A stretch of 64,000 bases of DNA from an uncultured Candidatus Saccharibacteria bacterium (GTDB taxonomy: Bacteria > Patescibacteriota > Minisyncoccia > Phycocordibacterales > CAYSCM01), in contig CAYSCM010000001.1 of NCBI GenBank assembly GCA_964429815.1, positions 224,001-288,000 on the forward strand. The letters run 5' to 3'. A program made the position numbers and the translations under genes. Each line of letters starts with the position of its first letter. Within the stretch, counting starts at the first letter, position 1. The notes below the pieces were generated by a model, which worked only from the letters and a program-made list of their open reading frames with translations, did no database searches and was not told the DNA's origin. Of this stretch, positions 1 to 64,000 are shown piece by piece.

Positions 1-197
1 ATGTCCTCGGGCGTGCAACCGCGCCGGGCAAGAGCCACAGGATCTATCTGCTTTGGTTCGTCAGGCTTGGTCTCGTCGACCGTGGTCGCCAGAACGTATT
101 TGAGACGCAACAGGTCCATAGGACCCGGCGACAAGCTCCCGTACAGAACGCCGCAGCAGGCCGCTACGGCGAGGATAGTGAACACCTTTCGCATCAT
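1..197 (-). CDS. hypothetical secreted protein, 5' part only (gene runs off window start)
   Basis: Minus-strand ATG-ATG at 197-192 preceded by GGAGG RBS; 65 codons open to position 1; N-terminus MMRKVFTILAVAACCGVLYGSLSP looks like a signal peptide. Not in the ORF track (no stop inside the window). Confidence 0.4.
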   Translation of the reverse strand, partial: MMRKVFTILAVAACCGVLYGSLSPGPMDLLRLKYVLATTVDETKPDEPKQIDPVALARRGCTPED

Positions 198-301
198 GGG
201 GTTCCTCCCCGTTTCCTTCATATACTGAACCGCCGCGAGCCTTTTTTGTCAAAAGCATTCGGTGCGTTTGCAATCGCCCGACATACCGGTAGCATGTAGC
301 T

Positions 302-1099
302 ATGAAAATTTTTTCCTGGAACGTGAACGGCCTGCGCGCAGTGCATCGAAAAAATCTTTTCATACCGTTCATCGAGAGATACGATCCCGACATTCTCTGT
401 CTCCAAGAGACCAAAGCGCAGCAGCATGAGTCGGTTATCGATTTGCCACAGTACGAAGAGTATTGGAATTCCGCCGAGAAAAAAGGATACAGCGGCACGG
501 CGATTTTCACGAAAGAAAAACCGAAAAAAGTTATGTTAGGGCTGCCGGAAGATTTGGAGAAGAAGTACCGTCTCCACAATGACGGCTACGGAGATCCAAA
601 CAAAGAGGGGCGCATCGTCGTTGCTGAGTACAAAACATTTTTTGTGGTGTCGGTGTACACGCCAAACGCCAAGGATGATCTCTCGCGTCTCTCGCTGCGG
701 CACAAACAGTGGGACCCGGCATTTCTTGCGTACATGAAACGTTTGGAGCGAGAAAAACCTGTCATTTTTTGCGGAGATCTCAACGTCGCTCATACCCCCG
801 ATGACTTGGCGCGTCCAAAAGAAAATGAAGGCAATAAAGGTTTCACGAAAGAAGAGCGCGAAGGGATACAGGCCCTCGTCGACGCGGGCTTCGTCGACAC
901 GTTCCGCCTCTTCACCAAAGGCAACGGGCACTACAGTTGGTGGAGCCACTTCGCGGACGCCCGCGCGCGCAATGTCGGTTGGCGCATCGATTACGTATTC
1001 GTTTCACCGGTGCTAGGCGGAAAGGTGAAGAAAACATATCTTGAGTCGAAGGTCATGGGGTCCGATCACTGCCCTGTCGGGATAGAAATCGCGGTTTAG
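302..1099 (+). CDS. xth: exodeoxyribonuclease III / AP endonuclease (ExoIII family)
   Basis: 265 aa; MKIFSWNVNGLRA...CLQETK...GSDHCPV motifs typical of Xth/EEP-fold nucleases. Confidence 0.9.
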   Translation: MKIFSWNVNGLRAVHRKNLFIPFIERYDPDILCLQETKAQQHESVIDLPQYEEYWNSAEKKGYSGTAIFTKEKPKKVMLGLPEDLEKKYRLHNDGYGDPNKEGRIVVAEYKTFFVVSVYTPNAKDDLSRLSLRHKQWDPAFLAYMKRLEREKPVIFCGDLNVAHTPDDLARPKENEGNKGFTKEEREGIQALVDAGFVDTFRLFTKGNGHYSWWSHFADARARNVGWRIDYVFVSPVLGGKVKKTYLESKVMGSDHCPVGIEIAV

Positions 1100-1444
1100 G
1101 CCTCAATTGCGGCTTATTCTTTCGGACAATCCACACGTTGTCCTTTACGAGTGGTGATGCTTTGCATACAATGGTTAGCGGAGAACATGCGGTGTCATTA
1201 AGTTCTTTCTAGAGTTCTTTAACGTTTTTCCAGTTCTTTCCGTGCGCTCCGAGAGACAGTGCGTGAACGGCACGTTCACTACGATACATATACCTCCAAG
1301 CTTTAACACTTTTGTACTCACAGGTATGATGTACGGGCTCTGACGTCCCGCTCAAACACTCTCTTACGAAGCAACAATAAAAGCCGTTCAGGCGCAAATC
1401 TCCACCCGAAGTCGCCATGGGCGGCTTTTTTCTTTGCCTATTTT

Positions 1445-2977
1445 CTAGGAAACGTGGTAGCGTCCGCGAATTTTTTTTATCTCCTCCCCTTCCGCCTCAG
1501 CCTTTTTCTCTTTACCGCTATCACCTAACTTTTTTAGTTCTGCTTCCGAAAGCTTCACTAATTCTTTCGAACGCGATTCAAGATACTCCGCTGAATTTTT
1601 TTTCGGGTCATCGAGTACTTCTTCCAAAAGTGCGTGCAGAACGAATCCTATTTTTGGCCCGGGCTTTTCATTCGTCACCTCCATTACCTTCACCCCATCG
1701 ATTTTGAGCATGCCCACGGAGATCGGATCGCGCAACGCCTCCTCGACCATCGATTGATATTTACGAAATCGAAAGGGTTGTTCTTTCGGTCGGCCCGTGC
1801 CGATGCGATCACACACGCGCAGATTCATAAGATCCCAAATATTTTCCGGTCCGACATTTCTAATGACGCGACGCACTGCGGAAAGTGTTATTTTTTCTGG
1901 ATCGGAAAAAAACATGTGCCAACGAACAAGCTCCACAACCTTACTGATGGTGTCGCTCGGAAAGCGCAGGTCGGTGAGGATTTTTTTAGTACGCTTCGCG
2001 CCAACTACGTCGTGGCCGTAAAAAGTCCAGTCTTTTTTTTCATCCGACCAGCGTCTCGTCTCCGGTTTAGCTATGTCGTGAAAAAGCCCCGCCAGGCGAA
2101 GATCGAGCGACCACCCTTTATCTGCCGCGTGCTGAAGGGTGCGTAAGTTATGCTCAAAAACGTCGAATTTGTGGGCTTGATTTTGATCTACCCCGATACC
2201 CTGCTCGAGCTCCCCCGCGATGAAGGGCAGGACCTTGAGTTTCTCTGCCAGCCAGAGACCTTGGGCGGGACTATCCGTTTGAAGAATGCGGACAAACTCG
2301 TCTCGAATACGCTCCTTCGATATCTTGGAGAGGCTTCTGGCACTTTGTTCTATGGCTGCCGCCGTCCTCTCTTCTAGAGAGAAGGTAAGGTCGGTCGCTA
2401 TGCGAATAGCGCGAAGCATGCGAAGCGCATCCTCGGCGAAGCGGTCTGCTGGCTCTCCCACTGCACGAACGAGTTTCTTTTTAAGATCCACTTCCCCCTC
2501 AAAATGGTCGACAACCTCTCCGGTATGGGGGTTTAGCGCGAGTGCATTTATGGTGAAATCGCGGCGCTTGAGATCTTCTTCGAGTGTGGCACCAAATTCA
2601 ACCGAATCAGGGCGGCGGGCATCCGAGTACTTCCCCTCCCGTCGGTATGGGGTTACCTCGATAACCTTCAGACGAAGGTCGACGGCCTCCTCGTTCACTA
2701 CCCCCACTGTGCCGAATTCATTGGTGTAGAAGGTATTAGAAAACAACTTCTGTATTTCCTCGGGACGGGCATTCGTCGCCACGTCCCAATCTTTTGGTTC
2801 GCGTCCGAGGAGGAGGTCGCGTACGCAGCCACCGACGATGTAGGCCTCAAAACCGGCCTTTTCTAGGGCTTCAGTGACAGCGAGCACCTCATGTGGGATG
2901 GAAACGTCGTGCGATTTTGGCACCCCTGCATTATACGTGTTTTCCCATAAGCTCACTTTGTCGTAGTATGGCCTCAC
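1445..2977 (-). CDS. cca: CCA-adding tRNA nucleotidyltransferase (PolyA polymerase/HD-domain family) with K/E-rich C-terminal tail
   Basis: 510 aa; head domain GGCVRDLLLG...DWD; HD motif LFHDIAKPETRR; the only in-frame start is GTG at 2977 (alternative GTG at 2956). Confidence 0.85.
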   Translation of the reverse strand: MRPYYDKVSLWENTYNAGVPKSHDVSIPHEVLAVTEALEKAGFEAYIVGGCVRDLLLGREPKDWDVATNARPEEIQKLFSNTFYTNEFGTVGVVNEEAVDLRLKVIEVTPYRREGKYSDARRPDSVEFGATLEEDLKRRDFTINALALNPHTGEVVDHFEGEVDLKKKLVRAVGEPADRFAEDALRMLRAIRIATDLTFSLEERTAAAIEQSARSLSKISKERIRDEFVRILQTDSPAQGLWLAEKLKVLPFIAGELEQGIGVDQNQAHKFDVFEHNLRTLQHAADKGWSLDLRLAGLFHDIAKPETRRWSDEKKDWTFYGHDVVGAKRTKKILTDLRFPSDTISKVVELVRWHMFFSDPEKITLSAVRRVIRNVGPENIWDLMNLRVCDRIGTGRPKEQPFRFRKYQSMVEEALRDPISVGMLKIDGVKVMEVTNEKPGPKIGFVLHALLEEVLDDPKKNSAEYLESRSKELVKLSEAELKKLGDSGKEKKAEAEGEEIKKIRGRYHVS

Positions 2978-2978
2978 T

Positions 2979-3050
2979 GCCCCCGTGGTGAAATGGATAT
3001 CACAACTGGCTTCGGACCAGTTATTGTGGGTTCGAGTCCTGCCGGGGGCG
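2979..3050 (+). tRNA. tRNA-Arg (anticodon TCG)
   Basis: Hand-folded cloverleaf: acceptor GCCCCCG/CGGGGGC, D-stem GTGA/TCAC, anticodon stem ACTGG/CCAGT with loop CTTCGGA, T-arm GTGGG-TTCGAGT-CCTGC, discriminator G; begins 2 nt after the divergent cca start codon. Confidence 0.7.
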
Positions 3051-3205
3051 CAAACGGCACAAAACGCGGTGCATTTTGCGCGTTTGCGCCAGGCGGAGCG
3101 ATGTTTTGCGAGTACACAAAACCGTGAGCCGAGGCCGCGAAAATTCTGAGCGACGACGAAAAACTATTTTTGTGACCGCCTCGGCGTCGGGTGACAGATT
3201 CTAGA

Positions 3206-3233
3206 TTGAGAAAGCACTGACGCGTGCTATAGT
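3206..3233 (+). promoter_or_regulatory. sigma70-like promoter upstream of tRNA-Gly (TTGAGA-16-TATAGT)
   Basis: Sequence match to -35/-10 consensus about 20 nt upstream of tRNA 5' end. Confidence 0.5.
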
Positions 3234-3253
3234 TTCCCCGAAGTATAAAGCAG

Positions 3254-3324
3254 GCGGCCATAGTTTAGTGGTAGGACGGATCCTTGCCAAGGATCAGGTG
3301 GGAGTTCGATTCTCCCTGGCCGCA
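3254..3324 (+). tRNA. tRNA-Gly (anticodon GCC)
   Basis: Acceptor GCGGCCA/TGGCCGC, anticodon stem GATCC/GGATC with loop TTGCCAA, T-arm GGGAG-TTCGATT-CTCCC, discriminator A. Confidence 0.85.
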
Positions 3325-3461
3325 CAAAAGGACACTTCCCTACGGGGTCAGGGAGAATCGAACGGGAAGGGGTCGGGAAACGGCAGTTTCCCGCGGAGGC
3401 GGAGGAAGGCAGGCAAAGCCTCTGGAAAACCTGGGTTTCCAGAGAGTGAGATAGCGGGGCG

Positions 3462-3478
3462 TCTCCCTGGCCGCACAA
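3462..3478 (+). repeat. 17-bp direct repeat of the tRNA-Gly(GCC) 3' end (TCTCCCTGGCCGCACAA); an inverted 15-bp copy of the T-arm (CAGGGAGAATCGAAC) lies at 3340-3354
   Basis: Exact second copy 151 bp downstream of the tRNA 3' end (3311-3327); inverted partial T-arm copy in between. Confidence 0.7.
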
Positions 3479-3633
3479 TACGTAATAAACTTTTCTTACA
3501 TGGCCTGTCTCATAGAAAACTCATAATTTGAGCGTTTCTGTGGATAAATCTGTGAGTATGTGTATTAAGGACAGTCCTATAACCAAAGAATGGCTTTAAA
3601 TCCGTAAAAGTTTCACGTGAAAATTAGTTACAC

Positions 3634-4047
3634 GTGAAAATGTTACATGTGAAATGGCAATCCACAATGAACGAACTGGGAAGACTCGGAGAGGACATTG
3701 TTTGCCGCTATCTTTCTGATAGGGGGTATCGGATTGTTTCAAGGAACTATCGTAAAAAGTGGGGTGAAATTGATGTAATTACGACTAAGGGCGGAATCCT
3801 CCATTTCATTGAAGTTAAAGCTGTTTCGCGTGAAAATCTTGACTCAATTTCACAAGAAACAAATTCCTATCGTCCAGAGGACAATGCTCATCCGGAAAAG
3901 CTCAGACGCCTTGCAAGAACCGTTGAAACATATTTACTGGAAAAAGGTGTAGAAGGTGGGCAGTGGAGATTTGATGTTGCGGCTGTCTATATCGATCAGA
4001 GGAAAAAGAAGGCAAAAGTTTCTCTTCTCGAGAACGTTATTTTATAG
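3634..4047 (+). CDS. yraN: YraN/UPF0102-family endonuclease-like protein (alternative start at 3667)
   Basis: 137 aa; GE(D)IVCRYLSDRGYRIVSRNYR...GEIDVI...FIEVK pattern typical of UPF0102; no clear SD. Confidence 0.65.
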   Translation: MKMLHVKWQSTMNELGRLGEDIVCRYLSDRGYRIVSRNYRKKWGEIDVITTKGGILHFIEVKAVSRENLDSISQETNSYRPEDNAHPEKLRRLARTVETYLLEKGVEGGQWRFDVAAVYIDQRKKKAKVSLLENVIL

Positions 4048-4106
4048 GACATTATTAAGGACATGTCTTTTGGCGCTCAACCGTGCTATGATTTTGCCAA
4101 CCATGG

Positions 4107-4147
4107 GGCGTGGTGTAACGGCTAACATACCCGCGTGGGGAGCGGTT
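4107..4147 (+). pseudogene. partial tandem duplicate of the tRNA-Pro 5' half (acceptor, D-arm and anticodon stem; defective loop GTGGGGA)
   Basis: GGGGCGTGGTGTAACGGCTAACATACCCGC is repeated exactly 60 bp upstream of the intact tRNA-Pro. Confidence 0.55.
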
Positions 4148-4165
4148 TTCCTTCGAGTTCTTCGT

Positions 4166-4238
4166 CGGGGCGTGGTGTAACGGCTAACATACCCGCTTTG
4201 GGAGCGGGCGACTCCCGGTTCGAATCCGGGCGCCCCGA
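4166..4238 (+). tRNA. tRNA-Pro (anticodon TGG)
   Basis: Acceptor CGGGGCG/CGCCCCG, anticodon stem CCCGC/GCGGG with loop TTTGGGA, T-arm CCCGG-TTCGAAT-CCGGG; flanked by a 13-bp complementary extension (CTTCGTCGGGGCG / CGCCCCGACGAAG). Confidence 0.85.
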
Positions 4239-4275
4239 CGAAGCATTTGAATAGACGCGCTTAAGCATGTCTTTT

Positions 4276-5415
4276 CTATTGGGGGAGCTGGTCGGTGAGG
4301 AGCTTGGTAAGAGTCGGCGCTACGGTCGCCTGAAAAGTCGCCGCTTGCACCGCGATATCGGCGGAGAGCATGCCACGAAGAGAGGTGCCGCTTCCCGCGA
4401 TAAGAGAGCGATTTATGTGTGCAAGAGTGATGGCATGGAGGTCGCGAATGTCGGTCGTCGGGCCGTCCGAGCTTGTCGAAACGATACCCACGAGGTCGCC
4501 CTTTGAGGAAAAAACACCACCGCCTGAAGAGCCTTTTTGCGCCACAACAGAGCCGCCGATCGAAATGACATCGATGGTCGAGGTGTCGAAGGTGAACACC
4601 TCTTTGATGGTGGTATAGGCCGAACTTACATACAGGTCTCGCAAGATGGTCTCCGCTCCGAGAAAGCCCGCAGGGTAGGCGGCAACGAGCATCGTGGCAC
4701 CTACCGTGAAGGCGTTTTCCGAGGTATCTAGCGAAGTCGCGGGGAATTGCGCTGGGAGCTGGTCGCTTGGGTTGGTGGGGGCGGTCACATAGAGGAGCGC
4801 AAAGTCATTTTCTCCCGTGCCGACCGGCTCGGTACTCTTTATCTGTGGGGCATTGTCACGCACCCACTGCGGCGAAATGTAGAGGAGACCTAGCTTGTAA
4901 CGCGGATATGCTGGGCTTCCGGTGCGAGCAACGCACTCCACAAAGTTGGGCATCGGGTAGTCTTTGAGGAGAAGGTACTGGCCCACGTGGGCATTGGCAA
5001 GAATAACTCCGCGCGAGTCGATAAAGACGCCGCTGGCGGTTATAGGACTAATGACCCCGCCGTACCTCGTGGTGCAGAGAATATTGACGATAGAGGGACG
5101 AGCTACCGCGTTGACGTCAATGCTTGCGTTTGTTGGCGCGGGTGGGGGTGGTGGCGTGAGAACAGTAACTTTTTGGGTTGGGACAGGAGATGCAGACTGA
5201 GCTTTTTTTGCCTCGGGTTTTTGAGTGAGCGTGGCAGCTTGCGTGGTTGTTGCTTGTGTTTGCGCGGCGGTAGTCGCTATTGCCCGGCCTTTCTCAGGCG
5301 GGGGCGCTAGTCGGGGAGTTCCCGGCAGGAGAGTAGAAAGCAGAGCGAGTGTACCTAGAAAAATGCTGAGGAGTAGCTTTCCCGTTAGTGAGTAGATGGC
5401 GGTAAGAAGCGACAT
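4276..5415 (-). CDS. membrane-anchored trypsin-like (S1 family) serine protease with Pro/Thr-rich linker
   Basis: 379 aa; N-terminal TM helix; PPPPP and T/Q-rich linker; ANAHV (His) and GSSGGGV (Ser) catalytic-type motifs. Confidence 0.75.
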   Translation of the reverse strand: MSLLTAIYSLTGKLLLSIFLGTLALLSTLLPGTPRLAPPPEKGRAIATTAAQTQATTTQAATLTQKPEAKKAQSASPVPTQKVTVLTPPPPPAPTNASIDVNAVARPSIVNILCTTRYGGVISPITASGVFIDSRGVILANAHVGQYLLLKDYPMPNFVECVARTGSPAYPRYKLGLLYISPQWVRDNAPQIKSTEPVGTGENDFALLYVTAPTNPSDQLPAQFPATSLDTSENAFTVGATMLVAAYPAGFLGAETILRDLYVSSAYTTIKEVFTFDTSTIDVISIGGSVVAQKGSSGGGVFSSKGDLVGIVSTSSDGPTTDIRDLHAITLAHINRSLIAGSGTSLRGMLSADIAVQAATFQATVAPTLTKLLTDQLPQ

Positions 5416-5492
5416 GCGCGGTCAGTATACCAAAGAGAGTGAAGTGTTTTTCTTTTACTTTTTGTTTGCTACAGTTGCCTTCGAGACGAAAT

Positions 5493-5563
5493 GCGGGCAT
5501 AGTTTAGTGGCAAAATGGGATCCTTCCAAGATTCGGTCGCCGGTTCGATTCCGGCTGCCCGCA
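5493..5563 (+). tRNA. tRNA-Gly (anticodon TCC)
   Basis: Acceptor GCGGGCA/TGCCCGC, anticodon loop CTTCCAA, T-arm GCCGG-TTCGATT-CCGGC. Confidence 0.85.
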
Positions 5564-5604
5564 CAAAATGAAATAAGCGCCGCACAAAGGCGGCGCAGCA
5601 CAAT

Positions 5605-5928
5605 TCACATGACTTCCTTGAAGTAACCGAGACCTTTCGGGGGTCGGATGGTACCGGATGAGATGATCGACTCGATCACATCGTCGGTGTCGGTCGGATC
5701 GACGACAACGACAACGACGGCGCAATTGAACATGATGCTTTCCGATTCTTCCCGACTGTCGAGATATTTTTGCATCTCGGCATCGCCAGGGAGCGAGTGC
5801 CATTGCGCAGGCGATTCACGATCATATGCGATCGCGAAGAGGCGTCGACGCCCCTTTTGACGAGCTTCGGAAATTTTTTGCACCATCCCATTCCGGTTGA
5901 GATTCCATTTTCTGACCGATCGAGGCAT
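5605..5928 (-). CDS. hypothetical protein (107 aa)
   Basis: Strong RBS AAGGAGG 6 nt upstream of the ATG; basic N-terminus, acidic C-terminus; no recognisable family. Confidence 0.5.
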   Translation of the reverse strand: MPRSVRKWNLNRNGMVQKISEARQKGRRRLFAIAYDRESPAQWHSLPGDAEMQKYLDSREESESIMFNCAVVVVVVDPTDTDDVIESIISSGTIRPPKGLGYFKEVM

Positions 5929-5995
5929 GGCCGCCTCCTTTTTGCTGCTCGCCGCAGCATACTCGACAGACTGGTCGTGTCAACTTGGTCAGAAA

Positions 5996-6024
5996 CATAA
6001 AAACCCCACGCTGTGGGGTTTTTA
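5996..6024 (-). terminator. rho-independent terminator downstream of hup (bidirectional hairpin CCCCACGCTGTGGGG flanked by A/T runs)
   Basis: GC hairpin plus T-run on the minus strand. Confidence 0.6.
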
Positions 6025-6057
6025 TGTGTAGTGGTGAAATTCACCGGCCGGTGAATC

Positions 6058-6330
6058 TTACTTCACGGCGTCTTTGAGGGCCTTGGCGGCGCGGAACTTG
6101 GGTACGCGCATCGCCGGAATCTGGATGGTCGCGCCCGTGCGCGGGTTGCGTCCCGTACGGGAAGGTCTCATTTTGGTCGCGAAGATGCCGAGACCCGCGA
6201 TCGAAACTTCTTTGCCGCCTTTGAGGCCAGCAACGATGCTGTCGATCATGGTGTCGACGGCGCGCTCTGCCTGGGCTTTTGTGCCCCCGAGCACTTCGTG
6301 CACCTTGTCTACAATTTCAGCTTTGTTCAT
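6058..6330 (-). CDS. hup: HU/IHF-family DNA-binding protein
   Basis: 90 aa; MNKAEIVDKV...GLGIF...RPSRTGRNPRTG signature. Confidence 0.9.
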   Translation of the reverse strand: MNKAEIVDKVHEVLGGTKAQAERAVDTMIDSIVAGLKGGKEVSIAGLGIFATKMRPSRTGRNPRTGATIQIPAMRVPKFRAAKALKDAVK

Positions 6331-6561
6331 TCAAGAATATTATGAGCCGATAATGTCGACCTGTGTGAAAAACGTGCGGTGTACGAATTTGAGCCGCGAA
6401 ACGACGGCTTAAAATCGTCAGTGTCTGAAAATAAGTATATAGTGCGCCGTTTTTTGGGCAACAGCTCCTGTGGAGAGAGAAAAATTGACGAAAAGGGCCA
6501 CTATTTCATAATTTCAGCTCCTCCAAACGGAAAAAAACCAAGCAATTCCTTCGTTTTTGCT

Positions 6562-8097
6562 CTATCGGGCGAATTCAATTGCTCGGGACTCCCGAATCAC
6601 GTTTACCTTGATCTCACCGGGGTACTTGAGCTCTTGTTCAATGCGGTTGGCTATTTCACGGGCCAACTTTTTAGCATCGAGGTCGCTCATTTCTTCAGGA
6701 CGAACAAAGACGCGCATCTCGCGGCCAGCTGCGATGGCGTAGCTCTTCTCGATACCGGGGAAGGAGTTGGCGATAGCTTCAAGATCGGTAAGGCGTTTAA
6801 TGTAGTTTTCGACGGAGTCGGAGCGCGCTCCGGGGCGACCGCCAGAAATAGCATCTGCGACCTGTACGATGATCGATTCGAGATTTTCATACGGGTACTC
6901 CTCGTGATGAGCCTGCATGGCCTTGATGATCTCGGGGTCGACGCCGAACTTCTGAAGGATTCGGCGACCGATTTCCACGTGCGTTCCCTGCACTTCATGA
7001 TCGACGGCCTTGCCGAGGTCGTGGAGAAGCGCTCCCGCCTTGGCGACCTGGACGTTGGCCCCCACTTCCTGCGCAATAATGCCCGCAATGTGGGCCATTT
7101 CTACCGAATGCTGCAGGACGTTTTGTCCGTAGCTGGTGCGGAAGTAGAGACGGCCAAGGATCTGAAGAATGCGCGGATCGAGATTGAGAACCCCGCACTC
7201 ATACGCAGCTTGCTCCGCTTTGTCTTTCATTATTTTTCCGATTTCCTCCCGCGCTTTATTGACCATTTCCTCGATCTTCGCGGGCTGAATGCGGCCATCA
7301 ACGATGAGGTTTTCAAGTGCGACACGCGCGATCTGGCGGCGCACGGGGTCGAATGAGGAGAGAGTAATGGTTCCCGGCGTATCGTCGACGATGACATCGA
7401 CGCCGGTTGCTCGCTCGAACGCTTTGATATTGCGACCTTCCTTGCCGATGATCTTCCCCTTCACCTCATCGGAGGGGATAGTGATGGTGGTTGCCATCAT
7501 GTCCGAAGCGACGGAGTTGCCAAAGCGGTGAATGGCGGTCGTAAGGATCTGTTTGGCCTTTTCCTCCAGCTTTTCTTTCCCGCTCATCTCGAGCTTTTGC
7601 ATGCGCACGAGGATGTCGCCCCCGTACTCTTTTTCGACTTCCTTCAGAAGCTCATCTTTTGCGGCATCGCGCGAGAGAGACGCCACGCGTTCGAGTTCGG
7701 CTACCTTGGCTTTCGCCATGTCCTCGACCTTTTCGCGCACCTGTTTCACTTCCGCTATCTTTCCCTTGAGGGCCTCCGCCTCTTTTTCAAGCTCTCCCTG
7801 GCGTTTTTCTATGGTTTCTTCTTTCTTAAAGAGGCGATCTTCGGTCTTTTTGACCTGCTCTTCCTTCTCTTTGACCTCGGCGCGGATCTTCTCGGCTTCT
7901 TCTTCTGCTTTCACCTTTCCCTCGTCGATGACTTTCTTAGCCTGCTCTTTGGCATCGAGCATCATCTTCTTTATCTCGAGCTCCATGGAGCCCTTCCGGC
8001 CGAGCGCGACGAGAAAGCGCAGAAGGTACCCGGCTCCGATGCCAACGAGACCGGCAAGGCCGGCGAGTATGAGTGCTGTGGTTACTGACATATGCAA
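6562..8097 (-). CDS. rny: ribonuclease Y
   Basis: 511 aa; N-terminal TM, coiled-coil, KH domain (IIGKEGRNIK), HD domain (HDLGKA). Confidence 0.9.
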   Translation of the reverse strand: MHMSVTTALILAGLAGLVGIGAGYLLRFLVALGRKGSMELEIKKMMLDAKEQAKKVIDEGKVKAEEEAEKIRAEVKEKEEQVKKTEDRLFKKEETIEKRQGELEKEAEALKGKIAEVKQVREKVEDMAKAKVAELERVASLSRDAAKDELLKEVEKEYGGDILVRMQKLEMSGKEKLEEKAKQILTTAIHRFGNSVASDMMATTITIPSDEVKGKIIGKEGRNIKAFERATGVDVIVDDTPGTITLSSFDPVRRQIARVALENLIVDGRIQPAKIEEMVNKAREEIGKIMKDKAEQAAYECGVLNLDPRILQILGRLYFRTSYGQNVLQHSVEMAHIAGIIAQEVGANVQVAKAGALLHDLGKAVDHEVQGTHVEIGRRILQKFGVDPEIIKAMQAHHEEYPYENLESIIVQVADAISGGRPGARSDSVENYIKRLTDLEAIANSFPGIEKSYAIAAGREMRVFVRPEEMSDLDAKKLAREIANRIEQELKYPGEIKVNVIRESRAIEFAR

Positions 8098-8365
8098 GCA
8101 CGTGGCTTGCAGGGTCGACGTATCCTACGAAAAATTAGAGCGTCGTGCTGACGGTGCGGGAAAGTGTCGTGTGTGCTAGTCGGAGAGACATATCTCTAAC
8201 GGCTCGGGAGATTCGGTACTGCAAGAAACGTGGAATAAAGTTTCGGATAATTTTGATACAAGGTAACGACCTCAAAATACCACTCGCTCGAGGGCCTGTA
8301 AAGCAAACTTGAAATTCTTAAAGATCGTGGTAGGGTTTTGTCGAAACGCACCTTAAGGAGGAGCT

Positions 8366-8815
8366 ATGGACGGGCAGGAGATCATTCGGCGCCTCTCGCC
8401 ACTTTCGTTGCCAGCCGGACAGTATTGCTGTTTCGGCTCGTGCACCCTCGCGCTTCTCGGTATCCGGGAAGCCAAAGACATTGACGTCCTCGCCACGCCG
8501 GAAATTTGCGATGAGCTCCGAGGGCTCGGCTGGAGGGAGGAGCTTGTTCCCGCTGGCAGACCACAGAAGCAAACGCCCGTGTTGCGGCGTTTACAGTACC
8601 CCAACGTCGATATCTTCCGGACCTGGGACTACACAGGCTTTAATCGGACACCGACCGAGATAATCGCCGATGCAGACGAGTCAGACGGTATCTATTTTGC
8701 CAAGCTCGGCGACGTCATCGACTGGAAACACGCCTTTGGGCGTGAAAAGGACAAGGTCGATCTCAAACTGATCGAGCGGCATTTGAAGAACCTTCAGAAG
8801 TTTGTTAACCGATGA
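8366..8815 (+). CDS. nucleotidyltransferase-fold protein (hypothetical)
   Basis: 149 aa; GS-x11-DIDVL motif typical of the minimal NTase fold; RBS AAGGAGG. Confidence 0.5.
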   Translation: MDGQEIIRRLSPLSLPAGQYCCFGSCTLALLGIREAKDIDVLATPEICDELRGLGWREELVPAGRPQKQTPVLRRLQYPNVDIFRTWDYTGFNRTPTEIIADADESDGIYFAKLGDVIDWKHAFGREKDKVDLKLIERHLKNLQKFVNR

Positions 8816-8859
8816 ACGAAACACTCGCGAGCTTCGGCTCGCGGGTGTATTTTTTTCGT

Positions 8860-9462
8860 TTAGCGCGCTTTATACACCTCGTCGATGATGCCGTACTTGC
8901 GTGCCTCGTCTGCAGTCATCCAGTAGTCGCGCTCGGCGTCTTTCTCTACCTGTTCAGGGCTCTTCCCAGTGTTTTTCGCCAAAATCTTGTTGAGATTCTC
9001 CTTGGTGCGCAGAATGTGCTTGGCGGCGATAGCGATGTCGGTCGCCTGACCTTCGACGCCGCCCATCACTTGGTGGATCATGACCTCAGAGTTGGGAAGA
9101 GCGAAACGCTTGCCCTTGCTACCGGCGGAGAGGATGACCGCTGCCGCGGAGGCTGCTATACCGACGCACACAGTCGCGATGTCGGGCTTCACGTGGTTCA
9201 TCGTGTCGAGGATCGCTAGGCCCGCAGAGACTGAGCCGCCCGGAGAGTTTATATAGAAGGAAATGTCTTTCTTTGGGTCTTCGCTCTCTAGGAAAAGAAG
9301 TTGCGCGATGACGAGGTTTGCGGTGTGGTCATCAATAGGGCCGCCAAGGAAAATAATGCGGTCCTTGAGAAGGCGCGAGTATATGTCGAAGGCACGCTCA
9401 CCGAGGGGGGTCTTTTCGACCACCATCGGCACTAGCTGGCTGGAAAAAGAGGAGTTTTTCAT
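8860..9462 (-). CDS. clpP: ATP-dependent Clp protease proteolytic subunit
   Basis: 200 aa; ClpP fold with Ser (GIAASAAA), His (MIHQ), Asp (ERDYWM) triad context. Confidence 0.9.
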
Positions 9463-9557
9463 GGGGAGAGTCTAGCAGATTAAGGCCTATAAACAAGGAC
9501 TATTGGCAAAGCGGTCTCTACTTTTTAAGAGGCCGTTCTTCCTGCTAGACTTAAGGC

Positions 9558-9875
9558 ATGGCAAAGATGGAACAAGGGCCAAACGGAGGCGGGCTTAAGG
9601 GAAGCGAGCTCATGAAAGCTCATCCCGAGGTGTTTAATTATTTAAAAGAGAAAGTAGAACCGCAGCTAGCGGAACTCTTTGGGCCAGAAATAGAGGCCAA
9701 GCGTTACTCAGCTGAGGAGCTTTCCTCGCGCGTCGCCAACTTTATTGCGCTACGTGCTGAACAGCACAAACCGATAAAGACCAGGGAAGATGTCGATGAG
9801 TTAGCAGAGCAAGCATCATTTCAACAAATGCTTATCGATGCCGCCGCACGGCGTGATCAAAGTCTTCGCGAATAG
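9558..9875 (+). CDS. hypothetical protein (105 aa)
   Basis: ORF with codon-like composition; alternative start at 9567. Confidence 0.4.
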   Translation: MAKMEQGPNGGGLKGSELMKAHPEVFNYLKEKVEPQLAELFGPEIEAKRYSAEELSSRVANFIALRAEQHKPIKTREDVDELAEQASFQQMLIDAAARRDQSLRE

Positions 9876-9917
9876 TGTAGAAATGGAAAAGGCCTCGGAC
9901 GAATCCGAGGCCTTTTA

Positions 9918-10121
9918 CTAGTGAATCGATAAGGTTTCTGGCGCGGGCTTCAAAGACCAGCGCTTGATGAACGTGAGCAATTTCACCCGTTCGCACGGGG
10001 AGTAGCCCGCGAAGAAAAGTTGCTGCTCCGGCGTGAGCGGAAAGTCTTCTTGGAGAGCCGCAAACTCCGCCAGACATTTAGTATCGGACTTGCCGAAACC
10101 GCTTCCTTTTTTAAAATCCAT
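9918..10121 (-). CDS. hypothetical small protein (67 aa)
   Basis: Strong RBS GAGGAGG 4 nt from the ATG. Confidence 0.45.
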   Translation of the reverse strand: MDFKKGSGFGKSDTKCLAEFAALQEDFPLTPEQQLFFAGYSPCERVKLLTFIKRWSLKPAPETLSIH

Positions 10122-10285
10122 CTAGTCCTCCTCAGAACCTAAAGGTACTTTGTGCGTTTTCGAAAACCTTACAACGAATATACGGTTTTGCAAGTGCATT
10201 GTGCAAAATGTCCGTTCAACCCTACAATACCTTTATGGAAAAAATGCCTCTCCCGCAGGAAGGATCGAAAAAAGGAGAAGAGAAA

Positions 10286-10483
10286 ATGACCCGCCGTGGA
10301 TTTCTTAGCGGACTTGGAAAGTATGTTGCCGGAGCTGCGGCCATAGCTGGTGCCTCAGCCATTGCAGGGCCTATTTACAAGCCTACACAAGAGAAAAAGC
10401 TCCCGGATTTTGGCAAAGTTGACCTGGATATTAAAGAGAAAAAGCCAACTCCTCCCCAGGCGGAGGTGAAAGAAGAAAAATAG
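10286..10483 (+). CDS. small protein with twin-arginine (Tat-like) signal peptide
   Basis: MTRRGFLSGLGKYVAGAAAIAGASAIAG followed by a K/E-rich tail; RBS AAGGAG 8 nt upstream; the ORF-track start at 10199 is probably too early. Confidence 0.45.
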   Translation: MTRRGFLSGLGKYVAGAAAIAGASAIAGPIYKPTQEKKLPDFGKVDLDIKEKKPTPPQAEVKEEK

Positions 10484-10485
10484 TC

Positions 10486-11238
10486 ATGCTAAAGGAACTC
10501 CAGGACTTTGGACTCTCTGAAAAAGAAGCAAAAGTGTATCTCGCCTCACTTGAGGTTGGACGGGCAACCGCAGATCAGCTCGCGAAGCAAGCTAAAGTGA
10601 ATCGCTCGACCACGTACGTACAAATGGAGTCTCTTATGAAAAAGGGACTCATGAGTACCTACGTAAAGGGCAAGAAAACCTATTTTGCCCCCGAGTCGCC
10701 GGAGTATCTCGAGCAAATTCTTCAACGGAAAAGAAGTAATCTAGAATCAACGGCACTGGAGCTCAAAAAGAAACTCCCTGATCTGGTGCGTCTCTATGAC
10801 AGTGCCGGCGAGAGGCCATTTGTGCGTTTTTTTGACGGGAAAGATGGCATAACCGCCATGCGCGAGGAAACACTCCAGCTTCCGAGGGGAGAAACTTTTT
10901 ATGTAATGTATTCTTACGACGCACTGAGATCCCTTTATTCATCAGAAGAAATTCAGGATTTTTCAGAGCGACGTGAAAAGAAGGGTCTAAAAATTAAACT
11001 TCTTTACACTCGCAAAGATGGAAAATTTGATCCAAAAAACATCGCAGTCGACACGGAAAGACGTTTTTTCTCTCATGAGAAATTGGGACTCGATACCGAT
11101 TTTTTTATTTATGGAGATAAAGTTGCTCTTATGGCTCTAAAAGGGAAGGTGTTTGGTATTGTCATTGAAAGCGCAGTTATTGCGGACAGCTTCCGTACTA
11201 TATTTGAGCGACTCTGGGAAGGAGCTGAGGAAGAATAA
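10486..11238 (+). CDS. TrmB-family transcriptional regulator
   Basis: 250 aa; N-terminal wHTH LSEKEAKVYLASLEVGRATADQLAKQAKVNRSTTY, characteristic of TrmB. Confidence 0.8.
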   Translation: MLKELQDFGLSEKEAKVYLASLEVGRATADQLAKQAKVNRSTTYVQMESLMKKGLMSTYVKGKKTYFAPESPEYLEQILQRKRSNLESTALELKKKLPDLVRLYDSAGERPFVRFFDGKDGITAMREETLQLPRGETFYVMYSYDALRSLYSSEEIQDFSERREKKGLKIKLLYTRKDGKFDPKNIAVDTERRFFSHEKLGLDTDFFIYGDKVALMALKGKVFGIVIESAVIADSFRTIFERLWEGAEEE

Positions 11239-11278
11239 AAAAATAAAAGGCCGTGGAACGCAGAAGCATTCCACGGCC
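11236..11278 (-). terminator. rho-independent terminator oriented for the minus strand (hairpin GGCCGTGGAACGCAGAAGCATTCCACGGCC; T-run on minus strand)
   Basis: 10-bp stem; AAAAATAAAA run on the plus strand gives a T-run for a minus-strand transcript. Confidence 0.5.
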
Positions 11279-11650
11279 GGACGTTGAGCACGAACAGATG
11301 TTGGAGGCGACTAGGCTGCCCCCACAGGTCTACCGCCAGTTTACCAGCCGGACGGATCGCCTGGATCCAGTCTCATTTTGTCTGCCGCCACCTTTGGGCG
11401 GCAAAGAACTTTTTTGCCGCTTTCGCATGGCGGCCCTTCCATCAAACCCGGGTTTGGAACTGGGCTTTCCCGGCAGTACCCAGGTCGGTCAGGCGCACGC
11501 CTTAACCGATCCGCAGAAAGTCTAGCATATCGAACAAAATTTGTAAAGGTTCTGCAAAATAAGGTCAGTTAAAATTGACATTACTATTTTAAAAAATGGC
11601 TTTAAATATAGAGATTTTTATTACTTCATGATATAATTTGTCAAAAGCAC

Positions 11651-11679
11651 TTGACAAAAATATAGGCGGCGCTATAATG
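11651..11679 (+). promoter_or_regulatory. near-consensus sigma70 promoter TTGACA-16-TATAAT, overlapped by a 9-bp inverted repeat ATTTGTCAA-N6-TTGACAAAT
   Basis: Exact hexamers; lies in an AT-rich patch (11560-11680) between GC-rich segments. Confidence 0.6.
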
Positions 11680-11686
11680 CCGTTGT

Positions 11687-12840
11687 CAGTGTGAGCTAAC
11701 AGGTTGGTAACCTGCATAAGCATCTTGTTTGTCCATCCTCTGGACCCCGCAGCCATTCGCTTTGTGCAGCTGTATCGTGGGCCGCTGGACGCGGCTTTTC
11801 TTGATGCTCGGTTTCGACCTTAGCTCACCCTGTTCGTTTCACAATAACCCTGCTCGCTGCTTTCGCAGCCAGCAGTGCCCTCGGAAGAAATTCTGTGTGC
11901 ACTGTTGGCTGTGGAGAGCCAGTAGCCCCGCAAGGGGGTATAGGTGACGAAGGCGTCCTCTTCGTTGCCGGCTACTTTCGTAGCCAAGTCTCCACGTGTA
12001 TGGAAACGGTGCCCTCGGAAGGGGGACTTCACATCGTTCCTACACGGCCGAGCCCTTGCAAGGGGCAGAGTCGTTAGAAATCGATAGCGGCTTGCAACCG
12101 CGATGCGATGGAAAGTCAGGAGGCGAAGTGTACAGATCGCAAGTCTGTGCATGGATCTCCTCACGCCTGGCAAAGGACAGTGGGATCATGAAAAGATCTT
12201 GCTGATGCCAATAGTGAGGGAATCGGATGAGCGTCGGGCCATGCCCCAATCCCTGCGCCGGTGGGACGGCGCAGGTGGAAAAGGGGAGCGGTTACGCACC
12301 GCATGGAGGAAGCCCTGGCCGGGGTGGATTCCAAGAAGCTCATTCGAGGATAAAAGGCACAGCATATGCCTTCGACCCAAGGGGCGACCCAAGGGATATG
12401 CGGTCAGAACCGGCAGCTGTCAGCAACAGCGGTCCATCTGGGCAGTACATGCGCCCAGCGATGTCGGTCGGGAACATTGGCCTTATGTTCCGTCTCCCAC
12501 ATTTTCGCTTGTTCCTTCAGGTTTGTGCCAAGGGTGTCCACGGCAAAGTTGGCGGCTCTCCAGCCGCCAACGTGTCCGGCGGCATCCGGGCAACCCAGTG
12601 CACGGAGGTGCACGAAATGGATTGGTCTCGCTGAGGACCAGTGCACGTACCATCTTTTAGGGTACGGGTGCAGAGGAGTGTTGTCGCGATGCCCGCGGCC
12701 GCGCTCCTCATCAGTTGCTTCGCGAGATGTGTGTCTCGCCTGATGAGCTTGAAAGAGCGAAAAGCACAGTTCTCTATACATGCAAATTGAGTCGTTTGAA
12801 GAGGATGCTGCCGCTTCTTCCTCAAACGACTCAATCGCCA
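11687..12840 (+). ncRNA. candidate large structured noncoding RNA (about 1.15 kb with no credible ORF); RNase P RNA-like motifs GGAAAGUC (~12100), GGUGGAAAAGGGGAGCGGUUACGCACC (~12290) and CAGAACCGGC (~12405) at E. coli-like spacing
   Basis: Only short, Arg/Trp-rich overlapping ORFs in all six frames; starts just downstream of a consensus promoter; motif resemblance was judged by eye, with no covariance search. Confidence 0.3.
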
Positions 12841-12856
12841 CGGAAGGAGGGACCCG

Positions 12857-13060
12857 ATGAGCGACATTTGCGTTGTCTCCGAGAACGGGCACGTTCTCGG
12901 CACCCACTCGTGGGTGGAGGGGTTCAAGCCCCTCAAGGTGTCCAGCCGCACAAGCGAGATAGATGTGCTCGCCCACGCGCTCTATCTGGAGCGCACGGTC
13001 TCTTCGGAGGCTGGCCTCGAGTACATCGAGGTGTGGGAGAAGCGCAAGCTTCTTCGCTAG
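12857..13060 (+). CDS. hypothetical small protein (67 aa)
   Basis: RBS AAGGAGG 7 nt upstream; protein-like composition. Confidence 0.4.
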   Translation: MSDICVVSENGHVLGTHSWVEGFKPLKVSSRTSEIDVLAHALYLERTVSSEAGLEYIEVWEKRKLLR

Positions 13061-13251
13061 CGGTTATGCCGGGAGAGGAGGGGGGATCCTCGCATACCGG
13101 CGGGGGTGAAACTTCACCTTGGCAACAGAAGATTTCTCGGACCACACCCCTACATAGTCAGAGAAATCAAGTTTTGGGCGATGATGAATCGCCCTCTCCA
13201 CTGCGCACATGAATCCTTCGTGTGCGAAGACGAGATCTTTGGGAGGAAACC

Positions 13252-13569
13252 ATGACCGAATCGAGCTCCGTGCAGAGCGCGCCCCGCACGTGCGTCTCCT
13301 GCGGGAGGCCGGGCGCCAAGTGGGATCTCAGTGTTGGCGGGAAACTGCCGGTGCCGGCCCACAAACCCTGCGCGGAGATAATCCGCGCGACCGCGCCGCA
13401 AGGTACGGTCGTGACGGTCAAACCGTCACCCGAACTCCGCGAGGAGTGGGCTCGTGAAAACGCCCGCAAGTTCTGGGAAGGCCAGAACAAACTCGGCGCG
13501 GCCTTACAAGCCGCAGGGGTCACGCTGCCGAAATCCGGAAACGGATCGCTCGGCGGGGGTGGGAGCTAA
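13252..13569 (+). CDS. hypothetical small protein (105 aa) with CxxC-x25-C
   Basis: RBS GGGAGGA; internal start of ORF 13222-13569. Confidence 0.35.
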   Translation: MTESSSVQSAPRTCVSCGRPGAKWDLSVGGKLPVPAHKPCAEIIRATAPQGTVVTVKPSPELREEWARENARKFWEGQNKLGAALQAAGVTLPKSGNGSLGGGGS

Positions 13570-13678
13570 TCCATCCTGGCAACAGAAACAAAAATCCGCG
13601 TGGCGAACGTTCCTCGCCATTTCTTTTGAGTTCGCGAATCCTCGTGGGCTCATCGAAATAGCTCTTTGGGAGATACAG

Positions 13679-13996
13679 ATGCGCTACGTTGCAAATGCTT
13701 TTTCACTCAACATGCTTGCCTCGCTTTCGGCAACAATCAACTCGGTCGCGATCGGCGCGCGTGAGGCCGCCGCGTGGGCCGAGGGTGCTCAGTCGATCGT
13801 GGGTCACCCCGATACGGCCGCAGTGATGAGTGCGACGCTCGGGACCCCCGTTCAGTTCAATCGCGAGAGTGTGCAGCTCAGGCCGGGCGACGAGCTTCTT
13901 GTGGGCCAATACCGTGGCCCTCGGCTCCCGGAAGGGGCAAAAGTCCTTCCGGAAGGCGCTCGCTTCGAGTGGGCGCACGTCAAAATCATCGCGTAA
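13679..13996 (+). CDS. hypothetical small protein (105 aa)
   Basis: Internal start of ORF 13454-13996 with GGGAGA RBS; upstream part is Arg-rich. Confidence 0.3.
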   Translation: MRYVANAFSLNMLASLSATINSVAIGAREAAAWAEGAQSIVGHPDTAAVMSATLGTPVQFNRESVQLRPGDELLVGQYRGPRLPEGAKVLPEGARFEWAHVKIIA

Positions 13997-14450
13997 GCGT
14001 ATTCACAAGGCGAGGTCCCAGAACGTGTCCGACTATATATCTCGGACACTACCTACGCTGTTCGTCTGGTAGCACCAGACGTTAGGGAAAATCCTCTCCC
14101 GTAAAACAATGAGGTCAGGCTGAGGGGGCCTGTGTGTTTGCTCCGCGGACCTCCCGAAAGGAGCGTCGCGTAAAGGAACACAAAACCCCGGGCGAGTGCA
14201 CGTGTTTACTCGCCCCTCTTATCAAATGCATCAATGGTGGTGCATTTGAATGGAGGTCCACACATGGACAAGTTCGTTGCGTTTGTGCTCGCGAGGCTCT
14301 GCGCGCCGCGCAGATCCGCCTCGAAGCGAAGCGCAACGTCGAGCAGCGTTTTGCGGCATAGCGACGCAACAGCTCTTTTAAGAAAGGAGGGTCGCCATGA
14401 ACAGGCGACTAAGTACAAGCTACGCGACCATCACTCACGGGGTGGTCGCT

Positions 14451-15530
14451 TTATTTTTGAGACTCGAGAAATTCGATCGCTTTTTGGTTGGTGAGTGCGT
14501 TCGCGACATAGGCACGAACACGGTTTTCGTCAGCGCCCTTGTGGTGCTCAAGGAGGTGCTTTGCTTCACCGGCGATTTCCTCGGGAGAGGGAAGAAGGTT
14601 CTCGCGTATAGCGATTTCGTGGAGTATGAGCTGGAGCCTAGCTCTCTTTTCAGCGTCGGGGCGCCACTCTTTTCTCAAATCATCCTCGCTCTTTTTTATA
14701 TGCGCAAGATAGTCATCGAACTTTCCGCCGAAGCGCTCAACATCGTCGCGAAACTGCAGGAGGAGCTTTCCGAGCTCGCTTTCAACGAGAAGCTCAGGGG
14801 TATCAAAGGAGCTTCCCGCAACGATGGCTTCCATAATGGCACTTCGACGCGATTCGATGGCCCGGCGGCGTTTGTCTTTCACGAGGTCCTCGCGCAGCAT
14901 CTTCTTGAACTCGTCGACGGAGGCGAAAGGACCGAGGGCTTTTACGAACTCATCGGTTATTTCGGGAAGGATTTCCTTGTCACCCTCCCTAGATGCTGAC
15001 GCATCGGGCGAACCTCCGTCTTCGGCGGAGGTTTTAGCCTTCGTCGCTTTGCTTTTGCGCAACTGCGTGAGGGCGTCGTCGAACTCTTTGTCAGTGACCT
15101 CGAACGTCTCCGGAACTTTTTCCTGTTTCATCGCGAGCTTTTTATAGTCAGGAAGAGCGATGTCCGGCTTAACGGTAACGACGATAGAAAAACCGACTGG
15201 ATTTCCCGGTGCAAGCTTGGTGATTGCGATGCGCGGCTCTCCGAGCGGTATGAGCTTGTGCTCCTCTATGAGTTTTGGATAGAGCTCAGAGAGCGCCTCC
15301 TTAGAGGCTTCTTCGAGGAGCGCCATCTCGTCGACCCGCTGGAGGACCATTTCTTTCGGGGCCCTGCCGGGACGAAAGCCGGGAAGTTTGGCCTCTTTCA
15401 CAAAGTGTTCGAGCGCATGCTCACGCAGCCGCGCTATGGTAGCGGTCGGAATTTCGCCGGTGATGATGACGATCGAGCCCTTTTCCTTCTTTACGGAAAT
15501 GTTTTCGTACATGAAATCCGAGTCTAGCAA
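14451..15530 (-). CDS. tig: trigger factor (ribosome-binding and chaperone domains; PPIase domain apparently absent)
   Basis: 359 aa; GFRPGRAPK ribosome-binding signature near the N-terminus. Confidence 0.85.
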   Translation of the reverse strand: MLDSDFMYENISVKKEKGSIVIITGEIPTATIARLREHALEHFVKEAKLPGFRPGRAPKEMVLQRVDEMALLEEASKEALSELYPKLIEEHKLIPLGEPRIAITKLAPGNPVGFSIVVTVKPDIALPDYKKLAMKQEKVPETFEVTDKEFDDALTQLRKSKATKAKTSAEDGGSPDASASREGDKEILPEITDEFVKALGPFASVDEFKKMLREDLVKDKRRRAIESRRSAIMEAIVAGSSFDTPELLVESELGKLLLQFRDDVERFGGKFDDYLAHIKKSEDDLRKEWRPDAEKRARLQLILHEIAIRENLLPSPEEIAGEAKHLLEHHKGADENRVRAYVANALTNQKAIEFLESQK

Positions 15531-15587
15531 AGGAGGGCGGACAATACAAAATCCGCCCGAGGGCGGATTTTGTGTCAGGGAGCGTCG

Positions 15588-15953
15588 TTAGAGGGAGTTG
15601 ATGGACGTATCCATCGTCGAAGCGCCCGAATCGAGCGTCGCCAGGTCGGTAGCGTTGAGGTCCGCTTCTATCATCGAGAGATTGTCGGAAGAGCTCAGGC
15701 TAAGGAGCGAATCGGTCGCCGTATCGCCGGTACTCTGCGGCTGCGTTTGCTGCTGCGGCTGCGTCTGCCCGCTCTGCTGCGGCTGTGCGCTTTGCTGCTT
15801 GGAGAGCTTCTCTCCCCAGAAGTAGAGGGCACCGACGATAAGAAGGAGCACGATGATGAAGATGCCGAACATGGGCCCCCACCCGCCGCGCCTCTGCGGT
15901 GCGACTGGAGGGAAGGAGTTCATGTTCATGGGATTTGGTGTCTGTGGGGGCAT
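15588..15953 (-). CDS. small membrane protein with Q/P-rich low-complexity tail
   Basis: 121 aa; single TM (FGIFIIVLLLIVGALYFW) then QQSGQTQPQQQ. Confidence 0.5.
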   Translation of the reverse strand: MPPQTPNPMNMNSFPPVAPQRRGGWGPMFGIFIIVLLLIVGALYFWGEKLSKQQSAQPQQSGQTQPQQQTQPQSTGDTATDSLLSLSSSDNLSMIEADLNATDLATLDSGASTMDTSINSL

Positions 15954-15962
15954 GGGATTTAG

Positions 15963-16613
15963 TTAGTCATTTTGTTTGGTCGAACTTGCCGTTGAGGTCG
16001 CGTGGCCGGGGTTATTGCTCGAGCCAGTCGCTGCGCGGGTGGCTTTCAGCGCATCAACGAGCGCTTTGTGCGCCTCACGGATTGCTTTCACGGTCGGGGC
16101 GATGAGGTCGCGCGCCTTTTTCATGTTCTCGCGCGTCGTTGAAGCATTGAAGGCATTCGCAAAGGCATTGTTGAGGTTGTTCCAGGAGTTTTGGGCCGTG
16201 ACAATGGCGTTGGTCGCGATAGTGAGCTTTGCCTCGGCGTTGCTAGTATCAACACCAGTGGCCTTTATCTTTTGGATGCGCGAGGAAATGCGGTCGGCTA
16301 TTTTCGTGAGCCGATTGATAGCGGCCTGAAGACGAGTAACCACCCGACGAGCAACCTCGAGAATGTGCTGAAGGGCCCGAGCGCGGATGTCCGCGCGGAC
16401 CTGCTCGCGTGTTTGCGTCGAGGTCGCGGAGGCGCTATTGCTCGAAGTACCCTGTGCGAGGGCTGGAGTGGACGATGCGAGGAGCGCGGCGGCAAACGCG
16501 GTCGCTGCGGCGATCCTCATGAGCTTGTGCTTTGAAGAGAGTGACATAGACGTGATTAACGATAAGTACCCTCTAGTATACTCCGCTTCTTTTTGCTGCC
16601 AAGATTTTCCCAT
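15963..16613 (-). CDS. secreted coiled-coil protein (hypothetical)
   Basis: 216 aa; signal peptide MRIAAATAFAAALLASSTPALAQG (probable internal start); S/T/N/A-rich. Confidence 0.5.
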   Translation of the reverse strand: MGKSWQQKEAEYTRGYLSLITSMSLSSKHKLMRIAAATAFAAALLASSTPALAQGTSSNSASATSTQTREQVRADIRARALQHILEVARRVVTRLQAAINRLTKIADRISSRIQKIKATGVDTSNAEAKLTIATNAIVTAQNSWNNLNNAFANAFNASTTRENMKKARDLIAPTVKAIREAHKALVDALKATRAATGSSNNPGHATSTASSTKQND

Positions 16614-16623
16614 GGGAAAGGGA

Positions 16624-16656
16624 AACCCCGGCCGCGTCCCGCGCGGCCGGGGTTTC
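16624..16656 (-). terminator. bidirectional terminator hairpin (AAACCCCGGCCGCG...CGCGGCCGGGGTTT) downstream of ppa
   Basis: 13-bp GC stem. Confidence 0.55.
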
Positions 16657-16668
16657 TCAGAGCCTTAT

Positions 16669-17199
16669 CTATTTAGCAAACTTCTCTGTGTACAGTTTCC
16701 TAGCATGAGCGAAGGCCTTGTGTGCTTCCGAAACGCCGTCGAAACTGAGGACTTTTACTTCTACGGGCTTTCCTTTGAGCTGCTTGATGGTTTCAAAGAA
16801 AAGTTTTATCTCGCGGAGGGTGTGGGGGTTGAGATCTCCCACGTCCTTTACATTCTCAAAGCGACGATCTTCAGCTGGCACACCGATAATTTTGTCATCT
16901 GATTCACCCCCGTCGATCATTTTCATTATTCCTACGGGACGAATAGTGACCAAGACCCCTGGATGGAGCGGGAAAGTCGAAAAGAGAAGAACATCTACAG
17001 CATCCCCGTCGTCCCAGAGCGTTTGCGGGACGAAACCATAGTTCACGGGGTAGTGAGTGGGGCCATAGTTTACTCGGTCGAGCTTGATAAGGCCGGTGTC
17101 CTTATCCAGTTCATACTTATTTGAAGACCCTTGTGGGATCTCGACGATAACATTCATCTCCTCCGCACTACCCGCGTCGACATCATGCCAAAGATTCAT
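16669..17199 (-). CDS. ppa: inorganic pyrophosphatase
   Basis: 176 aa; family I PPase motifs (DGDAVDVL, NYGFVPQT). Confidence 0.9.
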   Translation of the reverse strand: MNLWHDVDAGSAEEMNVIVEIPQGSSNKYELDKDTGLIKLDRVNYGPTHYPVNYGFVPQTLWDDGDAVDVLLFSTFPLHPGVLVTIRPVGIMKMIDGGESDDKIIGVPAEDRRFENVKDVGDLNPHTLREIKLFFETIKQLKGKPVEVKVLSFDGVSEAHKAFAHARKLYTEKFAK

Positions 17200-17203
17200 G
17201 GAA

Positions 17204-18433
17204 TTATTCTTTAGTTTCTTTAGTAACTTTCTCGGGAGCGCCCTCTTCTGAGGCTTTTTCTACCCCTGTCGCCACCTCCTTCTCCGGGGCGCCCTCCTCA
17301 TCGAGGGTTTCTCCCTTGAGAGATTGAATATCGATGCGCCAGCCGGTCAATTTCGCGGCAAGGCGCACGTTCTGACCCCCCTTTCCGATCGCAAGGCTCT
17401 GCTGATCATTGGCCACCTCGACGGTTGCTTTGTGCTCGGCCTCGTCGATCGTGACGGAAGCGACTTTCGCGGGGGAGAGAGCGTCCTCGACGAAGGTCTT
17501 CGGGTTTTCGGACCACTCGACGATGTCTATTTTCTCGCCTCCGAGTTCGCTCATGACCGTCGACACGCGCACCCCGCGCTGTCCAACCAGGGAGCCGACC
17601 GGGTCGATGTGCAGATCGGTGCTCGCGACCGCGACCTTGCTCCTTGAGCCTGCCTCGCGCGCGATAGCTTTAATGACCACCGCGCCTGAATTAAGCTCAG
17701 GAGCTTCGAGCATAAAGAGTTTCTCGAGGAATTTTGGGTGCGAGCGACTAAGCCTCAGGTAGGTACCGCGCGGGCTTTCCTCTACCGAGTAGAGGTAGGC
17801 GCGGATGCGCTCGCCCGGGCGGTAGCGCTCGCCCGGGATCTGCTCGTCGTAGGGCAAAATGCCCGTCGCGCGGCCAAGGTCGATGAAAATATTGCCCCGC
17901 TCCATGCGCTGGACGATGCCCGAGACGATTTCTCCCTGGCGTCCGCCAAACTCCTCGAGAATGGAGACTTTTTCTGCCTCGCGAATCTTCTGGATAATGA
18001 CTTGCTTTGCGGTTTGTGCCGCAATGCGGCCGAAATCGCCCTTATCCTCAAGCGGAAAGACCAACTCTTCATCGAGCTGCGCGTCCTTTTTGATGCGGCG
18101 TGCATCTTCTATAAGAATGTGGTGCTCCGGGTTATAGCGGACGCGCTCGTCGGTTGGCTCGCCTTCTTTGGGCTCCGGGAGGGGCTCACCTTCGACGCCT
18201 TCTTCCTCCATCTTGACGCGGCTTTCGTCGACAACAATTTTTACCTGGTAGAAGCTGGTCTTCCCGGTATTGATATCGAAGTCGGCGCGGACGATTTGCC
18301 CGCGCTTTCCGTACTCGCGCTTGTAGGCGGTCGCGAGCGATGCTGCGATTGCCTCGATCATTTTTTCTCGCGGAATGCCGCGCTCCTCCTCGAGCTGATC
18401 TATGACTGAATTGATTACCTTGAGATCGAACAT
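17204..18433 (-). CDS. nusA: transcription termination/antitermination factor NusA
   Basis: 409 aa; N-terminal domain, S1 and KH domains; acidic C-terminal tail. Confidence 0.9.
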   Translation of the reverse strand: MFDLKVINSVIDQLEEERGIPREKMIEAIAASLATAYKREYGKRGQIVRADFDINTGKTSFYQVKIVVDESRVKMEEEGVEGEPLPEPKEGEPTDERVRYNPEHHILIEDARRIKKDAQLDEELVFPLEDKGDFGRIAAQTAKQVIIQKIREAEKVSILEEFGGRQGEIVSGIVQRMERGNIFIDLGRATGILPYDEQIPGERYRPGERIRAYLYSVEESPRGTYLRLSRSHPKFLEKLFMLEAPELNSGAVVIKAIAREAGSRSKVAVASTDLHIDPVGSLVGQRGVRVSTVMSELGGEKIDIVEWSENPKTFVEDALSPAKVASVTIDEAEHKATVEVANDQQSLAIGKGGQNVRLAAKLTGWRIDIQSLKGETLDEEGAPEKEVATGVEKASEEGAPEKVTKETKE

Positions 18434-18539
18434 GTTTTCTGTGTTTGCTGATAAAAGAGAAACCGCCCACTCGGGGCGGTATCAGGTAGGGAGAGTGTAG
18501 CAGCTCTTTGCTGTTTGTCAATACGGCCGCAAGGGTATA

Positions 18540-18568
18540 TTGACAAAATATAAAAAAGTGATATTATT
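18540..18568 (+). promoter_or_regulatory. sigma70 promoter TTGACA-17-TATTAT upstream of ORF 18614; -35 box embedded in an imperfect palindrome TTGTCAATA...TATATTGACAA
   Basis: Consensus hexamers; RBS AAGGAGAGG before the ATG at 18614. Confidence 0.55.
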
Positions 18569-18613
18569 TGCTCATCCTGTTCCTTACTAACCCTAACCAC
18601 AAGGAGAGGCCAC

Positions 18614-18997
18614 ATGGCCTACTTCACCTTATCCTTCCCGTTTACTGGAGTTTGCTTTGGTCGCATGACCGAGGAGGACTACAGTAACGAGCACTTCCTC
18701 GTTGAGGAGCGAAGCTGCGATTTGGAAGATGAGCGCGAGCTCTTCGCCCAGATCGACATTCCCAAGTGGCGTCTGCCGGGGATAGAGCCTCGCATCAAGC
18801 CGTGGAAGTTGCGGGGGTTGAGAGTGGGTCTGCATAGCGGATACGTTCTCCATCCCCGGGATGAAGAGCCCATACTCTACTCAGCGGTCGAACAGCTTCG
18901 TTTGCTGGAGAGCAGGTGCCCCAGCAACCAAGCAGACCTCGAGCAGATTGTAGGTCACCTTAAGCCCGGCCGGCTGGTGATCTTCATCCACTCATAG
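18614..18997 (+). CDS. hypothetical protein (127 aa)
   Basis: Strong promoter and RBS; acidic; followed by terminator at 19082-19113. Confidence 0.5.
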   Translation: MAYFTLSFPFTGVCFGRMTEEDYSNEHFLVEERSCDLEDERELFAQIDIPKWRLPGIEPRIKPWKLRGLRVGLHSGYVLHPRDEEPILYSAVEQLRLLESRCPSNQADLEQIVGHLKPGRLVIFIHS

Positions 18998-19081
18998 GTT
19001 TTGACTCCCGGGCGCGCGCCGCGCGCCCGGAAACGGAGGACGGACAAACGTCGGATTAGGGAAACAGGAACAGAGTATCTT

Positions 19082-19113
19082 AGCCCTCGCGCCAAGCGCG
19101 AGGGCTTTTCTTT
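19082..19113 (+). terminator. rho-independent terminator (AGCCCTCGCGCCAAGCGCGAGGGCT + T-run)
   Basis: 10-bp stem followed by TTTTCTTT. Confidence 0.6.
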
Positions 19114-19147
19114 ATGCATTTCTACTTTTCCTTGGTATTTTTATTTT

Positions 19148-19588
19148 ATGGGTGAAAGACAGTACGCCCACACTCTTTTTGAAACTCCTTTTTGGACAAT
19201 TATATTGAACAAGAATGACCAACGTTATTTAGGTCGATGTATGGTGATTTTGAAACGCCCTTGTGGCGACCTTGCAGATCTTACTGATGAAGAATTTATC
19301 GACTTTAAAAATGTTGTTCAGAGATTAGAGTCGGCTGCGCGGCAAGCATTTACAGCAACCATGTTCAATTGGAGTTGTCTTATGAATCTGGCTTACAGAA
19401 AAAAACCTTCCAACCCTCAAGTTCATTGGCATTTTCGCCCGCGTTACGATCACATCGTGACGGTCGATGGAAAGGAGTTTCAAGATCCAAATTTTGGTTC
19501 CCACTATCTTCAGGATGAAGGTGATGAAATAGCGCCTAGCGAGAAAATACTTCAAGAAATCGCTGTCATACTTAAGCGTTACGTTTAA
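19148..19588 (+). CDS. HIT (histidine triad) family hydrolase
   Basis: 146 aa from MGERQ; HWHFRPR histidine-triad-like motif; the ORF-track N-terminal extension from 19001 is Arg-rich and probably spurious. Confidence 0.65.
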   Translation: MGERQYAHTLFETPFWTIILNKNDQRYLGRCMVILKRPCGDLADLTDEEFIDFKNVVQRLESAARQAFTATMFNWSCLMNLAYRKKPSNPQVHWHFRPRYDHIVTVDGKEFQDPNFGSHYLQDEGDEIAPSEKILQEIAVILKRYV

Positions 19589-19611
19589 AACTGATTTGAG
19601 ATAGCGCCAAA

Positions 19612-20154
19612 CTAAAGATCTACTGTATCCAAATTTCTTATATCGAGGTTCCCCTTATAAAGGATATGAGGGACGAGGTGGAAAAGAAGCGGGCGTTCGC
19701 CGGCATCAAATTTTTCTTTGTAGTACGCGAGAGTCTCAGGAGGAACTTTTCTATATTCCTCCATTCGGCCCGGATCAAATGGCTGAAAGTCTCGCAGTCG
19801 CGGCACAATACCGGCATCGCGTCGGTACAAACAGGTTGTGGTATTTTCAGGTTCGAAAAGTGAAACGGGAATTTGAAACCACGTACGCGAGAGCTCCATC
19901 GTGGAAGTATCAAACCCCGCTCCTTCAAGGTTTTTGGACAACGTTTTCGGGTGCACTGCGGTGAAGTGGAGTACATCGTTCCACAGGCAATGAAGCGGCG
20001 GAATAGGGGATTCTAAAAGTCTTTCGCGGCCAGCGTATTTCTTTACGTGCTCCGCGTACGCATCCGGATAGATTTCTTTGAGGCGATTGAGGGGGTATAG
20101 AGTCGTCCCTCGAAAATCTTTGACGACTCGATGATAGACGAACGGTCCTTCCAT
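19612..20154 (-). CDS. hypothetical protein (~180 aa), translationally coupled to the upstream histidine phosphatase
   Basis: ATG at 20154 overlaps the stop TAG (20156-20158) of the preceding minus-strand gene. Confidence 0.45.
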   Translation of the reverse strand: MEGPFVYHRVVKDFRGTTLYPLNRLKEIYPDAYAEHVKKYAGRERLLESPIPPLHCLWNDVLHFTAVHPKTLSKNLEGAGFDTSTMELSRTWFQIPVSLFEPENTTTCLYRRDAGIVPRLRDFQPFDPGRMEEYRKVPPETLAYYKEKFDAGERPLLFHLVPHILYKGNLDIRNLDTVDL

Positions 20155-20155
20155 A

Positions 20156-20794
20156 CTAGTGCGGCAAGTGAGCAAAATCGTTTAGAGTACGCAGAAGCCA
20201 ACCCTTGTTACTGTTTTCCTCGTCGTATTCGACGTAGGTGATGCCCGTATTTGCTGTTTGAAACCCAAGAATAAAACCTGTCATATCACGGCTTGAAAAA
20301 CCCTCTTTAAAAAGTATGGATCCGGTAATAGCTCGTAAAAAGAAGCCGTGGGTGACCACCAATACATGCGTGTGAGGTAGGTTTTTTAAAAAAGTGAGTG
20401 CCGCTTCCGCTCTTTTCTTCAAATCCTGAAAGTTTTCTTCGTCCGAATAGCGCCAATCGGCTTCATCCCAATGCTGGACTATCTCATCCTCCATGGTGAT
20501 GAAATCTGGGTCACTCTTTTTCATCCTGAAGCTCTGCGAAGGGCGACGACGCTCCACAAAAAGATCAGAAAATTCGATCTCTTTGTTAAGAATTGTAGCG
20601 ATCTCTTCTGCGGTGTGATGAGCTCGCTTCATCGTACTTGAGACGAGGTGATCTATCTCAAGATCAGCAACTCTTTTCGCGATCGCTTTTGCCTGGAGCT
20701 CGCCTTTTTCAGTGAGGGGAGATGAGCCGTCTTGGATTCCTGACCCAATATTTCCTTCGCTCTCACCATGTCGCACAAAATAGAAGCGTCGCAT
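20156..20794 (-). CDS. histidine phosphatase (phosphoglycerate mutase-like) family protein
   Basis: 212 aa; RHGESEGN catalytic motif and downstream H (VTHG). Confidence 0.8.
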   Translation of the reverse strand: MRRFYFVRHGESEGNIGSGIQDGSSPLTEKGELQAKAIAKRVADLEIDHLVSSTMKRAHHTAEEIATILNKEIEFSDLFVERRRPSQSFRMKKSDPDFITMEDEIVQHWDEADWRYSDEENFQDLKKRAEAALTFLKNLPHTHVLVVTHGFFLRAITGSILFKEGFSSRDMTGFILGFQTANTGITYVEYDEENSNKGWLLRTLNDFAHLPH

Positions 20795-20880
20795 CAGGAA
20801 ACACTACCACATCCCCCTCGTACACAGGAAAATGGCGCCGCTAAAGGGCATTTCGCGCTACACTATAGATACGCCGTTCT

Positions 20881-22632
20881 ATGCACGTTGAAGAAAAACA
20901 GCTTAAGGAATTTATCCTTGACTCCGGCCTCGTTTCCCGAAGTGCTGTCGAGAGTGCTGAAAAGGAGGCAAAGGAGCAGCAATCCTCGATAGGTAAGGTT
21001 CTGGTGACCAAGGGATCGCTCTCCGAAGACGATTTGCGCCGGATGCAGGCGTACGTGCTCGGTATTCCCTACGTATCGCTGAAGCGCCAAAAAATCCCCT
21101 TCGAGATACTCTCCCTCATCCCCGAGCCCATCGCACGCAACCACAACATCGTCGCGTTTAACAAGCGCTCCGATAAAGAGCTTGAGGTCGCCATGCTCGA
21201 CACCGATGACCTCGCCGCCATCGAGTTTATCAAGAAAAAGACTGGGCTCAAGATACAGCCGCGCCTCACCGACACGGATTCCATCAAAGAGGTGCTTCTC
21301 CAGTATCAGCGCACGCTCAAGGCCGAGTTCGGCGACATAATTCGCAAAGAAACCGACGCCCTAAAGACGCTCTCAGAGAAGGAGGGTGATCTCTCCGAAG
21401 GGGACCTTAAGAAAATGGCCGAAGACCTCCCCGTCGTGCGTGTCGTCGACGCGCTCCTGCGCCACGCTATCATCCAGGACGCTTCCGACATACACATCGA
21501 GCCGCAGGAGCAGGAGGTTCTCGTCCGCTACCGCCTCGACGGCATTCTCCATGAGGCGATGACACTGCCGCGCTCTGCGGGCGCTTCCATCACGGCCCGC
21601 ATCAAGGTGCTCAGCAATCTCAAGCTCGACGAAAAACGCCTCCCCCAGGACGGCCGTTTCAAAATGGAGCTCAATGGCCAAAAGGTTTCTTTCCGCGTTT
21701 CCATTCTTCCCACCTACTTTGGCGAAAAGACCGTCATGCGTCTTTTGCGTGAGAATCGCTCGGGCTTCACGCTCGAGAGCCTCGGCTTTCACGGCAAAGG
21801 GCTCGACGACATCCACGAGGCCACGAAGCAGACGACCGGTATCATTCTGACCACGGGGCCCACCGGCTCAGGGAAGACGACAACGCTCTACACGGTCCTT
21901 GATATTCTCAACACGCCCGACGTTAATATTTCAACCATCGAAGACCCTATCGAGTACCAGATGCCGCGGGTCAATCAAACGCAGGTAAAACCCGAAATCG
22001 GCTTCACGTTTGCCAATGGATTGCGCAGCCTCCTGCGCCAGGACCCGGACATTCTCATGGTCGGCGAGATACGCGACGCCGAGACCGCGGGACTCGCCAT
22101 CAACGCCGCTCTCACGGGGCACCTCGTCCTCTCGACGCTCCACACTAACTCGGCCGCGGGCTCGATGCCGCGCCTCATCGACATGGGGGTACAGGCGTTT
22201 CTCATGGTCTCGACCATCAAGGTCATCATTGGTCAGCGCCTCGTGCGCAAACTGTGCGCGGACAGGGAAGAACACCAGCTCACCAAAGCGGAAATGGCGC
22301 AGCTCTCTCATGCCGTCGATATGGATAAAGTCCTCGTCGAGCTCAAGGCTGAAAAGATCGTGCCGCAAAACGCGACGTGGAGCACGGTGCCGTTTTACAA
22401 AGCAAAACCTTCGGCGGAGTGCGAAGACGGGTACCGTAGCCGCATCGGTATCCACGAAGTCCTCAAAGTGACACCGACCATCCGCGAACTCATCATCAAA
22501 GGTGCGACGACGGACCAGATCGAAAAGCAGGCACGCGCGGAGGGAATGCTTACCATGCTTGAGGATGGTGTCTTCAAAGCTGCGCAAGGCATTACGACCA
22601 TCGAAGAAGTATTGCGCGTCGTGTACGAATAA
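20881..22632 (+). CDS. pilB: type IV pilus assembly ATPase PilB (GspE family)
   Basis: 583 aa; N-terminal T2SE_N-like domain, Walker A GPTGSGKTTT, Asp/His boxes. Confidence 0.9.
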   Translation: MHVEEKQLKEFILDSGLVSRSAVESAEKEAKEQQSSIGKVLVTKGSLSEDDLRRMQAYVLGIPYVSLKRQKIPFEILSLIPEPIARNHNIVAFNKRSDKELEVAMLDTDDLAAIEFIKKKTGLKIQPRLTDTDSIKEVLLQYQRTLKAEFGDIIRKETDALKTLSEKEGDLSEGDLKKMAEDLPVVRVVDALLRHAIIQDASDIHIEPQEQEVLVRYRLDGILHEAMTLPRSAGASITARIKVLSNLKLDEKRLPQDGRFKMELNGQKVSFRVSILPTYFGEKTVMRLLRENRSGFTLESLGFHGKGLDDIHEATKQTTGIILTTGPTGSGKTTTLYTVLDILNTPDVNISTIEDPIEYQMPRVNQTQVKPEIGFTFANGLRSLLRQDPDILMVGEIRDAETAGLAINAALTGHLVLSTLHTNSAAGSMPRLIDMGVQAFLMVSTIKVIIGQRLVRKLCADREEHQLTKAEMAQLSHAVDMDKVLVELKAEKIVPQNATWSTVPFYKAKPSAECEDGYRSRIGIHEVLKVTPTIRELIIKGATTDQIEKQARAEGMLTMLEDGVFKAAQGITTIEEVLRVVYE

Positions 22633-22638
22633 ACGCCC

Positions 22639-23853
22639 ATGGCCCTCTATACATTTAAAGCGGTGCGGGTAACCGGTGAACCATTCGAAGGGCAGCTTGA
22701 AGCATCGGATCGATTCGCGCTTTACAGGGAAATACGCAAGCAGGGCGGTTCGGTGCTCTCCGTCCATGAAGCGAGGAAAAAGAGAGGCCTCACGTTCGAC
22801 CTCGGTGCACTTTTTGGTTCGGTAAAGACGGCCGAGAAAATCGTGCTTTTACGCAACCTCGCCGCGATGATAGACGCGGGACTCTCACTCGCTCGCGGGC
22901 TCTCGGTTATGGAGCGACAGTCGCGCAACAAAAAGCTCAAGGAAGTGCTTCAGGCGATAGAAGGGGAGATAAACCAGGGAGGAACTCTTCACGATGGCCT
23001 CGCCAAGTTCCCAAAAATTTTCCCGCCTTTTCTCATCGCCATGGTGCGTGCGGGAGAAGAGTCAGGAACGCTCGGGAAAGCTCTGCGCATCGTCGCGCTT
23101 CAAATGGACCGCTCCTACCACCTCACCAAGAAAATCCGTGGCGCCATGATATATCCCGGCATCGTACTCTCCGTCATGGTGCTCGTTGGAGCTATCATGC
23201 TCATTTTCATCGTGCCGACCCTTACCTCGACCTTCAACGACCTCCACGTGACGCTCCCCACCTCGACAAAGATAGTCATCGCAGTCTCAAACTTTCTCGC
23301 GCATAACACGCTCGTGGCGCTTGCGGGGCTTATCTTCCTTGTTGGCGCGTTTATCTACGCCATTCGTACGCCGAAGGGAAGCCGTGCGCTCGACTGGACG
23401 CTGCTGCGGGTCCCCATCATCAACGGGCTCGTAAAACAGACCAATACCGCACGCACCACACGCACGCTCTCTTCGCTCCTCTCCTCCGGCGTTTCCGTGA
23501 CGAATGCCATCACCATCACGCAGGACGTGCTCCAAAGCTCGTACTTTAAAGCGGTCATGAAAGAGGCGCGCGAGCACATCGAAAAAGGCGAACAGATCGC
23601 CGCGACCATCGAAAAGTACCCGAACCTCTATCCGGTCATGGTGGGCGAGATGATCGCCGTCGGTGAAGAAACGGGGAAGCTCTCGGAGCTCCTGCTCCAG
23701 GTCGCGGAATTTTATGAAGACGAGGTCGAACAAAAGACCAAGGATATGTCCACCATCATCGAGCCGTTCCTCATGGTCGTCATCGGCATTACGGTGGGCT
23801 TCTTCGCCTACTCGATGATAACGCCGATTTATTCGATAAGCAGCAGCTTTTGA
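22639..23853 (+). CDS. pilC: type IV pilus platform protein PilC (GspF family)
   Basis: 404 aa; two GspF repeats, three TM segments. Confidence 0.9.
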   Translation: MALYTFKAVRVTGEPFEGQLEASDRFALYREIRKQGGSVLSVHEARKKRGLTFDLGALFGSVKTAEKIVLLRNLAAMIDAGLSLARGLSVMERQSRNKKLKEVLQAIEGEINQGGTLHDGLAKFPKIFPPFLIAMVRAGEESGTLGKALRIVALQMDRSYHLTKKIRGAMIYPGIVLSVMVLVGAIMLIFIVPTLTSTFNDLHVTLPTSTKIVIAVSNFLAHNTLVALAGLIFLVGAFIYAIRTPKGSRALDWTLLRVPIINGLVKQTNTARTTRTLSSLLSSGVSVTNAITITQDVLQSSYFKAVMKEAREHIEKGEQIAATIEKYPNLYPVMVGEMIAVGEETGKLSELLLQVAEFYEDEVEQKTKDMSTIIEPFLMVVIGITVGFFAYSMITPIYSISSSF

Positions 23854-23856
23854 CGT

Positions 23857-24306
23857 ATGAACGCGCGCGGCTTCACATTGGTCGAGATACTCCTGACGAT
23901 CCTCATCATGATCCTGATCGCCGGTGTGCTCTTCTCCGCGTTCCGCTCCTTCACCTCGCGACGCATCCTCGACGGCGCATCGGCGGAGGTCGTCTCGGCG
24001 CTCTCACAAGCGCGACAGGATACCCTCGACTCGCTCGCCGACTCCTCCTATGGCGTACACTTCGGCAGCGGCAGCGTCGTCATTTTCAAAGGGGCTTCGT
24101 ACACGCCGGGGGATTCGAATAATCGGACCATTACGCTCACGTCGCTCGTGACCCTAACTCCCTCCCTCACCGGCGGCGCGATCGACATCACCTTCGCTCG
24201 TCTCACGGGGAAGGCGAGCGTATCGGGCACCGTCGTGGTCTCCCTTAAAGCCGACACGTCGCAAACACGCACGGTAACGGTGACGCTAGGCGGCATAAGC
24301 TCATGA
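23857..24306 (+). CDS. prepilin-type (type IV pilin/pseudopilin) protein
   Basis: N-terminal class III signal G/FTLVEILLT. Confidence 0.75.
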   Translation: MNARGFTLVEILLTILIMILIAGVLFSAFRSFTSRRILDGASAEVVSALSQARQDTLDSLADSSYGVHFGSGSVVIFKGASYTPGDSNNRTITLTSLVTLTPSLTGGAIDITFARLTGKASVSGTVVVSLKADTSQTRTVTVTLGGISS

Positions 24307-24791
24307 AACAAAACCTTCAACGCGGGGTCGGGCTCATCGAGGTGGCGATAGGGATCGGCATCGTCGCCGTTTTTATCGTCGGCGTCATACTCGCCTTTCG
24401 TCAGTACTTGGCGGTGGGGCTCGGGAATACCGCAAAAATCCAGGCCGCCTATTACGCCGAAGAAGGCATAGAAGTAGCGCGCGCGCTGCGGGACTCTAGC
24501 TGGAGCACGTTTGCCGCTCTCTCGACGACAACGACGTATTATCTCGCTCAGGTGAGCGGGGTGTGGGCGACGACAACGACCGCAACGACGACCCTCCCGG
24601 GGTTCACGCGCACTCTGCAGCTTGGGAGCGTCTATCGGGACAATTCGACGAGCAATATCGTAGCGGCCACCTCCTCGAATAAGTATCTCGATCCCGATGC
24701 GCGTCAAGTGACCGTGAGCGTTTCGTGGGTCGGTCCTACGCGCTCCACTATTTCCTATACGCTCACGACCTATCTCACTAAAATTTTCTGA
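24303..24791 (+). CDS. prepilin-type protein
   Basis: GVGLIEVAIGIGIVAV N-terminal methylation-type motif. Confidence 0.7.
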   Translation: MKQNLQRGVGLIEVAIGIGIVAVFIVGVILAFRQYLAVGLGNTAKIQAAYYAEEGIEVARALRDSSWSTFAALSTTTTYYLAQVSGVWATTTTATTTLPGFTRTLQLGSVYRDNSTSNIVAATSSNKYLDPDARQVTVSVSWVGPTRSTISYTLTTYLTKIF

Positions 24792-24793
24792 CC

Positions 24794-25309
24794 ATGAACA
24801 CGCACCGACACGATCGCGGATACTCGCTCGTCGAAATGATCATCTATATCGCCATTCTCGTCCTCGTCGCGGGGCTCGTCATAGAGGGACTCCTGCCGCT
24901 GGCTCGTTCATATCGGCAAGTGGTCCTTGCGCTTGCGATCGACGGCTCGGCGTCCGCAGCGCTCGAGCGGATGGTGCGCGAAATCCGGCAAGCAAGCGCC
25001 GTCTCGGGTTCGAGCGTCCTCAACTCCTCCCCGGGGACGCTCGTTCTCACTTCGACAGATAGTTCCGGAAACGGCACGACCATTACGTTTGATACGAGTG
25101 CGGGCGCCGTGCGCATCCAGGAGGGAGGAGGGGCTCCCTACAATCTCACCGGAGGAGGGGTGAGCGTTTCAAAACTTATATTTTCGACCCAGGCGAACGG
25201 TACAACCTCCGCGCTCGTCGGTATTGACATGGTACTTTCGGCGACGTTCGGTTCGACAACGCGTGCGAGCGAATTTAAAACAAGCGCGACGCTGCGCAAC
25301 AGCTACTAA
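24794..25309 (+). CDS. prepilin-type protein
   Basis: RGYSLVEMIIYIAILVLV N-terminal motif. Confidence 0.7.
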   Translation: MNTHRHDRGYSLVEMIIYIAILVLVAGLVIEGLLPLARSYRQVVLALAIDGSASAALERMVREIRQASAVSGSSVLNSSPGTLVLTSTDSSGNGTTITFDTSAGAVRIQEGGGAPYNLTGGGVSVSKLIFSTQANGTTSALVGIDMVLSATFGSTTRASEFKTSATLRNSY

Positions 25310-25346
25310 TATGCGATACGGCACGAGAGGTCAAGGAGGTCAGGCA

Positions 25347-26600
25347 ATGCTCGGCGGCGTACTCTTTTTTCTCTCCGGAGCACTCCTCGTCATCGGCGCC
25401 ATCGCCTCGCCGGTGCTGCGCGATACCCGTATGGCTCGAAACCTCGCGGTCTCCAAGGTTACGTATGCCGGCGCAGAAGGCGCGCTCGAGGACGCTCTCT
25501 ATCGCTATATCAAAAACAAAACGATCGCGAGCACGTATGCCATGAGCATCGGCAGCTCTTCCCTAACCATATCCGCGCAAGACGTCGTCACCGACAAGGT
25601 GATCACCGCCGTGAGCGCCGATGAGGGGAGGGTTCGCAAGGTCACCGCCACCATCGTTCAGGGCGACGGCGCATCGTTCAATGCGGGGCTTCAGGCGGGA
25701 ACCGGAGGGATTTCGATGACCAATTCGGCGTCGGTGATCGGAAACGTTTTCAGCAACGGCCCCGTGACCGGGTCGAATAGCAATATTATCTACGGCGGCG
25801 TCGTATCGGCCGGACAGGCCGGCATTATTGACGGCGCTCATGCAACCGGTACCGCCTATGCACACACCATTCAAAATGCGGTCATCGACAAAGACGCTTA
25901 TTACCAGGTGATAACGAGCTCGACCGTGGGCGGCACCAATCACCCCAACAGCACCGATGTTTCTACGACGAGCCTACCGATTTCCGATGCCCAGGTAACC
26001 ACATGGGAGAACGACGCGGCCGCCGGCGGCACGATATCCACGTGCCCCTATACCATAAGCGCCAACACGACACTGGGTCCCAAAAAAATTGCCTGCGACC
26101 TCACCCTTAAAAACGCGACCCTCAACCTCACGGGACCGCTTTGGATAACCGGCAACTTTACCGTGGGAAATGGATCGTCTATCACCATCGATCCGTCCGT
26201 CGGCAACAAAAGCGTCGCCATAGTCGTCGACAATCCGAGCGATCGCGCAACCGGCAGCACCGTCACGCTTCAAAACAACATTTCGTTTAGCGGAAACGGC
26301 AACACCGGCTCGTTCGTTCTTCTTCTTTCCCAAAACAACAGTGCGGAAAATGGAGGAAGCACCCTTGCTATCAACCTGGCCAATCAAGCGACGGGAGACC
26401 TCATGCTCTATGCCGGCCACGGCAAAGTAAGTCTTTCGAATAACACCGGCGCCGCAAGCCCAGTGCGCACCGTAACCGCGTATCGCATCGAATTATCGAA
26501 CTCGGCCCAGGTCATTTATAAGATCGGTCTCATAAGCGTCATTTTCACAGAAGGCCCTTCTGCGGGGTATAGCATTTCCAAGTGGCAGGAGACGCAGTAA
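25347..26600 (+). CDS. pilus-associated membrane-anchored protein with predicted parallel beta-helix region (hypothetical)
   Basis: RBS AAGGAGG 7 nt before ATG 25347; N-terminal TM but not a canonical prepilin motif; G/T/N-rich repeats (NATLNLTGPLWITGNFTVGNGSSITIDP). Confidence 0.5.
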   Translation: MLGGVLFFLSGALLVIGAIASPVLRDTRMARNLAVSKVTYAGAEGALEDALYRYIKNKTIASTYAMSIGSSSLTISAQDVVTDKVITAVSADEGRVRKVTATIVQGDGASFNAGLQAGTGGISMTNSASVIGNVFSNGPVTGSNSNIIYGGVVSAGQAGIIDGAHATGTAYAHTIQNAVIDKDAYYQVITSSTVGGTNHPNSTDVSTTSLPISDAQVTTWENDAAAGGTISTCPYTISANTTLGPKKIACDLTLKNATLNLTGPLWITGNFTVGNGSSITIDPSVGNKSVAIVVDNPSDRATGSTVTLQNNISFSGNGNTGSFVLLLSQNNSAENGGSTLAINLANQATGDLMLYAGHGKVSLSNNTGAASPVRTVTAYRIELSNSAQVIYKIGLISVIFTEGPSAGYSISKWQETQ

Positions 26601-26679
26601 AACCCTGGTACCAGGCGAAGAAATATGGTATAACTTCGCGCGGAACTGAACTCACAAGGGCAATCATAAGGGATTACTG

Positions 26680-27891
26680 ATGAGTGAAAATCTGACTGCA
26701 GCAGCGGAAACGCTGCTGAAGCCGCTCGCTCCCGACGGTGCATCCGCCTCGGCCGCGAACGGAACTTCCCTCATAAACGAGCAGAAGGCCTCGATCACCC
26801 GCCCGGAAGAACCTATCGTGCTTCCAGGTGCGGCAGCTGTCCCCTCCGAGACTCCGGTTGCGGCTGATGAAGCGCGACCGGAAGAACTTCGAGCTCCCCA
26901 GTCCGTACGCCCGAACAAATTCCAAGAGCTTCTCGCTCGCTCCATCGAAGCGCGATTACGGCTCCGGTGGGAAGAAGCGGCTGGAGAACTCGCGCTCCTT
27001 GGTATGACGCCGGAAGAGCGCGAGAGCGCCTTCAGGGCGTGGGAAGCTCGACATCGGCCGCTTGTTGATATGAAAGAAGAACGGCGGATGCTTCTGCGCT
27101 TGAAGCGTTCGCGGGTCAAGGAAAAGAAAAAGGAGGGCGACTACTTGCAAATCCTCAAGAGCAAGAACGTCGACCTCACGCCGTTTGAGGACTTTTTCGC
27201 ACATGAGTGTGAAAAAGACCCTCGAGTCCGTTTGCGCAAGGACCTCTGGAACAATTTCCTTCGAGCTAGCGATGTAGGCCGTGGTGCGCTTCTACCGCTC
27301 TCGCAAGCTCTTCGCTTCACGGGCCTAAGCGACAAGATCGCCTCAATATCGCTTGCGGGCGACAAGGGTCGCACAGGCGTGATAACTCTTAGCATCAGCG
27401 GAAGGGTGGTCGTCAGACACGGGACCCCGGGCGTTACGTGGATCGGCGAACACGTGATACCCGTCATCGTGTTTTCCATTCGGACCTGGTTTTCCGGCTG
27501 GCGACGATTCCACTGTCGTCCCAGGACACAGATGTTCACGTACCCCTTGGTCTCGTGGATCAAGCTCACCACGACAGCACAGTTCTGCGATACGGATAAG
27601 GTCGGCAGAGCCGTCGAACCGATGAAACTCGAGCGTGTCATCGAGGCACTCAAGGATCGGGAGTCTGAGGAGCTTTCAACCTCGTTCGAGGTCCGCCGCT
27701 CTGGGACGCACGACCACCTTCGGTTCGTTGTGCGCACCAGCATGCCCTACGTCGGCGTGAAGTACGTCGACGACTGCGACGCGAGTCCTGAGCTGTGGGG
27801 GGTTCTTGGCGAGGACGTGCACAAGCTCTTCCTTCCCTGGATCCCGCATCCCGGCTTCGCGCCGGCTCCCCGAGCGGCATCGTCTTCCTGA
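26680..27891 (+). CDS. hypothetical protein (403 aa)
   Basis: Upstream TGGTATAAC extended -10; no recognisable domain. Confidence 0.4.
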   Translation: MSENLTAAAETLLKPLAPDGASASAANGTSLINEQKASITRPEEPIVLPGAAAVPSETPVAADEARPEELRAPQSVRPNKFQELLARSIEARLRLRWEEAAGELALLGMTPEERESAFRAWEARHRPLVDMKEERRMLLRLKRSRVKEKKKEGDYLQILKSKNVDLTPFEDFFAHECEKDPRVRLRKDLWNNFLRASDVGRGALLPLSQALRFTGLSDKIASISLAGDKGRTGVITLSISGRVVVRHGTPGVTWIGEHVIPVIVFSIRTWFSGWRRFHCRPRTQMFTYPLVSWIKLTTTAQFCDTDKVGRAVEPMKLERVIEALKDRESEELSTSFEVRRSGTHDHLRFVVRTSMPYVGVKYVDDCDASPELWGVLGEDVHKLFLPWIPHPGFAPAPRAASSS

Positions 27892-27988
27892 ATTTTCGCG
27901 CCACGGTACCAGGCGCCCGCAGTGCGGGCGCCTTTTTCTTTTTGTTCTTTTTAGAAATTGCGCGGCGCCGTCATGCTACAATTTCTCC

Positions 27989-28747
27989 ATGAAAAAAGGG
28001 CTCGTCGTCGCCAATTGGAAGATGAACCCGCAGAGTGTCGCGGAGGCCCAGAGGCTCCTGCGCGCGACCAAACTCGTAGCGTCTCGCTCCAAAATTCAGG
28101 TCGTCGTGTGCCCTCCCGCGCCATTCCTCTCGCTTCTTAGCTCCTCGATGCGCTCCGGCAAACTCGCACTTGGCGCGCAAGACCTCTCTGCGCTCGATGG
28201 GGGTTCTCACACCGGGGAAATTTCTGCCGCCATGCTCCGAAGCGTGAAAGTCTCCTATGTCATCGTAGGACACTCGGAACGCCGTGCACTCGGAGAGAAG
28301 AATGACGCGGTCGCGGCGAAACTGCGTCGAGCCCTTTCGGATGATCTTACCCCAATCCTTTGTGTCGGAGAGCATGAACGCGACAAGGAAGGCGAGTATC
28401 TCGAGGAACTACGGACCCAAATAAAAGAGTCACTCAAAGGCATACACCTCACGGACCTCAAATACCTTGCCATTGCCTATGAGCCGGTGTGGGCCATCGG
28501 CCGCACGGCAGCCTTCGCGCTTCCCCCGAACGAGCTCGTTCAGACGACGCTCTTTGTCCGCAAGGTACTTTCAGAACTCTACAATAACGCCACGGCTCTT
28601 TCCGTTCCTATTCTTTATGGTGGTTCCGTCGAGCGGGACAACGCAGCACAGCTCGCGGAAAGTGGCGCCGTCTCCGGCGCGCTCGTCGGGCATGCTTCTC
28701 TGAAACCGGAGGAATTTTCGATTATCGTCAAAGCTTTCGACCACTAG
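27989..28747 (+). CDS. tpiA: triosephosphate isomerase
   Basis: 253 aa; ANWKMN, GHSERR, AYEPVWAIGTG, YGGSV motifs; TGCTACAAT extended -10 ends 6 nt before the ATG (leaderless-like). Confidence 0.9.
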   Translation: MKKGLVVANWKMNPQSVAEAQRLLRATKLVASRSKIQVVVCPPAPFLSLLSSSMRSGKLALGAQDLSALDGGSHTGEISAAMLRSVKVSYVIVGHSERRALGEKNDAVAAKLRRALSDDLTPILCVGEHERDKEGEYLEELRTQIKESLKGIHLTDLKYLAIAYEPVWAIGRTAAFALPPNELVQTTLFVRKVLSELYNNATALSVPILYGGSVERDNAAQLAESGAVSGALVGHASLKPEEFSIIVKAFDH

Positions 28748-28749
28748 CT

Positions 28750-29886
28750 ATGGCCCTCTCCGTCCCCACCATACGAACGCTTGGTAACTTGCGCGGTACG
28801 CGCGTACTTCTGCGCACCGGTTTTAATGTTCCGCTTACTTCGGAAGGGGAGATAGCAGATGACTTCCGCATTCGCCGGGCGCTGCCGACAATAGAGTATC
28901 TGGTCCAGCTTGGGGCCCGCACGACCATCGTGGCGCACCTCGGGGACGGCAATCGCTCACTCTCCGCCATCGCTACCATGCTCGAAAGCCAGCTGCCCCT
29001 CACGTTCGTGCCTGACCTCGTGGGGCGCGAAGCGAAAAAGGCCCGCGAGGCGCTCCAAAACGGGGAGGTACTCCTCCTCGAGAACGTCCGCAGTGACGCG
29101 CGCGAGGTGCAAAATGATGATGCTTTCGCCCGTGAACTTGCCGCAGGGGCCGATATCTATCTCAACGACGCATTCGCCGACTCCCACCGCATGCACGCTT
29201 CGATAGTCGGTATCCCCAAACACCTCCCTGGCGGGGCTGGCTTTCTCATGGAGGAAGAGACGAACAATCTCTCGCGGGCGCTCTCACCGGAACACCCGTC
29301 GCTGTTCATTCTCGGTGGTGCGAAATTCGCGACCAAGGAACCGCTCATCAAAAAGTTTCTCGACATCTATGACCATGTCTTCGTTGGGGGAGCCGTCGCC
29401 AATGATTTTTTCAAGGCGAGAGGCTACGAGGTCGGCCACTCGCTCCTCTCCTCCGGCTGGCTCAAGGCACGCGAGCTCATGAACCACCCCAAAATCCTTC
29501 TTCCCTCCGATGTGACCGTGGCCTCTCTTTCAGGGAAGGAGGCGAAACTTCTTATCGATATCGGAGAGAACGACACCATACACGACATAGGGCCGCGCTC
29601 GCTCCTCGAGCTCTCCGACGCGGTCGCCAACTCGCGCTTCGTGCTCTGGAACGGTCCCTTAGGTAACTACGAAATGGGCTACACGGAGCCCACCGAGGAG
29701 ATCGCGCGCGTCATGAGCTCCTCTTCCGCCTACTCGATTGTCGGCGGCGGTGACACCATCGCCTCCATCGGGCGCCTTAAACTCGAAAAACATTTTTCCT
29801 TTCTCTCGACAGGCGGCGGCGCGATGCTCCAGTTCCTCCAAAGCGGCACACTCCCCGGCATCGACGTACTGCGGCGAAAAACGTAG
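28750..29886 (+). CDS. pgk: phosphoglycerate kinase
   Basis: 378 aa; canonical Pgk N- and C-domain motifs (RTGFNVP, FVLWNGPLG). Confidence 0.9.
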   Translation: MALSVPTIRTLGNLRGTRVLLRTGFNVPLTSEGEIADDFRIRRALPTIEYLVQLGARTTIVAHLGDGNRSLSAIATMLESQLPLTFVPDLVGREAKKAREALQNGEVLLLENVRSDAREVQNDDAFARELAAGADIYLNDAFADSHRMHASIVGIPKHLPGGAGFLMEEETNNLSRALSPEHPSLFILGGAKFATKEPLIKKFLDIYDHVFVGGAVANDFFKARGYEVGHSLLSSGWLKARELMNHPKILLPSDVTVASLSGKEAKLLIDIGENDTIHDIGPRSLLELSDAVANSRFVLWNGPLGNYEMGYTEPTEEIARVMSSSSAYSIVGGGDTIASIGRLKLEKHFSFLSTGGGAMLQFLQSGTLPGIDVLRRKT

Positions 29887-29888
29887 GC

Positions 29889-30302
29889 TCACAGGCTCCG
29901 GCGTATCTTTTCCGCCACCTGCTGCGCCTCTCCCGGCTTATACGCGCGCTTCCCCCAGTGCGTATAACCGTCTTCTCTGAAGCGGGGAATGACGTGGAGG
30001 TGGGCGTGGAAGATGATCTGTCCCGCTACCTCTTCGTTGTTCATGGCGATGTTGATGCCGCCCGCGGCAACCGCCGGTTTTACTGCCTTTGCTATTTTCT
30101 GGACGGTACGCATGAGCGCCGCGAGATGATGGTCGTCTAGTGCGTAAAGGTTTTCAAAATGCTTTTTTGGAACGACGAGCGTGTGACCTGGATTGTTCGG
30201 GTGGATGTCCAAGAACGCGAGCGTATCATCGTCCTCGTATACCTTGTAGGAAGGGATTTCGCCCCGAACTATCTTACAAAAAACGCAGTCGAGAGAATTC
30301 AT
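29889..30302 (-). CDS. HIT family protein (Hint-like)
   Basis: 138 aa from MNSLDCVFCKI; histidine triad HAHLHVIPR; TGGTACAAT -10 element 9 nt upstream of the ATG (leaderless-like); the -10 overlaps the recJ start codon on the other strand. Confidence 0.75.
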   Translation of the reverse strand: MNSLDCVFCKIVRGEIPSYKVYEDDDTLAFLDIHPNNPGHTLVVPKKHFENLYALDDHHLAALMRTVQKIAKAVKPAVAAGGINIAMNNEEVAGQIIFHAHLHVIPRFREDGYTHWGKRAYKPGEAQQVAEKIRRSL

Positions 30303-30319
30303 CGTGCTAGGATTGTACC

Positions 30320-32023
30320 ATGCGCCGTTATGCTCTCCGCGAAGCACCTCATCCGGACACCCTACAAGAACTCTCCACTCTTCCACCGCTACTTTCCGAA
30401 CTCCTCGTCGCGCGTGGCATCACTGAACCGCTCGGGGCTCAGGAATTTCTCAATCCCTCTTACGAGAAACATCTTCACGATCCCTACCTTCTCCCTGATA
30501 TGGAAAAATCAGTGGAGAGGATTCTCTCAGCGATCGCAAAGAGCGAGAAGGTCGTTATTTGGAATGATTATGACTGTGATGGCATCCCCGGCGGAGCGCT
30601 CCTCCACGATTTTTTTAAAAAAATAAACTACGCCAATTTTCGAAACTACATTCCGCACCGTCACAGGGAAGGCTACGGGCTCAATGTGGAGGGAATTGAA
30701 ACGCTCAAGGCAGAAGGAGCCGCTCTCATCATCACTGTTGATTGCGGGATCGTGGATCACGTCCCGATTGAAAAGGCAACTCAGCTGGGAATCGATGTCA
30801 TTGTCACTGACCACCACCTGCCGGGCGAGACTCTACCGCCGGCCTACGCGGTCATAAACGTAAAGCGCAGGGATTCGACCTATCCCTTCGATGGTCTTTC
30901 CGGCGCCGGAACCGCATTTAAGCTCGTTCAAGCTCTTCTTATAAAGAATCGTTTCGGGATTAAAGAGGGATGGGAGAAATGGCTTCTCGATATGGCAGGG
31001 CTTGCGACGATTGCTGACATGATGCCGCTCATAGGCGAAAACCGGGCCCTCGCTCACTATGGCCTTAAGGTACTTCGCAAATCACCGCGGCCAGGACTTA
31101 TGAAACTCTGCCGTCTTATGAAAACTGAACAATCATCCATCACCGAGGATGATGTCGGTTTTATGATCGCACCGCGCGTCAATGCCGCCTCACGCATGGA
31201 CAAACCCGAAGATGCGTTCCATCTTTTGACCACAACGGACGAAGGGCAGGCTGACGAGCTTGCAGCGAAGCTCAACCGCATCAATGACGAACGGAAAGGC
31301 GTGGTAGCCTCGACCGTAAAAGAAATAAAGAAGCGCATCGCATCCTTTACGGAAGTGAAAGAAGTGATCGTCATGGGCAATCCCGCTTGGCGCCCGGGAC
31401 TCCTCGGACTTGCCGCCAATACACTCGTTGAAGAATACAGTCGGCCGGTGTTTTTGTGGGGGCGTGAGGGAGGAGAGATCATCAAGGGCTCGTGTCGCTC
31501 CGATGGATCGGTCAATGTGGTCACTCTTATGGGTGCTGCGAAGCGGGTATTTGATGACTTTGGTGGGCACTCTCTTTCGGGAGGATTCTCAATGTCACAA
31601 GAGAAAGTACACGTGCTCGAGGAGACGCTCATTGCCGCGTATAAAGAGGTAAGACTTGAAGAGGGAATTATTGAAGAGGCAATGATAGATAAAAAACTCT
31701 CGCTTGAGGATGTAACCTTCGATACCTATCGCCTCATCGAAAAGCTCTCGCCGTTTGGGGAGGGGAATCCGAAGCCGCTCTTTATGTTCGAGGACGTCGA
31801 GGTGAAAGAAGTTCGAATGTTCGGCAAGGAGAAACAACACCTCGAGCTCCTATTTGAAAATTTCTCCGGGCGAAAAATATCCGCCATAGCCTTTTTTGCT
31901 AAACCCGAGGATTTTCAGCGTGTTCCCGTAGCTGGAAAGACGATAAATCTCGTCGCTAACATGGAAAAATCCAATTTTCGAAACTATTCCCAGCTGCGCC
32001 TCCGTATCATCGATATCGTTTGA
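30320..32023 (+). CDS. recJ: single-stranded-DNA-specific exonuclease RecJ (DHH/DHHA1)
   Basis: 567 aa; DHH motif ITDHHLP; DHHA1-like C-terminal region. Confidence 0.85.
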   Translation: MRRYALREAPHPDTLQELSTLPPLLSELLVARGITEPLGAQEFLNPSYEKHLHDPYLLPDMEKSVERILSAIAKSEKVVIWNDYDCDGIPGGALLHDFFKKINYANFRNYIPHRHREGYGLNVEGIETLKAEGAALIITVDCGIVDHVPIEKATQLGIDVIVTDHHLPGETLPPAYAVINVKRRDSTYPFDGLSGAGTAFKLVQALLIKNRFGIKEGWEKWLLDMAGLATIADMMPLIGENRALAHYGLKVLRKSPRPGLMKLCRLMKTEQSSITEDDVGFMIAPRVNAASRMDKPEDAFHLLTTTDEGQADELAAKLNRINDERKGVVASTVKEIKKRIASFTEVKEVIVMGNPAWRPGLLGLAANTLVEEYSRPVFLWGREGGEIIKGSCRSDGSVNVVTLMGAAKRVFDDFGGHSLSGGFSMSQEKVHVLEETLIAAYKEVRLEEGIIEEAMIDKKLSLEDVTFDTYRLIEKLSPFGEGNPKPLFMFEDVEVKEVRMFGKEKQHLELLFENFSGRKISAIAFFAKPEDFQRVPVAGKTINLVANMEKSNFRNYSQLRLRIIDIV

Positions 32024-32072
32024 AAAGAAAAGCGCCCGACCAAAGAGTCGGGCGCGAACAACAGAGGATGCA

Positions 32073-32597
32073 CTAGGTTCGAATGGCGCGGACGTTATCT
32101 TTTTTTCTTTGCTCACGCATTGCGCGTTGTATATCGACAGCAATACTCCGGACTTCGTGGGCGGCCGGCACGATGCCGATGATGAGCAGAACAACCAACG
32201 GATCGGCCCAATTCCATGGAACGAAGCCAAACTTAGTTATGGGCCCGGCTAAACAGCCGAATATGTGGGCGGAAAGAATCAGTATGAAAGCGGAGAACCA
32301 CTCGAGGGATTCATCTTCCATCATTTTGTTTATCATCCAGAAGGCATAGAGAATGAGATCGGCAAGGAACAGAAGACCCACCCATATAATGATCAGCCCG
32401 GAGATGCCCCCTCTGTCTTTAGCCCCCCTCGCCGCGTCCTTCACGAAAGCCGTATTCACGGAGTCGCCAAGCCATACGGCAAAGTAGGCTATGACGAGGC
32501 TGAGAGCAATAGTTAGGATTCGGTTGGACATTTTCCTCTCCGCAGTTGGGAATGAACAGCTTCGTAAGTATTTAACAAAGATTTTTGTTTCTGTCAA
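32073..32597 (-). CDS. hypothetical membrane protein (about 4 TM)
   Basis: Hydrophobic helices; probable start at MSNRILT (32530). Confidence 0.45.
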   Translation of the reverse strand: MTETKIFVKYLRSCSFPTAERKMSNRILTIALSLVIAYFAVWLGDSVNTAFVKDAARGAKDRGGISGLIIIWVGLLFLADLILYAFWMINKMMEDESLEWFSAFILILSAHIFGCLAGPITKFGFVPWNWADPLVVLLIIGIVPAAHEVRSIAVDIQRAMREQRKKDNVRAIRT

Positions 32598-32627
32598 GTT
32601 TCAATACTTGCTGATATACTTTTTTGA

Positions 32628-33050
32628 ATGAAATTCACCATCTATACCGACGGGGGAGCGAGGGGAAATCCCGGACCTGCGGGACTCGGTGCGGTCATTG
32701 TCGACGAGAAGGGGAAGGTTTTGAAAGAAATTTCTAAATTTCTCGGCCATCAGACGAATAATTTTGCCGAATACGAGGCGATTATTGCGGCGCTCACCGA
32801 ACTTAAAAAAATTGTTCCCGAAGGAAAGCGAAAAGATACGCAGGTTGAGATGAAAATGGACAGCGAACTTGCTGTGCGGCAGCTCTCGGGGAAATACCAA
32901 ATTAAAACAGAGAGTCTGTTTCCAAAATTTATAGCCATTCACAATATGCGGGTGAAAGATTTCCCGAATATCACCTTCACCCATGTGCGCCGAGAGCAAA
33001 ATAAGGAAGCGGACAGACTTGCGAACGAAGCGATGGACCGTGGTGCGTAA
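32628..33050 (+). CDS. rnhA: ribonuclease HI
   Basis: 140 aa; TDGGARGNPGPAG...NNFAEYEA...EADRLAN. Confidence 0.9.
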   Translation: MKFTIYTDGGARGNPGPAGLGAVIVDEKGKVLKEISKFLGHQTNNFAEYEAIIAALTELKKIVPEGKRKDTQVEMKMDSELAVRQLSGKYQIKTESLFPKFIAIHNMRVKDFPNITFTHVRREQNKEADRLANEAMDRGA

Positions 33051-33052
33051 GT

Positions 33053-34558
33053 ATGCGAGACAAAATTTTTCTCTGGCTCATTCTCGGGTTTGCGGGCGGG
33101 ATCCTGCTTCGTTCGTTTTTTGATTTCGGACTTTTTCTTCCGATCATTTTTTCGGTCGTCGCTTTTTCCGTCATTCTCTCCCGTGCGTTTTGGGATACAT
33201 CCACCGCCGCGGCACTCCTCGTCGCGGCGGCTCTCTTCGGCTGCTCCCTGGGCATGCTCCGCTATGAAAAAGCGGATCTTCCCAAAAATCCCCTCATTGA
33301 GTCGTTTCAGGAAAAAAATGTGGCAGCAGAGGGTGTAGTGGTAGGCGAGCCAGATGAGCGAGAAAACTCAACATTGCTCTACGTCCGGCTCGACAAGATC
33401 GAAGACCAAAGCGTCAACGAAAAAATTCTTGCGGTTGTGGAGCTGTATCCAAAAATATCCTACGGTGATGAAATTACGTTGTCTGGAAAGATTCAATACC
33501 CACAGAACTTTGAAACTGACACGGGAAGAGTATTCGATTACCGCGCATATCTTGCGAAAGAGGGAATTACGTACGAAATGACATTCCCGAAACTTTCAAT
33601 AGAAGGGCACGAGAAAGGAAATCCCGTTCTCGAAGCTCTATTTACACTTAAAGAAAAATTTTTACACAATGTCGAGCAGGTTATACCGGAGCCAGATGCA
33701 TCACTGCTCGGGGGTCTCGTCGTCGGCGCAAAACACTCGCTCGGAAAAGAGCTCCTCGATGATTTTCGCACCGTCGGCGTCGTGCATATCGTTGTGCTTT
33801 CCGGCTACAACGTCACCATTGTTGCTGACTTCATTCAAAAAGTATTCTCCTTTTTGCCCCGCTATGTCGGCATCGGGCTCGGCTCGCTTTCCATCGTCTT
33901 TTTCGCGCTCATGACCGGGGCGACCGCGACGACCGTGCGTGCGAGCATCATGGCACTCCTGGCGATTGTCGCCCGCGCGACAGGGCGCACCTACGTCATC
34001 ACCCGAGCTCTCGTGTTGGCGGGTTTTTTCATGCTTCTCCAAAATCCCCACATCCTCGTCTTCGATACCTCGTTTCAACTCTCGTTCCTCTCAACCCTTG
34101 CGCTCATCTATGTCTCCCCGCTCGTTGAGGCAAGACTTCTTTGGATTCCGGAGAAGTTTGGACTGCGCGAGATTGTGACCGCAACCATTTCGACACAAAT
34201 TTTCGTGTTACCGTTTCTCCTCTATACCACCGGCATCTTCTCTGTCGTTTCATTACCCGCCAACCTCCTCATTTTGCCTTTGGTGCCGGTGACCATGCTC
34301 TTCGGATTTCTCGCGGGTACCCTCGGTTTCGTGAATCTCATCGTGGCGGCACCGTTTTCTTGGGCCGCCACCGCGCTCCTCTCGTTCATGCTCTTTGTCG
34401 TCAAAGAATTAGCGTCGGCACCGTTTGCCGCTGTCGTACTGCCAGCGTTTCCGTTTCTCCTCGTCATGTTCTGGTACGGTCTATATGCGTATGGGTATGT
34501 AAAAATGAGAAAGCCCGCCGCAGCGGAAGCTGCGGCGGGCGCTGCTGCAAGAAGTTAA
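33053..34558 (+). CDS. comEC: ComEC/Rec2-family competence membrane protein (DUF4131 + competence domain; no fused MBL domain)
   Basis: 501 aa; polytopic; the metallo-beta-lactamase domain is absent from this ORF. Confidence 0.75.
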   Translation: MRDKIFLWLILGFAGGILLRSFFDFGLFLPIIFSVVAFSVILSRAFWDTSTAAALLVAAALFGCSLGMLRYEKADLPKNPLIESFQEKNVAAEGVVVGEPDERENSTLLYVRLDKIEDQSVNEKILAVVELYPKISYGDEITLSGKIQYPQNFETDTGRVFDYRAYLAKEGITYEMTFPKLSIEGHEKGNPVLEALFTLKEKFLHNVEQVIPEPDASLLGGLVVGAKHSLGKELLDDFRTVGVVHIVVLSGYNVTIVADFIQKVFSFLPRYVGIGLGSLSIVFFALMTGATATTVRASIMALLAIVARATGRTYVITRALVLAGFFMLLQNPHILVFDTSFQLSFLSTLALIYVSPLVEARLLWIPEKFGLREIVTATISTQIFVLPFLLYTTGIFSVVSLPANLLILPLVPVTMLFGFLAGTLGFVNLIVAAPFSWAATALLSFMLFVVKELASAPFAAVVLPAFPFLLVMFWYGLYAYGYVKMRKPAAAEAAAGAAARS

Positions 34559-35145
34559 GACGCCGCGGAGAAGCGTTTCTCCGCGACACTCCAGTTGAGG
34601 TTGCTCCAGAATGCGTCGATGTAGTTTTTCTTTTCCGCCGGCGCGTAGTCGACCATAAAGGCGTGTTCCCACATATCGAGCGCGAGAATGATCGGAAGCC
34701 CGGCAAGCTGTCCGAGCTCATGATCACCTACCCAATAGATATGGGGTGTTTTTCCTTTACCATCCCACGCAAGCACGGTCCAGCCGATGCCGCGCATGAG
34801 CCCGATATTTTTGAAGTGCGATTCAAACTCGGCGAGGGAGCCGTATTTCTCGACAAGAACCTCACCGAGCGCTCCAGATTCCAAAAGGCCAGCGGGGCCA
34901 CTCTCCCACTGCTCGAAGTAGTACTCGTGCATGCGCATGCCGTTGAACTCGAAACCAAAGCGGCGCATCACCTCGCCGAGGGCGTACGCGTTCTTTTCGC
35001 TGTCGCTTCGAAGATCAGCAAGGACCTCCCGCAGATGGTTGGTGAATTTCACATAGCCAGCGTAGAGCTTGAGGTGCACGTCGAGCTGCTTCTGCGATAT
35101 TCCTCTGAGCTCGGGCAAGGAGAATTTCTGCTCTGCGTAGATCAT
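34555..35145 (-). CDS. sodA: Fe/Mn superoxide dismutase
   Basis: 196 aa; DMWEHAF motif, conserved metal-binding His/Asp context. Confidence 0.9.
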   Translation of the reverse strand: MIYAEQKFSLPELRGISQKQLDVHLKLYAGYVKFTNHLREVLADLRSDSEKNAYALGEVMRRFGFEFNGMRMHEYYFEQWESGPAGLLESGALGEVLVEKYGSLAEFESHFKNIGLMRGIGWTVLAWDGKGKTPHIYWVGDHELGQLAGLPIILALDMWEHAFMVDYAPAEKKNYIDAFWSNLNWSVAEKRFSAAS

Positions 35146-35261
35146 GGTGCCGCTTAGTATAGCATCGGCACAATGATTTTCCGGTGTGTCTACCTTGTGG
35201 CCATGTATCGGCGTGGTTCAATACAGGGAGCACCTCAGTTCTCTACAGAAAGGGCAAGAGC

Positions 35262-36209
35262 ATGAAACGACTCTTCCTCATCGTATTATTCTGCGTTTTC
35301 TCGGTGCCGACGTACGGCCAAGTGCAGCTCCTTCGTTCTGACCCTCATAAAGCGGTATGGGCCACATACGCCTACATTCTTCAGAACTCCCTGCGTCGTA
35401 TCGATGTAGCGACCTGTGGGGAGCCCATCCGACGCGCCATCGGAAAAGTTCTCGCGTCCAAAGATGACCCCTTCACCCTCGTCGAGCAGAACTTTATTTT
35501 GCAGACTCGCGGATGCTTTGATCATTACTCGCAGTTCGTCCTGTTCCGAAGGACTCCCAATCCGCCCCAAGAAAATACCTCCGGAGGAACAACGAAGCTC
35601 GCGTACCGGACGGTCATCGGTGCTCCGCTGACCGAGACGACGCAGTACGTACTTATCGAGCGTTTTGGCTCCATGACAGCGCGCGACTTTGCTCGGGAGC
35701 TGTCTTCCACCAGGGGAATGCGCAACCTCGTCCTTGACCTTCGGGACAATCCGGGCGGAAGCCTCGATGGCGCGCTTAGCATCGCGCACCTCTTTGCGCG
35801 CTCCGAGAAGCTTGTCCTCGCGGAGTACGTATTCAAGAACGGGGACGTCAAGACGCTCGTGACGACCTCCGCGGGAATATTCCGTCACGTTCGCATCATC
35901 ATGCTGGTCAACCGCAATACGGCCTCCGCGGGGGAGGCTCTTGCAGGGGCGATCCGGTGCAGCGCCGGGGATGCCCGCATTCTCGGGGAGAGGACGTACG
36001 GCAAGGGCGTGTTCCAAAACGCCCTCGTTCTCGATGAGGGCATTGGCCTCTATCTCACGGCCGGAGAGTACTTCGTCGCCGGGGACCGTGTTCGCGGCAA
36101 GATCCAGGGCATCGGGCTCCTGCCGGATGTACTTCTCCCGAATACGCGACCGACGGAGGTCGACCGCGATGTCGCTGTGAAAATGGCGCTTACGCTCCTC
36201 GAAAAGTAG
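35262..36209 (+). CDS. S41-family carboxy-terminal processing peptidase (secreted)
   Basis: Signal peptide MKRLFLIVLFCVFSVPTYG; LVLDLRDNPGGSLDGALSIAHLF S41 active-site region. Confidence 0.8.
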   Translation: MKRLFLIVLFCVFSVPTYGQVQLLRSDPHKAVWATYAYILQNSLRRIDVATCGEPIRRAIGKVLASKDDPFTLVEQNFILQTRGCFDHYSQFVLFRRTPNPPQENTSGGTTKLAYRTVIGAPLTETTQYVLIERFGSMTARDFARELSSTRGMRNLVLDLRDNPGGSLDGALSIAHLFARSEKLVLAEYVFKNGDVKTLVTTSAGIFRHVRIIMLVNRNTASAGEALAGAIRCSAGDARILGERTYGKGVFQNALVLDEGIGLYLTAGEYFVAGDRVRGKIQGIGLLPDVLLPNTRPTEVDRDVAVKMALTLLEK

Positions 36210-36267
36210 CGGACGGGCGCGACCCTTGGTCGCGCCCTCTTTCTTTTTTATATATAGTAGTGCCGCT

Positions 36268-37125
36268 ATGCAGAGACTCCGTCAGCGCGTCCTACTCTCC
36301 ATCGTTCTCGTGCTCGCCGCCGCCGCAGCGCTTTCGCTCTATGCGCTCGTGCGCGAGAGCGCACATCTCCTCACCGTGGCCTTCCTCGATGTCGGACAGG
36401 GCGATGCCATCTATATAGAATCGCCAACAGGCACTCAAATCGTCGTCGATGGCGGCCCAAACAGCGCGCTCCTGCGTGAGCTTGGCAGAGTTATGCCGCT
36501 CTACGACCGCTCCCTCGACGCAATCGTGGTGACGAATCCCGATGCGGATCACTTCTCCGGTTTTATTGACCTGTTATCCCGTTACAAGGTTGGCATCGAG
36601 CTCGAGCCGGGAACGGAAAAACACACGGTAACCTATCAGACGCTCGAGAATACGCTTAGAGAAAAAGGCGTGAAGCAGATCATTGCGCGACGGGGGATGG
36701 TCTTTAATCTCGGCGGCGGTGCACACCTGGATGTTCTCTACCCCGACAAAGATGTCTCGACGTACACACCAAACGATGGCTCCATTGTCATGCGCCTTGT
36801 CTATGGAAGCACAAATATCCTCCTCATGGGCGACGCGACGGCAAAAGTGGAGAGTCGTCTCCTCGCCATCGCCTCATCGACCTCATACAAGACCGATATT
36901 TTAAAACTCGGCCACCACGGTTCCAAGACGAGCTCCTCGCAGGCATGGCTCGCAGCAGCCTCTCCCGCCTACGCTATAATCTCCGCCGGGCTCAAGAATC
37001 GCTATGGGCTACCGAGCCCGGTCGTCACAGAGCGCCTCGCGAGCGACAGCATCCCGACGCTTGAGACGTTTCGCGATGGCACCCTTATTTTTGAGTCAGA
37101 CGGGAAAAACTTTGTACGAAAGTAA
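36268..37125 (+). CDS. metallo-beta-lactamase-fold protein resembling the ComEC C-terminal domain, encoded separately
   Basis: N-terminal TM; VAFLDVGQGDAIYI...LKLGHHGSKTSS motifs of the ComEC-type MBL domain. Confidence 0.7.
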   Translation: MQRLRQRVLLSIVLVLAAAAALSLYALVRESAHLLTVAFLDVGQGDAIYIESPTGTQIVVDGGPNSALLRELGRVMPLYDRSLDAIVVTNPDADHFSGFIDLLSRYKVGIELEPGTEKHTVTYQTLENTLREKGVKQIIARRGMVFNLGGGAHLDVLYPDKDVSTYTPNDGSIVMRLVYGSTNILLMGDATAKVESRLLAIASSTSYKTDILKLGHHGSKTSSSQAWLAAASPAYAIISAGLKNRYGLPSPVVTERLASDSIPTLETFRDGTLIFESDGKNFVRK

Positions 37126-37147
37126 AACCGCCCTGCAGGGCGGTTTT
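37124..37147. terminator. bidirectional terminator hairpin AAAACCGCCCTGCAGGGCGGTTTT between convergent genes
   Basis: Perfect 10-bp palindrome flanked by A and T runs. Confidence 0.65.
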
Positions 37148-37149
37148 AC

Positions 37150-37392
37150 TTAGATAATCCCGGCGTCTTTGAGAGCCCTGAACGCGCCTTTCTTGTTGAT
37201 GGTTTTGATGCCGGCGGTTGAGACGTTGAGCACAAAGGTTTTCTGTAGCTCGGGAACAAAGATGCGGCGGCGCTGGATGTTGGGCTGGCGGCGAACTTTG
37301 CCGGACGGGTTAAACTGCGTCGCGCGGACGCGATTGCTGTAGCGGCCCCCGACCAGCGAGCCCTTTCCGGTTATGGCGCAAACTTTAGCCAT
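37150..37392 (-). CDS. rpmB: 50S ribosomal protein L28
   Basis: 80 aa; MAKVCAITGKG...GRYSNRVRATQ L28 signature. Confidence 0.85.
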   Translation of the reverse strand: MAKVCAITGKGSLVGGRYSNRVRATQFNPSGKVRRQPNIQRRRIFVPELQKTFVLNVSTAGIKTINKKGAFRALKDAGII

Positions 37393-37448
37393 GATTTCGA
37401 GACCTTATCACAACTGCTGGATCTACGCAAAATCGGCTCTGTGCTAGG

Positions 37449-38090
37449 ATGGTCTTCACGATGGACACTCTCTTTCAGATCATCGTCCTCATTTTTTCCG
37501 TCATTCTCCACGAGGTCTCTCACGGCTATGTCGCGGAGCTCTACGGCGACCCGACCGCGCGGCTCCAGGGGCGCCTTACGCTAAATCCTCTGCGGCACAT
37601 CGACCCATTCGGCTCCGTCATACTTCCCGCACTCCTCGTGCTCTCCGGCTCGCGCGTCCTCATCGGCTGGGCCAAGCCAGTGCCCTACAACCCATACAAC
37701 CTCAAAGGCCGCTTCGCCGAGACCATGGTCGCGCTCGCCGGAGTATTCACAAACCTACTCATTGCCGTCCTTTTCGGCCTCCTCATCCGCTTTGCGGGAG
37801 CGATGATGTCGCCGGCATTTCTCTCGCTCATCAGCACCGTCGTTTACATAAATCTCGTGCTCGCTCTCTTCAATCTCGTGCCTATTCCGCCGCTCGATGG
37901 CTCGCGCGCACTCATTTCTCTCCTGCCGTACCGCCTTCTCGAAACATATCGCCGCTTCGAGGGCGCCATCGCGAGTTTCGGCCTTATCGCCTCGTTTCTT
38001 TTTCTCTTTCTCGTCATTCAGCTTATCTGGCCATTTTTCTCAACGCTCATCCAGTACCTCTTCGTGCTCATTACGGGTGTTTCGCTTTGA
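37449..38090 (+). CDS. M50/site-2-protease-like zinc metalloprotease (membrane)
   Basis: HEVSHG (HExxH) in TM1 and NLVPIPPLDGS motif. Confidence 0.65.
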   Translation: MVFTMDTLFQIIVLIFSVILHEVSHGYVAELYGDPTARLQGRLTLNPLRHIDPFGSVILPALLVLSGSRVLIGWAKPVPYNPYNLKGRFAETMVALAGVFTNLLIAVLFGLLIRFAGAMMSPAFLSLISTVVYINLVLALFNLVPIPPLDGSRALISLLPYRLLETYRRFEGAIASFGLIASFLFLFLVIQLIWPFFSTLIQYLFVLITGVSL

Positions 38091-38170
38091 AATGAAGGCG
38101 CGATTTGCGCCCCGGAGCTCTCTATAGTAGAGTGGCCATGCGCAAAAGGCGCGTTTTTGTTTTAGAAAAA

Positions 38171-38581
38171 ATGTCCACAATAAACCAGCTCGTGAAGCGA
38201 AAGCGCAAGGACGCGAAGCGCAAAACCAAGACGCTCGCTCTTACCTATGGCTTCAACACGCTTGAGAACCGCCCGAGCAATTTTAAGTCGCCCTTCAAGC
38301 GCGGTGTGTGCACGAAAGTCACCACCAAGACCCCTCGCAAGCCTAACTCTGCTATTCGCAAGATCGCCCGCGTTCGCCTCACCAACGGCACCGAAATCAC
38401 CGCCTACATTCCCGGTATGGGGCACACCCTCCAAGAGCATTCGGTAGTGCTTGTGCGTGGAGGTCGCGTAAAGGACGTTGGTCTTCGCTACCAGATTGTG
38501 CGTGGTAAGTACGATGCTACGGGTGTCGATACGCGCCGCCAGGGCCGCTCTCGCTACGGTAACAAGCGACCTAAGGGTTAA
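38171..38581 (+). CDS. rpsL: 30S ribosomal protein S12
   Basis: [13 protein letters not shown]...PKKPNSA(I)RK...GGRVKDLPGVRY pattern. Confidence 0.9.
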
Positions 38582-38647
38582 AAATCAGGATATGAATAAT
38601 CTAGCTATAGCAAAGTTATTCATACGCCAACATCGACAAAGATAATC

Positions 38648-39112
38648 ATGAGAAGGAAAGTTAAGAAGCGAAATATTCCCGGACCGGATCTTGTCTATCA
38701 AAATCCGAAGGTTCACAAGCTCATCAACTACGTGATGAAGGAGGGGAAGAAGAACGCTGCACGCAAAATCGTGTACGGCGCGTTCGATATCATCAAAAAA
38801 GATCATGGCGATCCGGTCGAAGTCCTTGAGCTCGCGCTCAAAAACGTCGGCCCGACTATGGAGGTTCGCTCTCGCCGCGTCGGCGGTGCCAACTACCAGG
38901 TGCCGCGCGAAGTGCGCCCGGAGCGCCGACTCGCTCTCTCCTACCGCTGGCTCCTCGACGCTGCAAATGGCAAGAAGGGAAAGCCTATGGCCGTAAAACT
39001 TGCTGACGAAATTCTCTCTGCTTCGAAAAACGAGGGTTCAGCCGTGAAAAAGCGCGAAGATACGCACAAGATGGCGGAATCTAACCGCGCCTTTGCTCAC
39101 TTTGCGTGGTGA
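38648..39112 (+). CDS. rpsG: 30S ribosomal protein S7
   Basis: 154 aa; RRVGGANYQVPREVRPERR...AVKKREDTHKMAESNRAFAHF. Confidence 0.9.
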   Translation: MRRKVKKRNIPGPDLVYQNPKVHKLINYVMKEGKKNAARKIVYGAFDIIKKDHGDPVEVLELALKNVGPTMEVRSRRVGGANYQVPREVRPERRLALSYRWLLDAANGKKGKPMAVKLADEILSASKNEGSAVKKREDTHKMAESNRAFAHFAW

Positions 39113-39149
39113 TTTTCGAGTAAAGCGAAGAAAATTCTAGTTGCAAATT

Positions 39150-39176
39150 GGAGCATCCCGCTCCAATTTTGTTTTT
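39150..39176 (+). terminator. terminator after rpsG (GGAGCATCCCGCTCC + T-run)
   Basis: Hairpin plus TTTTGTTTTT. Confidence 0.5.
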
Positions 39177-39366
39177 CTGTAGAAGCCAAGGGACACAGTA
39201 CTACGATAGTATCGCAGTATCTCGCAAGGCGCGTGCGCAGGTAGCGTTTATCTCCTGGGCGAAGCGCCTTGCGTCTAAATAACCTCGCAAAATTGGGGTC
39301 GAGGCGCCCACTTCGCCTAGTAAAAATCGCTCAGAAACGAGCAGTTTTTACTTGAAGGCGAAAATA

Positions 39367-39395
39367 TTGACAATTATAAAACTCCAATTTATAAT
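39367..39395 (+). promoter_or_regulatory. consensus sigma70 promoter TTGACA-17-TATAAT driving the inserted membrane ORF
   Basis: Exact hexamers. Confidence 0.6.
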
Positions 39396-39432
39396 GATCC
39401 TAGTGGAATGAGTTCCAACTTTGGAGGAGAAT

Positions 39433-39873
39433 ATGTCCGAGATCTCGCTGATCTGGGTGCTCAGGCTCATCGGTCTCACCACCCTTCTGGGGCTCATTGC
39501 CTTACCGACGGGGATCCATTTTGTTAGACTTTTTATTTACCGACTCGAAAAGAGATGCAGCGTGCGGTTGGAAGCGGCCTCGGCATCACTCTATTTACTT
39601 AGAGAAAGTTTTCGACCCCTGCTCTATATCCCAACTGCGCTAGGGTATCTGCTGTGGATCGCATCGTTTCTTTCGGTGGTTGGGACGACGCCTCTCTTCG
39701 TTCTTTATCTTTTTAAGTCAGACTACCCAATCGCTAGCGCCATCGAGGCCGCTGCCGTATTGGCTGCCTACATAATCGGCTGGCGACTTGGGTCAAGCCT
39801 TCATTTTCTCCAGCTAAAAAAGCTGAATGACGAAGCGCTCCTCGACCTGTATCCCCCGAGTTATGATTATTAG
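39433..39873 (+). CDS. hypothetical polytopic membrane protein inserted between rpsG and fusA
   Basis: RBS GGAGGAG 3 nt before the ATG; 4 predicted TM helices; followed by terminator 39886-39913. Confidence 0.5.
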   Translation: MSEISLIWVLRLIGLTTLLGLIALPTGIHFVRLFIYRLEKRCSVRLEAASASLYLLRESFRPLLYIPTALGYLLWIASFLSVVGTTPLFVLYLFKSDYPIASAIEAAAVLAAYIIGWRLGSSLHFLQLKKLNDEALLDLYPPSYDY

Positions 39874-39885
39874 TACTTTGACGTA

Positions 39886-39913
39886 GAGGACCCGCAACGC
39901 GGGTCCTCTTTTT
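39886..39913 (+). terminator. rho-independent terminator (GAGGACCCGCAACGCGGGTCCTC + TTTTT)
   Basis: 9-bp GC stem plus T-run. Confidence 0.65.
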
Positions 39914-39970
39914 GCAAATTTTCCGCTTTGGAGTATTCTACACATCACGCCACTGGCGCTTATTTTATTT

Positions 39971-42118
39971 ATGAACCGGGACTATCCACTGGAGCGAGTA
40001 CGAAACTTCGGCATCATCGCGCACATCGATGCGGGGAAGACCACCACGTCCGAGCGCGTCCTTTTTTATACCGGCTCCCAGCACAAAATCGGGGAGGTGC
40101 ACGAAGGTGAGACCACGACCGACTGGATGGAGCAGGAGCGCGAGCGCGGCATTACCATTACCGCGGCCGCCATCACTTGCTTCTGGAGCAGGACTGATGA
40201 GGTGGACAAGAATAACAAAGAAAAGAAAACGCGCTTCAACATCATCGACACCCCGGGACACATCGACTTCACCGTCGAAGTGAAGCGCTCGCTTCGCGTG
40301 CTCGACGGGGCCGTCGTCGTTTTCGACGGTGTTGCAGGGGTCGAGCCACAATCCGAAACTAACTGGCGCTACGCGGATGAGGCTTCGGTGCCGCGCATCT
40401 GTTTCATCAACAAACTCGATCGCATGGGCGCCTCCTTTGAGCGCTCCTATCAGTCAATTCTCGACCGCCTCAACAAGAGGGCGGTACGCATGCAGCTCCC
40501 GATCGGGGCAGAGGAAAACTTCTCGGGTGTTGTCGATCTTCTCAAGATGAAAGCGTATCGCTTCGAAGGAAAAATGGGTGAGACCGTCATCGAGATGGAG
40601 ATCCCGGCAGAGCTGATGGATGAGGTTAAGAAGTATCGCGCCGAGCTCATCGAGCGCATCGTTGAAAACGACGATGATGCCATGAATGCCTACCTCGAGG
40701 GCACGGAGCCGTCGATCGATGAGCTCAAGAAAATCCTCCGTAAAGCCGTCATCGCCAATAACATTTTCCCCGTCTACACCGGAAGCGCGCTCAAGAACAA
40801 AGGCGTACAGCTCGTTCTCGACGCCGTCGTCGACTACCTTCCGTCCCCTATCGACCTCCCGCCGGTTAGGGGTACTGACCCAAAGACGGGCGAGGCCATC
40901 GAGCGCAAGCCCTCCGATGCGGATCCGTTCTGTGCGCTCGCCTTTAAGCTCCAGACTGACCCCTTCGTCGGAGCGCTCACGTTCTTCCGCGTCTACTCAG
41001 GCACGGTGGAGGCGGGCTCCTATATCTACAACTCCACGACCAGTACCAAGGAGCGCCTTGGCCGCATCGTGCGCCTTCAAGCGGACAAGCGCGAAGAGGT
41101 GAAGAAGGTGTTTGCCGGTGAAATTGCCGCCGCGGTCGGCCTTAAGGACACAAAGACCTCCCACACGCTATGCGACGAGAGTAAGCCCATCGTGCTCGAG
41201 CAGATCAAATTCCCCGAGCCGGTCATTTCGATGCGCATCGAGCCGAAGACCAAGCAGGACCAGGAAAAAATGGGCATGGCGCTCAAGAAGCTCTCCGATG
41301 AAGATCCGACGTTTAAGGTCTCCGCTGATTCCGAAACTATGGAAACGCTCATCTCGGGCATGGGTGAGCTTCACCTTGAAATTATCGTCGACCGCATGAA
41401 GCGTGAGTTTGGTGTCGAGGCAAACGTCGGCAAACCGCAAGTCGCGTATCGCGAAACTATCCAGAAAGAGGCGGATGCGGAAGGCAAGTACATCAAGCAA
41501 ACCGGCGGTCGCGGCCAGTACGGACACGTACGTATTAAGATCCAACCGCTCCAGCCGATCGATCCAGAGGCGAAGGTCAAGAAAAATGTTTCGCGCGAAG
41601 ATCACTTCGAATTCGTCAACAACATCAAGGGCGGTGTCATTCCGCAGGAGTACATCCCCGCGGTCGAGAAGGGTATCAAGGAAGCGATGGAGCGCGGCAT
41701 CGTCGCGGGCTTCCGCATGGTGGATATTTCTGTCGAGCTCTATGACGGCTCCTATCACGATGTCGACTCCTCGGAAATCGCCTTTAAGATCGCTGGTTCC
41801 ATGGCATTCCAGGATGCCGCCAAGAACGCTCACCCTGTCCTTCTCGAGCCGATTATGAAAGTGGAAGTTGTCGTTCCGGAGAAATTCGTCGGCGACATCA
41901 CCGGCTCTATCAACGGCAAGCGCGGGCAGATCGAGGGTATGGAAGAGCGAGGTATGGCTCGCGCCGTGCGCGCCAAGGTGCCGCTCTCTGAAATGTTCGG
42001 CTATACGACCGCACTCCGCTCCATGACGGAAGGACGCGCTTCCTTCACCATGGAATTTGATCACTACGAAGTGGTACCGCCAAACGTCGCAAAAGAAATT
42101 ACTGAATCTCGCAAGTAG
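39971..42118 (+). CDS. fusA: elongation factor G
   Basis: 715 aa; G-domain [21 protein letters not shown]; domains II-V. Confidence 0.9.
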
Positions 42119-42120
42119 CA

Positions 42121-42150
42121 AAACCCGCTCTCTGGCGGGTTTTGCGCTAG
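42121..42150 (+). terminator. terminator after fusA (AAACCCGCTCTCTGGCGGGTTT)
   Basis: Hairpin plus TTTG. Confidence 0.6.
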
Positions 42151-42176
42151 TTTGTAAGAAGCACAGAGGAGTACCT

Positions 42177-42353
42177 CATGAGTACGCAAAAAGCTAACCC
42201 CGATCCGTTCATCGAGGGCCATCTCCGTGATCGCTACGAGCGCGGCGAGCGGCCGGACTTTCGCGAGCCGCGAAATCCTCTGCCAAAGGTGCGTCCCGGT
42301 GCCTCGATGGAGGTCGTGCCGAGCTTTATCGCCGGACGTAAAAAGAAGTAGCG
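42177..42353 (+). CDS. possible small protein (58 aa), below the ORF-track cutoff
   Basis: AGGAG RBS 6 nt upstream; followed by hairpin GCGGGCCGCCCCTAGGCGGCCCGC; composition plausible but unverified. Confidence 0.3.
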
Positions 42354-42434
42354 TGCGGGCCGCCCCTAGGCGGCCCGCGATTTATTTGCAATACTGCGGT
42401 TAACAACGTTCTTTCATAAACAGAGGAGAGAGTC

Positions 42435-42953
42435 ATGCTGGACACGTTCGGCCGCTCGATCATGGCCCTTTCGAACTCGTCCTCCAGTGGTTACTGGGCC
42501 AGCTGTCGCAGGTGGGAAGGCGTCATTGCCTTCCTCGTCATCATCGATGAAGAAAAGAAAAAGACGGCGGACGTACTGCTCCATCCGCACGACATCGAGC
42601 CTGTGCTCTATTTCTCTCTTACGGTCCCGGGCGTTCGTATCACGGAAAAGAACCGCGAGTCCGTAGGGAAGCTCGCTAGGATGGTCAACGCGCGCTTGCC
42701 GTACATCTCGATAAGCCCGGAGACGGGCGATGGCACGCTCTTCTGCTATTACGTATGGCGCTACCCCCGCATCATCGACGCCAAAGAATTCCGCGATAAC
42801 GTCGAGGAAATCACCGAAGATTTCGGTGAGGTCATGCGAACATTCCACCGCTATTTCCTCTGGCTCGTGCGCGGGAAAATAAGCCTCGAGGATCTGGAGA
42901 AGCTTCTCACTGAGCGCTTCCCCCTTGAGGGAGGCCCCCCGAGGCTCTCCTGA
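42435..42953 (+). CDS. hypothetical protein, YbjN-like (putative sensory-transduction/chaperone-like fold)
   Basis: GGAGAG RBS; preferred over the Arg-rich antisense ORF 42414-43007; followed by palindromic terminator 42969-43004. Confidence 0.45.
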   Translation: MLDTFGRSIMALSNSSSSGYWASCRRWEGVIAFLVIIDEEKKKTADVLLHPHDIEPVLYFSLTVPGVRITEKNRESVGKLARMVNARLPYISISPETGDGTLFCYYVWRYPRIIDAKEFRDNVEEITEDFGEVMRTFHRYFLWLVRGKISLEDLEKLLTERFPLEGGPPRLS

Positions 42954-43012
42954 AATCAAGACGCTCCCCGCGCGGCCCCTTGCGGCCGCGCGGTTTCTCT
43001 TTTTCATTCAGT

Positions 43013-43041
43013 TGACTATTTTTAGAAGCCCCTCTACAATT
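43013..43041 (+). promoter_or_regulatory. promoter TTGACT-17-TACAAT upstream of tuf
   Basis: Good hexamer match. Confidence 0.5.
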
Positions 43042-43201
43042 CCCCCTACGCAAGAGTGCGTTCTTTTTGTTTACCCCGGTGCACGGCCGAGGGTCACAGA
43101 GAGGCGCGCCAGGCAGATTAATAGAAGCCAAGTCTTCTTGGGTCAGGCGTCTCTCGCGCACTTACTCAAGACAGGGTTGGAAAAATTATAAACACATACA
43201 A

Positions 43202-44398
43202 ATGGCAACATTTGACCGTTCGAAGCCGCACGTCAACGTGGGCACCATCGGCCACGTCGACCACGGCAAAACGACGCTCACCGCCGGCATCCTCCATGTT
43301 CTCAACATGGCAGGAGGTGGCTACGGTGCACGCGCCGAAGCTGTCGATCAGATCGACAACGCTCCGGAAGAGAAGGCTCGTGGTATCACCATCGCCCTTC
43401 ATCACTCCGAGTACTGGACGCCTGCGCGCCACTATGCGCACATCGACGCTCCGGGCCACGCTGACTACATCAAAAACATGATCACGGGTGCCGCCCAGAT
43501 GGACGGCGCAGTGCTCGTCGTTGCAGCGACCGACGGTGTCATGCCGCAGACGCGCGAACACATCCTTCTCGCTCGCCAAGTCGGCGTGCCGAAGATCGTC
43601 GTCTTCCTCAACAAGGTAGACATGGTTCCGGATAAAGACCTCATCGACCTCGTCGAAGAGGAAGTCCGCGAGCTCCTTACCAAGAACAACTTCGATGGAG
43701 CTAATGCTCCGGTCATCCGCGGCTCGGGCCTCAAGGCGCTCGAATCGAAGGATATGAACGACGAGTACGCACAGAAGGTGCTCGAACTCGCCAAGGCACT
43801 GGATGAATACATCCCGACACCGGTTCGCGAGACGGACAAGCCGTTCCTCATGCCGATCGAAGACATCTTCTCGATCGAAGGGCGCGGTACTGTCGTCACG
43901 GGCCGCATCGAGCGCGGCAAGGTGAAAGTTGGCGAAGACGTCGAAATCGTCGGTATCAAGCCGACGGCCAAGACGACCGTGACCGGCATCGAAATGTTCA
44001 ACAAGCAGCTCGATGAGGGTCTCGCCGGCGACAACGCAGGCATCCTCCTTCGCGGCACGAAGAAAGAAGATGTACACCGCGGCCAGGTCATTTGTAAGCC
44101 AGGCTCGGTCACTCCTCACACGGAGTTTGAGTCAGAGGTCTACATCCTCAACAAGGATGAGGGCGGTCGCCACACGCCGTTCTTCACCGGCTACAAGCCG
44201 CAATTCTACGTCCGCACGACCGACGTCACCGGCGAGGTCACCCTCGCACAGGGCGTTGAAATGGTCATGCCGGGCGATACCGTTACCTTCAAAGTGAAAC
44301 TCACCGCTCCGGTAGCGCTTGAGGAAAAGCAGCGCTTCGCTATCCGCGAAGGCGGCAAGACCGTCGGCGCCGGCGTCGTCACCAAGATCGTCGCCTAA
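43202..44398 (+). CDS. tuf: elongation factor Tu
   Basis: 399 aa from [28 protein letters not shown]; the ORF-track 5' extension is not coding. Confidence 0.95.
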
Positions 44399-44427
44399 CC
44401 GCCTCTTACCTCTTCTGATTTCCGACC

Positions 44428-44805
44428 ATGGCAAGCGAAACCACCAAAAAACCCCGCGCACCTCGCACCAAAAAGGCCACTAAGGCCCCCGAGGCGCCGA
44501 TTCAGAAGCTTCGCATACGGGTGCGCGCCTACGAACACAAGCTTCTCGACGCGTCCGTAAAGCAGATCATCGACACGGCAATACGCTTCGACGCGACGGT
44601 CGTGGGGCCGGTTCCGCTTCCTACGGAAATTAAAAAATATACCGTCAATCGCTCGACCTTCGTCCACAAGAATGCGCGAGAGCAGTTCGAGATGCGGGTC
44701 CACAAACGAATGATGGATATCATGAATCCCAATCCGAAGGTGATCGAGGCACTCACGAACCTCAATCTTCCCTCCGGCGTCAACATCGACGTAAAGATGG
44801 TCTAA
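44428..44805 (+). CDS. rpsJ: 30S ribosomal protein S10 with ~25-aa basic N-terminal extension
   Basis: QKLRIRVRAYEHKLLD...GPVPLPT core. Confidence 0.9.
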   Translation: MASETTKKPRAPRTKKATKAPEAPIQKLRIRVRAYEHKLLDASVKQIIDTAIRFDATVVGPVPLPTEIKKYTVNRSTFVHKNAREQFEMRVHKRMMDIMNPNPKVIEALTNLNLPSGVNIDVKMV

Positions 44806-44825
44806 CAAAAATGCGACCACCCAAA

Positions 44826-44850
44826 AACGCTCCCAATCAGGGCGTTTTTT
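44826..44850 (+). terminator. terminator after rpsJ
   Basis: ACGCTCCCAATCAGGGCGT hairpin followed by TTTTTT. Confidence 0.5.
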
Positions 44851-44865
44851 GGTGTTACCGGCACA

Positions 44866-44895
44866 TTGACAAAATGGCCTAATTCGTGCTATAAT
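44866..44895 (+). promoter_or_regulatory. promoter TTGACA-18-TATAAT
   Basis: Exact hexamers; downstream leader contains GTGCAG/CTGCAC inverted repeats. Confidence 0.55.
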
Positions 44896-44962
44896 GTGTG
44901 CAGTATTGAACATCCTGCACTGCAGGCCTGCACCTCAAGGTTTAGGGGTAGGAGTAACTCCG

Positions 44963-45352
44963 ATGACGACCGCCGAAATCAGGATCAGTGGCAAGCGCCC
45001 CCCGAACACTCATGGCATCATGCACCTCTATATTGAGGGACAGGCCAAGCCCATCTACATCTGGACGCCTGAGGAGATCGACTGGCTCTGCGGCCATGCC
45101 GTTCACCGGCTAGACCACGCGTATGACGCTTATCTAAGGGATCTGTCCTGTCCGGAATCGATCGAGAATCCCGAGCTTCGCGAAGCAGTCCGTGTCTGCC
45201 AGAAAGAGCGAGCGGAGAAGGTGCCCCACGAAAAACGCACCTGGCTCCTTCTCTCGCCGAGAAAGATTCGCTATTCGGCGTGGGCGGGGACGCTCGTCCT
45301 TGTCTCGAACCGTGCCCGCATCGAGGAGCTCCTCCAGCTCGCGGCGGCCTAA
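44963..45352 (+). CDS. hypothetical protein (129 aa) inserted between rpsJ and rplC
   Basis: AGGAG RBS 7 nt before ATG 44963; the longer ORF-track version is probably 5'-extended. Confidence 0.45.
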   Translation: MTTAEIRISGKRPPNTHGIMHLYIEGQAKPIYIWTPEEIDWLCGHAVHRLDHAYDAYLRDLSCPESIENPELREAVRVCQKERAEKVPHEKRTWLLLSPRKIRYSAWAGTLVLVSNRARIEELLQLAAA

Positions 45353-45373
45353 GCCCACACGCGCGAACCTATT

Positions 45374-45410
45374 CCGCCCGGAAGTCTCGAACCTCCGGGC
45401 GGTTTTCTTT
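45374..45410 (+). terminator. terminator CCGCCCGGAAGTCTCGAACCTCCGGGCGG + TTTTCTTTT (member of a repeated hairpin family)
   Basis: 9-bp stem; near-identical architecture to 45944-45982. Confidence 0.6.
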
Positions 45411-45438
45411 TGACTTTTTATTTTTTTGTGATATTATT
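45410..45438 (+). promoter_or_regulatory. promoter TTGACT-17-TATTAT
   Basis: Hexamer match; AT-rich spacer. Confidence 0.5.
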
Positions 45439-45482
45439 TTGGAGGCGTCTAGAACCCCCTCAGCACAACTAGGAGTAAGAAT

Positions 45483-45926
45483 ATGAGAAACTCGACCTTC
45501 GGGAAACTCCGCCTCCTGCCTTGGGAGACACGATACACGCCGTTCTCATACTTCATCCGAAATGAAAGAAAAAAGAGAAACGTGTCGCTCAGGGCCTTCT
45601 ATAAATTTCTTGTTGACAGGCACGGAGGACCAATTGTCGGGGTCGATAATTCTCTAATCAGCAGATGGGAAACAGCAAATGCGGAACCGTCCGCTGATGC
45701 AGTGCAAGTTCTTGCAATTATTCTCGAAGTTCCACTGCAGGCGCTAGCATCTCTCATTCCGAGCGCGTGGTCGTTACTACTAATCGAGGTAGCGGATATC
45801 GTGCACATCCTCGCGGAAAGAAAATCCCAGGAGAACATGACGATTGGAGAGATGGTCCGTATGTTGCAGGACCATATTCGCCACAAATACTGGGATGAAA
45901 GCAACGATAGGATTTCACTCAAGTAA
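45483..45926 (+). CDS. XRE/Cro-C1-type helix-turn-helix transcriptional regulator (putative)
   Basis: RBS AGGAGTAAG; segment NVSLRAFYKFLVDRHGG...SLISRWETANAEPSADAVQVLAIILEVPL resembles HTH_XRE; inserted in the S10 operon. Confidence 0.5.
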   Translation: MRNSTFGKLRLLPWETRYTPFSYFIRNERKKRNVSLRAFYKFLVDRHGGPIVGVDNSLISRWETANAEPSADAVQVLAIILEVPLQALASLIPSAWSLLLIEVADIVHILAERKSQENMTIGEMVRMLQDHIRHKYWDESNDRISLK

Positions 45927-45943
45927 CAGATTTTCACCCTTCC

Positions 45944-45982
45944 GCCCGGCAGTCTCGCGACTGCCGGGCGTTTTCTTTTTTA
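45944..45982 (+). terminator. terminator CGCCCGGCAGTCTCGCGACTGCCGGGCG + TTTTCTTTTTT
   Basis: 12-bp stem plus T-run. Confidence 0.65.
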
Positions 45983-46112
45983 TTTGCATATTTTTAGAGG
46001 TTCCTGTAGTGTGTCCCCATTCGCTACGTTCTCTAGGGAATACCCGGTGGGAACCAATGGCAAGAAGGCTCTAAGAGCCCGGCGCCATTGTTGGCGTTTT
46101 TTTGTTTCAACC

Positions 46113-46748
46113 ATGAAATTCATCGTCGGATTCAAACAGCATATGACGCAGATCTTCGACGAAGCTGGCACGGTGCAGCCGGTTACCGTGCTTTCCGCTA
46201 CTCCTAACGTCGTGACTGCCATCAAGAGCAAAGAAAAGGATGGCTATATTGCGGTGCAGGTGGGTGCGGGGGAGCGCAAGGAAAAAAATATTTCAAAAGC
46301 CGTTAAGGGGCACGTGAAAGGCCACGGCAATTTTTCGGTACTTAAAGAGTTCCGCCCCGAAAATGTCGGCGACGAAGGTGAAGTCTCCAAAATGACACCA
46401 GGCACCGCGCTTGCGGTTGATGTGTTCGCTCCGGGCGACAAGGTGGTCGTCTCGGCAATTTCAAAAGGCAAAGGGTTCCAGGGTGTTGTGAAGCGCCACG
46501 GTTTCAAGGGAGATTCTCGCACGCACGGCCGCAAGCACTCCGAGCGCGCACCAGGTTCCATCGGCGGCGGAGGCCGCGCAGGAGGCCGTGTGGTGAAAGG
46601 TATGCGCATGGCAGGCCGCATGGGGTCTGATCGCATTACGGTAAAAAACCTCAAGGTGGTTGCTATCAATAAAGAAGCTGGAGAAATTCTTATTTCGGGA
46701 GCCGTTCCGGGTCGTCGGGGAACGGTCGTTGAAGTGCGCGGCATGTAA
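46113..46748 (+). CDS. rplC: 50S ribosomal protein L3
   Basis: 211 aa from MKFIVGFKQHMTQIFDE; a small hairpin plus T7 run lies 10 nt upstream of the ATG. Confidence 0.9.
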   Translation: MKFIVGFKQHMTQIFDEAGTVQPVTVLSATPNVVTAIKSKEKDGYIAVQVGAGERKEKNISKAVKGHVKGHGNFSVLKEFRPENVGDEGEVSKMTPGTALAVDVFAPGDKVVVSAISKGKGFQGVVKRHGFKGDSRTHGRKHSERAPGSIGGGGRAGGRVVKGMRMAGRMGSDRITVKNLKVVAINKEAGEILISGAVPGRRGTVVEVRGM

Positions 46749-46753
46749 ACACT

Positions 46754-47416
46754 ATGGCTGAAGTAACTATCTACAATCAGAAGGGTGAATCGGCGGGGAA
46801 GGTAAAACTTCCGGGCTTCTTCGAGACGAAGTGGAAGGCGGATGTCGTCCACCAGGTGGTCGTCGCGGAAGCGGCAAACGCTCGTGTGTCTATCGCCAAC
46901 ACCAAGGATAGAAGCGATGTGCGCGGTGGCGGCCGCAAGCCGTGGCAGCAGAAGGGTACCGGCCGAGCTCGTCACGGATCTTCTCGCTCGCCGATCTGGC
47001 GCGGAGGCGGTTCCACCTTTGGTCCGCAGAAAGAAAAGGACTACTCGCAAAAAATCAATAAGTCGATGCGCCGCAGGGCTCTCGCTATGGCACTCTCCCG
47101 CAAGGCCGCCGATGGGGAAGTGATCTTTGTCGATAAGCTCGTCTTTGCAAAGCCTTCAGCTAAAGAGGCTAAGGCAACACTCCTCGCGCTCGGCAAAAAC
47201 AAGGACTTCTCCTCGCTCAAGGATCGCCGCAACAACGCCGCTCTCATCGCGCTTTCCGAAAATGATAAAGAAGCTAAGAAGAGTTTCCGCAATTTCGGCA
47301 ATGTACTGATCGAGGAGGCACGCAACATCACCGCATCCGAGATCCTCGGCAAGAAGTACCTCATCATCGAAAATCCAACCGCGACCCTTCCGCGCTGGGA
47401 AAAAATTCTTAACTAA
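46754..47416 (+). CDS. rplD: 50S ribosomal protein L4
   Basis: 220 aa; RGGGRKPWQQKGTGRARHGS signature. Confidence 0.9.
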   Translation: MAEVTIYNQKGESAGKVKLPGFFETKWKADVVHQVVVAEAANARVSIANTKDRSDVRGGGRKPWQQKGTGRARHGSSRSPIWRGGGSTFGPQKEKDYSQKINKSMRRRALAMALSRKAADGEVIFVDKLVFAKPSAKEAKATLLALGKNKDFSSLKDRRNNAALIALSENDKEAKKSFRNFGNVLIEEARNITASEILGKKYLIIENPTATLPRWEKILN

Positions 47417-47421
47417 CCACC

Positions 47422-47838
47422 ATGGCTCTCTTCAATTTTGGAAAAAAGAAAAAGGACGCTCCGAATCTTCCTAAGAAGGCGACCCAGGCCGTGGCCGCAC
47501 CGGCGAAAGACGTAAAGATTCCGAAGGCAGCAAAAGTCTCGGGGGAGGGAGCGGGACGCTACGCGCACGTGCTTCTTCGCCCGCGCATCACGGAAAAAGC
47601 GACCGATGTCACCTCAAATAGCGTCTACGTTTTTGAAATCGATCCGCGAAGCGACAAGCGTGCCGTGCGTGAGGCGGTCAAAACCCAGTACAAGGTAAAT
47701 CCGGTGAAGATTAACATCGTGAAGCTTCCCGCTAAGCGTGTCGAGTCAAAACTTCGCGGCGGATTTCCGGGCGCGACTGCCGCGACGAAGAAGGCCTACG
47801 TCTACCTTCCTAAAGGAACCACTATTGAACTTGCATAA
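47422..47838 (+). CDS. rplW: 50S ribosomal protein L23 with ~45-aa K/A-rich N-terminal extension
   Basis: Core VLLRPRITEKAT...YVFEIDPRS...VNIV. Confidence 0.85.
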   Translation: MALFNFGKKKKDAPNLPKKATQAVAAPAKDVKIPKAAKVSGEGAGRYAHVLLRPRITEKATDVTSNSVYVFEIDPRSDKRAVREAVKTQYKVNPVKINIVKLPAKRVESKLRGGFPGATAATKKAYVYLPKGTTIELA

Positions 47839-47843
47839 CTATC

Positions 47844-48686
47844 ATGAAAAGCCATAACCCCACTTCAAAAGGCCGCCGTCAGCTTGTCTCGATCGAGTAC
47901 GGCAAATACCTCACCGCAAACGAGCCGTGGAAAGGACTCGTCTCGGGCGGCAAGCGCCGCGTCGGGCGCAACGCGTTCGGCCGTATCACGACTCGCCACA
48001 AGGGCGGCGGCCACAAGCGCCTCTTCCGCGATGTCGACTTCATGCTCACCAAGTTCGATATCCCGGCGCGCGTCGAGACTATTGAATACGACCCGAACCG
48101 CACGGCCTTTATCGCCCGCATCGTCTATCGCGATGGCGAGCGCCGCTACGTGCTCGCGAGCAAATCCATGCGTGTGGGCAATGAACTCCTCATTTCGGAG
48201 AAAGCCCCGGTGAAGCTTGGCAACCGCATGCCGCTTCGCAACATGCCGGTCGGCACTTTTGTCTACAATGTCGAGATTCAGCCGAAGGGGGGCGCCAAAC
48301 TCATCCGCTCGGCAGGGAACACTGCGGAAATCGTCGCGCAAGATGGTGACTACACAAACCTCAAGATGCCTAGTACCGAAGTGCGTCGCGTGCTCTCGGG
48401 GGCGTGGGCGACGATCGGTGAAGTATCCAACGATGAGAACAAGCTCCGCTCACTCGGAAAGGCCGGACGCTCCCGCTGGCTCGGCATTCGCCCGACCGTG
48501 CGCGGCTCCGTCATGAACCCGGTTGATCACCCACACGGCGGCGGCGAGGGTCGCCAGGGACGTGGTCGCCGACGCGCCATCTCCATCTACGGCAAACCGA
48601 CCGGCAAGGGCCAGAAGAGCCGCCGACCGAAGAAGTACAGCAACGGCATGATTCTCTCCCGACGTCGTGTCGGAAAAAACCGCTAA
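47844..48686 (+). CDS. rplB: 50S ribosomal protein L2
   Basis: 280 aa; GRNAFGRITTRHKGGGHKR, VMNPVDHPHGGGEG motifs. Confidence 0.95.
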   Translation: MKSHNPTSKGRRQLVSIEYGKYLTANEPWKGLVSGGKRRVGRNAFGRITTRHKGGGHKRLFRDVDFMLTKFDIPARVETIEYDPNRTAFIARIVYRDGERRYVLASKSMRVGNELLISEKAPVKLGNRMPLRNMPVGTFVYNVEIQPKGGAKLIRSAGNTAEIVAQDGDYTNLKMPSTEVRRVLSGAWATIGEVSNDENKLRSLGKAGRSRWLGIRPTVRGSVMNPVDHPHGGGEGRQGRGRRRAISIYGKPTGKGQKSRRPKKYSNGMILSRRRVGKNR

Positions 48687-48697
48687 AACTGATGAAA

Positions 48698-48723
48698 AAC
48701 GCCGCGACTTCCGTCGCGGCGTT
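48698..48723. terminator. bidirectional terminator hairpin AACGCCGCGACTTCCGTCGCGGCGTT between rplB and a convergent minus-strand gene
   Basis: 10-bp GC stem. Confidence 0.55.
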
Positions 48724-48728
48724 CGTGT

Positions 48729-49391
48729 TCACCAGTACGCAAAGGGATCGCGCCAGTCTGGGTAGTTATCATGGAGCCATCGGTATATTGGAGGATGCAG
48801 TTGCGGAAGTCTAGCTGCACGGCGTTTACTGTCTCTCGCCGCGTCTTCCTCAAGAAGGCGTGTATCTTCATCGGTTATTCCGTCGAACTTTCTTTCCTTC
48901 CGTTTTTCGACGTGCACAATGCCAATAAACTCGGCTGGTTTCTCTGGCTCAACAAAGGTACGGTCGATTACCACGTCGATGATATAGCCTCTTGGCCGTT
49001 CGATGGGAGCGGTGTGAATGTTGGGCGGATTCAAAGCGTAGCGACAATAGACTTGAGCGCTCTCTAAACCAAGTCGATCGTCGCTGAATTCCCGGTGTAT
49101 ATGTACCCGGAGATTCCCTTTCCTATCGAGAACATGAAGAATTCCAGAATCAGGCCTTCCGTAGGCATCGTATCCTTCGACCGCTCTCCAACCGGATGGG
49201 AGCACTACATCGAATCTCACATAATTTGGTGGCGGATTAGCCAACTCGTTAAAGAGTTGTCCATTGAGATCAAATGCTCTCAGCACCTGGAAACCTCCTC
49301 GTTGGAGCGTTTCGCGCATTCCCTTCAGTCCCTGCCAAGGGAATTCTGCATTTTCAAGAGTAAACCAGGGGAGTACTACGGTACCAGACAT
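48729..49391 (-). CDS. hypothetical protein (220 aa) inserted between rplB and rpsS
   Basis: Minus-strand AAGGAG RBS; no recognisable family. Confidence 0.5.
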   Translation of the reverse strand: MSGTVVLPWFTLENAEFPWQGLKGMRETLQRGGFQVLRAFDLNGQLFNELANPPPNYVRFDVVLPSGWRAVEGYDAYGRPDSGILHVLDRKGNLRVHIHREFSDDRLGLESAQVYCRYALNPPNIHTAPIERPRGYIIDVVIDRTFVEPEKPAEFIGIVHVEKRKERKFDGITDEDTRLLEEDAARDSKRRAARLPQLHPPIYRWLHDNYPDWRDPFAYW

Positions 49392-49467
49392 GTAATCTCC
49401 TTTTGTTTGTGGATCAGTCCTGAGGTGACATTAAATTTAAACAGCGCTTTTTGCAATAAAAGAAATT

Positions 49468-49493
49468 CACCCCGCACTTCTTTGTGCGGGGTG
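49468..49493 (-). terminator. minus-strand terminator hairpin CACCCCGCACTTCTTTGTGCGGGGTG
   Basis: 10-bp stem; T-rich on minus strand. Confidence 0.55.
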
Positions 49494-49499
49494 AGTTCG

Positions 49500-49913
49500 T
49501 CATCCGGTCTCGGACGGCACGCTGTTTTCGAGCTGTGAGCCGACCAGAACGAACGAATTAACGAAGATGATGAGAATACCCGCGAGAATGCTAAGAAACC
49601 ACAGCGGGCTCGAGAGGAGTATAATGAAGAGCGTGTAGAGTAGGGTCGCCGTGACGGAAAGCGATGAAAGCCAGGCACTTTCCTCGTCCCAATCCCACTC
49701 CCACTTCACGAAGCTTTCAGCGACCAGATACAGGACGAGGGCCGGCCCGCCAAAGAAAAAGAGGAAAAATCTCGCCCCATCGATCGCCTGAGTCATCATG
49801 GCGTCGAGGGTCATCAGCACGTGCGCCATCGTCCACGGTTTCGTCATAGGTTCTCCCTTCACGGTCTCTTGCGGAACTGTAGATCTTCTTGGGATTTTTG
49901 CAAGAATTTGCAA
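49500..49913 (-). CDS. hypothetical membrane protein (about 3 TM; possible start at 49847)
   Basis: Hydrophobic segments FFLFFFGGPALVLYLV, LLYTLFIILLSSPLWFLSILAGILIIFV. Confidence 0.45.
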   Translation of the reverse strand: MQILAKIPRRSTVPQETVKGEPMTKPWTMAHVLMTLDAMMTQAIDGARFFLFFFGGPALVLYLVAESFVKWEWDWDEESAWLSSLSVTATLLYTLFIILLSSPLWFLSILAGILIIFVNSFVLVGSQLENSVPSETG

Positions 49914-49975
49914 GAATATGAGGGATCCGAAAGAAAAACGCCGCGATCTGATGCATCGCGGCGGGGACCAAAAAT

Positions 49976-50226
49976 TCAGGCAGCGTCCTTTTCGCCGGGG
50001 AATAGAGGGTCGCTAAGCCTGTACTTAGTGATTCCGTCGCGGCGGTAGAGCGTGCCGGGTGCGTAGCCATGGCCTCGCTTCAGGCAGTAGGCCGCGACGT
50101 AGGCCCTCGCTTCCCCTTCGCTCTCGGCCGAAAAGTACTCGAGTTTTTTCTCTGCACTTCGAGCTCCCGAGACGGGATTTCGGAAAAATTTTACGTAGTT
50201 GAACTCGAACTCCTGTCGGGGCATGG
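49976..50226 (-). CDS. hypothetical small protein (83 aa from MPRQEFEF)
   Basis: AAGGAG RBS 6 nt before ATG 50226; the longer ORF-track version is Arg/Gly-rich upstream. Confidence 0.4.
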
Positions 50227-50289
50227 AAGGCTCCTTCAGTTGCGCTCCGGCCACTCTAGACCCGTTCTGTCTCCCTCGCAAGCCTCCGT

Positions 50290-50318
50290 TTGACAGTGCG
50301 GGCTCGCGCGAGTAGTAT
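50290..50318 (+). promoter_or_regulatory. promoter TTGACA-17-TAGTAT restarting transcription at rpsS
   Basis: Hexamer match 40 nt upstream of the rpsS ATG. Confidence 0.5.
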
Positions 50319-50358
50319 GTTGCCACAAGCTCTTCAGCGAGCTTTTTTGATTGAAATT

Positions 50359-50706
50359 ATGAGCCGATCGCTCAAAAAGGGACCCTACGTCGACGAGAAA
50401 CTCCTCAAGAAAATCGAGGGGAAGAAGCCCCAGTCAACCGGGGTTATTAAAACGTGGGCTCGCCGCTCCGTCATCGCTCCTACCATGGTCGGCTTCATCT
50501 TTGGCGTCTACAACGGCAAGCAGCACATCGACGTGCTGGTGACCGAGGAAATGGTAGGGCATCGCCTGGGGGAGTTCTCGCCGACCAAGAAGTTCACCCG
50601 CCATGGCGGCAAGATGCAGAAGGAGCTTGAAATTAAGAAGAAGGAGGCTGAAATTGCCGCCGCGCAGGCCGCAAAGACCGCTGCCGCGGATGCTGGCAAG
50701 AAATAA
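50359..50706 (+). CDS. rpsS: 30S ribosomal protein S19 with A/K-rich C-terminal extension
   Basis: [18 protein letters not shown]...TWARRSVI core; tail [23 protein letters not shown]. Confidence 0.9.
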
Positions 50707-50707
50707 T

Positions 50708-51076
50708 ATGAAAGCCTCTCTCAAAAACTATCGACAGGCTCCGCGAAAGGTGCGCCTCGTGACCGACATGGTGAAAGGGAAGAAAGTTCCTGAAGCTCTC
50801 GTTGCGCTCACCCATCTCCCCAAGCGTGCCGCGCTTCCCATGAAAAAACTCATCGAGTCGGCAAGCAGGAATGCCGAGAATCTCGGCATGAAGCGCGAAA
50901 ATCTTTTCATCAAAGATATTCGAGTCGACAAAGGGATCGTCTTCAAGCGCATCATGCCGCGCGCGCGTGGCCGCGGAGCCCTCATCCGTCGTGAGTCGAG
51001 CCACATTTCTCTTTCTCTTGCTGAAGGTAACCCGCCGAAGAAGGGTCGCAACGCCCCTAAAGCGGTCGCCGCATAA
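50708..51076 (+). CDS. rplV: 50S ribosomal protein L22
   Basis: 122 aa; RQAPRKVRLVTDMVKGK...ARGRGALIRRESSHISL. Confidence 0.9.
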   Translation: MKASLKNYRQAPRKVRLVTDMVKGKKVPEALVALTHLPKRAALPMKKLIESASRNAENLGMKRENLFIKDIRVDKGIVFKRIMPRARGRGALIRRESSHISLSLAEGNPPKKGRNAPKAVAA

Positions 51077-51081
51077 ACACC

Positions 51082-51771
51082 ATGACGCACACCGTACATC
51101 CCTACGCACACCGACTTGGAATACTGCGCGACTGGAAAAGCCGTTGGATAACTTCTGATCCCAAGCGCTTCCGGGAATTTGTGAAATGTGATACGACTAT
51201 TCGCGAGTTCCTCACCAAGCGCTTGCGCGGCCTCTATGTCGCCGGCGTCGACATTGAGCGCAACAATAAAGTGCTTCGCGTCATCATAAAGACTTCCCGC
51301 CCCGGCATGCTCATTGGTCGCTCCGGAGAGGGGGCTGTTAAGCTCAAGGCCGAACTGGAAAAGCTCATCGCCAAGCTCGGGCTCTCCGATCCGGTGCAGC
51401 TCAAGCTCGATATCGAAGAGGTTCGCAATCCGGAAGGCAACGCCGCCATCGTAGCCTACATGGTCGCCGAGGGTCTCGAGAAACGCCTCACGTTCCGGCG
51501 CGTTCTTAAGATGACGGTCGAAAAGGTGATGGCAAACCGCGATGTCATCGGGGTGCGCATCGCCATCGCGGGGCGACTCGGCGGGGCCGACATGAGCCGT
51601 GCGGAGGAGATCAAGCGTGGTCGCATTCCGCTCCAGACACTGCGTGCCGACATTGATTTTGCCCGTGAGAAGGCGTACCTTCCCTACGGCGTTATAGGCG
51701 TCAAAGTCTGGATCTATAAGGGCGAAGTATTCGCCGACCGCAAGGGTAGTGCGCCGAAAACCGCTAAATAA
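51082..51771 (+). CDS. rpsC: 30S ribosomal protein S3
   Basis: 229 aa; KH domain and S3-C domain motifs (GIDIERNNKVLRVII, GRLGGADMSRAEE). Confidence 0.9.
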   Translation: MTHTVHPYAHRLGILRDWKSRWITSDPKRFREFVKCDTTIREFLTKRLRGLYVAGVDIERNNKVLRVIIKTSRPGMLIGRSGEGAVKLKAELEKLIAKLGLSDPVQLKLDIEEVRNPEGNAAIVAYMVAEGLEKRLTFRRVLKMTVEKVMANRDVIGVRIAIAGRLGGADMSRAEEIKRGRIPLQTLRADIDFAREKAYLPYGVIGVKVWIYKGEVFADRKGSAPKTAK

Positions 51772-51776
51772 TCACC

Positions 51777-52196
51777 ATGCTCTTTCCGAAAAAAGTAAAG
51801 CATCGCAAGTGGCAGACCGGACGCTGGAACCCCAAGCGCCTTACCCCCGACACGCGCGGCATTACCGTGGCGTTCGGTTCTTTTGGCCTTCGCGCGATGA
51901 CGCATGCTCGTGTCACGAGCAACCAGATCGAGGCCGGTCGCAAAGCGATATCGCGCCAACTGGGGAAGACCGGCAAGAGCTGGATACGAATTTTCCCCGA
52001 TCGACCGTTTACCAAGAAGCCGCCGGAAGTGAAGCTCGGGAAGGGAAAGGGCGACCCGCAGGGGTACGTCTTTGAGGTGCTCCCCGGGCGCATTCTCTTT
52101 GAGATAGACGGTGTTCCCGAGAGCGTGGCTCACGTAGCCCTGCGCAAGGCAGGCGCCAAACTTCCGGTGCGCACGAAGGTCGTTGCCCGAACATAA
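51777..52196 (+). CDS. rplP: 50S ribosomal protein L16
   Basis: 139 aa; MLFPKKVKHRKWQTGR signature. Confidence 0.9.
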   Translation: MLFPKKVKHRKWQTGRWNPKRLTPDTRGITVAFGSFGLRAMTHARVTSNQIEAGRKAISRQLGKTGKSWIRIFPDRPFTKKPPEVKLGKGKGDPQGYVFEVLPGRILFEIDGVPESVAHVALRKAGAKLPVRTKVVART

Positions 52197-52198
52197 TC

Positions 52199-52387
52199 AT
52201 GGCTACAAACGATTTCAAACATACACCAGAGACGGAACTTCGGAATCTCGCCAACGACAAGCGGGAAGCTCTTCGCGCGTTCCGCTTCGGGGTTGCCGGC
52301 AGCAAGACCCGCAACATCCGCGAGGGGCGCAACCTCAAGCGCGACATTGCCCGCATCGAAACCGAGCTTAACGCTCGAAAGAAATAA
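52199..52387 (+). CDS. rpmC: 50S ribosomal protein L29
   Basis: 62 aa; ELRNLANDKREALRAFRF. Confidence 0.85.
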   Translation: MATNDFKHTPETELRNLANDKREALRAFRFGVAGSKTRNIREGRNLKRDIARIETELNARKK

Positions 52388-52388
52388 T

Positions 52389-52667
52389 ATGATTGCGAAA
52401 ACCACCACAGCATTCAAACGGAAGTTCCAGGGCGTCGTCGTCTCGGACAAAATGCAGCAGACCGCGGTCGTACTCGTCTCGCGCTACGTGAAGCATCCGA
52501 AATACAAGAAGTATCAGCGCCTCACGAAGCGCTACAAGGCGCACAACCCGGAGAACAAGGCAAAGACCGGCGACTCCGTCGTTATTGAGGAGTGCCGTCC
52601 AATAAGCAAGGATAAGCACTTTCAGATATTGTCCATAACGCCCGCCAATTCCGGGGCAGAAGCCTAA
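52389..52667 (+). CDS. rpsQ: 30S ribosomal protein S17
   Basis: 92 aa; FQGVVVSDKMQQTAVVLVSRYVKHPKYKKY. Confidence 0.9.
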   Translation: MIAKTTTAFKRKFQGVVVSDKMQQTAVVLVSRYVKHPKYKKYQRLTKRYKAHNPENKAKTGDSVVIEECRPISKDKHFQILSITPANSGAEA

Positions 52668-52671
52668 TATC

Positions 52672-53043
52672 ATGATCCAGCCCCAGACACTCGTCACCGT
52701 TGCAGACAATTCCGGCGCCAAAATTGCCCGTGTGTTCAAGATTCTTGGAAGCTCCAAGAAGCGCTACGCCGAAATAGGAGACCTCGTTGTCCTCTCGGTC
52801 CAGGTCGCCGAGCCGCGCAAGATGATGAAGAAAAAGGAGGTCGCGACCGCCGTCATCGTGCGCCAGAGGAAGCCTTTTAGGCGCAAGGACGGTTCCTACG
52901 TGCGCTTCGATGAGAACGCGGTCGTCATCATCGATAAAGCAAAAATGGAGCCGAAGGCCGGGCGCGTGTTCGGCCCTATTCCGCGCGAGCTAGGGGAGCG
53001 CGGTTTCCAGAAAATCGTCTCGCTTGCCCCCGAGGTCGTGTAA
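52672..53043 (+). CDS. rplN: 50S ribosomal protein L14
   Basis: 123 aa; MIQPQTLVTVADNSGAK signature. Confidence 0.95.
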   Translation: MIQPQTLVTVADNSGAKIARVFKILGSSKKRYAEIGDLVVLSVQVAEPRKMMKKKEVATAVIVRQRKPFRRKDGSYVRFDENAVVIIDKAKMEPKAGRVFGPIPRELGERGFQKIVSLAPEVV

Positions 53044-53049
53044 TTCATC

Positions 53050-53352
53050 ATGAAAATCCACAAAGGCGATAGCGTCATAGTGATTTCCGGCAAGGACCGC
53101 GGCAAAACGGGCAAAGTTCTCCGCGCACTCCCATCCGAACACAAGGTCGTGGTCGAAGGCGTTAACTTGCTCAAGAAGCACCAGCGCCCCACGCAAAACA
53201 ACCAGAAGGGCCAAATCGTCGAGAAAACGATGCCCATCCATGTAAGTAACGTGATGCTCGTCGATGGGAAGGGTAAGCGCACGCGCGCCAGCTTCCGTCA
53301 CGTGGGAGAAAAGAAGCAGCGCTTTGCCAAAACGACGGGAAGTGAAATCTAA
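53050..53352 (+). CDS. rplX: 50S ribosomal protein L24
   Basis: 100 aa; KOW motif KIHKGDSVIVISGKDRGKTGKV. Confidence 0.9.
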   Translation: MKIHKGDSVIVISGKDRGKTGKVLRALPSEHKVVVEGVNLLKKHQRPTQNNQKGQIVEKTMPIHVSNVMLVDGKGKRTRASFRHVGEKKQRFAKTTGSEI

Positions 53353-53356
53353 TACC

Positions 53357-53878
53357 ATGCTCGAACTCATCAAAAAACAAAACGATGCGCACAAGGCGCT
53401 CTCCTACAAAAACGTAATGCAGACACCAAAGATCGAGAAGGTCATCGTCTCGATCGGCGTTGGCTCTGTGAAGGACAAGAAAAAATTTGACGTCATAACA
53501 GACCGCCTCGCGAAGATCACGGGCCAAAAGGCCGCTCCGCGCGCCGCCAAGAAATCGATTGCAACCTTTAAGCTGCGCCAGGGGGACGTCGTCGGGTTCC
53601 AAATCACGCTCCGAGGCTCGCGCATGAAGAATTTTCTCGAACGCCTTCTCGCGGTGGCGCTTCCACGTACCCGCGACTTCCGTGGGCTTGATCCTAAGGC
53701 TATCGACGAGATGGGTAACCTCACCATCGGCATTAAGGAGCACACTATTTTCCCTGAAACCTCTGACGAGGATCTCAAGGACGTCTTTGGATTTGCCGTG
53801 ACGGTGGTTACTACCGCCAAAAGTCGCGACGAGGCACTGAAGTATCTCACCTACCTCGGATTTCCTTTCAAGAAATAA
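53357..53878 (+). CDS. rplE: 50S ribosomal protein L5
   Basis: 173 aa from MLELIKKQNDAH; FDGRGNLTIGIKE-like L5 core. Confidence 0.9.
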   Translation: MLELIKKQNDAHKALSYKNVMQTPKIEKVIVSIGVGSVKDKKKFDVITDRLAKITGQKAAPRAAKKSIATFKLRQGDVVGFQITLRGSRMKNFLERLLAVALPRTRDFRGLDPKAIDEMGNLTIGIKEHTIFPETSDEDLKDVFGFAVTVVTTAKSRDEALKYLTYLGFPFKK

Positions 53879-53949
53879 AAAGCCCTAGCTTTCAGAGCAA
53901 TTTGTATTTTTTGGGCTTCAGCTTAGGTCGAGCTTTCGGACCGGAGCAG

Positions 53950-53979
53950 TTGACAATCTCCACTATTATATAGTATAAT
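53950..53979 (+). promoter_or_regulatory. promoter TTGACA-18-TATAAT driving the DGR target gene
   Basis: Exact hexamers; followed by RBS AAGGAGG 6 nt before ATG 54118. Confidence 0.6.
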
Positions 53980-54117
53980 TCTTTCCATAACACTAGTTCC
54001 TTGATTTGGTTTTGCCCTGGCAGGAAGAGCTTTCGTTGAGAGAATTTCCTGCTGTGGCAAAGCCCGTTCGGGCCGAGTCTGAACAGCACTGTAAAAACGC
54101 TCAAAGGAGGTAATCTC

Positions 54118-54759
54118 ATGAGCGAACAACAGATCGCCAAGCTCGCCGGCGCATTGGTGGAGCACCAACGGCATTTCGGTGCCATGCCAACCGAGGATCG
54201 CCAGTGGGCGATCCAGAATACTGAAGCGGCCATCGGTCTATTCGCCGTTGCAGTGAAGAACCGCGACAACGGCCAGACACAGAAACCAAGGACGCTCTTG
54301 AAGTTCGTGGCGAGCGTAAGCATCGCCGCGATCGAAGGCTTCAAAGTCTCCGAGAACTTCGAGGAGGGGAAGTTGGGCCCGGTCAGAATCTATTGGCTCG
54401 GCGACGACTTCAAGAAGCACTTCGGCCGCAAGACCGAGAGCGCTTTGGAAGCAGTCGAGCTGAAGGTTCACACTCTGACCAAGGCTTCGCTCGATGCCCC
54501 GATCATCGCGGAACTCGCGGGCAATGCGGAGATCACGATGGGCCAGTTCTTCGCTCTGCTATCGAAGCAGGGCAAGGGCGAGAGCGGGCCGCTCCTTACG
54601 AACGGCTACGCCAACATCGCCTACATCCGCGACGACGAGGGCGTCCTATGGGCGGTGGACGCCCACTGGCACGCCGGCCGCGGGGGCTGGGACGTCTACG
54701 CCGACTCAGTCGCCTACCCGGGCGAGTGGGACCGGGGTCGCCAGGTTCTTTCCCGCTGA
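54118..54759 (+). CDS. DGR target (variable) protein, 213 aa, C-terminal variable region; no signal peptide detected
   Basis: The last ~33 codons (VR 54658-54756) are the adenine-mutagenised copy of TR; TR N codons (AAC) correspond to D/H/H/G/R/D/Y/D/A/Y/G/D/R in VR. Confidence 0.8.
   Translation: MSEQQIAKLAGALVEHQRHFGAMPTEDRQWAIQNTEAAIGLFAVAVKNRDNGQTQKPRTLLKFVASVSIAAIEGFKVSENFEEGKLGPVRIYWLGDDFKKHFGRKTESALEAVELKVHTLTKASLDAPIIAELAGNAEITMGQFFALLSKQGKGESGPLLTNGYANIAYIRDDEGVLWAVDAHWHAGRGGWDVYADSVAYPGEWDRGRQVLSR
54658..54756 (+). repeat. DGR variable region (VR)
   Basis: ~100-bp alignment to TR with 16 mismatches, every one an A in TR (A->G/C/T in VR), and no non-A differences; homology ends just after the stop codon. 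Confidence 0.85.
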
Positions 54760-55096
54760 TTCTCGAACCCTTAAGCCCTCGGCCTGAGATCCTTTGACCC
54801 TCTGAAACTTTGCGAAGCAATTTGCGAAGGAGTAGGAGGGTCTTCTATTTTTTATTTTGATATAGTAAGACGTGAGGAGTGCTACTGATGCGGCGGCTAC
54901 GGCTTCCGCACAGCGCCTCGAGTATCTGTATCGCCAGAATCACGTCGGCTAAGGCTTGCGCGAGAGCGCGTGCAGGTACTCTTAAAAAAGATAAAGAATC
55001 GGTGCCTCATGCTGGCGGACTTCAAGGTCCCACATACGATACAGCTCGGAGAGTATTCGATGGGTGGTGTTATTGATGGCTTAAGGCACACAACGG

Positions 55097-55206
55097 ATGG
55101 GCGGTGAACGCCAACTGGAACGCCGACAACGGGGGCTGGAACGTCAACGCCAACTCAGTCGACAACCCGAACGAGTGGAACCGGGGTAACCAGGTTCTTT
55201 CCCGCT
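55097..55206 (+). repeat. DGR template repeat (TR); AAC-rich (11 AAC codons in VR frame); followed by hairpin CCCCGCCCTTCGGCGGGG + TTTT
   Basis: See VR; ORF-track entry 55104-55391 is the TR read in the VR frame, not a gene. Confidence 0.85.
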
Positions 55207-55570
55207 ATTCTTTTCTTCCCCCGCCCTTCGGCGGGGTTTTGCTTTCGAGGCCCCTCTTCCATCCCCCAACCATCCGACCCAGTTCGTGCACTTTTTCCGA
55301 GAGAGCAGCATACCTCTTTGTGTCAAGCGCGCGCAGCTCCCATGCGACTCGTAAAAGGAATTTCGCGGTGTCTATTTTTTTGAGTGTGTGAAAAAGTGTC
55401 GGCACTTTTTCACCCGAGCCCTGATAACTTGCGGTGAAGAGAAGTTCCAGCGTGTCTATGAGCGAAAAGTCGATGCGCTCACCGAGTGTATACCGGGCGT
55501 TTTTTGGAAAGTTGTTCCTGCACTCATGCCAGATTTTATATACTGCAACAGCATGTTCAATAACCGGCAA
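55205..55570 (-). CDS. avd: Avd-like accessory protein (four-helix-bundle / 23S rRNA-IVS protein family)
   Basis: 121 aa; HAVAVYKIWHECRNNFPKNARYTLGERIDFSLIDTLELLFTASY resembles IVS/Avd four-helix-bundle proteins; on the strand opposite TR and RT; stop codon abuts the TR 3' end. Confidence 0.65.
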   Translation of the reverse strand: MPVIEHAVAVYKIWHECRNNFPKNARYTLGERIDFSLIDTLELLFTASYQGSGEKVPTLFHTLKKIDTAKFLLRVAWELRALDTKRYAALSEKVHELGRMVGGWKRGLESKTPPKGGGRKE

Positions 55571-55590
55571 AAGTCGTTGGGGGGGTCGCT

Positions 55591-56592
55591 TTGAGGTCGC
55601 AACTCGCTCATACGTATGACGATATCATCTCGCTAGAAAATCTCCTTGCCGCATGGCAGGAATTCGTGCGCGGGAAGCGCAAAAAATGCGACGTGCAAGA
55701 GTTTCAGTTTCGGCTCGTGGACAATATTCTTGAGCTCTACCGTGACTTGAAAGAGAAAACATACACGCATGGGCCGTACCACCCTTTTAAAATAAGCGAC
55801 CCTAAACCCCGCGACATCCACAAGGCGAGCGTACGCGACCGGCTCCTCCACCACGCAATATATCGGAAACTCTATCCATTCTTCGACAAAATTTTCATTG
55901 CCGATTCGTACTCATGCAGGAAAGGCAAAGGAACACACAAGGCGATGAACCGTTTTCGTTCCTTTGCATACAAGGCGAGCTTAAATCACACAAAAACGCT
56001 TTGGGTGCTCAAGTGCGACATCAAAAAGTTCTTTGCATCAGTCGATCAGCATGTTCTCCTGGAGATTATTAGGCGCTGCATTTCTGACACCGACATCCTC
56101 TGGCTCATCGAGCGAGTCGTGCAGAGTTTCAATCCCAGCAGGGAGGGCACGGGTCTCCCGCTCGGCAATCTCACCTCGCAGCTTTTAGTGAATGTGTATA
56201 TGAACGAGTTTGACCAGTTTGTGAAGCGCACCCTCAAAGCGAAATACTACATCCGTTACGCCGATGATTTTGTGATTTTCTCGCAAGATGCGAAATGGCT
56301 CCAACAAATATGCAAATATATCAGCATATTCTTACGTGAACGGCTGAAACTCGAATTGCACCCTAATAAAGTATCGATCACAACGCTCGCATCCGGTATC
56401 GATTTTCTCGGCTGGGTGAATTTTCCTGATCATCGCGTGCTACGCACCTCGACAAAGCGGCGGATGTTGAAGCGAATGACTGGTGAGCAATCTAAAGAGA
56501 TCATCAAACCGTATTTAGGGCTTCTTCAACATGGGAACAGCAAAAAGCTGCAATTGAAAATCTTGTTTGACACAGCAGAGGCAATCAAGTAA
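55591..56592 (+). CDS. DGR-type reverse transcriptase (TTG start)
   Basis: 333 aa; motifs [45 protein letters not shown] (SQ in place of group-II QG), RYADDFVIF; no maturase/X domain; G-rich RBS. Confidence 0.85.
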
Positions 56593-56734
56593 GCTCATCC
56601 CACAAAGCCGAGTAGGGCTTTTCTTTTGGCAAGTGCTAAACCGTCTACGCGGTCGCATACTCCCAGAAGAAAGGGAAGAATACTTCTCTTTTTTCACTCC
56701 ACACGTGGGGGATTGCCAGAAGTTCGTATACCAC

Positions 56735-56920
56735 ATGGCAAAAACCTCAGTCATCGTTCGAAGCAAACGAAAGCCCAAGTTTAAGTCTCGGGTTGTTCGT
56801 CGCTGTTTCAAGTGCGGACGCAAGCGCAGCTACATGCGCGACTTTGACCTGTGCCGCATCTGCTTCCGCGAACTCGCGAACGAAGGCATGATCCCGGGCA
56901 TTAAGAAAAGCTCCTGGTAA
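56735..56920 (+). CDS. rpsN: 30S ribosomal protein S14, zinc-binding type Z
   Basis: 61 aa; [25 protein letters not shown] (C4 zinc ribbon). Confidence 0.85.
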
Positions 56921-56925
56921 TTTCC

Positions 56926-57309
56926 ATGTTGATCACTGACCCAGTCGGAGATTTCATAGTGCGCCTCAAGAACGCGACCGACGCGGGACGCTCGTCGACG
57001 ACGGCGCCCTACAGCAAGCTGAGAGCCGCTATCGCGGAGAGTCTCAAGGGCCGCGGCTTCATCAAGAGCTACGACAAACGCGGCAAGAAGGCGAAAAAGG
57101 TCATCGAAATCGAACTCATCCCTGAGAAGATCCAAGGCGTCGCGCGCGTCAGCAAGCCGGGCCGCCGCCTCTACATTCGCGTCAACGAGATCAAGGCCGT
57201 CCGTTCCGGACAAGGAGCACTCGTGCTTTCGACCCCGAAGGGAATTCTCACCGATCGCGAAGCCCGCAAAGAAAACGTCGGCGGCGAAGCGCTCTTCAAA
57301 ATCTGGTAA
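56926..57309 (+). CDS. rpsH: 30S ribosomal protein S8
   Basis: 127 aa; DPVGDFIVRLKNA signature. Confidence 0.9.
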   Translation: MLITDPVGDFIVRLKNATDAGRSSTTAPYSKLRAAIAESLKGRGFIKSYDKRGKKAKKVIEIELIPEKIQGVARVSKPGRRLYIRVNEIKAVRSGQGALVLSTPKGILTDREARKENVGGEALFKIW

Positions 57310-57313
57310 TTCT

Positions 57314-57850
57314 ATGAGCCGCGTCGGAAAACAAATCATCATGGTCCCCGAAAAAACCGAGCTCACCCTCACGGGAGACCTTGTGTCTGTGAAGGGGCCG
57401 CTTGGAGAGCTCTCCCGGGCACTCGATAGCCGCATCAAGGTGGAAGTAAACGGCAACGAAGTAAAAGTTCTTCCCGCAGTCGCCGGTAAAGAGGGAGACG
57501 TCCTCTCGGGAACCTACGTCGCTCATATCAAGAATATGGTCGAGGGCGTCAACAAGCCCTTTGTTAAAAAACTCATCATCGAGGGTATCGGCTACAAGGC
57601 CGACGCGCAGGGCGATACCATCACTTTCGGCCTCGGTTTCTCGCACCCGATCAAGGTGAAGATTCCGACGGGTCTCAAGGTTACGACCGAAAAAGGTGTC
57701 ATCACGATTTCGGGAAGCAACGTCGAGCAGGTCGGGCAGTTCGCCGCGGACCTGCGGGATCTTAAGCGCCCAGAGCCGTACAAGGGGAAGGGTATCCGCT
57801 ACGAGGGCGAGGTCATTCACCGCAAGGAAGGTAAGAAGAACGTCGCATAA
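57314..57850 (+). CDS. rplF: 50S ribosomal protein L6
   Basis: 178 aa; MSRVGKQII...KPEPYKGKGIRYEGE. Confidence 0.9.
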   Translation: MSRVGKQIIMVPEKTELTLTGDLVSVKGPLGELSRALDSRIKVEVNGNEVKVLPAVAGKEGDVLSGTYVAHIKNMVEGVNKPFVKKLIIEGIGYKADAQGDTITFGLGFSHPIKVKIPTGLKVTTEKGVITISGSNVEQVGQFAADLRDLKRPEPYKGKGIRYEGEVIHRKEGKKNVA

Positions 57851-57855
57851 CCGCT

Positions 57856-58197
57856 ATGGCTTCCCTCAAAGAACAAAAACGAGAACGCCGCCACAAAAAG
57901 ATCCGCACGCGTGTCGCGGGTACCGAGTCGCGCCCACGCCTAGCTGTCTTCCGCTCCAATAAGTTCCTCTACGCGCAGCTCATTGACGATGAGAAGGGCG
58001 TTACCATAGCAGCCGCAAAAACCTCTGAGGCAAACAAGCCGATGCACGAACGAGCCGCTGCTGCGGGGGAGGAAATCGCCAAGAAGGCCCTGGCAAAAAA
58101 AATCGAGAAGGTAGTGTTCGATCGGGGCGGTTTCAAGTATGCTGGCGCGATCAAGGCATTCGCGGACGCGGCAAGGAAGGGAGGGCTTCATTTTTAG
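57856..58197 (+). CDS. rplR: 50S ribosomal protein L18
   Basis: 113 aa; RPRLAVFRSNKFLYAQLIDD...FDRGGFKY. Confidence 0.9.
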   Translation: MASLKEQKRERRHKKIRTRVAGTESRPRLAVFRSNKFLYAQLIDDEKGVTIAAAKTSEANKPMHERAAAAGEEIAKKALAKKIEKVVFDRGGFKYAGAIKAFADAARKGGLHF

Positions 58198-58203
58198 ACG
58201 ACC

Positions 58204-58803
58204 ATGACTGAGGAAACAAAAACAACGGGAGAAAATGTCGCAGTCGTGCAGGCGGCGGCTCCGGCTTCTGTTCCAGGAGGACCGCAGCGCCCCGACATGC
58301 GCGAACGACGCGCCCCACGCGGACGCGGACGCGGTGAAGGCCGCCGCGGGCAGCGCCCGGAGCGTGCTCGAAGCGAATTCGACCAGAAGATAGTCACCAT
58401 TCGGCGCGTGACTCGCGTTATGGCAGGAGGGCGCCGTTTCAATTTCTCCGTCGCGCTCGTCGCGGGGGACCGCAAAGGGCGCGTGGGTGTGGGGCTGGGT
58501 AAAGGTGCCGATACGTCGCTTGCGATCGATAAGGCACTTCGCGCGGCGAAGAAACACATGATACGCGTGCCGCTCACTCCGGAAGGACGCATTCCACATG
58601 AGGTCTCCGCAAAATTTGCAGCGTCCCGCATCATCATGAAGCCAGCTCCGGGGAAGGGCTTGGTCGCAGGAAGCTCCGCTCGCACTGTGCTTGAGCTTGC
58701 TGGTGTCAAAGATATTTCCGCCAAGCTCCTCTCAGGAAGCAAAAATCGCATCAACAACGCCCAGGTTGCGCTTGAGGCGCTTAAAACGCTCAAAGCCCGC
58801 TAA
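58204..58803 (+). CDS. rpsE: 30S ribosomal protein S5 with ~50-aa Arg/Gly-rich N-terminal extension
   Basis: Core KIVTIRRVTRVMAGGRRFNFSVALVAGD...GVKDISAKLLSGSKN. Confidence 0.9.
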   Translation: MTEETKTTGENVAVVQAAAPASVPGGPQRPDMRERRAPRGRGRGEGRRGQRPERARSEFDQKIVTIRRVTRVMAGGRRFNFSVALVAGDRKGRVGVGLGKGADTSLAIDKALRAAKKHMIRVPLTPEGRIPHEVSAKFAASRIIMKPAPGKGLVAGSSARTVLELAGVKDISAKLLSGSKNRINNAQVALEALKTLKAR

Positions 58804-58807
58804 TACC

Positions 58808-59254
58808 ATGAATCTCACCACCCTTAAACCAGCGCATCCTCGGCATAAAACGCCTCGCGTCGGCCGCGGCGGCAAACGCGGCAAGACCTCGGGCCGCGGC
58901 GGCAAGGGGCAGACCGCGCGCGCTGGCGCAAAAATACGTCCGGAATTCCGGGACATTATCAAAAAACTTCCGAAGCGTCGCGGCTACGGCCGCAACCGCT
59001 CACGCACTGTCTACACGATGCGTCCGCGGCCTATACCCATCTCGTTCGCCGACGTACTTAACGCTTTCGATGTCGGTGCAGAGGTGAACCGCAAGGCCCT
59101 CCTTGAGAAAGGGCTCATCGAGCGTCGCGGCGGCAAGCTTCCGCAGGTAAAAATCATCGGCACGGGCGAAGGCAAGAAGCTTTCCCTTGTTGGGATCGAG
59201 GTTTCAATGTCAGCACGCGCGGCCATCGAGAAAGCAGGTGGCTCCATCGCCTAG
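58808..59254 (+). CDS. rplO: 50S ribosomal protein L15
   Basis: 148 aa; LKPAHPRHKTPRVGRGGKRGKTSGRGGKGQ; directly follows rpsE with no rpmD (L30) gene between. Confidence 0.9.
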   Translation: MNLTTLKPAHPRHKTPRVGRGGKRGKTSGRGGKGQTARAGAKIRPEFRDIIKKLPKRRGYGRNRSRTVYTMRPRPIPISFADVLNAFDVGAEVNRKALLEKGLIERRGGKLPQVKIIGTGEGKKLSLVGIEVSMSARAAIEKAGGSIA

Positions 59255-59257
59255 GCC

Positions 59258-60529
59258 ATGCAATCTTTTTTCGAAAAAATCCGAGTCATCATTACCGACG
59301 CAGCGCTCCGTAATCGCATCATCTTCGTGCTCGGCGCGCTCGTCGTCTTTCGGCTTCTCGCCATAATTCCGATCCCGGGCGTCAACACAACGGCCCTCAA
59401 CCAGCTCTTCTCCAACAACCAGCTCCTGGGACTCTTCAACACTTTCTCCGGCGGGGGCCTCAGCAACCTTTCGATCGTACTCCTTGGTGTCGGTCCCTAC
59501 ATCACCGCCTCGATCATCATGCAGCTTCTCACCATTATGTCGCCGCGCCTTAAGGCGCTCTATACCGAAGAGGGGGAGGCGGGTCGGGAGAGGTTTTCCC
59601 AATACAGCCGCCTCCTCACGCTCCCCTTGGCGCTCATCCAGTCCTTCGGTTTCCTCGTTCTCCTCGAACGACAAGGCGTCGTCTCGTCGCTCTCCAATTT
59701 CAACTTTGCGGTAAACGTTCTCGTGGTCGCGGCCGGCTCGATTCTTCTCATGTGGATCGGCGAGCTCATTACGGAGTACGGCATCGGCAACGGCGTCTCG
59801 CTTATCATCTTTGCCGGCATCGTCTCGCGCCTTCCCGCAACCATCTCCCAACTCGCCTTCACCTTCACTGCCTCCCAGATCCCGCTCTATCTCACGTTCG
59901 TGATCGCGGCGGTCGCCATCGTCGCAGCGGTCGTCATCCTCACGGAAGCCGAACGACCCATTCCCATAACCTACGCCAAGCGCGTACGTGGTATGAAGGT
60001 CTACGGCGGCACTTCTACCTACCTTCCGCTTCGGCTCAACCAGGCCGGAGTTATTCCCATCATCTTCGCGCTCTCGATACTGCTCTTCCCGCAGCTCATT
60101 TTCAATTTCCTCTCGCACGCGCACAGCGATGTGATCGTCGGTATCAGCAATGTGATACTACGCTTCCTCAACAATCCGTTCGCCTACGCTGCCATCTACT
60201 TCGTTCTCGTGTTCGCCTTCACGTACTTCTATACCGCGGTCACCTTCGATCCGGATTCCATCTCGCAAAACCTTCAAAGAAACGGCGCCTTCATTCCCGG
60301 CGTGCGTCCGGGCGAGACGACGTCGCGCTACCTCGCAAAGATTCTTACCCGCCTTACGCTCGTCGGCGCAATTTTCCTCGGCATCATCGCGGTATTGCCG
60401 CTTGCAGTGCGGGCGATCACTGGCATCCAGGCGCTCGCGATAGGCGGCACCGCGCTTCTCATCGTCGTGCAAGTGGTCATCGATTTCATCCGCCGCGTCG
60501 ATGCGCAGCTCTCCATCCGGGAATATTAA
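59258..60529 (+). CDS. secY: preprotein translocase subunit SecY
   Basis: 423 aa; 10 TM; SecY signatures. Confidence 0.9.
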   Translation: MQSFFEKIRVIITDAALRNRIIFVLGALVVFRLLAIIPIPGVNTTALNQLFSNNQLLGLFNTFSGGGLSNLSIVLLGVGPYITASIIMQLLTIMSPRLKALYTEEGEAGRERFSQYSRLLTLPLALIQSFGFLVLLERQGVVSSLSNFNFAVNVLVVAAGSILLMWIGELITEYGIGNGVSLIIFAGIVSRLPATISQLAFTFTASQIPLYLTFVIAAVAIVAAVVILTEAERPIPITYAKRVRGMKVYGGTSTYLPLRLNQAGVIPIIFALSILLFPQLIFNFLSHAHSDVIVGISNVILRFLNNPFAYAAIYFVLVFAFTYFYTAVTFDPDSISQNLQRNGAFIPGVRPGETTSRYLAKILTRLTLVGAIFLGIIAVLPLAVRAITGIQALAIGGTALLIVVQVVIDFIRRVDAQLSIREY

Positions 60530-60567
60530 ACTGCAAGGAGCGCAGTGTTGGTGATAAGCTACTCTCC

Positions 60568-61167
60568 ATGGGGCCGAAAACGTTCATTTTCACGGGCCGC
60601 TCCGGCTGCGGCAAGGGGACTCAAGCATCGCTTCTTATTGATGATTATGCCCACGAAGGCCAGCCAAGCTACCGCATCGAATCAGGGGCGATGTTCCGCT
60701 CGTTTATAAGCGAGCATGGCTATACGAATGCCCTTGCCGCCGATATCCTCAATTCCGGCAAGCTTCAACCCGAGTTTCTTTCTATCTGGGTGTGGAGCAA
60801 CCTCCTTATACGTGACTTCCAAGACCCCTCCCCGCATCTCGTGCTCGACGGTATGCCGCGACGGATTCACGAAGCGCCGGTACTTGATGGGGCCCTCGAT
60901 TTCTACGATCGGGCAGAACGATTCGTGATCTATCTCAATGTGTCGAGGAAGTGGTCCGAAGACCGACTCCGCGCTAGGAAGAGGGATGACGATGTGGAGC
61001 AGTACATACAGAATCGCCTTGATTGGTTTGAAAGCGAGGTGATGAAGGTAATCGAGTTTTTCAAGAAGAATACGAAGTACACGTTTCTTGATATCAATGG
61101 CGAGCAGCCCATTGAGAAGGTTCGGGTTGATATCGCCGCTGCCATCAATGCACATTCGAAACACTAA
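60568..61167 (+). CDS. adk: adenylate kinase (divergent, short)
   Basis: 199 aa from MGPKTFIFTGRSGCGKGTQ (P-loop GxxGxGKGTQ); the long ORF-track frame 59752-61167 upstream of this Met overlaps secY and is not coding. Confidence 0.75.
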   Translation: MGPKTFIFTGRSGCGKGTQASLLIDDYAHEGQPSYRIESGAMFRSFISEHGYTNALAADILNSGKLQPEFLSIWVWSNLLIRDFQDPSPHLVLDGMPRRIHEAPVLDGALDFYDRAERFVIYLNVSRKWSEDRLRARKRDDDVEQYIQNRLDWFESEVMKVIEFFKKNTKYTFLDINGEQPIEKVRVDIAAAINAHSKH

Positions 61168-61918
61168 CGATATAGAAATTCTTCGCGAGGGAGGTCGCCG
61201 TTTGGCGGTGGTTTTGCGCCAGGTCGCTGCGGCCGTGAGGCCGGGAGTTTCCTCCGACGAGCTCAACAAGCTGGCGCAGAAACTCATCGAGGAGGGTGGC
61301 GACAGGCCGGCGTTTCTCGGCTACACGCCGGAAGGTGCTCCGCGCCCTTACCCCGCGGCGCTCTGCGTTTCCATCAACGACGAAGTCGTGCACGGTATTC
61401 CCAATGAGATACCGACCGTTCTGCGGGAGGGCGACATCGTCGCCCTCGACCTCGGGCTCATCCATAAAGGGCTCATTGTCGACGCGGCGGTTTCAGTTCC
61501 TGTCGGAAAGGTAGACGCAGAAGCACAAAGACTCATCACCACAACTAAAAAGGCTCTCGAGAAAGGCATCGCCGCTGCCCGTGGAGAGGCGAAGGTGGGC
61601 GACATCGGCGCGGCGATCCAGGCATTCGTCAAGCCGCACGGCTACGGCATCCCCCTTGAGCTCGGAGGCCACGGCGTTGGGATCAAGGTCCACGAGAAGC
61701 CCTACATTCCGAACGTTGGAAGGAAGGGGACGGGAGAGAGACTTACTGTCGGCATGGTCATTGCCATCGAACCCATGCTGAACGAAGGAAGGGCGGATGT
61801 GCGTATGGACAGCGATGATTACACCATACGGACCGCCGACGGCTCACGAAGCGCCCACTTCGAGCACACGATCTTGATAACTGAAGGCGCACCGGAAATT
61901 TTGACGAAAGAAAACTAA
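61148..61918 (+). CDS. map: methionine aminopeptidase type I
   Basis: 256 aa from MHIRNTNDIEILRE; overlaps the adk end by 20 nt; metal-binding D/D/H/E/E context. Confidence 0.9.
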   Translation: MHIRNTNDIEILREGGRRLAVVLRQVAAAVRPGVSSDELNKLAQKLIEEGGDRPAFLGYTPEGAPRPYPAALCVSINDEVVHGIPNEIPTVLREGDIVALDLGLIHKGLIVDAAVSVPVGKVDAEAQRLITTTKKALEKGIAAARGEAKVGDIGAAIQAFVKPHGYGIPLELGGHGVGIKVHEKPYIPNVGRKGTGERLTVGMVIAIEPMLNEGRADVRMDSDDYTIRTADGSRSAHFEHTILITEGAPEILTKEN

Positions 61919-61936
61919 ACAAGAGAGAATTAAAAA

Positions 61937-61967
61937 CGCGGGACCCTAAGGGTCCCGCGCCGGTTTT
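61937..61967 (+). terminator. rho-independent terminator after map (CGCGGGACCCTAAGGGTCCCGCG + TTTTT)
   Basis: 10-bp stem plus T-run; the spc/alpha-operon continuation (infA, rpmJ, rpsM, rpsK, rpsD, rpoA, rplQ) is absent downstream. Confidence 0.65.
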
Positions 61968-62225
61968 TCCGGAAGCATACCGAGAAAGTCGCTGGCGAGA
62001 CGGGACGCTCTACCTCGTCGCTGCGGCGCCTTGGCGCGCGCTCGCTCGATTTCCTGCTCGAGCGCGCGCTGCCCTTCGAGCTTTTTCCGCCTTCTTTCTT
62101 TTCGTCGCTCCCACAGCGAGTGGATAGTGGTGCGCATGAAACCCTCCAAAAAACGTTTCAGCGACTATACCGCAGGTGTGCATCTGTGCAAAGTCGCCGA
62201 TACGAGCGGGGTATACTAAGGTGCA

Positions 62226-64000
62226 TGGAAAAGATGGCTGCTGTCGAGGGAGTATTTCAAACCCCCGAGGAAGAAATAGCGCATTTACGTGAGCAGCTCA
62301 CACGGCACGAGATAGCCGCGATCGTCGGAACCTCCGGGCCGCCCGAGCCGCTCCAGCAGGTAATTCGCGCCTACGCGCAAAAGCCTCCTCACGAGGTCAT
62401 ACCCGGCCCCTCCATGCTTCCCGAAGGGCGTGCAGGCGAGATCGCCCTCGAGCTAAAACCCGAGTCGCATGACGAGAAGATGGCGGAGCTTCTTGGTATT
62501 CTCCAGGAACACGGAATAAAAAACGCTCTCACGGTCGCGGAGAAACTCGGTCCCCACGTTGAAGACGATTTCCACCGTTTTTTGGTCGAGTATCTACGCG
62601 AGGGGTTTTCCGTAAAAGGGTTCCACGAAGGAGGGGCGCTCTGGCGGCCGCTCCATATGAGGCTCTATGAGGTGCGCATATCACAGAAAGAAGAGGAGGC
62701 CGGCAAGGACCTCAAGAAAGCCCTCTCAGGAATGGAACAGCTCTACGCCGCACTCCTCGCCTCCTCCGGCAAGCGTGAGTTTCGCAAAGATTTCTTTACG
62801 CTCGAGATCGCGGTCGGAAATTCCTCGGAGGATATCGTCTTCTATGTTTCCGTGCTCGAGAGCAAAGCCGACCTCCTTCAAAAGCAGACACTCGCGCTCT
62901 TTCCGGGCGCGCGGATCGAGCTCCTGCGCGATGATTATAATATTTTTAACGAAAAAGGCGCCTCACTTGCTTCCTATGGCTCTCTTGCCCGGTCGCCGGT
63001 CTATCCGCTTCGGACCTATGATGAGTTCGACCACGATCCGCTAAGTGGCATCATTGCGGCGTTCTCCCGGATGCGCAAGGAGGGCGAGGGGGCCGCGTTC
63101 CAGCTCTCCGTCTCGCCCGTCGGAGACGAGTTCAATGCACGGTTTAAAAAGGCGGCAGTAGACCTCGAGAAGGGAGTCCCCGCGCCGAAGGCGACCAGGG
63201 TCGCCCTCTCCACGGGAGAGAAAATTGTCTCCGGCATCAGCAAACTCATCGGGGGAGAGGGCAAAAAGAGCGATACCCAGAAGCCGGTCGACTCCGTTGC
63301 GCTCGAGGAGGTAAAGAAAAAAATAGGCAGCCCCATAGTTCTCGCCGGCATTCGTCTCGTCGTTTCGGCCGAAAACGAAATGCGCGCGAGCGCCATCCTC
63401 TCCGACCTTGAAGCATCGTTTGGTCAATTCAGTGCGGCCCAGGGCAACGCGCTTTCGTTCAAACGGGTCCCTCGGAAAGCCCTCACGGCATTTCTTTCCG
63501 ACTTCTCCTTTCGCTCATTCGATGAGGGGAAGGGCATGCCCCTTAGCCTGCGTGAACTCACCAGCCTCTACCACCTCTCCGGTGCAGCGCTTGTCCCCAG
63601 CCGCGAGGTGAAGCAGACGCGCTTCAAAACGGCTCCGGCGCCGCTTGAGCTTGTCGAGGAAGGGATACGCCTCGGCAGCAACCGTCATGGAGGCGAGGAG
63701 CGTCCCGTGCGGTTTGCCGATACCGATCGACTCCGCCACCTCTACGTCATAGGGCAAACGGGCACCGGCAAGTCTGTGTTCCTCAAGAACATGGTCATCC
63801 AAGATATCGCACGAGGGGCCGGGGTGTGCTACATCGATCCGCATGGCTCGGATATCGAGGAAGTGCTCGGCGCGGTGCCGCCGGAGCGCGAGGGAGACGT
63901 CATCTACTTCAATCCGGCCGATCCTGAGCGCCCCTTGGGCCTCAATATGCTCGAGTACGATGCGCGCTTCCCCGAGCAGAAAACGTTCGTAGTCAACGAG
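62226..64000 (+). CDS. P-loop NTPase, HerA/VirB4/TraG-like (DUF87-type), 5' portion only (runs off window end)
   Basis: Continuous frame of >590 codons from ATG 62226 to position 64000, not in the ORF track (no stop inside window); Walker A HLYVIGQTGTGKSVFL followed by IDPHGS, typical of HerA/VirB4-type ATPases. Confidence 0.55.

Follow-up and report, generated by a model that had tools for sequence, protein, structure and literature searches.

DGR Targets in Patescibacteria and Comparable Systems

Patescibacteria, which are ultra-small and host-dependent, carry DGRs unusually often. In the survey of Roux et al. (2021; PMC8144416), the targets of CPR clade 2 were typically devoid of a recognisable TM segment or other domains, and the genuine non-membrane-bound status of such targets "remains to be established". 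Wu et al. (2018; PMC5758913) describe 126 CPR DGRs with mostly one cassette architecture, CPR VR classes (UVR1-6) of unknown fold, and five CPR DGRs in which genes for ribosomal proteins occur among those of the DGR. Cytoplasmic CLec targets were predicted in conflict systems of other bacteria by Dore et al. (2024; PMC10907252), who also cited fusions of CLec with AAA as the target architecture found most often in CPR.

The locus described here is located in the window, which is the whole stretch of 64,000 nt that was analysed and to whose positions all coordinates refer. Like CPR clade 2 and the set of Wu et al., it represents a cellular DGR of Patescibacteria in which the VR is C-terminal, the target is without a recognisable TM segment, signal or domain, and a divergently oriented avd lies between the TR and the RT gene. 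CPR DGRs beside ribosomal protein genes, as at the window locus, were also known before. To describe the target as signal-less and outside the known families is thus correct, and it follows a CPR pattern that is already documented. The family in the window differs from those of the CPR surveys by an assigned CLec-like fold and a defined N-terminal module, both of which the surveys leave open; it may coincide with one of the classes UVR1-6.

Compared with the FGE-subclass CLec proteins, such as Mtd of the Bordetella phage and TvpA of Treponema denticola (PDB 2y3c), the target is without sequence similarity to FGE-sulfatase or PDB chains. TvpA has a lipoprotein signal and Mtd has fibre-forming N-terminal domains, whereas the target has neither, is much smaller, and carries a three-helix N-terminal module instead. 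AvpA of Nanoarchaeota (PMC5006420) is likewise a small, stand-alone DGR target of an ultra-small, host-dependent lineage; it was also unassignable by sequence and then found to be CLec-like, and its repertoire of 10^13 is comparable to that calculated below. No sequence or close structural similarity between the target and AvpA was found. The target further resembles the CLec sensors of Dore et al. (2024; PMC10907252), namely the STAND NTPase and MoxR systems of Thiohalocapsa PB-PSB1 and the CPR CLec-AAA ATPase fusions, in being a DGR-diversified CLec protein without an export signal, and the logic suggested there, a variable sensor with a constant transducing part, is the same as that proposed here. 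Unlike those systems, the target has no fused or adjacent NTPase, protease or effector (Pfam, PADLOC, 24 loci), and its constant part is just a helical module of 50 residues.

A Complete DGR Cassette in a Ribosomal Protein Operon

The window contains a complete DGR with VR, TR, Avd and RT (Table 1), and its target is the gene at 54118-54759, as follows from a repeat pair that differs only at adenines and from the avd and RT genes downstream. The VR and TR differ at 16 of 110 nt, and all 16 mismatches are at adenines of the TR (16 of its 28 adenines being used) and at codon position 1 or 2. By our own arithmetic, the chance that 16 of 16 mismatches fall on A is approximately 2e-10 when A makes up about 25% of the TR. 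The 15 variable codons allow approximately 2.2x10^15 possible proteins, and a stop codon cannot be reached. In the family alignment, the columns that correspond to TR-adenine codons mostly had an entropy of about 3-3.6 bits (2.1-2.8 at three of them), whereas W184, W191, W204 and most other scaffold columns were below about 1.3 bits. The VR/TR pattern was unique in the 64-kb window, where neither a third VR/TR copy nor a second VR was found.

Table 1. Coordinates of the target gene, its protein segments and the other elements of the DGR locus in the window.
Feature	Position	Strand	Basis
Sigma-70-type promoter, predicted (TTGACA, 18 nt, TATAAT)	53950..53979	+	12/12 hexamer matches, pattern match
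Shine-Dalgarno sequence AAAGGAGGT	54103..54111	+	Read from sequence; spacing to ATG 7 nt
DGR target (variable protein) gene, 213 aa	54118..54759	+	ORF; VR at 3' end; 103 homologues; AlphaFold model
N-terminal handle, residues 1-50, three helices (3-22, 25-33, 35-47)	54118..54267	+	Model, profile search
Low-confidence linker, residues 51-60	54268..54297	+	Mean pLDDT 58; residues 53-55 below 50
C-terminal alpha/beta domain, residues 61-213	54298..54756	+	Model reading as divergent C-type-lectin/FGE-like fold; pLDDT 94-98
Variable region (VR), residues 178-213	54648..54757	+	Gapless alignment to TR
Inverted repeat GACCCTC...GAGGGTC with inner stem	54796..54842	+	MFE and centroid folds
Template region (TR), 11 AAC codons and 4 other adenine-bearing codons	55097..55206	+	Repeat of VR
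Avd accessory protein, 121 aa	55205..55570	-	PF22296, phrog_3206, NF033474
GC-rich hairpin with T run, terminator-like	55219..55236	+	7 GC pairs, pattern match
DGR reverse transcriptase (RT)	55591..56592	+	PF00078, phrog_1423, LGNLTSQ and YADD motifs

Avd was recognised by PF22296 (bAvd; 6e-14, 52.8 bits, exceeding the cut-off of 40), phrog_3206 ("Avd protein of DGR"; 2.8e-21) and NF033474 (1.5e-20, 73.4 bits, slightly below the cut-off of 80). The RT matched PF00078 (4e-26) and, over residues 5-324, phrog_1423 (1.4e-107), and both sequence motifs were present in its full-length translation; a TTG at 55591 is the favoured start, the alternative gene call being a GTG at 55666. The cassette (approximately 2.8 kb; region 53264-57309) lies within the ribosomal-protein (spc) operon, flanked by rplE (which ends at 53878) on one side and by rpsN/rpsH (from about 56700) on the other. 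The G+C content of its Avd-RT part was 0.45-0.49, compared with 0.55-0.60 in the flanking genes.

Several smaller elements were observed around the repeats. The inverted repeat about 40 nt 3' of the VR is a weak candidate for a DGR hairpin or cruciform, the folding energy of the fragment being no better than that of shuffled sequences (z = -0.09). A terminator-like hairpin is situated directly 3' of the TR, where it overlaps the 3' end of the convergent avd. Because it follows straight after the TR, the TR RNA may stop there and possibly be separate from the RT transcript, unlike the arrangement in the Bordetella phage. An ORF of 95 codons (55104-55391, + strand) starts within the TR (MNANWNADNGGWNVNANS...), and in the neighbour analysis TR-derived ORFs of this kind clustered in 8 loci; they are almost certainly the TR copy of the target's frame and not genes. 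Apart from one sub-threshold chance match, a search of the cassette against Rfam yielded nothing.

Start Codon and Export Signals

The protein opens with MSEQQIAKLAGALVEHQRH, and an MSEQQ or MTEQQ N-terminus is common to most homologues. Back to the in-frame stop at 54037, there is no ATG, GTG or TTG that could serve as an alternative start, and the start codon at 54118 is therefore secure. The predicted sigma-70-type promoter is located approximately 140 nt 5' of the target, in the AT-rich stretch that separates it from rplE, which suggests that the gene may have a strong promoter of its own inside the ribosomal operon.

The presence of export signals was judged by hydropathy, by inspection of the sequence and by comparison across the family. 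No signal peptide, Tat motif, lipobox or TM segment was detected in the target by hydropathy and inspection. Its best 19-residue Kyte-Doolittle mean was 1.38, on a predicted beta strand and not at the N-terminus, and its best N-terminal 10-residue value was 1.39, compared with a median of 1.34 for 73 ORFs of the same window that served as control. By the same N-terminal measure, the positive controls (pilins, SecY and a classic signal-peptide protein) reached 2.4-4.1. A lipobox is not possible because the protein contains no cysteine. Among 242 family members and handle-bearing relatives, no signal peptide, TM segment, lipobox or sortase-type motif was found; these proteins contained few hydrophobic 19-residue stretches, all of which started at residue 32 or later and none of which was N-terminal. 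Some homologues carry N-terminal extensions, but these lack hydrophobic character and seem to result from wrongly called starts.

By these criteria, the absence of an export signal is strongly, though not definitively, supported, and signals of Patescibacteria could escape recognition. Given that no Sec, Tat, lipoprotein or membrane-anchor signal was recognised, the target is most probably a soluble protein that is either cytoplasmic or exported by a non-classical route only. These results agree with the preliminary description, which had called 54118-54759 a DGR-diversified protein without a hydrophobic signal or TM segment, had written out a C-terminal VR motif that matches WAVDAHWHAGRGGWDVYADSVAYPGEWDRGRQVLSR, and had named an alternative upstream start with a signal peptide as a finding that would speak against it.

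Protein Family and Fold

The target had no match in Pfam, NCBIfam, PHROGs or PADLOC. In PDB, neither the protein nor the family profile found any sequence beyond chance matches to calmodulin, and Pfam searches of 94 family members returned noise only (DIX at 0.019 and similar) and no FGE-sulfatase at E <= 1. In a search of 5.8 billion proteins, 103 relatives of approximately 160-260 residues were found, none of which has a Pfam domain; the named ones all belong to Patescibacteria (Kaiserbacteria, Adlerbacteria and others). Judging from these homologues, the target is no orphan and belongs to a sizeable, uncharacterised family of Patescibacteria. A phage receptor-binding protein was considered and rejected on account of the housekeeping context and of the PHROGs matches, which were to Avd and RT and not to the target.

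An AlphaFold model built from the family alignment had a mean pLDDT of 91. In this model, the VR spans the three final beta strands that are predicted, and its invariant end, QVLSR, forms the last of them. The same position of the invariant 3' end has been described for Mtd, TvpA and AvpA, and the variable residues, as placed by the secondary structure of the model, map to the last three strands as they do in Mtd and TvpA. No significant match to the model was found by Foldseek in PDB and BFVD. From the model, it is concluded that the C-terminal domain adopts a divergent CLec-type fold, which is the standard scaffold of DGR targets.

The preliminary description had suggested a compact, CLec-like C-terminal fold, and this is in line with the reading of residues 61-213, for which the structural check gave a confident model of that type and no significant Foldseek match. 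Its statement that the protein belongs to no obvious family holds for the curated collections, as the HMM searches confirmed, and is too strong in so far as the protein has 103 relatives in a Patescibacteria family with a standard DGR fold. The suggestion that it may represent an unrecognised kind of variable protein goes too far, since CPR targets without a signal are on record (PMC8144416, PMC5758913) and cytoplasmic CLec proteins have been predicted elsewhere (PMC10907252).

The N-Terminal Handle and the Loci of Relatives

A profile of the handle (residues 1-50), searched against 1.84 billion representatives, matched 268 clusters (163 of them at E <= 1e-10), nearly always at residue 1 of proteins of approximately 200-240 aa. 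In 50 proteins of the window's type, the mean pairwise identity was 68% in the handle vs. 38% in the CLec scaffold. The remainders that were left after stripping the handle fell into 21 groups, the largest of which was the window's type. Profile comparison showed that two C-domain types are distantly related to the window's type (97% and 93% probability), and relatedness to it was not detectable for six multi-member types. Behind the handle, at least seven types of C-terminal domain occur, with no detectable relationship among them. These types are frequently linked to DGRs, and many end in VR-typical tails rich in tryptophan, tyrosine, aspartate and glycine. One of the unrelated types (P0096, locus L006) has a VR/TR pair with 18 of 19 mismatches at adenines and an RT downstream (locus L011 is the same contig as L006). 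In approximately half of the window-type family, the place of the handle is taken by other N-terminal segments, which are short and non-hydrophobic.

The sequences L005:1-2455 and L006:4281-6636 are 99.7% identical over 1900 nt that include ruvC, yebC, the intergenic region and approximately 60 handle codons. From about codon 60 the similarity is lost, and the same handle is followed by unrelated C-domains (P0098 and P0096, respectively), which points to a cassette exchange behind the handle. The 268 clusters, the identity of 68% vs. 38%, the varied C-domains and the break between L005 and L006 together identify the handle as the constant and most constrained module, behind which binding domains are swapped. 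In the family alignment, the handle and the remainder of the target show separate histories. The top match of the handle profile search, P0104 (279 aa), contains two tandem handle copies (MTEQQIPKLVAS... twice). Pfam searches of longer or different handle-bearing architectures found nothing that accounts for the handle. No prior description of the handle or of the family's fold was found in the papers cited here.

The order target-TR-Avd(-)-RT is kept in the relatives L004, L033 and L006. Genomes were scanned with the handle alignment as query, the whole-family alignment having no conserved block. In 12-13 of 22 handle-bearing species-representative genomes, avd lies on the minus strand and is accompanied by an RT gene downstream; the VR/TR mismatches at these loci are at A only or nearly so, and their RTs are 50-70% identical to that of the window. 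All informatively named genomes are Patescibacteria, and one bin is labelled Gammaproteobacteria. About 9 of the 22 genome loci are without a nearby RT. Beyond Avd and RT, no neighbour gene was conserved across 24 loci. Relatives occur at other housekeeping sites, including ruvC/yebC-ruvB, HIT-RecJ and ribonucleotide reductase-Gmad2. The homologues L001:6001-6627 and L032:5001-5642, from two species, share the TIM-PGK-HIT / RecJ-RNaseH-ComEC locus; no RT was called within 5-6 kb of either, and no TR repeat was found at L001. Homologues without an RT may be remote targets that are served in trans, or orphans.

Pilus genes were also encountered. In 5 of 24 loci, and also in L032, a PilB/T2SSE-type ATPase is encoded no more than 8 kb from the handle gene (the loci concerned are L011, L017, L024, L026, L030 and L032). 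At best, this amounts to a weak enrichment, and some of these loci are possibly syntenic. In the window, a pilus cluster comprises a PilB-like ATPase (20881-22632), an adjoining 404-aa ORF and pilin-like ORFs (23857-25309); a distance of 31 kb separates its PilB gene from the target.

Proposed Function and Alternative Explanations

The explanation that we favour, with moderate confidence, is that the target is a variable protein of an intact CPR-type DGR and works as a soluble "variable binder plus constant adaptor". The RT, together with Avd, would reverse-transcribe the TR RNA and make errors at its adenines; the resulting cDNA would replace the last 110 nt of the target gene, thereby rewriting 15 codons on the last three strands of the lectin-like domain. 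The region of the last strands is the ligand-binding face in solved DGR targets. A flexible linker joins the constant three-helix handle to the variable lectin-like binder. We infer that the protein would be soluble and most likely remain in the cytoplasm, that its lectin-like face would capture a changing ligand, and that the handle would connect it with a conserved partner whose gene lies at another place in the genome.

As the main alternative, the protein would reach the cell surface by a non-classical route, a serious possibility to which we nevertheless assign a clearly minor share. Here the target would be an adhesin whose handle docks non-covalently on a type IV pilus or envelope component and whose lectin face binds host or particle surfaces during episymbiotic life. 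The prior for a cytoplasmic role is lowered by the extracellular action of most characterised DGR targets; these include phage Mtd (tail fibres), Legionella LdtA, Treponema TvpA and the pilus adhesins of Bacteroides. A constant docking module with interchangeable binders also resembles the mounting of Mtd on the fibre, and the PilB genes near several handle genes, together with the pilus cluster of the window, would suit such a role. However, the 242 relatives are devoid of export and sortase-type motifs, no secretion gene is among the conserved neighbours in 24 loci, and the proximity of PilB is as weakly enriched as described above and does not extend to the window, where the distance is 31 kb. 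For an ordinary secreted DGR target, with a signal peptide or lipobox hidden upstream of a mis-assigned start, no support was found; a few homologues are annotated with N-terminal extensions, but these extensions are non-hydrophobic and apparently mis-called. The in-frame stop at 54037 without a start codon before 54118, the strong Shine-Dalgarno sequence at the correct spacing and the family-wide conservation of the start effectively refute an upstream start, and this explanation is highly improbable.

The element could also have ceased to diversify, leaving a fixed small binding protein that descended from a DGR target. Four contigs, which come from two or more sequencing runs, encode an identical target protein, and neither an RT nor a TR lies within 5-8 kb of several homologues (L001, L003 and about 9 of the 22 genome loci; L032 is without an RT). 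These contigs are consensus assemblies, however, in which minority variants are hidden. The RT of the window is full length with the catalytic YADD and the LGNLTSQ motif, Avd is intact, and the 110 nt of the VR and TR contain not one non-adenine mismatch, which a long-inactive pair should have gained; a relic is therefore improbable.

Implications

The locus provides a clean and tractable example of a CPR DGR target, since the protein is small, confidently modelled, secure in its start, without an export signal and preceded by a predicted consensus promoter. The additions made here to the published surveys are the fold assignment of the family and the definition of the handle module. A more far-reaching reading, which we regard as rather doubtful, is that Patescibacteria possess a modular system in which interchangeable, unrelated DGR binding domains are mounted on one constant adaptor and act as intracellular, antibody-like sensors that signal via a conserved handle partner. 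The molecules sensed might be, for example, phage- or host-derived. If true, this reading would settle whether CPR DGR targets are genuinely non-membrane-bound, and the handle partner, once found, would reveal where the variable binder is deployed.

Follow-up and report, generated by a model that had tools for sequence, protein, structure and literature searches.

A conserved DUF8128 ATPase with a coupling-protein-like motor and a predicted VirB4-like N-terminal half, encoded between map and ndk in Patescibacteria

The gene that follows map at the end of the S10-spc cluster studied here encodes a P-loop ATPase that joins an N-terminal half, annotated as DUF8128, to a C-terminal motor resembling the coupling proteins (T4CPs) of T4SSs. 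The reading that we favour, and hold with middling confidence, is that the protein is a coupling-type motor of a chromosomal, relaxase-less T4SS, that its N-terminal half is VirB4-like and that its gene is a vertically inherited core gene. Patescibacteria depend on host cells. The T4SS is essential in the sole species that can be manipulated genetically. No coupling protein or relaxase can be recognised in the T4SS cluster, which leaves the selection and energising of the substrate without an assigned component. A highly conserved, nearly universal soluble ATPase that combines a VirB4-like docking domain with a coupling-protein-like motor is a candidate for this role. An essential T4SS cluster lacking a recognisable coupling protein has been described in Saccharibacteria (PMC10633639). 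The features in the window (the whole stretch of 64,000 nucleotides that was analysed) and just past it are listed below.

61148–61918, plus strand: map (type I methionine aminopeptidase), last gene of the S10-spc-secY-adk-map cluster
61919–62224, no strand: map-ATPase intergenic spacer, 306 nt
61937–61969, both strands: intrinsic-terminator-like hairpin with a 10-bp stem (CGCGGGACCC/GGGTCCCGCG), a 3-nt loop and T-runs on each strand
62225–64000, plus strand: first 592 of 906 codons of the gene for the DUF8128 and coupling-protein-like ATPase (translation, contigs L001 and L002)
62225–62614 (aa 1–130), plus strand: N-terminal helical extension (AlphaFold secondary structure, conservation)
62642–63574 (aa ~140–450), plus strand: DUF8128 alpha/beta core, with the predicted fold of a VirB4 N-terminal domain
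63665–64000 (aa 481–592 of 481–906), plus strand: start of the RecA-like ATPase domain, with Walker A GQTGTGKS at 63752–63775 and IDPHGS at 63833–63850
aa ~584–697, past the window: all-alpha insert in the ATPase domain
aa 758–817, past the window: TraG-D_C region
aa 759–765, past the window: Walker B YLYIDEF

The reading frame of the ATPase starts at ATG 62225 and stays open for 592 codons up to base 64000. The initial annotation was right that it runs to the window end, but placed the start at 62226. It also named the Walker A and IDPHGS motifs correctly, although the P-loop lies at about residue 505 and not about 470 residues from the N-terminus: the Walker A region HLYVIGQTGTGKS covers residues 505–517 (nt 63737–63775), and IDPHGS residues 537–542 (nt 63833–63850). 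The complete gene was taken from contigs L001 and L002, both of which equal the window across the 3000 bases compared. It encodes an intact, uninterrupted protein of 906 aa (P0001), to which the window part is 100% identical. The gene extends 945 nt past the window, where its TGA overlaps the ATG of ndk (ATGA), an arrangement that is consistent with translational coupling in this genome.

Conservation is strongest in the motor. Column identity averages 61% across 37 relatives and rises to 0.8–0.93 within the ATPase domain, with Walker A residues G510–K516 and Walker B residues D764 and E765 invariant; judged from these motifs, the ATPase appears catalytically intact. Invariant positions are also present in the N-terminal extension (P79-E80-x-H82-D83 and H111..D114-D115-F116-x-R118). 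Relatives of about 800 aa do without this extension, their alignment opening at query residue 135–150.

Profile searches confirm the proposed HerA/VirB4/TraG type at the level of the superfamily, i.e., the HerA/FtsK-VirB4/VirD4 assemblage, and match coupling-protein models across the C-terminal domain, with DUF87 confined to the P-loop. In P0001, TraG-D_C reaches 25.5 bits, above its cutoff of 22, and TrwB_AAD_bind (19.8 vs 20.5) and T4SS-DNA_transf (19.5 vs 20.1) fall slightly under theirs. Family-wide, TraG-D_C is matched by 36 of the 37 relatives and FtsK by three; at E ≤ 0.001, TrwB_AAD_bind matches 30/37 and T4SS-DNA_transf 20/37. The best NCBIfam match of the ATPase is SXT_TraD (E 4e-9), TrwB alone was matched in a PDB sequence search, and the source-database annotations of the family read TraM recognition domain, T4SS DNA-binding domain or VirD4. 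These matches are shared with T4CPs (TrwB of R388, VirD4, TraD, TraG, DotL and Cag-beta), as are the RecA-like domain with Walker A and B motifs and the all-alpha insert in the nucleotide-binding domain. VirB4 profiles behave differently: CagE_TrbE_VirB matches none of the 37 relatives, AAA_10 matches one (18.7 vs 27.5 bits, P-loop only), and the NCBIfam models VirB4_plasma, TraC-F-type and traC_PFL_4706 reach E 0.012–0.3, at the P-loop only and far under their cutoffs.

T4CPs differ from the ATPase in having an N-terminal transmembrane anchor. By hydropathy analysis, the first 700 residues of the protein are free of hydrophobic 19-residue windows; the sole such window, at residues 728–746, is a buried helix within the ATPase core. 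This pattern is shared by 113 of 118 homologues, and the ATPase is thus predicted to be soluble and cytoplasmic. T4CPs in turn lack its soluble domain of about 480 residues. Moreover, its gene is a chromosomal core gene unlinked to relaxase or T4SS genes, in contrast to the plasmid and ICE genes that encode T4CPs.

The soluble N-terminal domain carries DUF8128 (PF26449) as a precomputed Pfam annotation in P0001 and in all relatives listed (at least 120); local Pfam scans did not return it, and the searched literature does not mention it. A search started from the 480-residue domain reaches 943 representative clusters at E ≤ 0.001. Searches for more distant relatives of the domain, in Pfam at E ≤ 10 with 31 members and by PDB-sequence profile search, gave chance-level matches only, so that its link to VirB4 is a structural one. 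A predicted model of the whole ATPase (mean pLDDT 76.7) aligns by Foldseek with TrwK, the VirB4 of R388, over about 900 columns (E 1.5e-14), and the scores of FtsK structures are far lower than those of VirB4 and TrwB. The alpha/beta core of DUF8128 is accordingly modelled as a VirB4 N-terminal domain fold. In this model the protein has the two-domain build of VirB4, an N-terminal domain followed by a RecA-like C-terminal domain, and it is like TrwK and the VirB4 of Thermoanaerobacter pseudethanolicus in being soluble and 800–900 residues long. It differs from VirB4 by about 130 additional helical residues at its N-terminus, by matching no VirB4 sequence profile beyond the P-loop and by not being encoded with VirB3, VirB6 or VirB8.

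In VirB4, the N-terminal domain docks the ATPase onto its membrane partners VirB3 and VirB8. Within the FtsK-HerA superfamily, the present ATPase falls in the VirB4/VirD4 branch, and its two-part build is unusual. Its N-terminal half, the roughly 480 residues of DUF8128, would act as a VirB4-like domain that recruits the anchorless ATPase to the T4SS through a docking partner. The C-terminal half is the RecA-like motor, similar in sequence to TrwB, TraD, TraG and VirD4 and containing the all-alpha insert. Formation of a ring is probable by homology. Most likely, the protein would be the second, coupling-type motor of a non-conjugative T4SS encoded elsewhere in the genome, and ATP hydrolysis would push the substrate, a protein or a nucleic acid, into the T4SS channel. 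The connection to a T4SS is drawn from domain homology, since no T4SS component was identified within 62 kb upstream or 7.8 kb downstream of the gene, or beside it in related loci.

According to Quinonero-Coronel et al. 2025 (PMC12102498), Patescibacteria have T4SSs without relaxases, and 2,918 genomes of the phylum contain 5,713 VirD4-type T4CP homologues, a number that may include the DUF8128 family; only 148 of these homologues lie close to virB4. Orphan T4CP homologues have been counted before, and they resemble the present ATPase in phylum, in annotation and in lying away from virB4. The portion of that paper at hand does not describe a DUF8128 or VirB4-like domain, the absence of an anchor or the position between map and ndk. 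Our best guess is that the ATPase serves a chromosomal T4SS or has been exapted to another role. A wider proposal, which we raise tentatively and consider somewhat unlikely, is that the DUF8128 ATPases form a third VirB4/VirD4 lineage that has not been described before. Such ATPases would retain a docking domain of VirB4 type while having a motor of coupling-protein type, and would be the "missing" coupling ATPase of the essential, relaxase-less T4SS of Patescibacteria or else a relic from near the VirB4/VirD4 split; in both cases the lineage would have turned into a core gene expressed beside the translation-gene cluster. If true, the DUF8128 ATPase would bear on the divergence of VirB4 and VirD4.

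The gene order secY-adk-map-ATPase-ndk-RNase J-LOG recurs across Patescibacteria. In informative loci, map lies 5′ of the ATPase gene in 41 of 63 cases and ndk 3′ in 51 of 66, and relatives are encoded by at least 591 species-representative Patescibacteria genomes. Non-syntenic copies are few and nested among the syntenic ones in the protein tree. They lie in other housekeeping contexts, beside rsmH-ftsL-ftsI, uvrB and uvrA, or beside pyruvate kinase and ribonucleotide reductase (gene identities assigned by reading the sequences). In the present genome the neighbours are secY, adk, map, ndk, RNase J, LOG and rplT-rpmI-infC, and the GC content (0.586) and GC3 (0.69) of the ATPase gene are like those of map and other native genes. 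As the same chromosomal position is kept in many Patescibacteria, we regard the gene as an old core gene, vertically inherited in a large lineage of Parcubacteria/Paceibacteria-type genomes, and not as the sign of an inserted conjugative or defence element.

The scan of surrounding ORFs reached 62 kb upstream and 7.8 kb downstream (some window ORFs had no family match or lay outside the scan). The neighbours identified in it are housekeeping genes; no T4SS, relaxase or defence gene was found, and VirB3, VirB4, VirB6, VirB8, an integrase or a repeat boundary were not identified either. The genes next to the ATPase gene in related loci likewise include no T4SS or relaxase partner. A universal partner gene did not emerge from clustering of the flanking ORFs, which gave small lineage-specific families only. 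In some relatives the gap between map and the ATPase gene grows to as much as 6.9 kb and is occupied by lineage-specific large or small ORFs (nine gaps examined). The initial annotation had treated the gene as a marker of conjugation, type IV secretion or defence, and its position as one more hint that the locus is an insertion hot spot. The housekeeping neighbours, the native composition, the synteny held in many species and the nesting of the non-syntenic copies lend support to neither view, and the gene belongs neither to a mobile element nor to a defence island. In these genomes, a TraG, VirD4 or DUF87 match beside the ribosomal cluster should not be equated with either of these.

The same synteny gives weight to the strongest alternative, in which the ATPase is a housekeeping motor independent of any T4SS, derived from VirB4/VirD4 and exapted to a core process in which it would translocate or remodel a cytoplasmic substrate, be it DNA, RNA or protein. 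Such a role would account for the gene travelling with secY-adk-map and ndk-RNase J and not with secretion genes, and it agrees with the overlap with the ndk start, the very strong purifying selection on the motor, the missing membrane anchor and the housekeeping nature of the alternative gene contexts as well. On the other hand, both halves of the ATPase are nearest to T4SS ATPases by structure or sequence, and gene order around ribosomal clusters is also conserved for many functionally unrelated genes. PMC12102498 can be cited for both sides. It remarks that the t4cp of Patescibacteria is possibly exapted and reports that in Southlakia epibionticum the t4cp homologue is non-essential while the T4SS genes are essential, a result that speaks for a function that is separable or exapted, provided that this t4cp is a DUF8128 member. 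It also indicates that T4CP genes often lie far from virB4 in ordinary systems, so that distance alone proves little. All in all, we consider the exapted motor doubtful, but worth serious attention.

A substitute for FtsK/SpoIIIE or HerA, i.e., a DNA translocase for chromosome segregation, DNA repair or DNA uptake (in the last case acting alongside type IV pilus, ComEC and RecJ genes), is distinctly unlikely. There are weak matches to FtsK_SpoIIIE and to CedD and CedB, archaeal DNA-import ATPases, and the window contains PilB, PilC, RecJ and ComEC at 20.9–34.6 kb. However, these competence genes lie at least 28 kb from the ATPase gene and show no synteny with it, the FtsK_SpoIIIE score stays under the cutoff (18.8 vs 24 bits), with the three family members noted above as the only FtsK matches, and neither the FtsK membrane segment nor, in the structural comparison, an FtsK-like score comparable to those of VirB4 and TrwB is seen. 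Compared with the HerA/FtsK translocases, the C-domain of DndH/DptH and mad8 of MADS, it is without the N-terminal structure of HerA, as its N-terminal model matched no HerA structure and a HAS-barrel was not found, and no NurA-type or effector partner was seen.

That the gene belongs to a conjugative or integrative element, or to a T4SS island inserted where the ribosomal cluster ends, as the initial annotation would have it, is highly improbable: the coupling-protein matches, the variable large ORFs at the map-ATPase junction of some relatives and a reverse-transcriptase insertion elsewhere in the cluster could be read in its favour, but a position kept across dozens of species-level genomes contradicts insertion, the composition is native, neither a relaxase, VirB4 or VirB6 nor an integrase or repeat boundary was identified among the scanned neighbours, and the protein tree fits one orthologous group. 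A function in anti-phage defence, of the MADS mad8-like, DndH/SspH-like or HerA-effector type, was rejected as very hard to credit, because the PADLOC matches (mad8, E 2e-17, residues 482–805; weak HerA, DndH and SspH) are limited to the shared ATPase domain, mad1-7, dndFG, sspFG, Sir2, nuclease or DUF4297 effectors are not adjacent on L001 or in related loci, and the gene, unlike typical defence genes with their mobility and patchy distribution, is a syntenic core gene that lies in a housekeeping context and not in a defence island.

Upstream of the ATPase gene, the product of map is a type I methionyl aminopeptidase by profile search (TIGR00500, E 2.5e-78; Peptidase_M24, E 3e-43). The gene ends with TAA at 61916–61918, and its call on the identical contig L001 (2269–3039) corresponds to window positions 61148–61918. 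The strong terminator reported after map is indeed there. The hairpin at 61937–61959 consists of a perfect 10-bp G+C-rich stem, followed by CCGGTTTTTC, and in a context of 61 nt folds with -27.9 kcal/mol (z = -4.84; none of 200 shuffles equally stable). Since the terminator scan picks it up on both strands, it is bidirectional in shape, and transcription probably terminates at this site. The rest of the spacer contains a Shine–Dalgarno-like motif, AAGGTG, just 5′ of ATG 62225. An Rfam scan of the spacer gave sub-threshold matches only, L20_leader being the best (22 bits vs a cutoff of 58.7). A minus-strand ORF at 61946–62137 (63 aa, Arg-rich) is probably spurious, as it has no Pfam match, its best NCBIfam match (GspM, 14.7 vs 60 bits) is sub-threshold and no gene is called over the spacer on the identical contigs.

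The cluster also ends at map without the alpha-operon genes, as the initial annotation had stated. By tblastn with approximate E. coli sequences as queries, infA, rpmJ, rpsM, rpsK, rpsD, rpoA and rplQ were found neither in the window nor in any of 80 related loci. The 7.8 kb downstream on L001 is without them too. An alpha operon hidden in the enlarged map-ATPase gaps was rejected, as the nine gaps hold lineage-specific ORFs and tblastn drew a blank there. Control queries (rplN, rpsH, rplB, rpsE, tufA and fusA) were all located, at 39971–58797. A genuine insertion, unrelated to the ATPase gene, is present elsewhere in the ribosomal cluster, namely a reverse-transcriptase ORF at 55591–56592.

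The ribosomal protein cluster ends at map, encoding a type I methionine aminopeptidase (end at 61918), and a terminator follows, in agreement with the initial annotation. A terminator scan identified a perfect 10-bp G+C-rich hairpin at 61937-61959, 18 bases past the end of map, that is followed by a T-run and folds at -27.9 kcal/mol (z = -4.8; none of 200 shuffles was equally stable). Because an A-run precedes it as well, the hairpin is terminator-like on both strands, with the better T-run on the minus strand. An Rfam scan recognised no RNA family in the 306-nt spacer between map and the next gene. An Arg-rich 63-aa ORF on the minus strand (ATG 62137, stop 61946) terminates within the hairpin region; it has no Pfam match and only a sub-threshold NCBIfam match, and on contigs identical to the window the gene calls leave this stretch empty. 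The alpha-operon genes infA, rpmJ, rpsM, rpsK, rpsD, rpoA and rplQ do not follow map, as had been noted before: tblastn detected none of them in the window, in the regions flanking 80 related loci or, on an identical contig, in the stretch downstream. The queries were E. coli sequences, and positive controls run on the window recovered rplB, rplN, rpsH, rpsE, tuf and fusA.

Instead, map is followed by an ATPase gene starting with ATG at 62225, just after an AAGGTG motif, and reading on without a stop for 592 codons, as far as the window end. The position annotated initially was essentially right, although the start was one base off and the P-loop lies around residue 505 rather than 470: HLYVIGQTGTGKS comprises residues 505-517, and IDPHGS residues 537-542. 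A 906-aa protein in public assemblies is 100% identical across the window part, and the two contigs that carry its full gene match the window's final 3 kb base for base, so the ORF is uninterrupted. The stop codon TGA and the start codon of ndk overlap (ATGA). On the identical contig, ndk is followed by genes for an RNase J-like metallo-beta-lactamase and a LOG-family protein, then by rplT-rpmI-infC on the opposite strand, a glyoxalase gene and smpB.

The C-terminal half (residues 481-906) is a motor of the VirB4/VirD4 branch, confirming the proposed VirB4/HerA-superfamily ATPase. This follows from matches to coupling-protein profiles, from the match to TrwB, which is the sole match to the family profile among all PDB sequences, and from Walker A and Walker B motifs that, like many further motor residues, are invariant among relatives. 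TraG-D_C scores above cutoff, and TrwB_AAD_bind and T4SS-DNA_transf score at cutoff; among 37 family members these profiles match 36, 30 and 20, respectively, at E <= 0.001. The top NCBIfam match is SXT-type TraD. The DUF87 match is confined to the P-loop, FtsK_SpoIIIE remains under its cutoff, and the VirB4-specific profile CagE_TrbE_VirB matches none of the 37 members. Affinity to coupling proteins is thus favoured by sequence, while structure does not discriminate.

The N-terminal half corresponds to Pfam DUF8128 in precomputed annotations, and profile searches detected no sequence relatives of it in Pfam or PDB. Its fold, judged from predicted models, is VirB4-like. In Foldseek, the full-length model aligns with TrwK across ~900 columns (E 1.5e-14). 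In the structural match list for the N-terminal half alone, EccE3 comes next at 9.8 and P-loop ATPases are absent, so the match must be to the N-terminal domain of VirB4. In this protein, then, a VirB4-like build is paired with a motor resembling that of coupling proteins. Whereas canonical type IV coupling proteins (T4CPs) are defined by a membrane anchor, no transmembrane segment was found here, the one hydrophobic window being a helix buried in the ATPase core. Within the N-terminal helical extension, aa 79-118 (window 62459-62578) include the invariant motifs P-E-x-H-D and H..D-D-F-x-R; these His/Asp-rich motifs are suggestive of metal or ligand binding, and relatives of ~800 aa lack the extension entirely.

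In type IV secretion systems (T4SSs), VirB4 and VirD4-type ATPases form hexameric rings at the cytoplasmic side. The N-terminal domain of VirB4 binds VirB3 and VirB8, tethering the soluble ATPase to the membrane complex, while the all-alpha domain and C-terminal region of T4CPs engage substrates. We infer, with about even confidence, that the DUF8128 ATPase works as a ring motor in the cytoplasm; its VirB4-like N-terminal domain would recruit it to the Patescibacteria T4SS, or to a receptor of the VirB3, VirB8 or TrsD-like kind, where it would act as a coupling-type motor. According to PMC12102498, Patescibacteria have chromosomal MPF-FATA-like T4SSs, usually without relaxase, and 5,713 VirD4-type homologues occur in 2,918 genomes, only 148 of them near virB4; orphan T4CP homologues were thus already counted there, and their exaptation was left open. 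The T4SS of Southlakia epibionticum is essential, yet no coupling protein can be recognised in its cluster (PMC10633639; also PMC12857230). The main alternative, a housekeeping role independent of any T4SS, is possible but doubtful; it fits the housekeeping operon context and the report that a t4cp homologue of S. epibionticum, not necessarily a DUF8128 protein, is non-essential (PMC12102498). An FtsK/HerA-like DNA-translocase role is improbable in view of the low FtsK_SpoIIIE score.

The family itself is already in databases, as Pfam DUF8128 and as proteins annotated as TraM-recognition, VirD4 or DUF87. In the literature searched, no mention of DUF8128 was found, nor any description of its VirB4-like fold, its missing anchor or the fixed position of its gene between the spc cluster and ndk.

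A word-indexed search returned 1040 relatives, and a separate scan of one genome per species confirmed at least 591. Most of the best 120 from the word-indexed search measure 905-960 aa, and those with a named source come from Patescibacteria; several 'Saccharibacteria' labels in the source records are the depositors' own. The DUF8128 domain alone retrieved 943 clusters at 50% identity, including a ~800-aa variant that lacks the first ~130 residues but shares the T4CP-like motor. Across the 80 loci fetched, with ORFs called by a simple longest-ORF heuristic, the recurrent order is secY-adk-map-ATPase-ndk-RNase J-LOG-(rplT-rpmI-infC). Where flanks suffice, 41 of 63 loci have map upstream (directly adjoining in 21) and 51 of 66 have ndk downstream (adjoining in 33). 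Other copies lie, as read from the sequences, in different housekeeping settings, either rsmH-ftsL-ftsI with uvrB and uvrA or pyruvate kinase with ribonucleotide reductase. In a neighbour-joining tree they form small clades nested within the syntenic copies, as would be expected if a single orthologue had been rearranged secondarily. The order map, ATPase, ndk appears ancestral in the lineage. A complete DUF8128 ATPase gene is present on each of two contigs (L022 and L056) from one MAG (CALRBL01, 'Nomurabacteria' MsH-01oct19-81), indicating either two copies in some genomes or bins, or a mixed bin.

This conserved order, the tree and a composition equal to that of map and other native genes (GC 0.586, GC3 0.69) contradict the initial view of the ATPase as a sign of conjugation, of an inserted T4SS or of an insertion hot spot; that it marks a mobile element is very improbable, despite the insertions near it described below. 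A defence component is just as hard to credit, since neither T4SS nor defence genes were identified among the larger window ORFs scanned, which also include ClpP, NusA, TIM, PGK, fusA, tuf and S10-spc genes, or among the downstream genes. Features of the window are:

1445-2977, minus strand, CCA-adding enzyme
2979-3050, 3254-3324, 4166-4238 and 5493-5563, plus strand, four tRNA genes
4276-5415, minus strand, trypsin-like protease adjoined by tRNA genes
20881-22632, plus strand, PilB
22639-23853, plus strand, PilC
25224-26600 and 26680-27891, plus strand, two large ORFs without Pfam match
30320-32023, plus strand, RecJ
33053-34558, plus strand, ComEC
53264-53878, rplE
54118-54759 and 55104-55391, plus strand, two unassigned ORFs inside the spc cluster
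55591-56592, plus strand, reverse-transcriptase ORF (RVT_1, E 4e-26)
56926-57303, rpsH

Type IV pilus and DNA-uptake genes thus share the window with the ATPase (20881-34558), with TIM and PGK in between.

Insertions do happen near this locus, but the ATPase gene is not one of them. The reverse-transcriptase ORF sits between rplE and rpsH, interrupting the spc cluster, and 54118-56592 has the look of a true retroelement insertion (DGR, retron or group II-like). Some relatives have variable large ORFs of 424-2117 aa, several of them Glu/Lys-rich, between map and the ATPase gene (coordinates within each fetched locus):

L019, 4986-8639
L021, 5203-9210
L053, 5882-9835
L057, 3512-9865
L082, 6728-9934
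L047, 7366-9978

They could be substrates, partners or mere junk insertions. Clustering groups them into small lineage-specific families, one of which has members upstream of the ATPase gene in L010, L012, L019 and L021 and downstream of it in L004.
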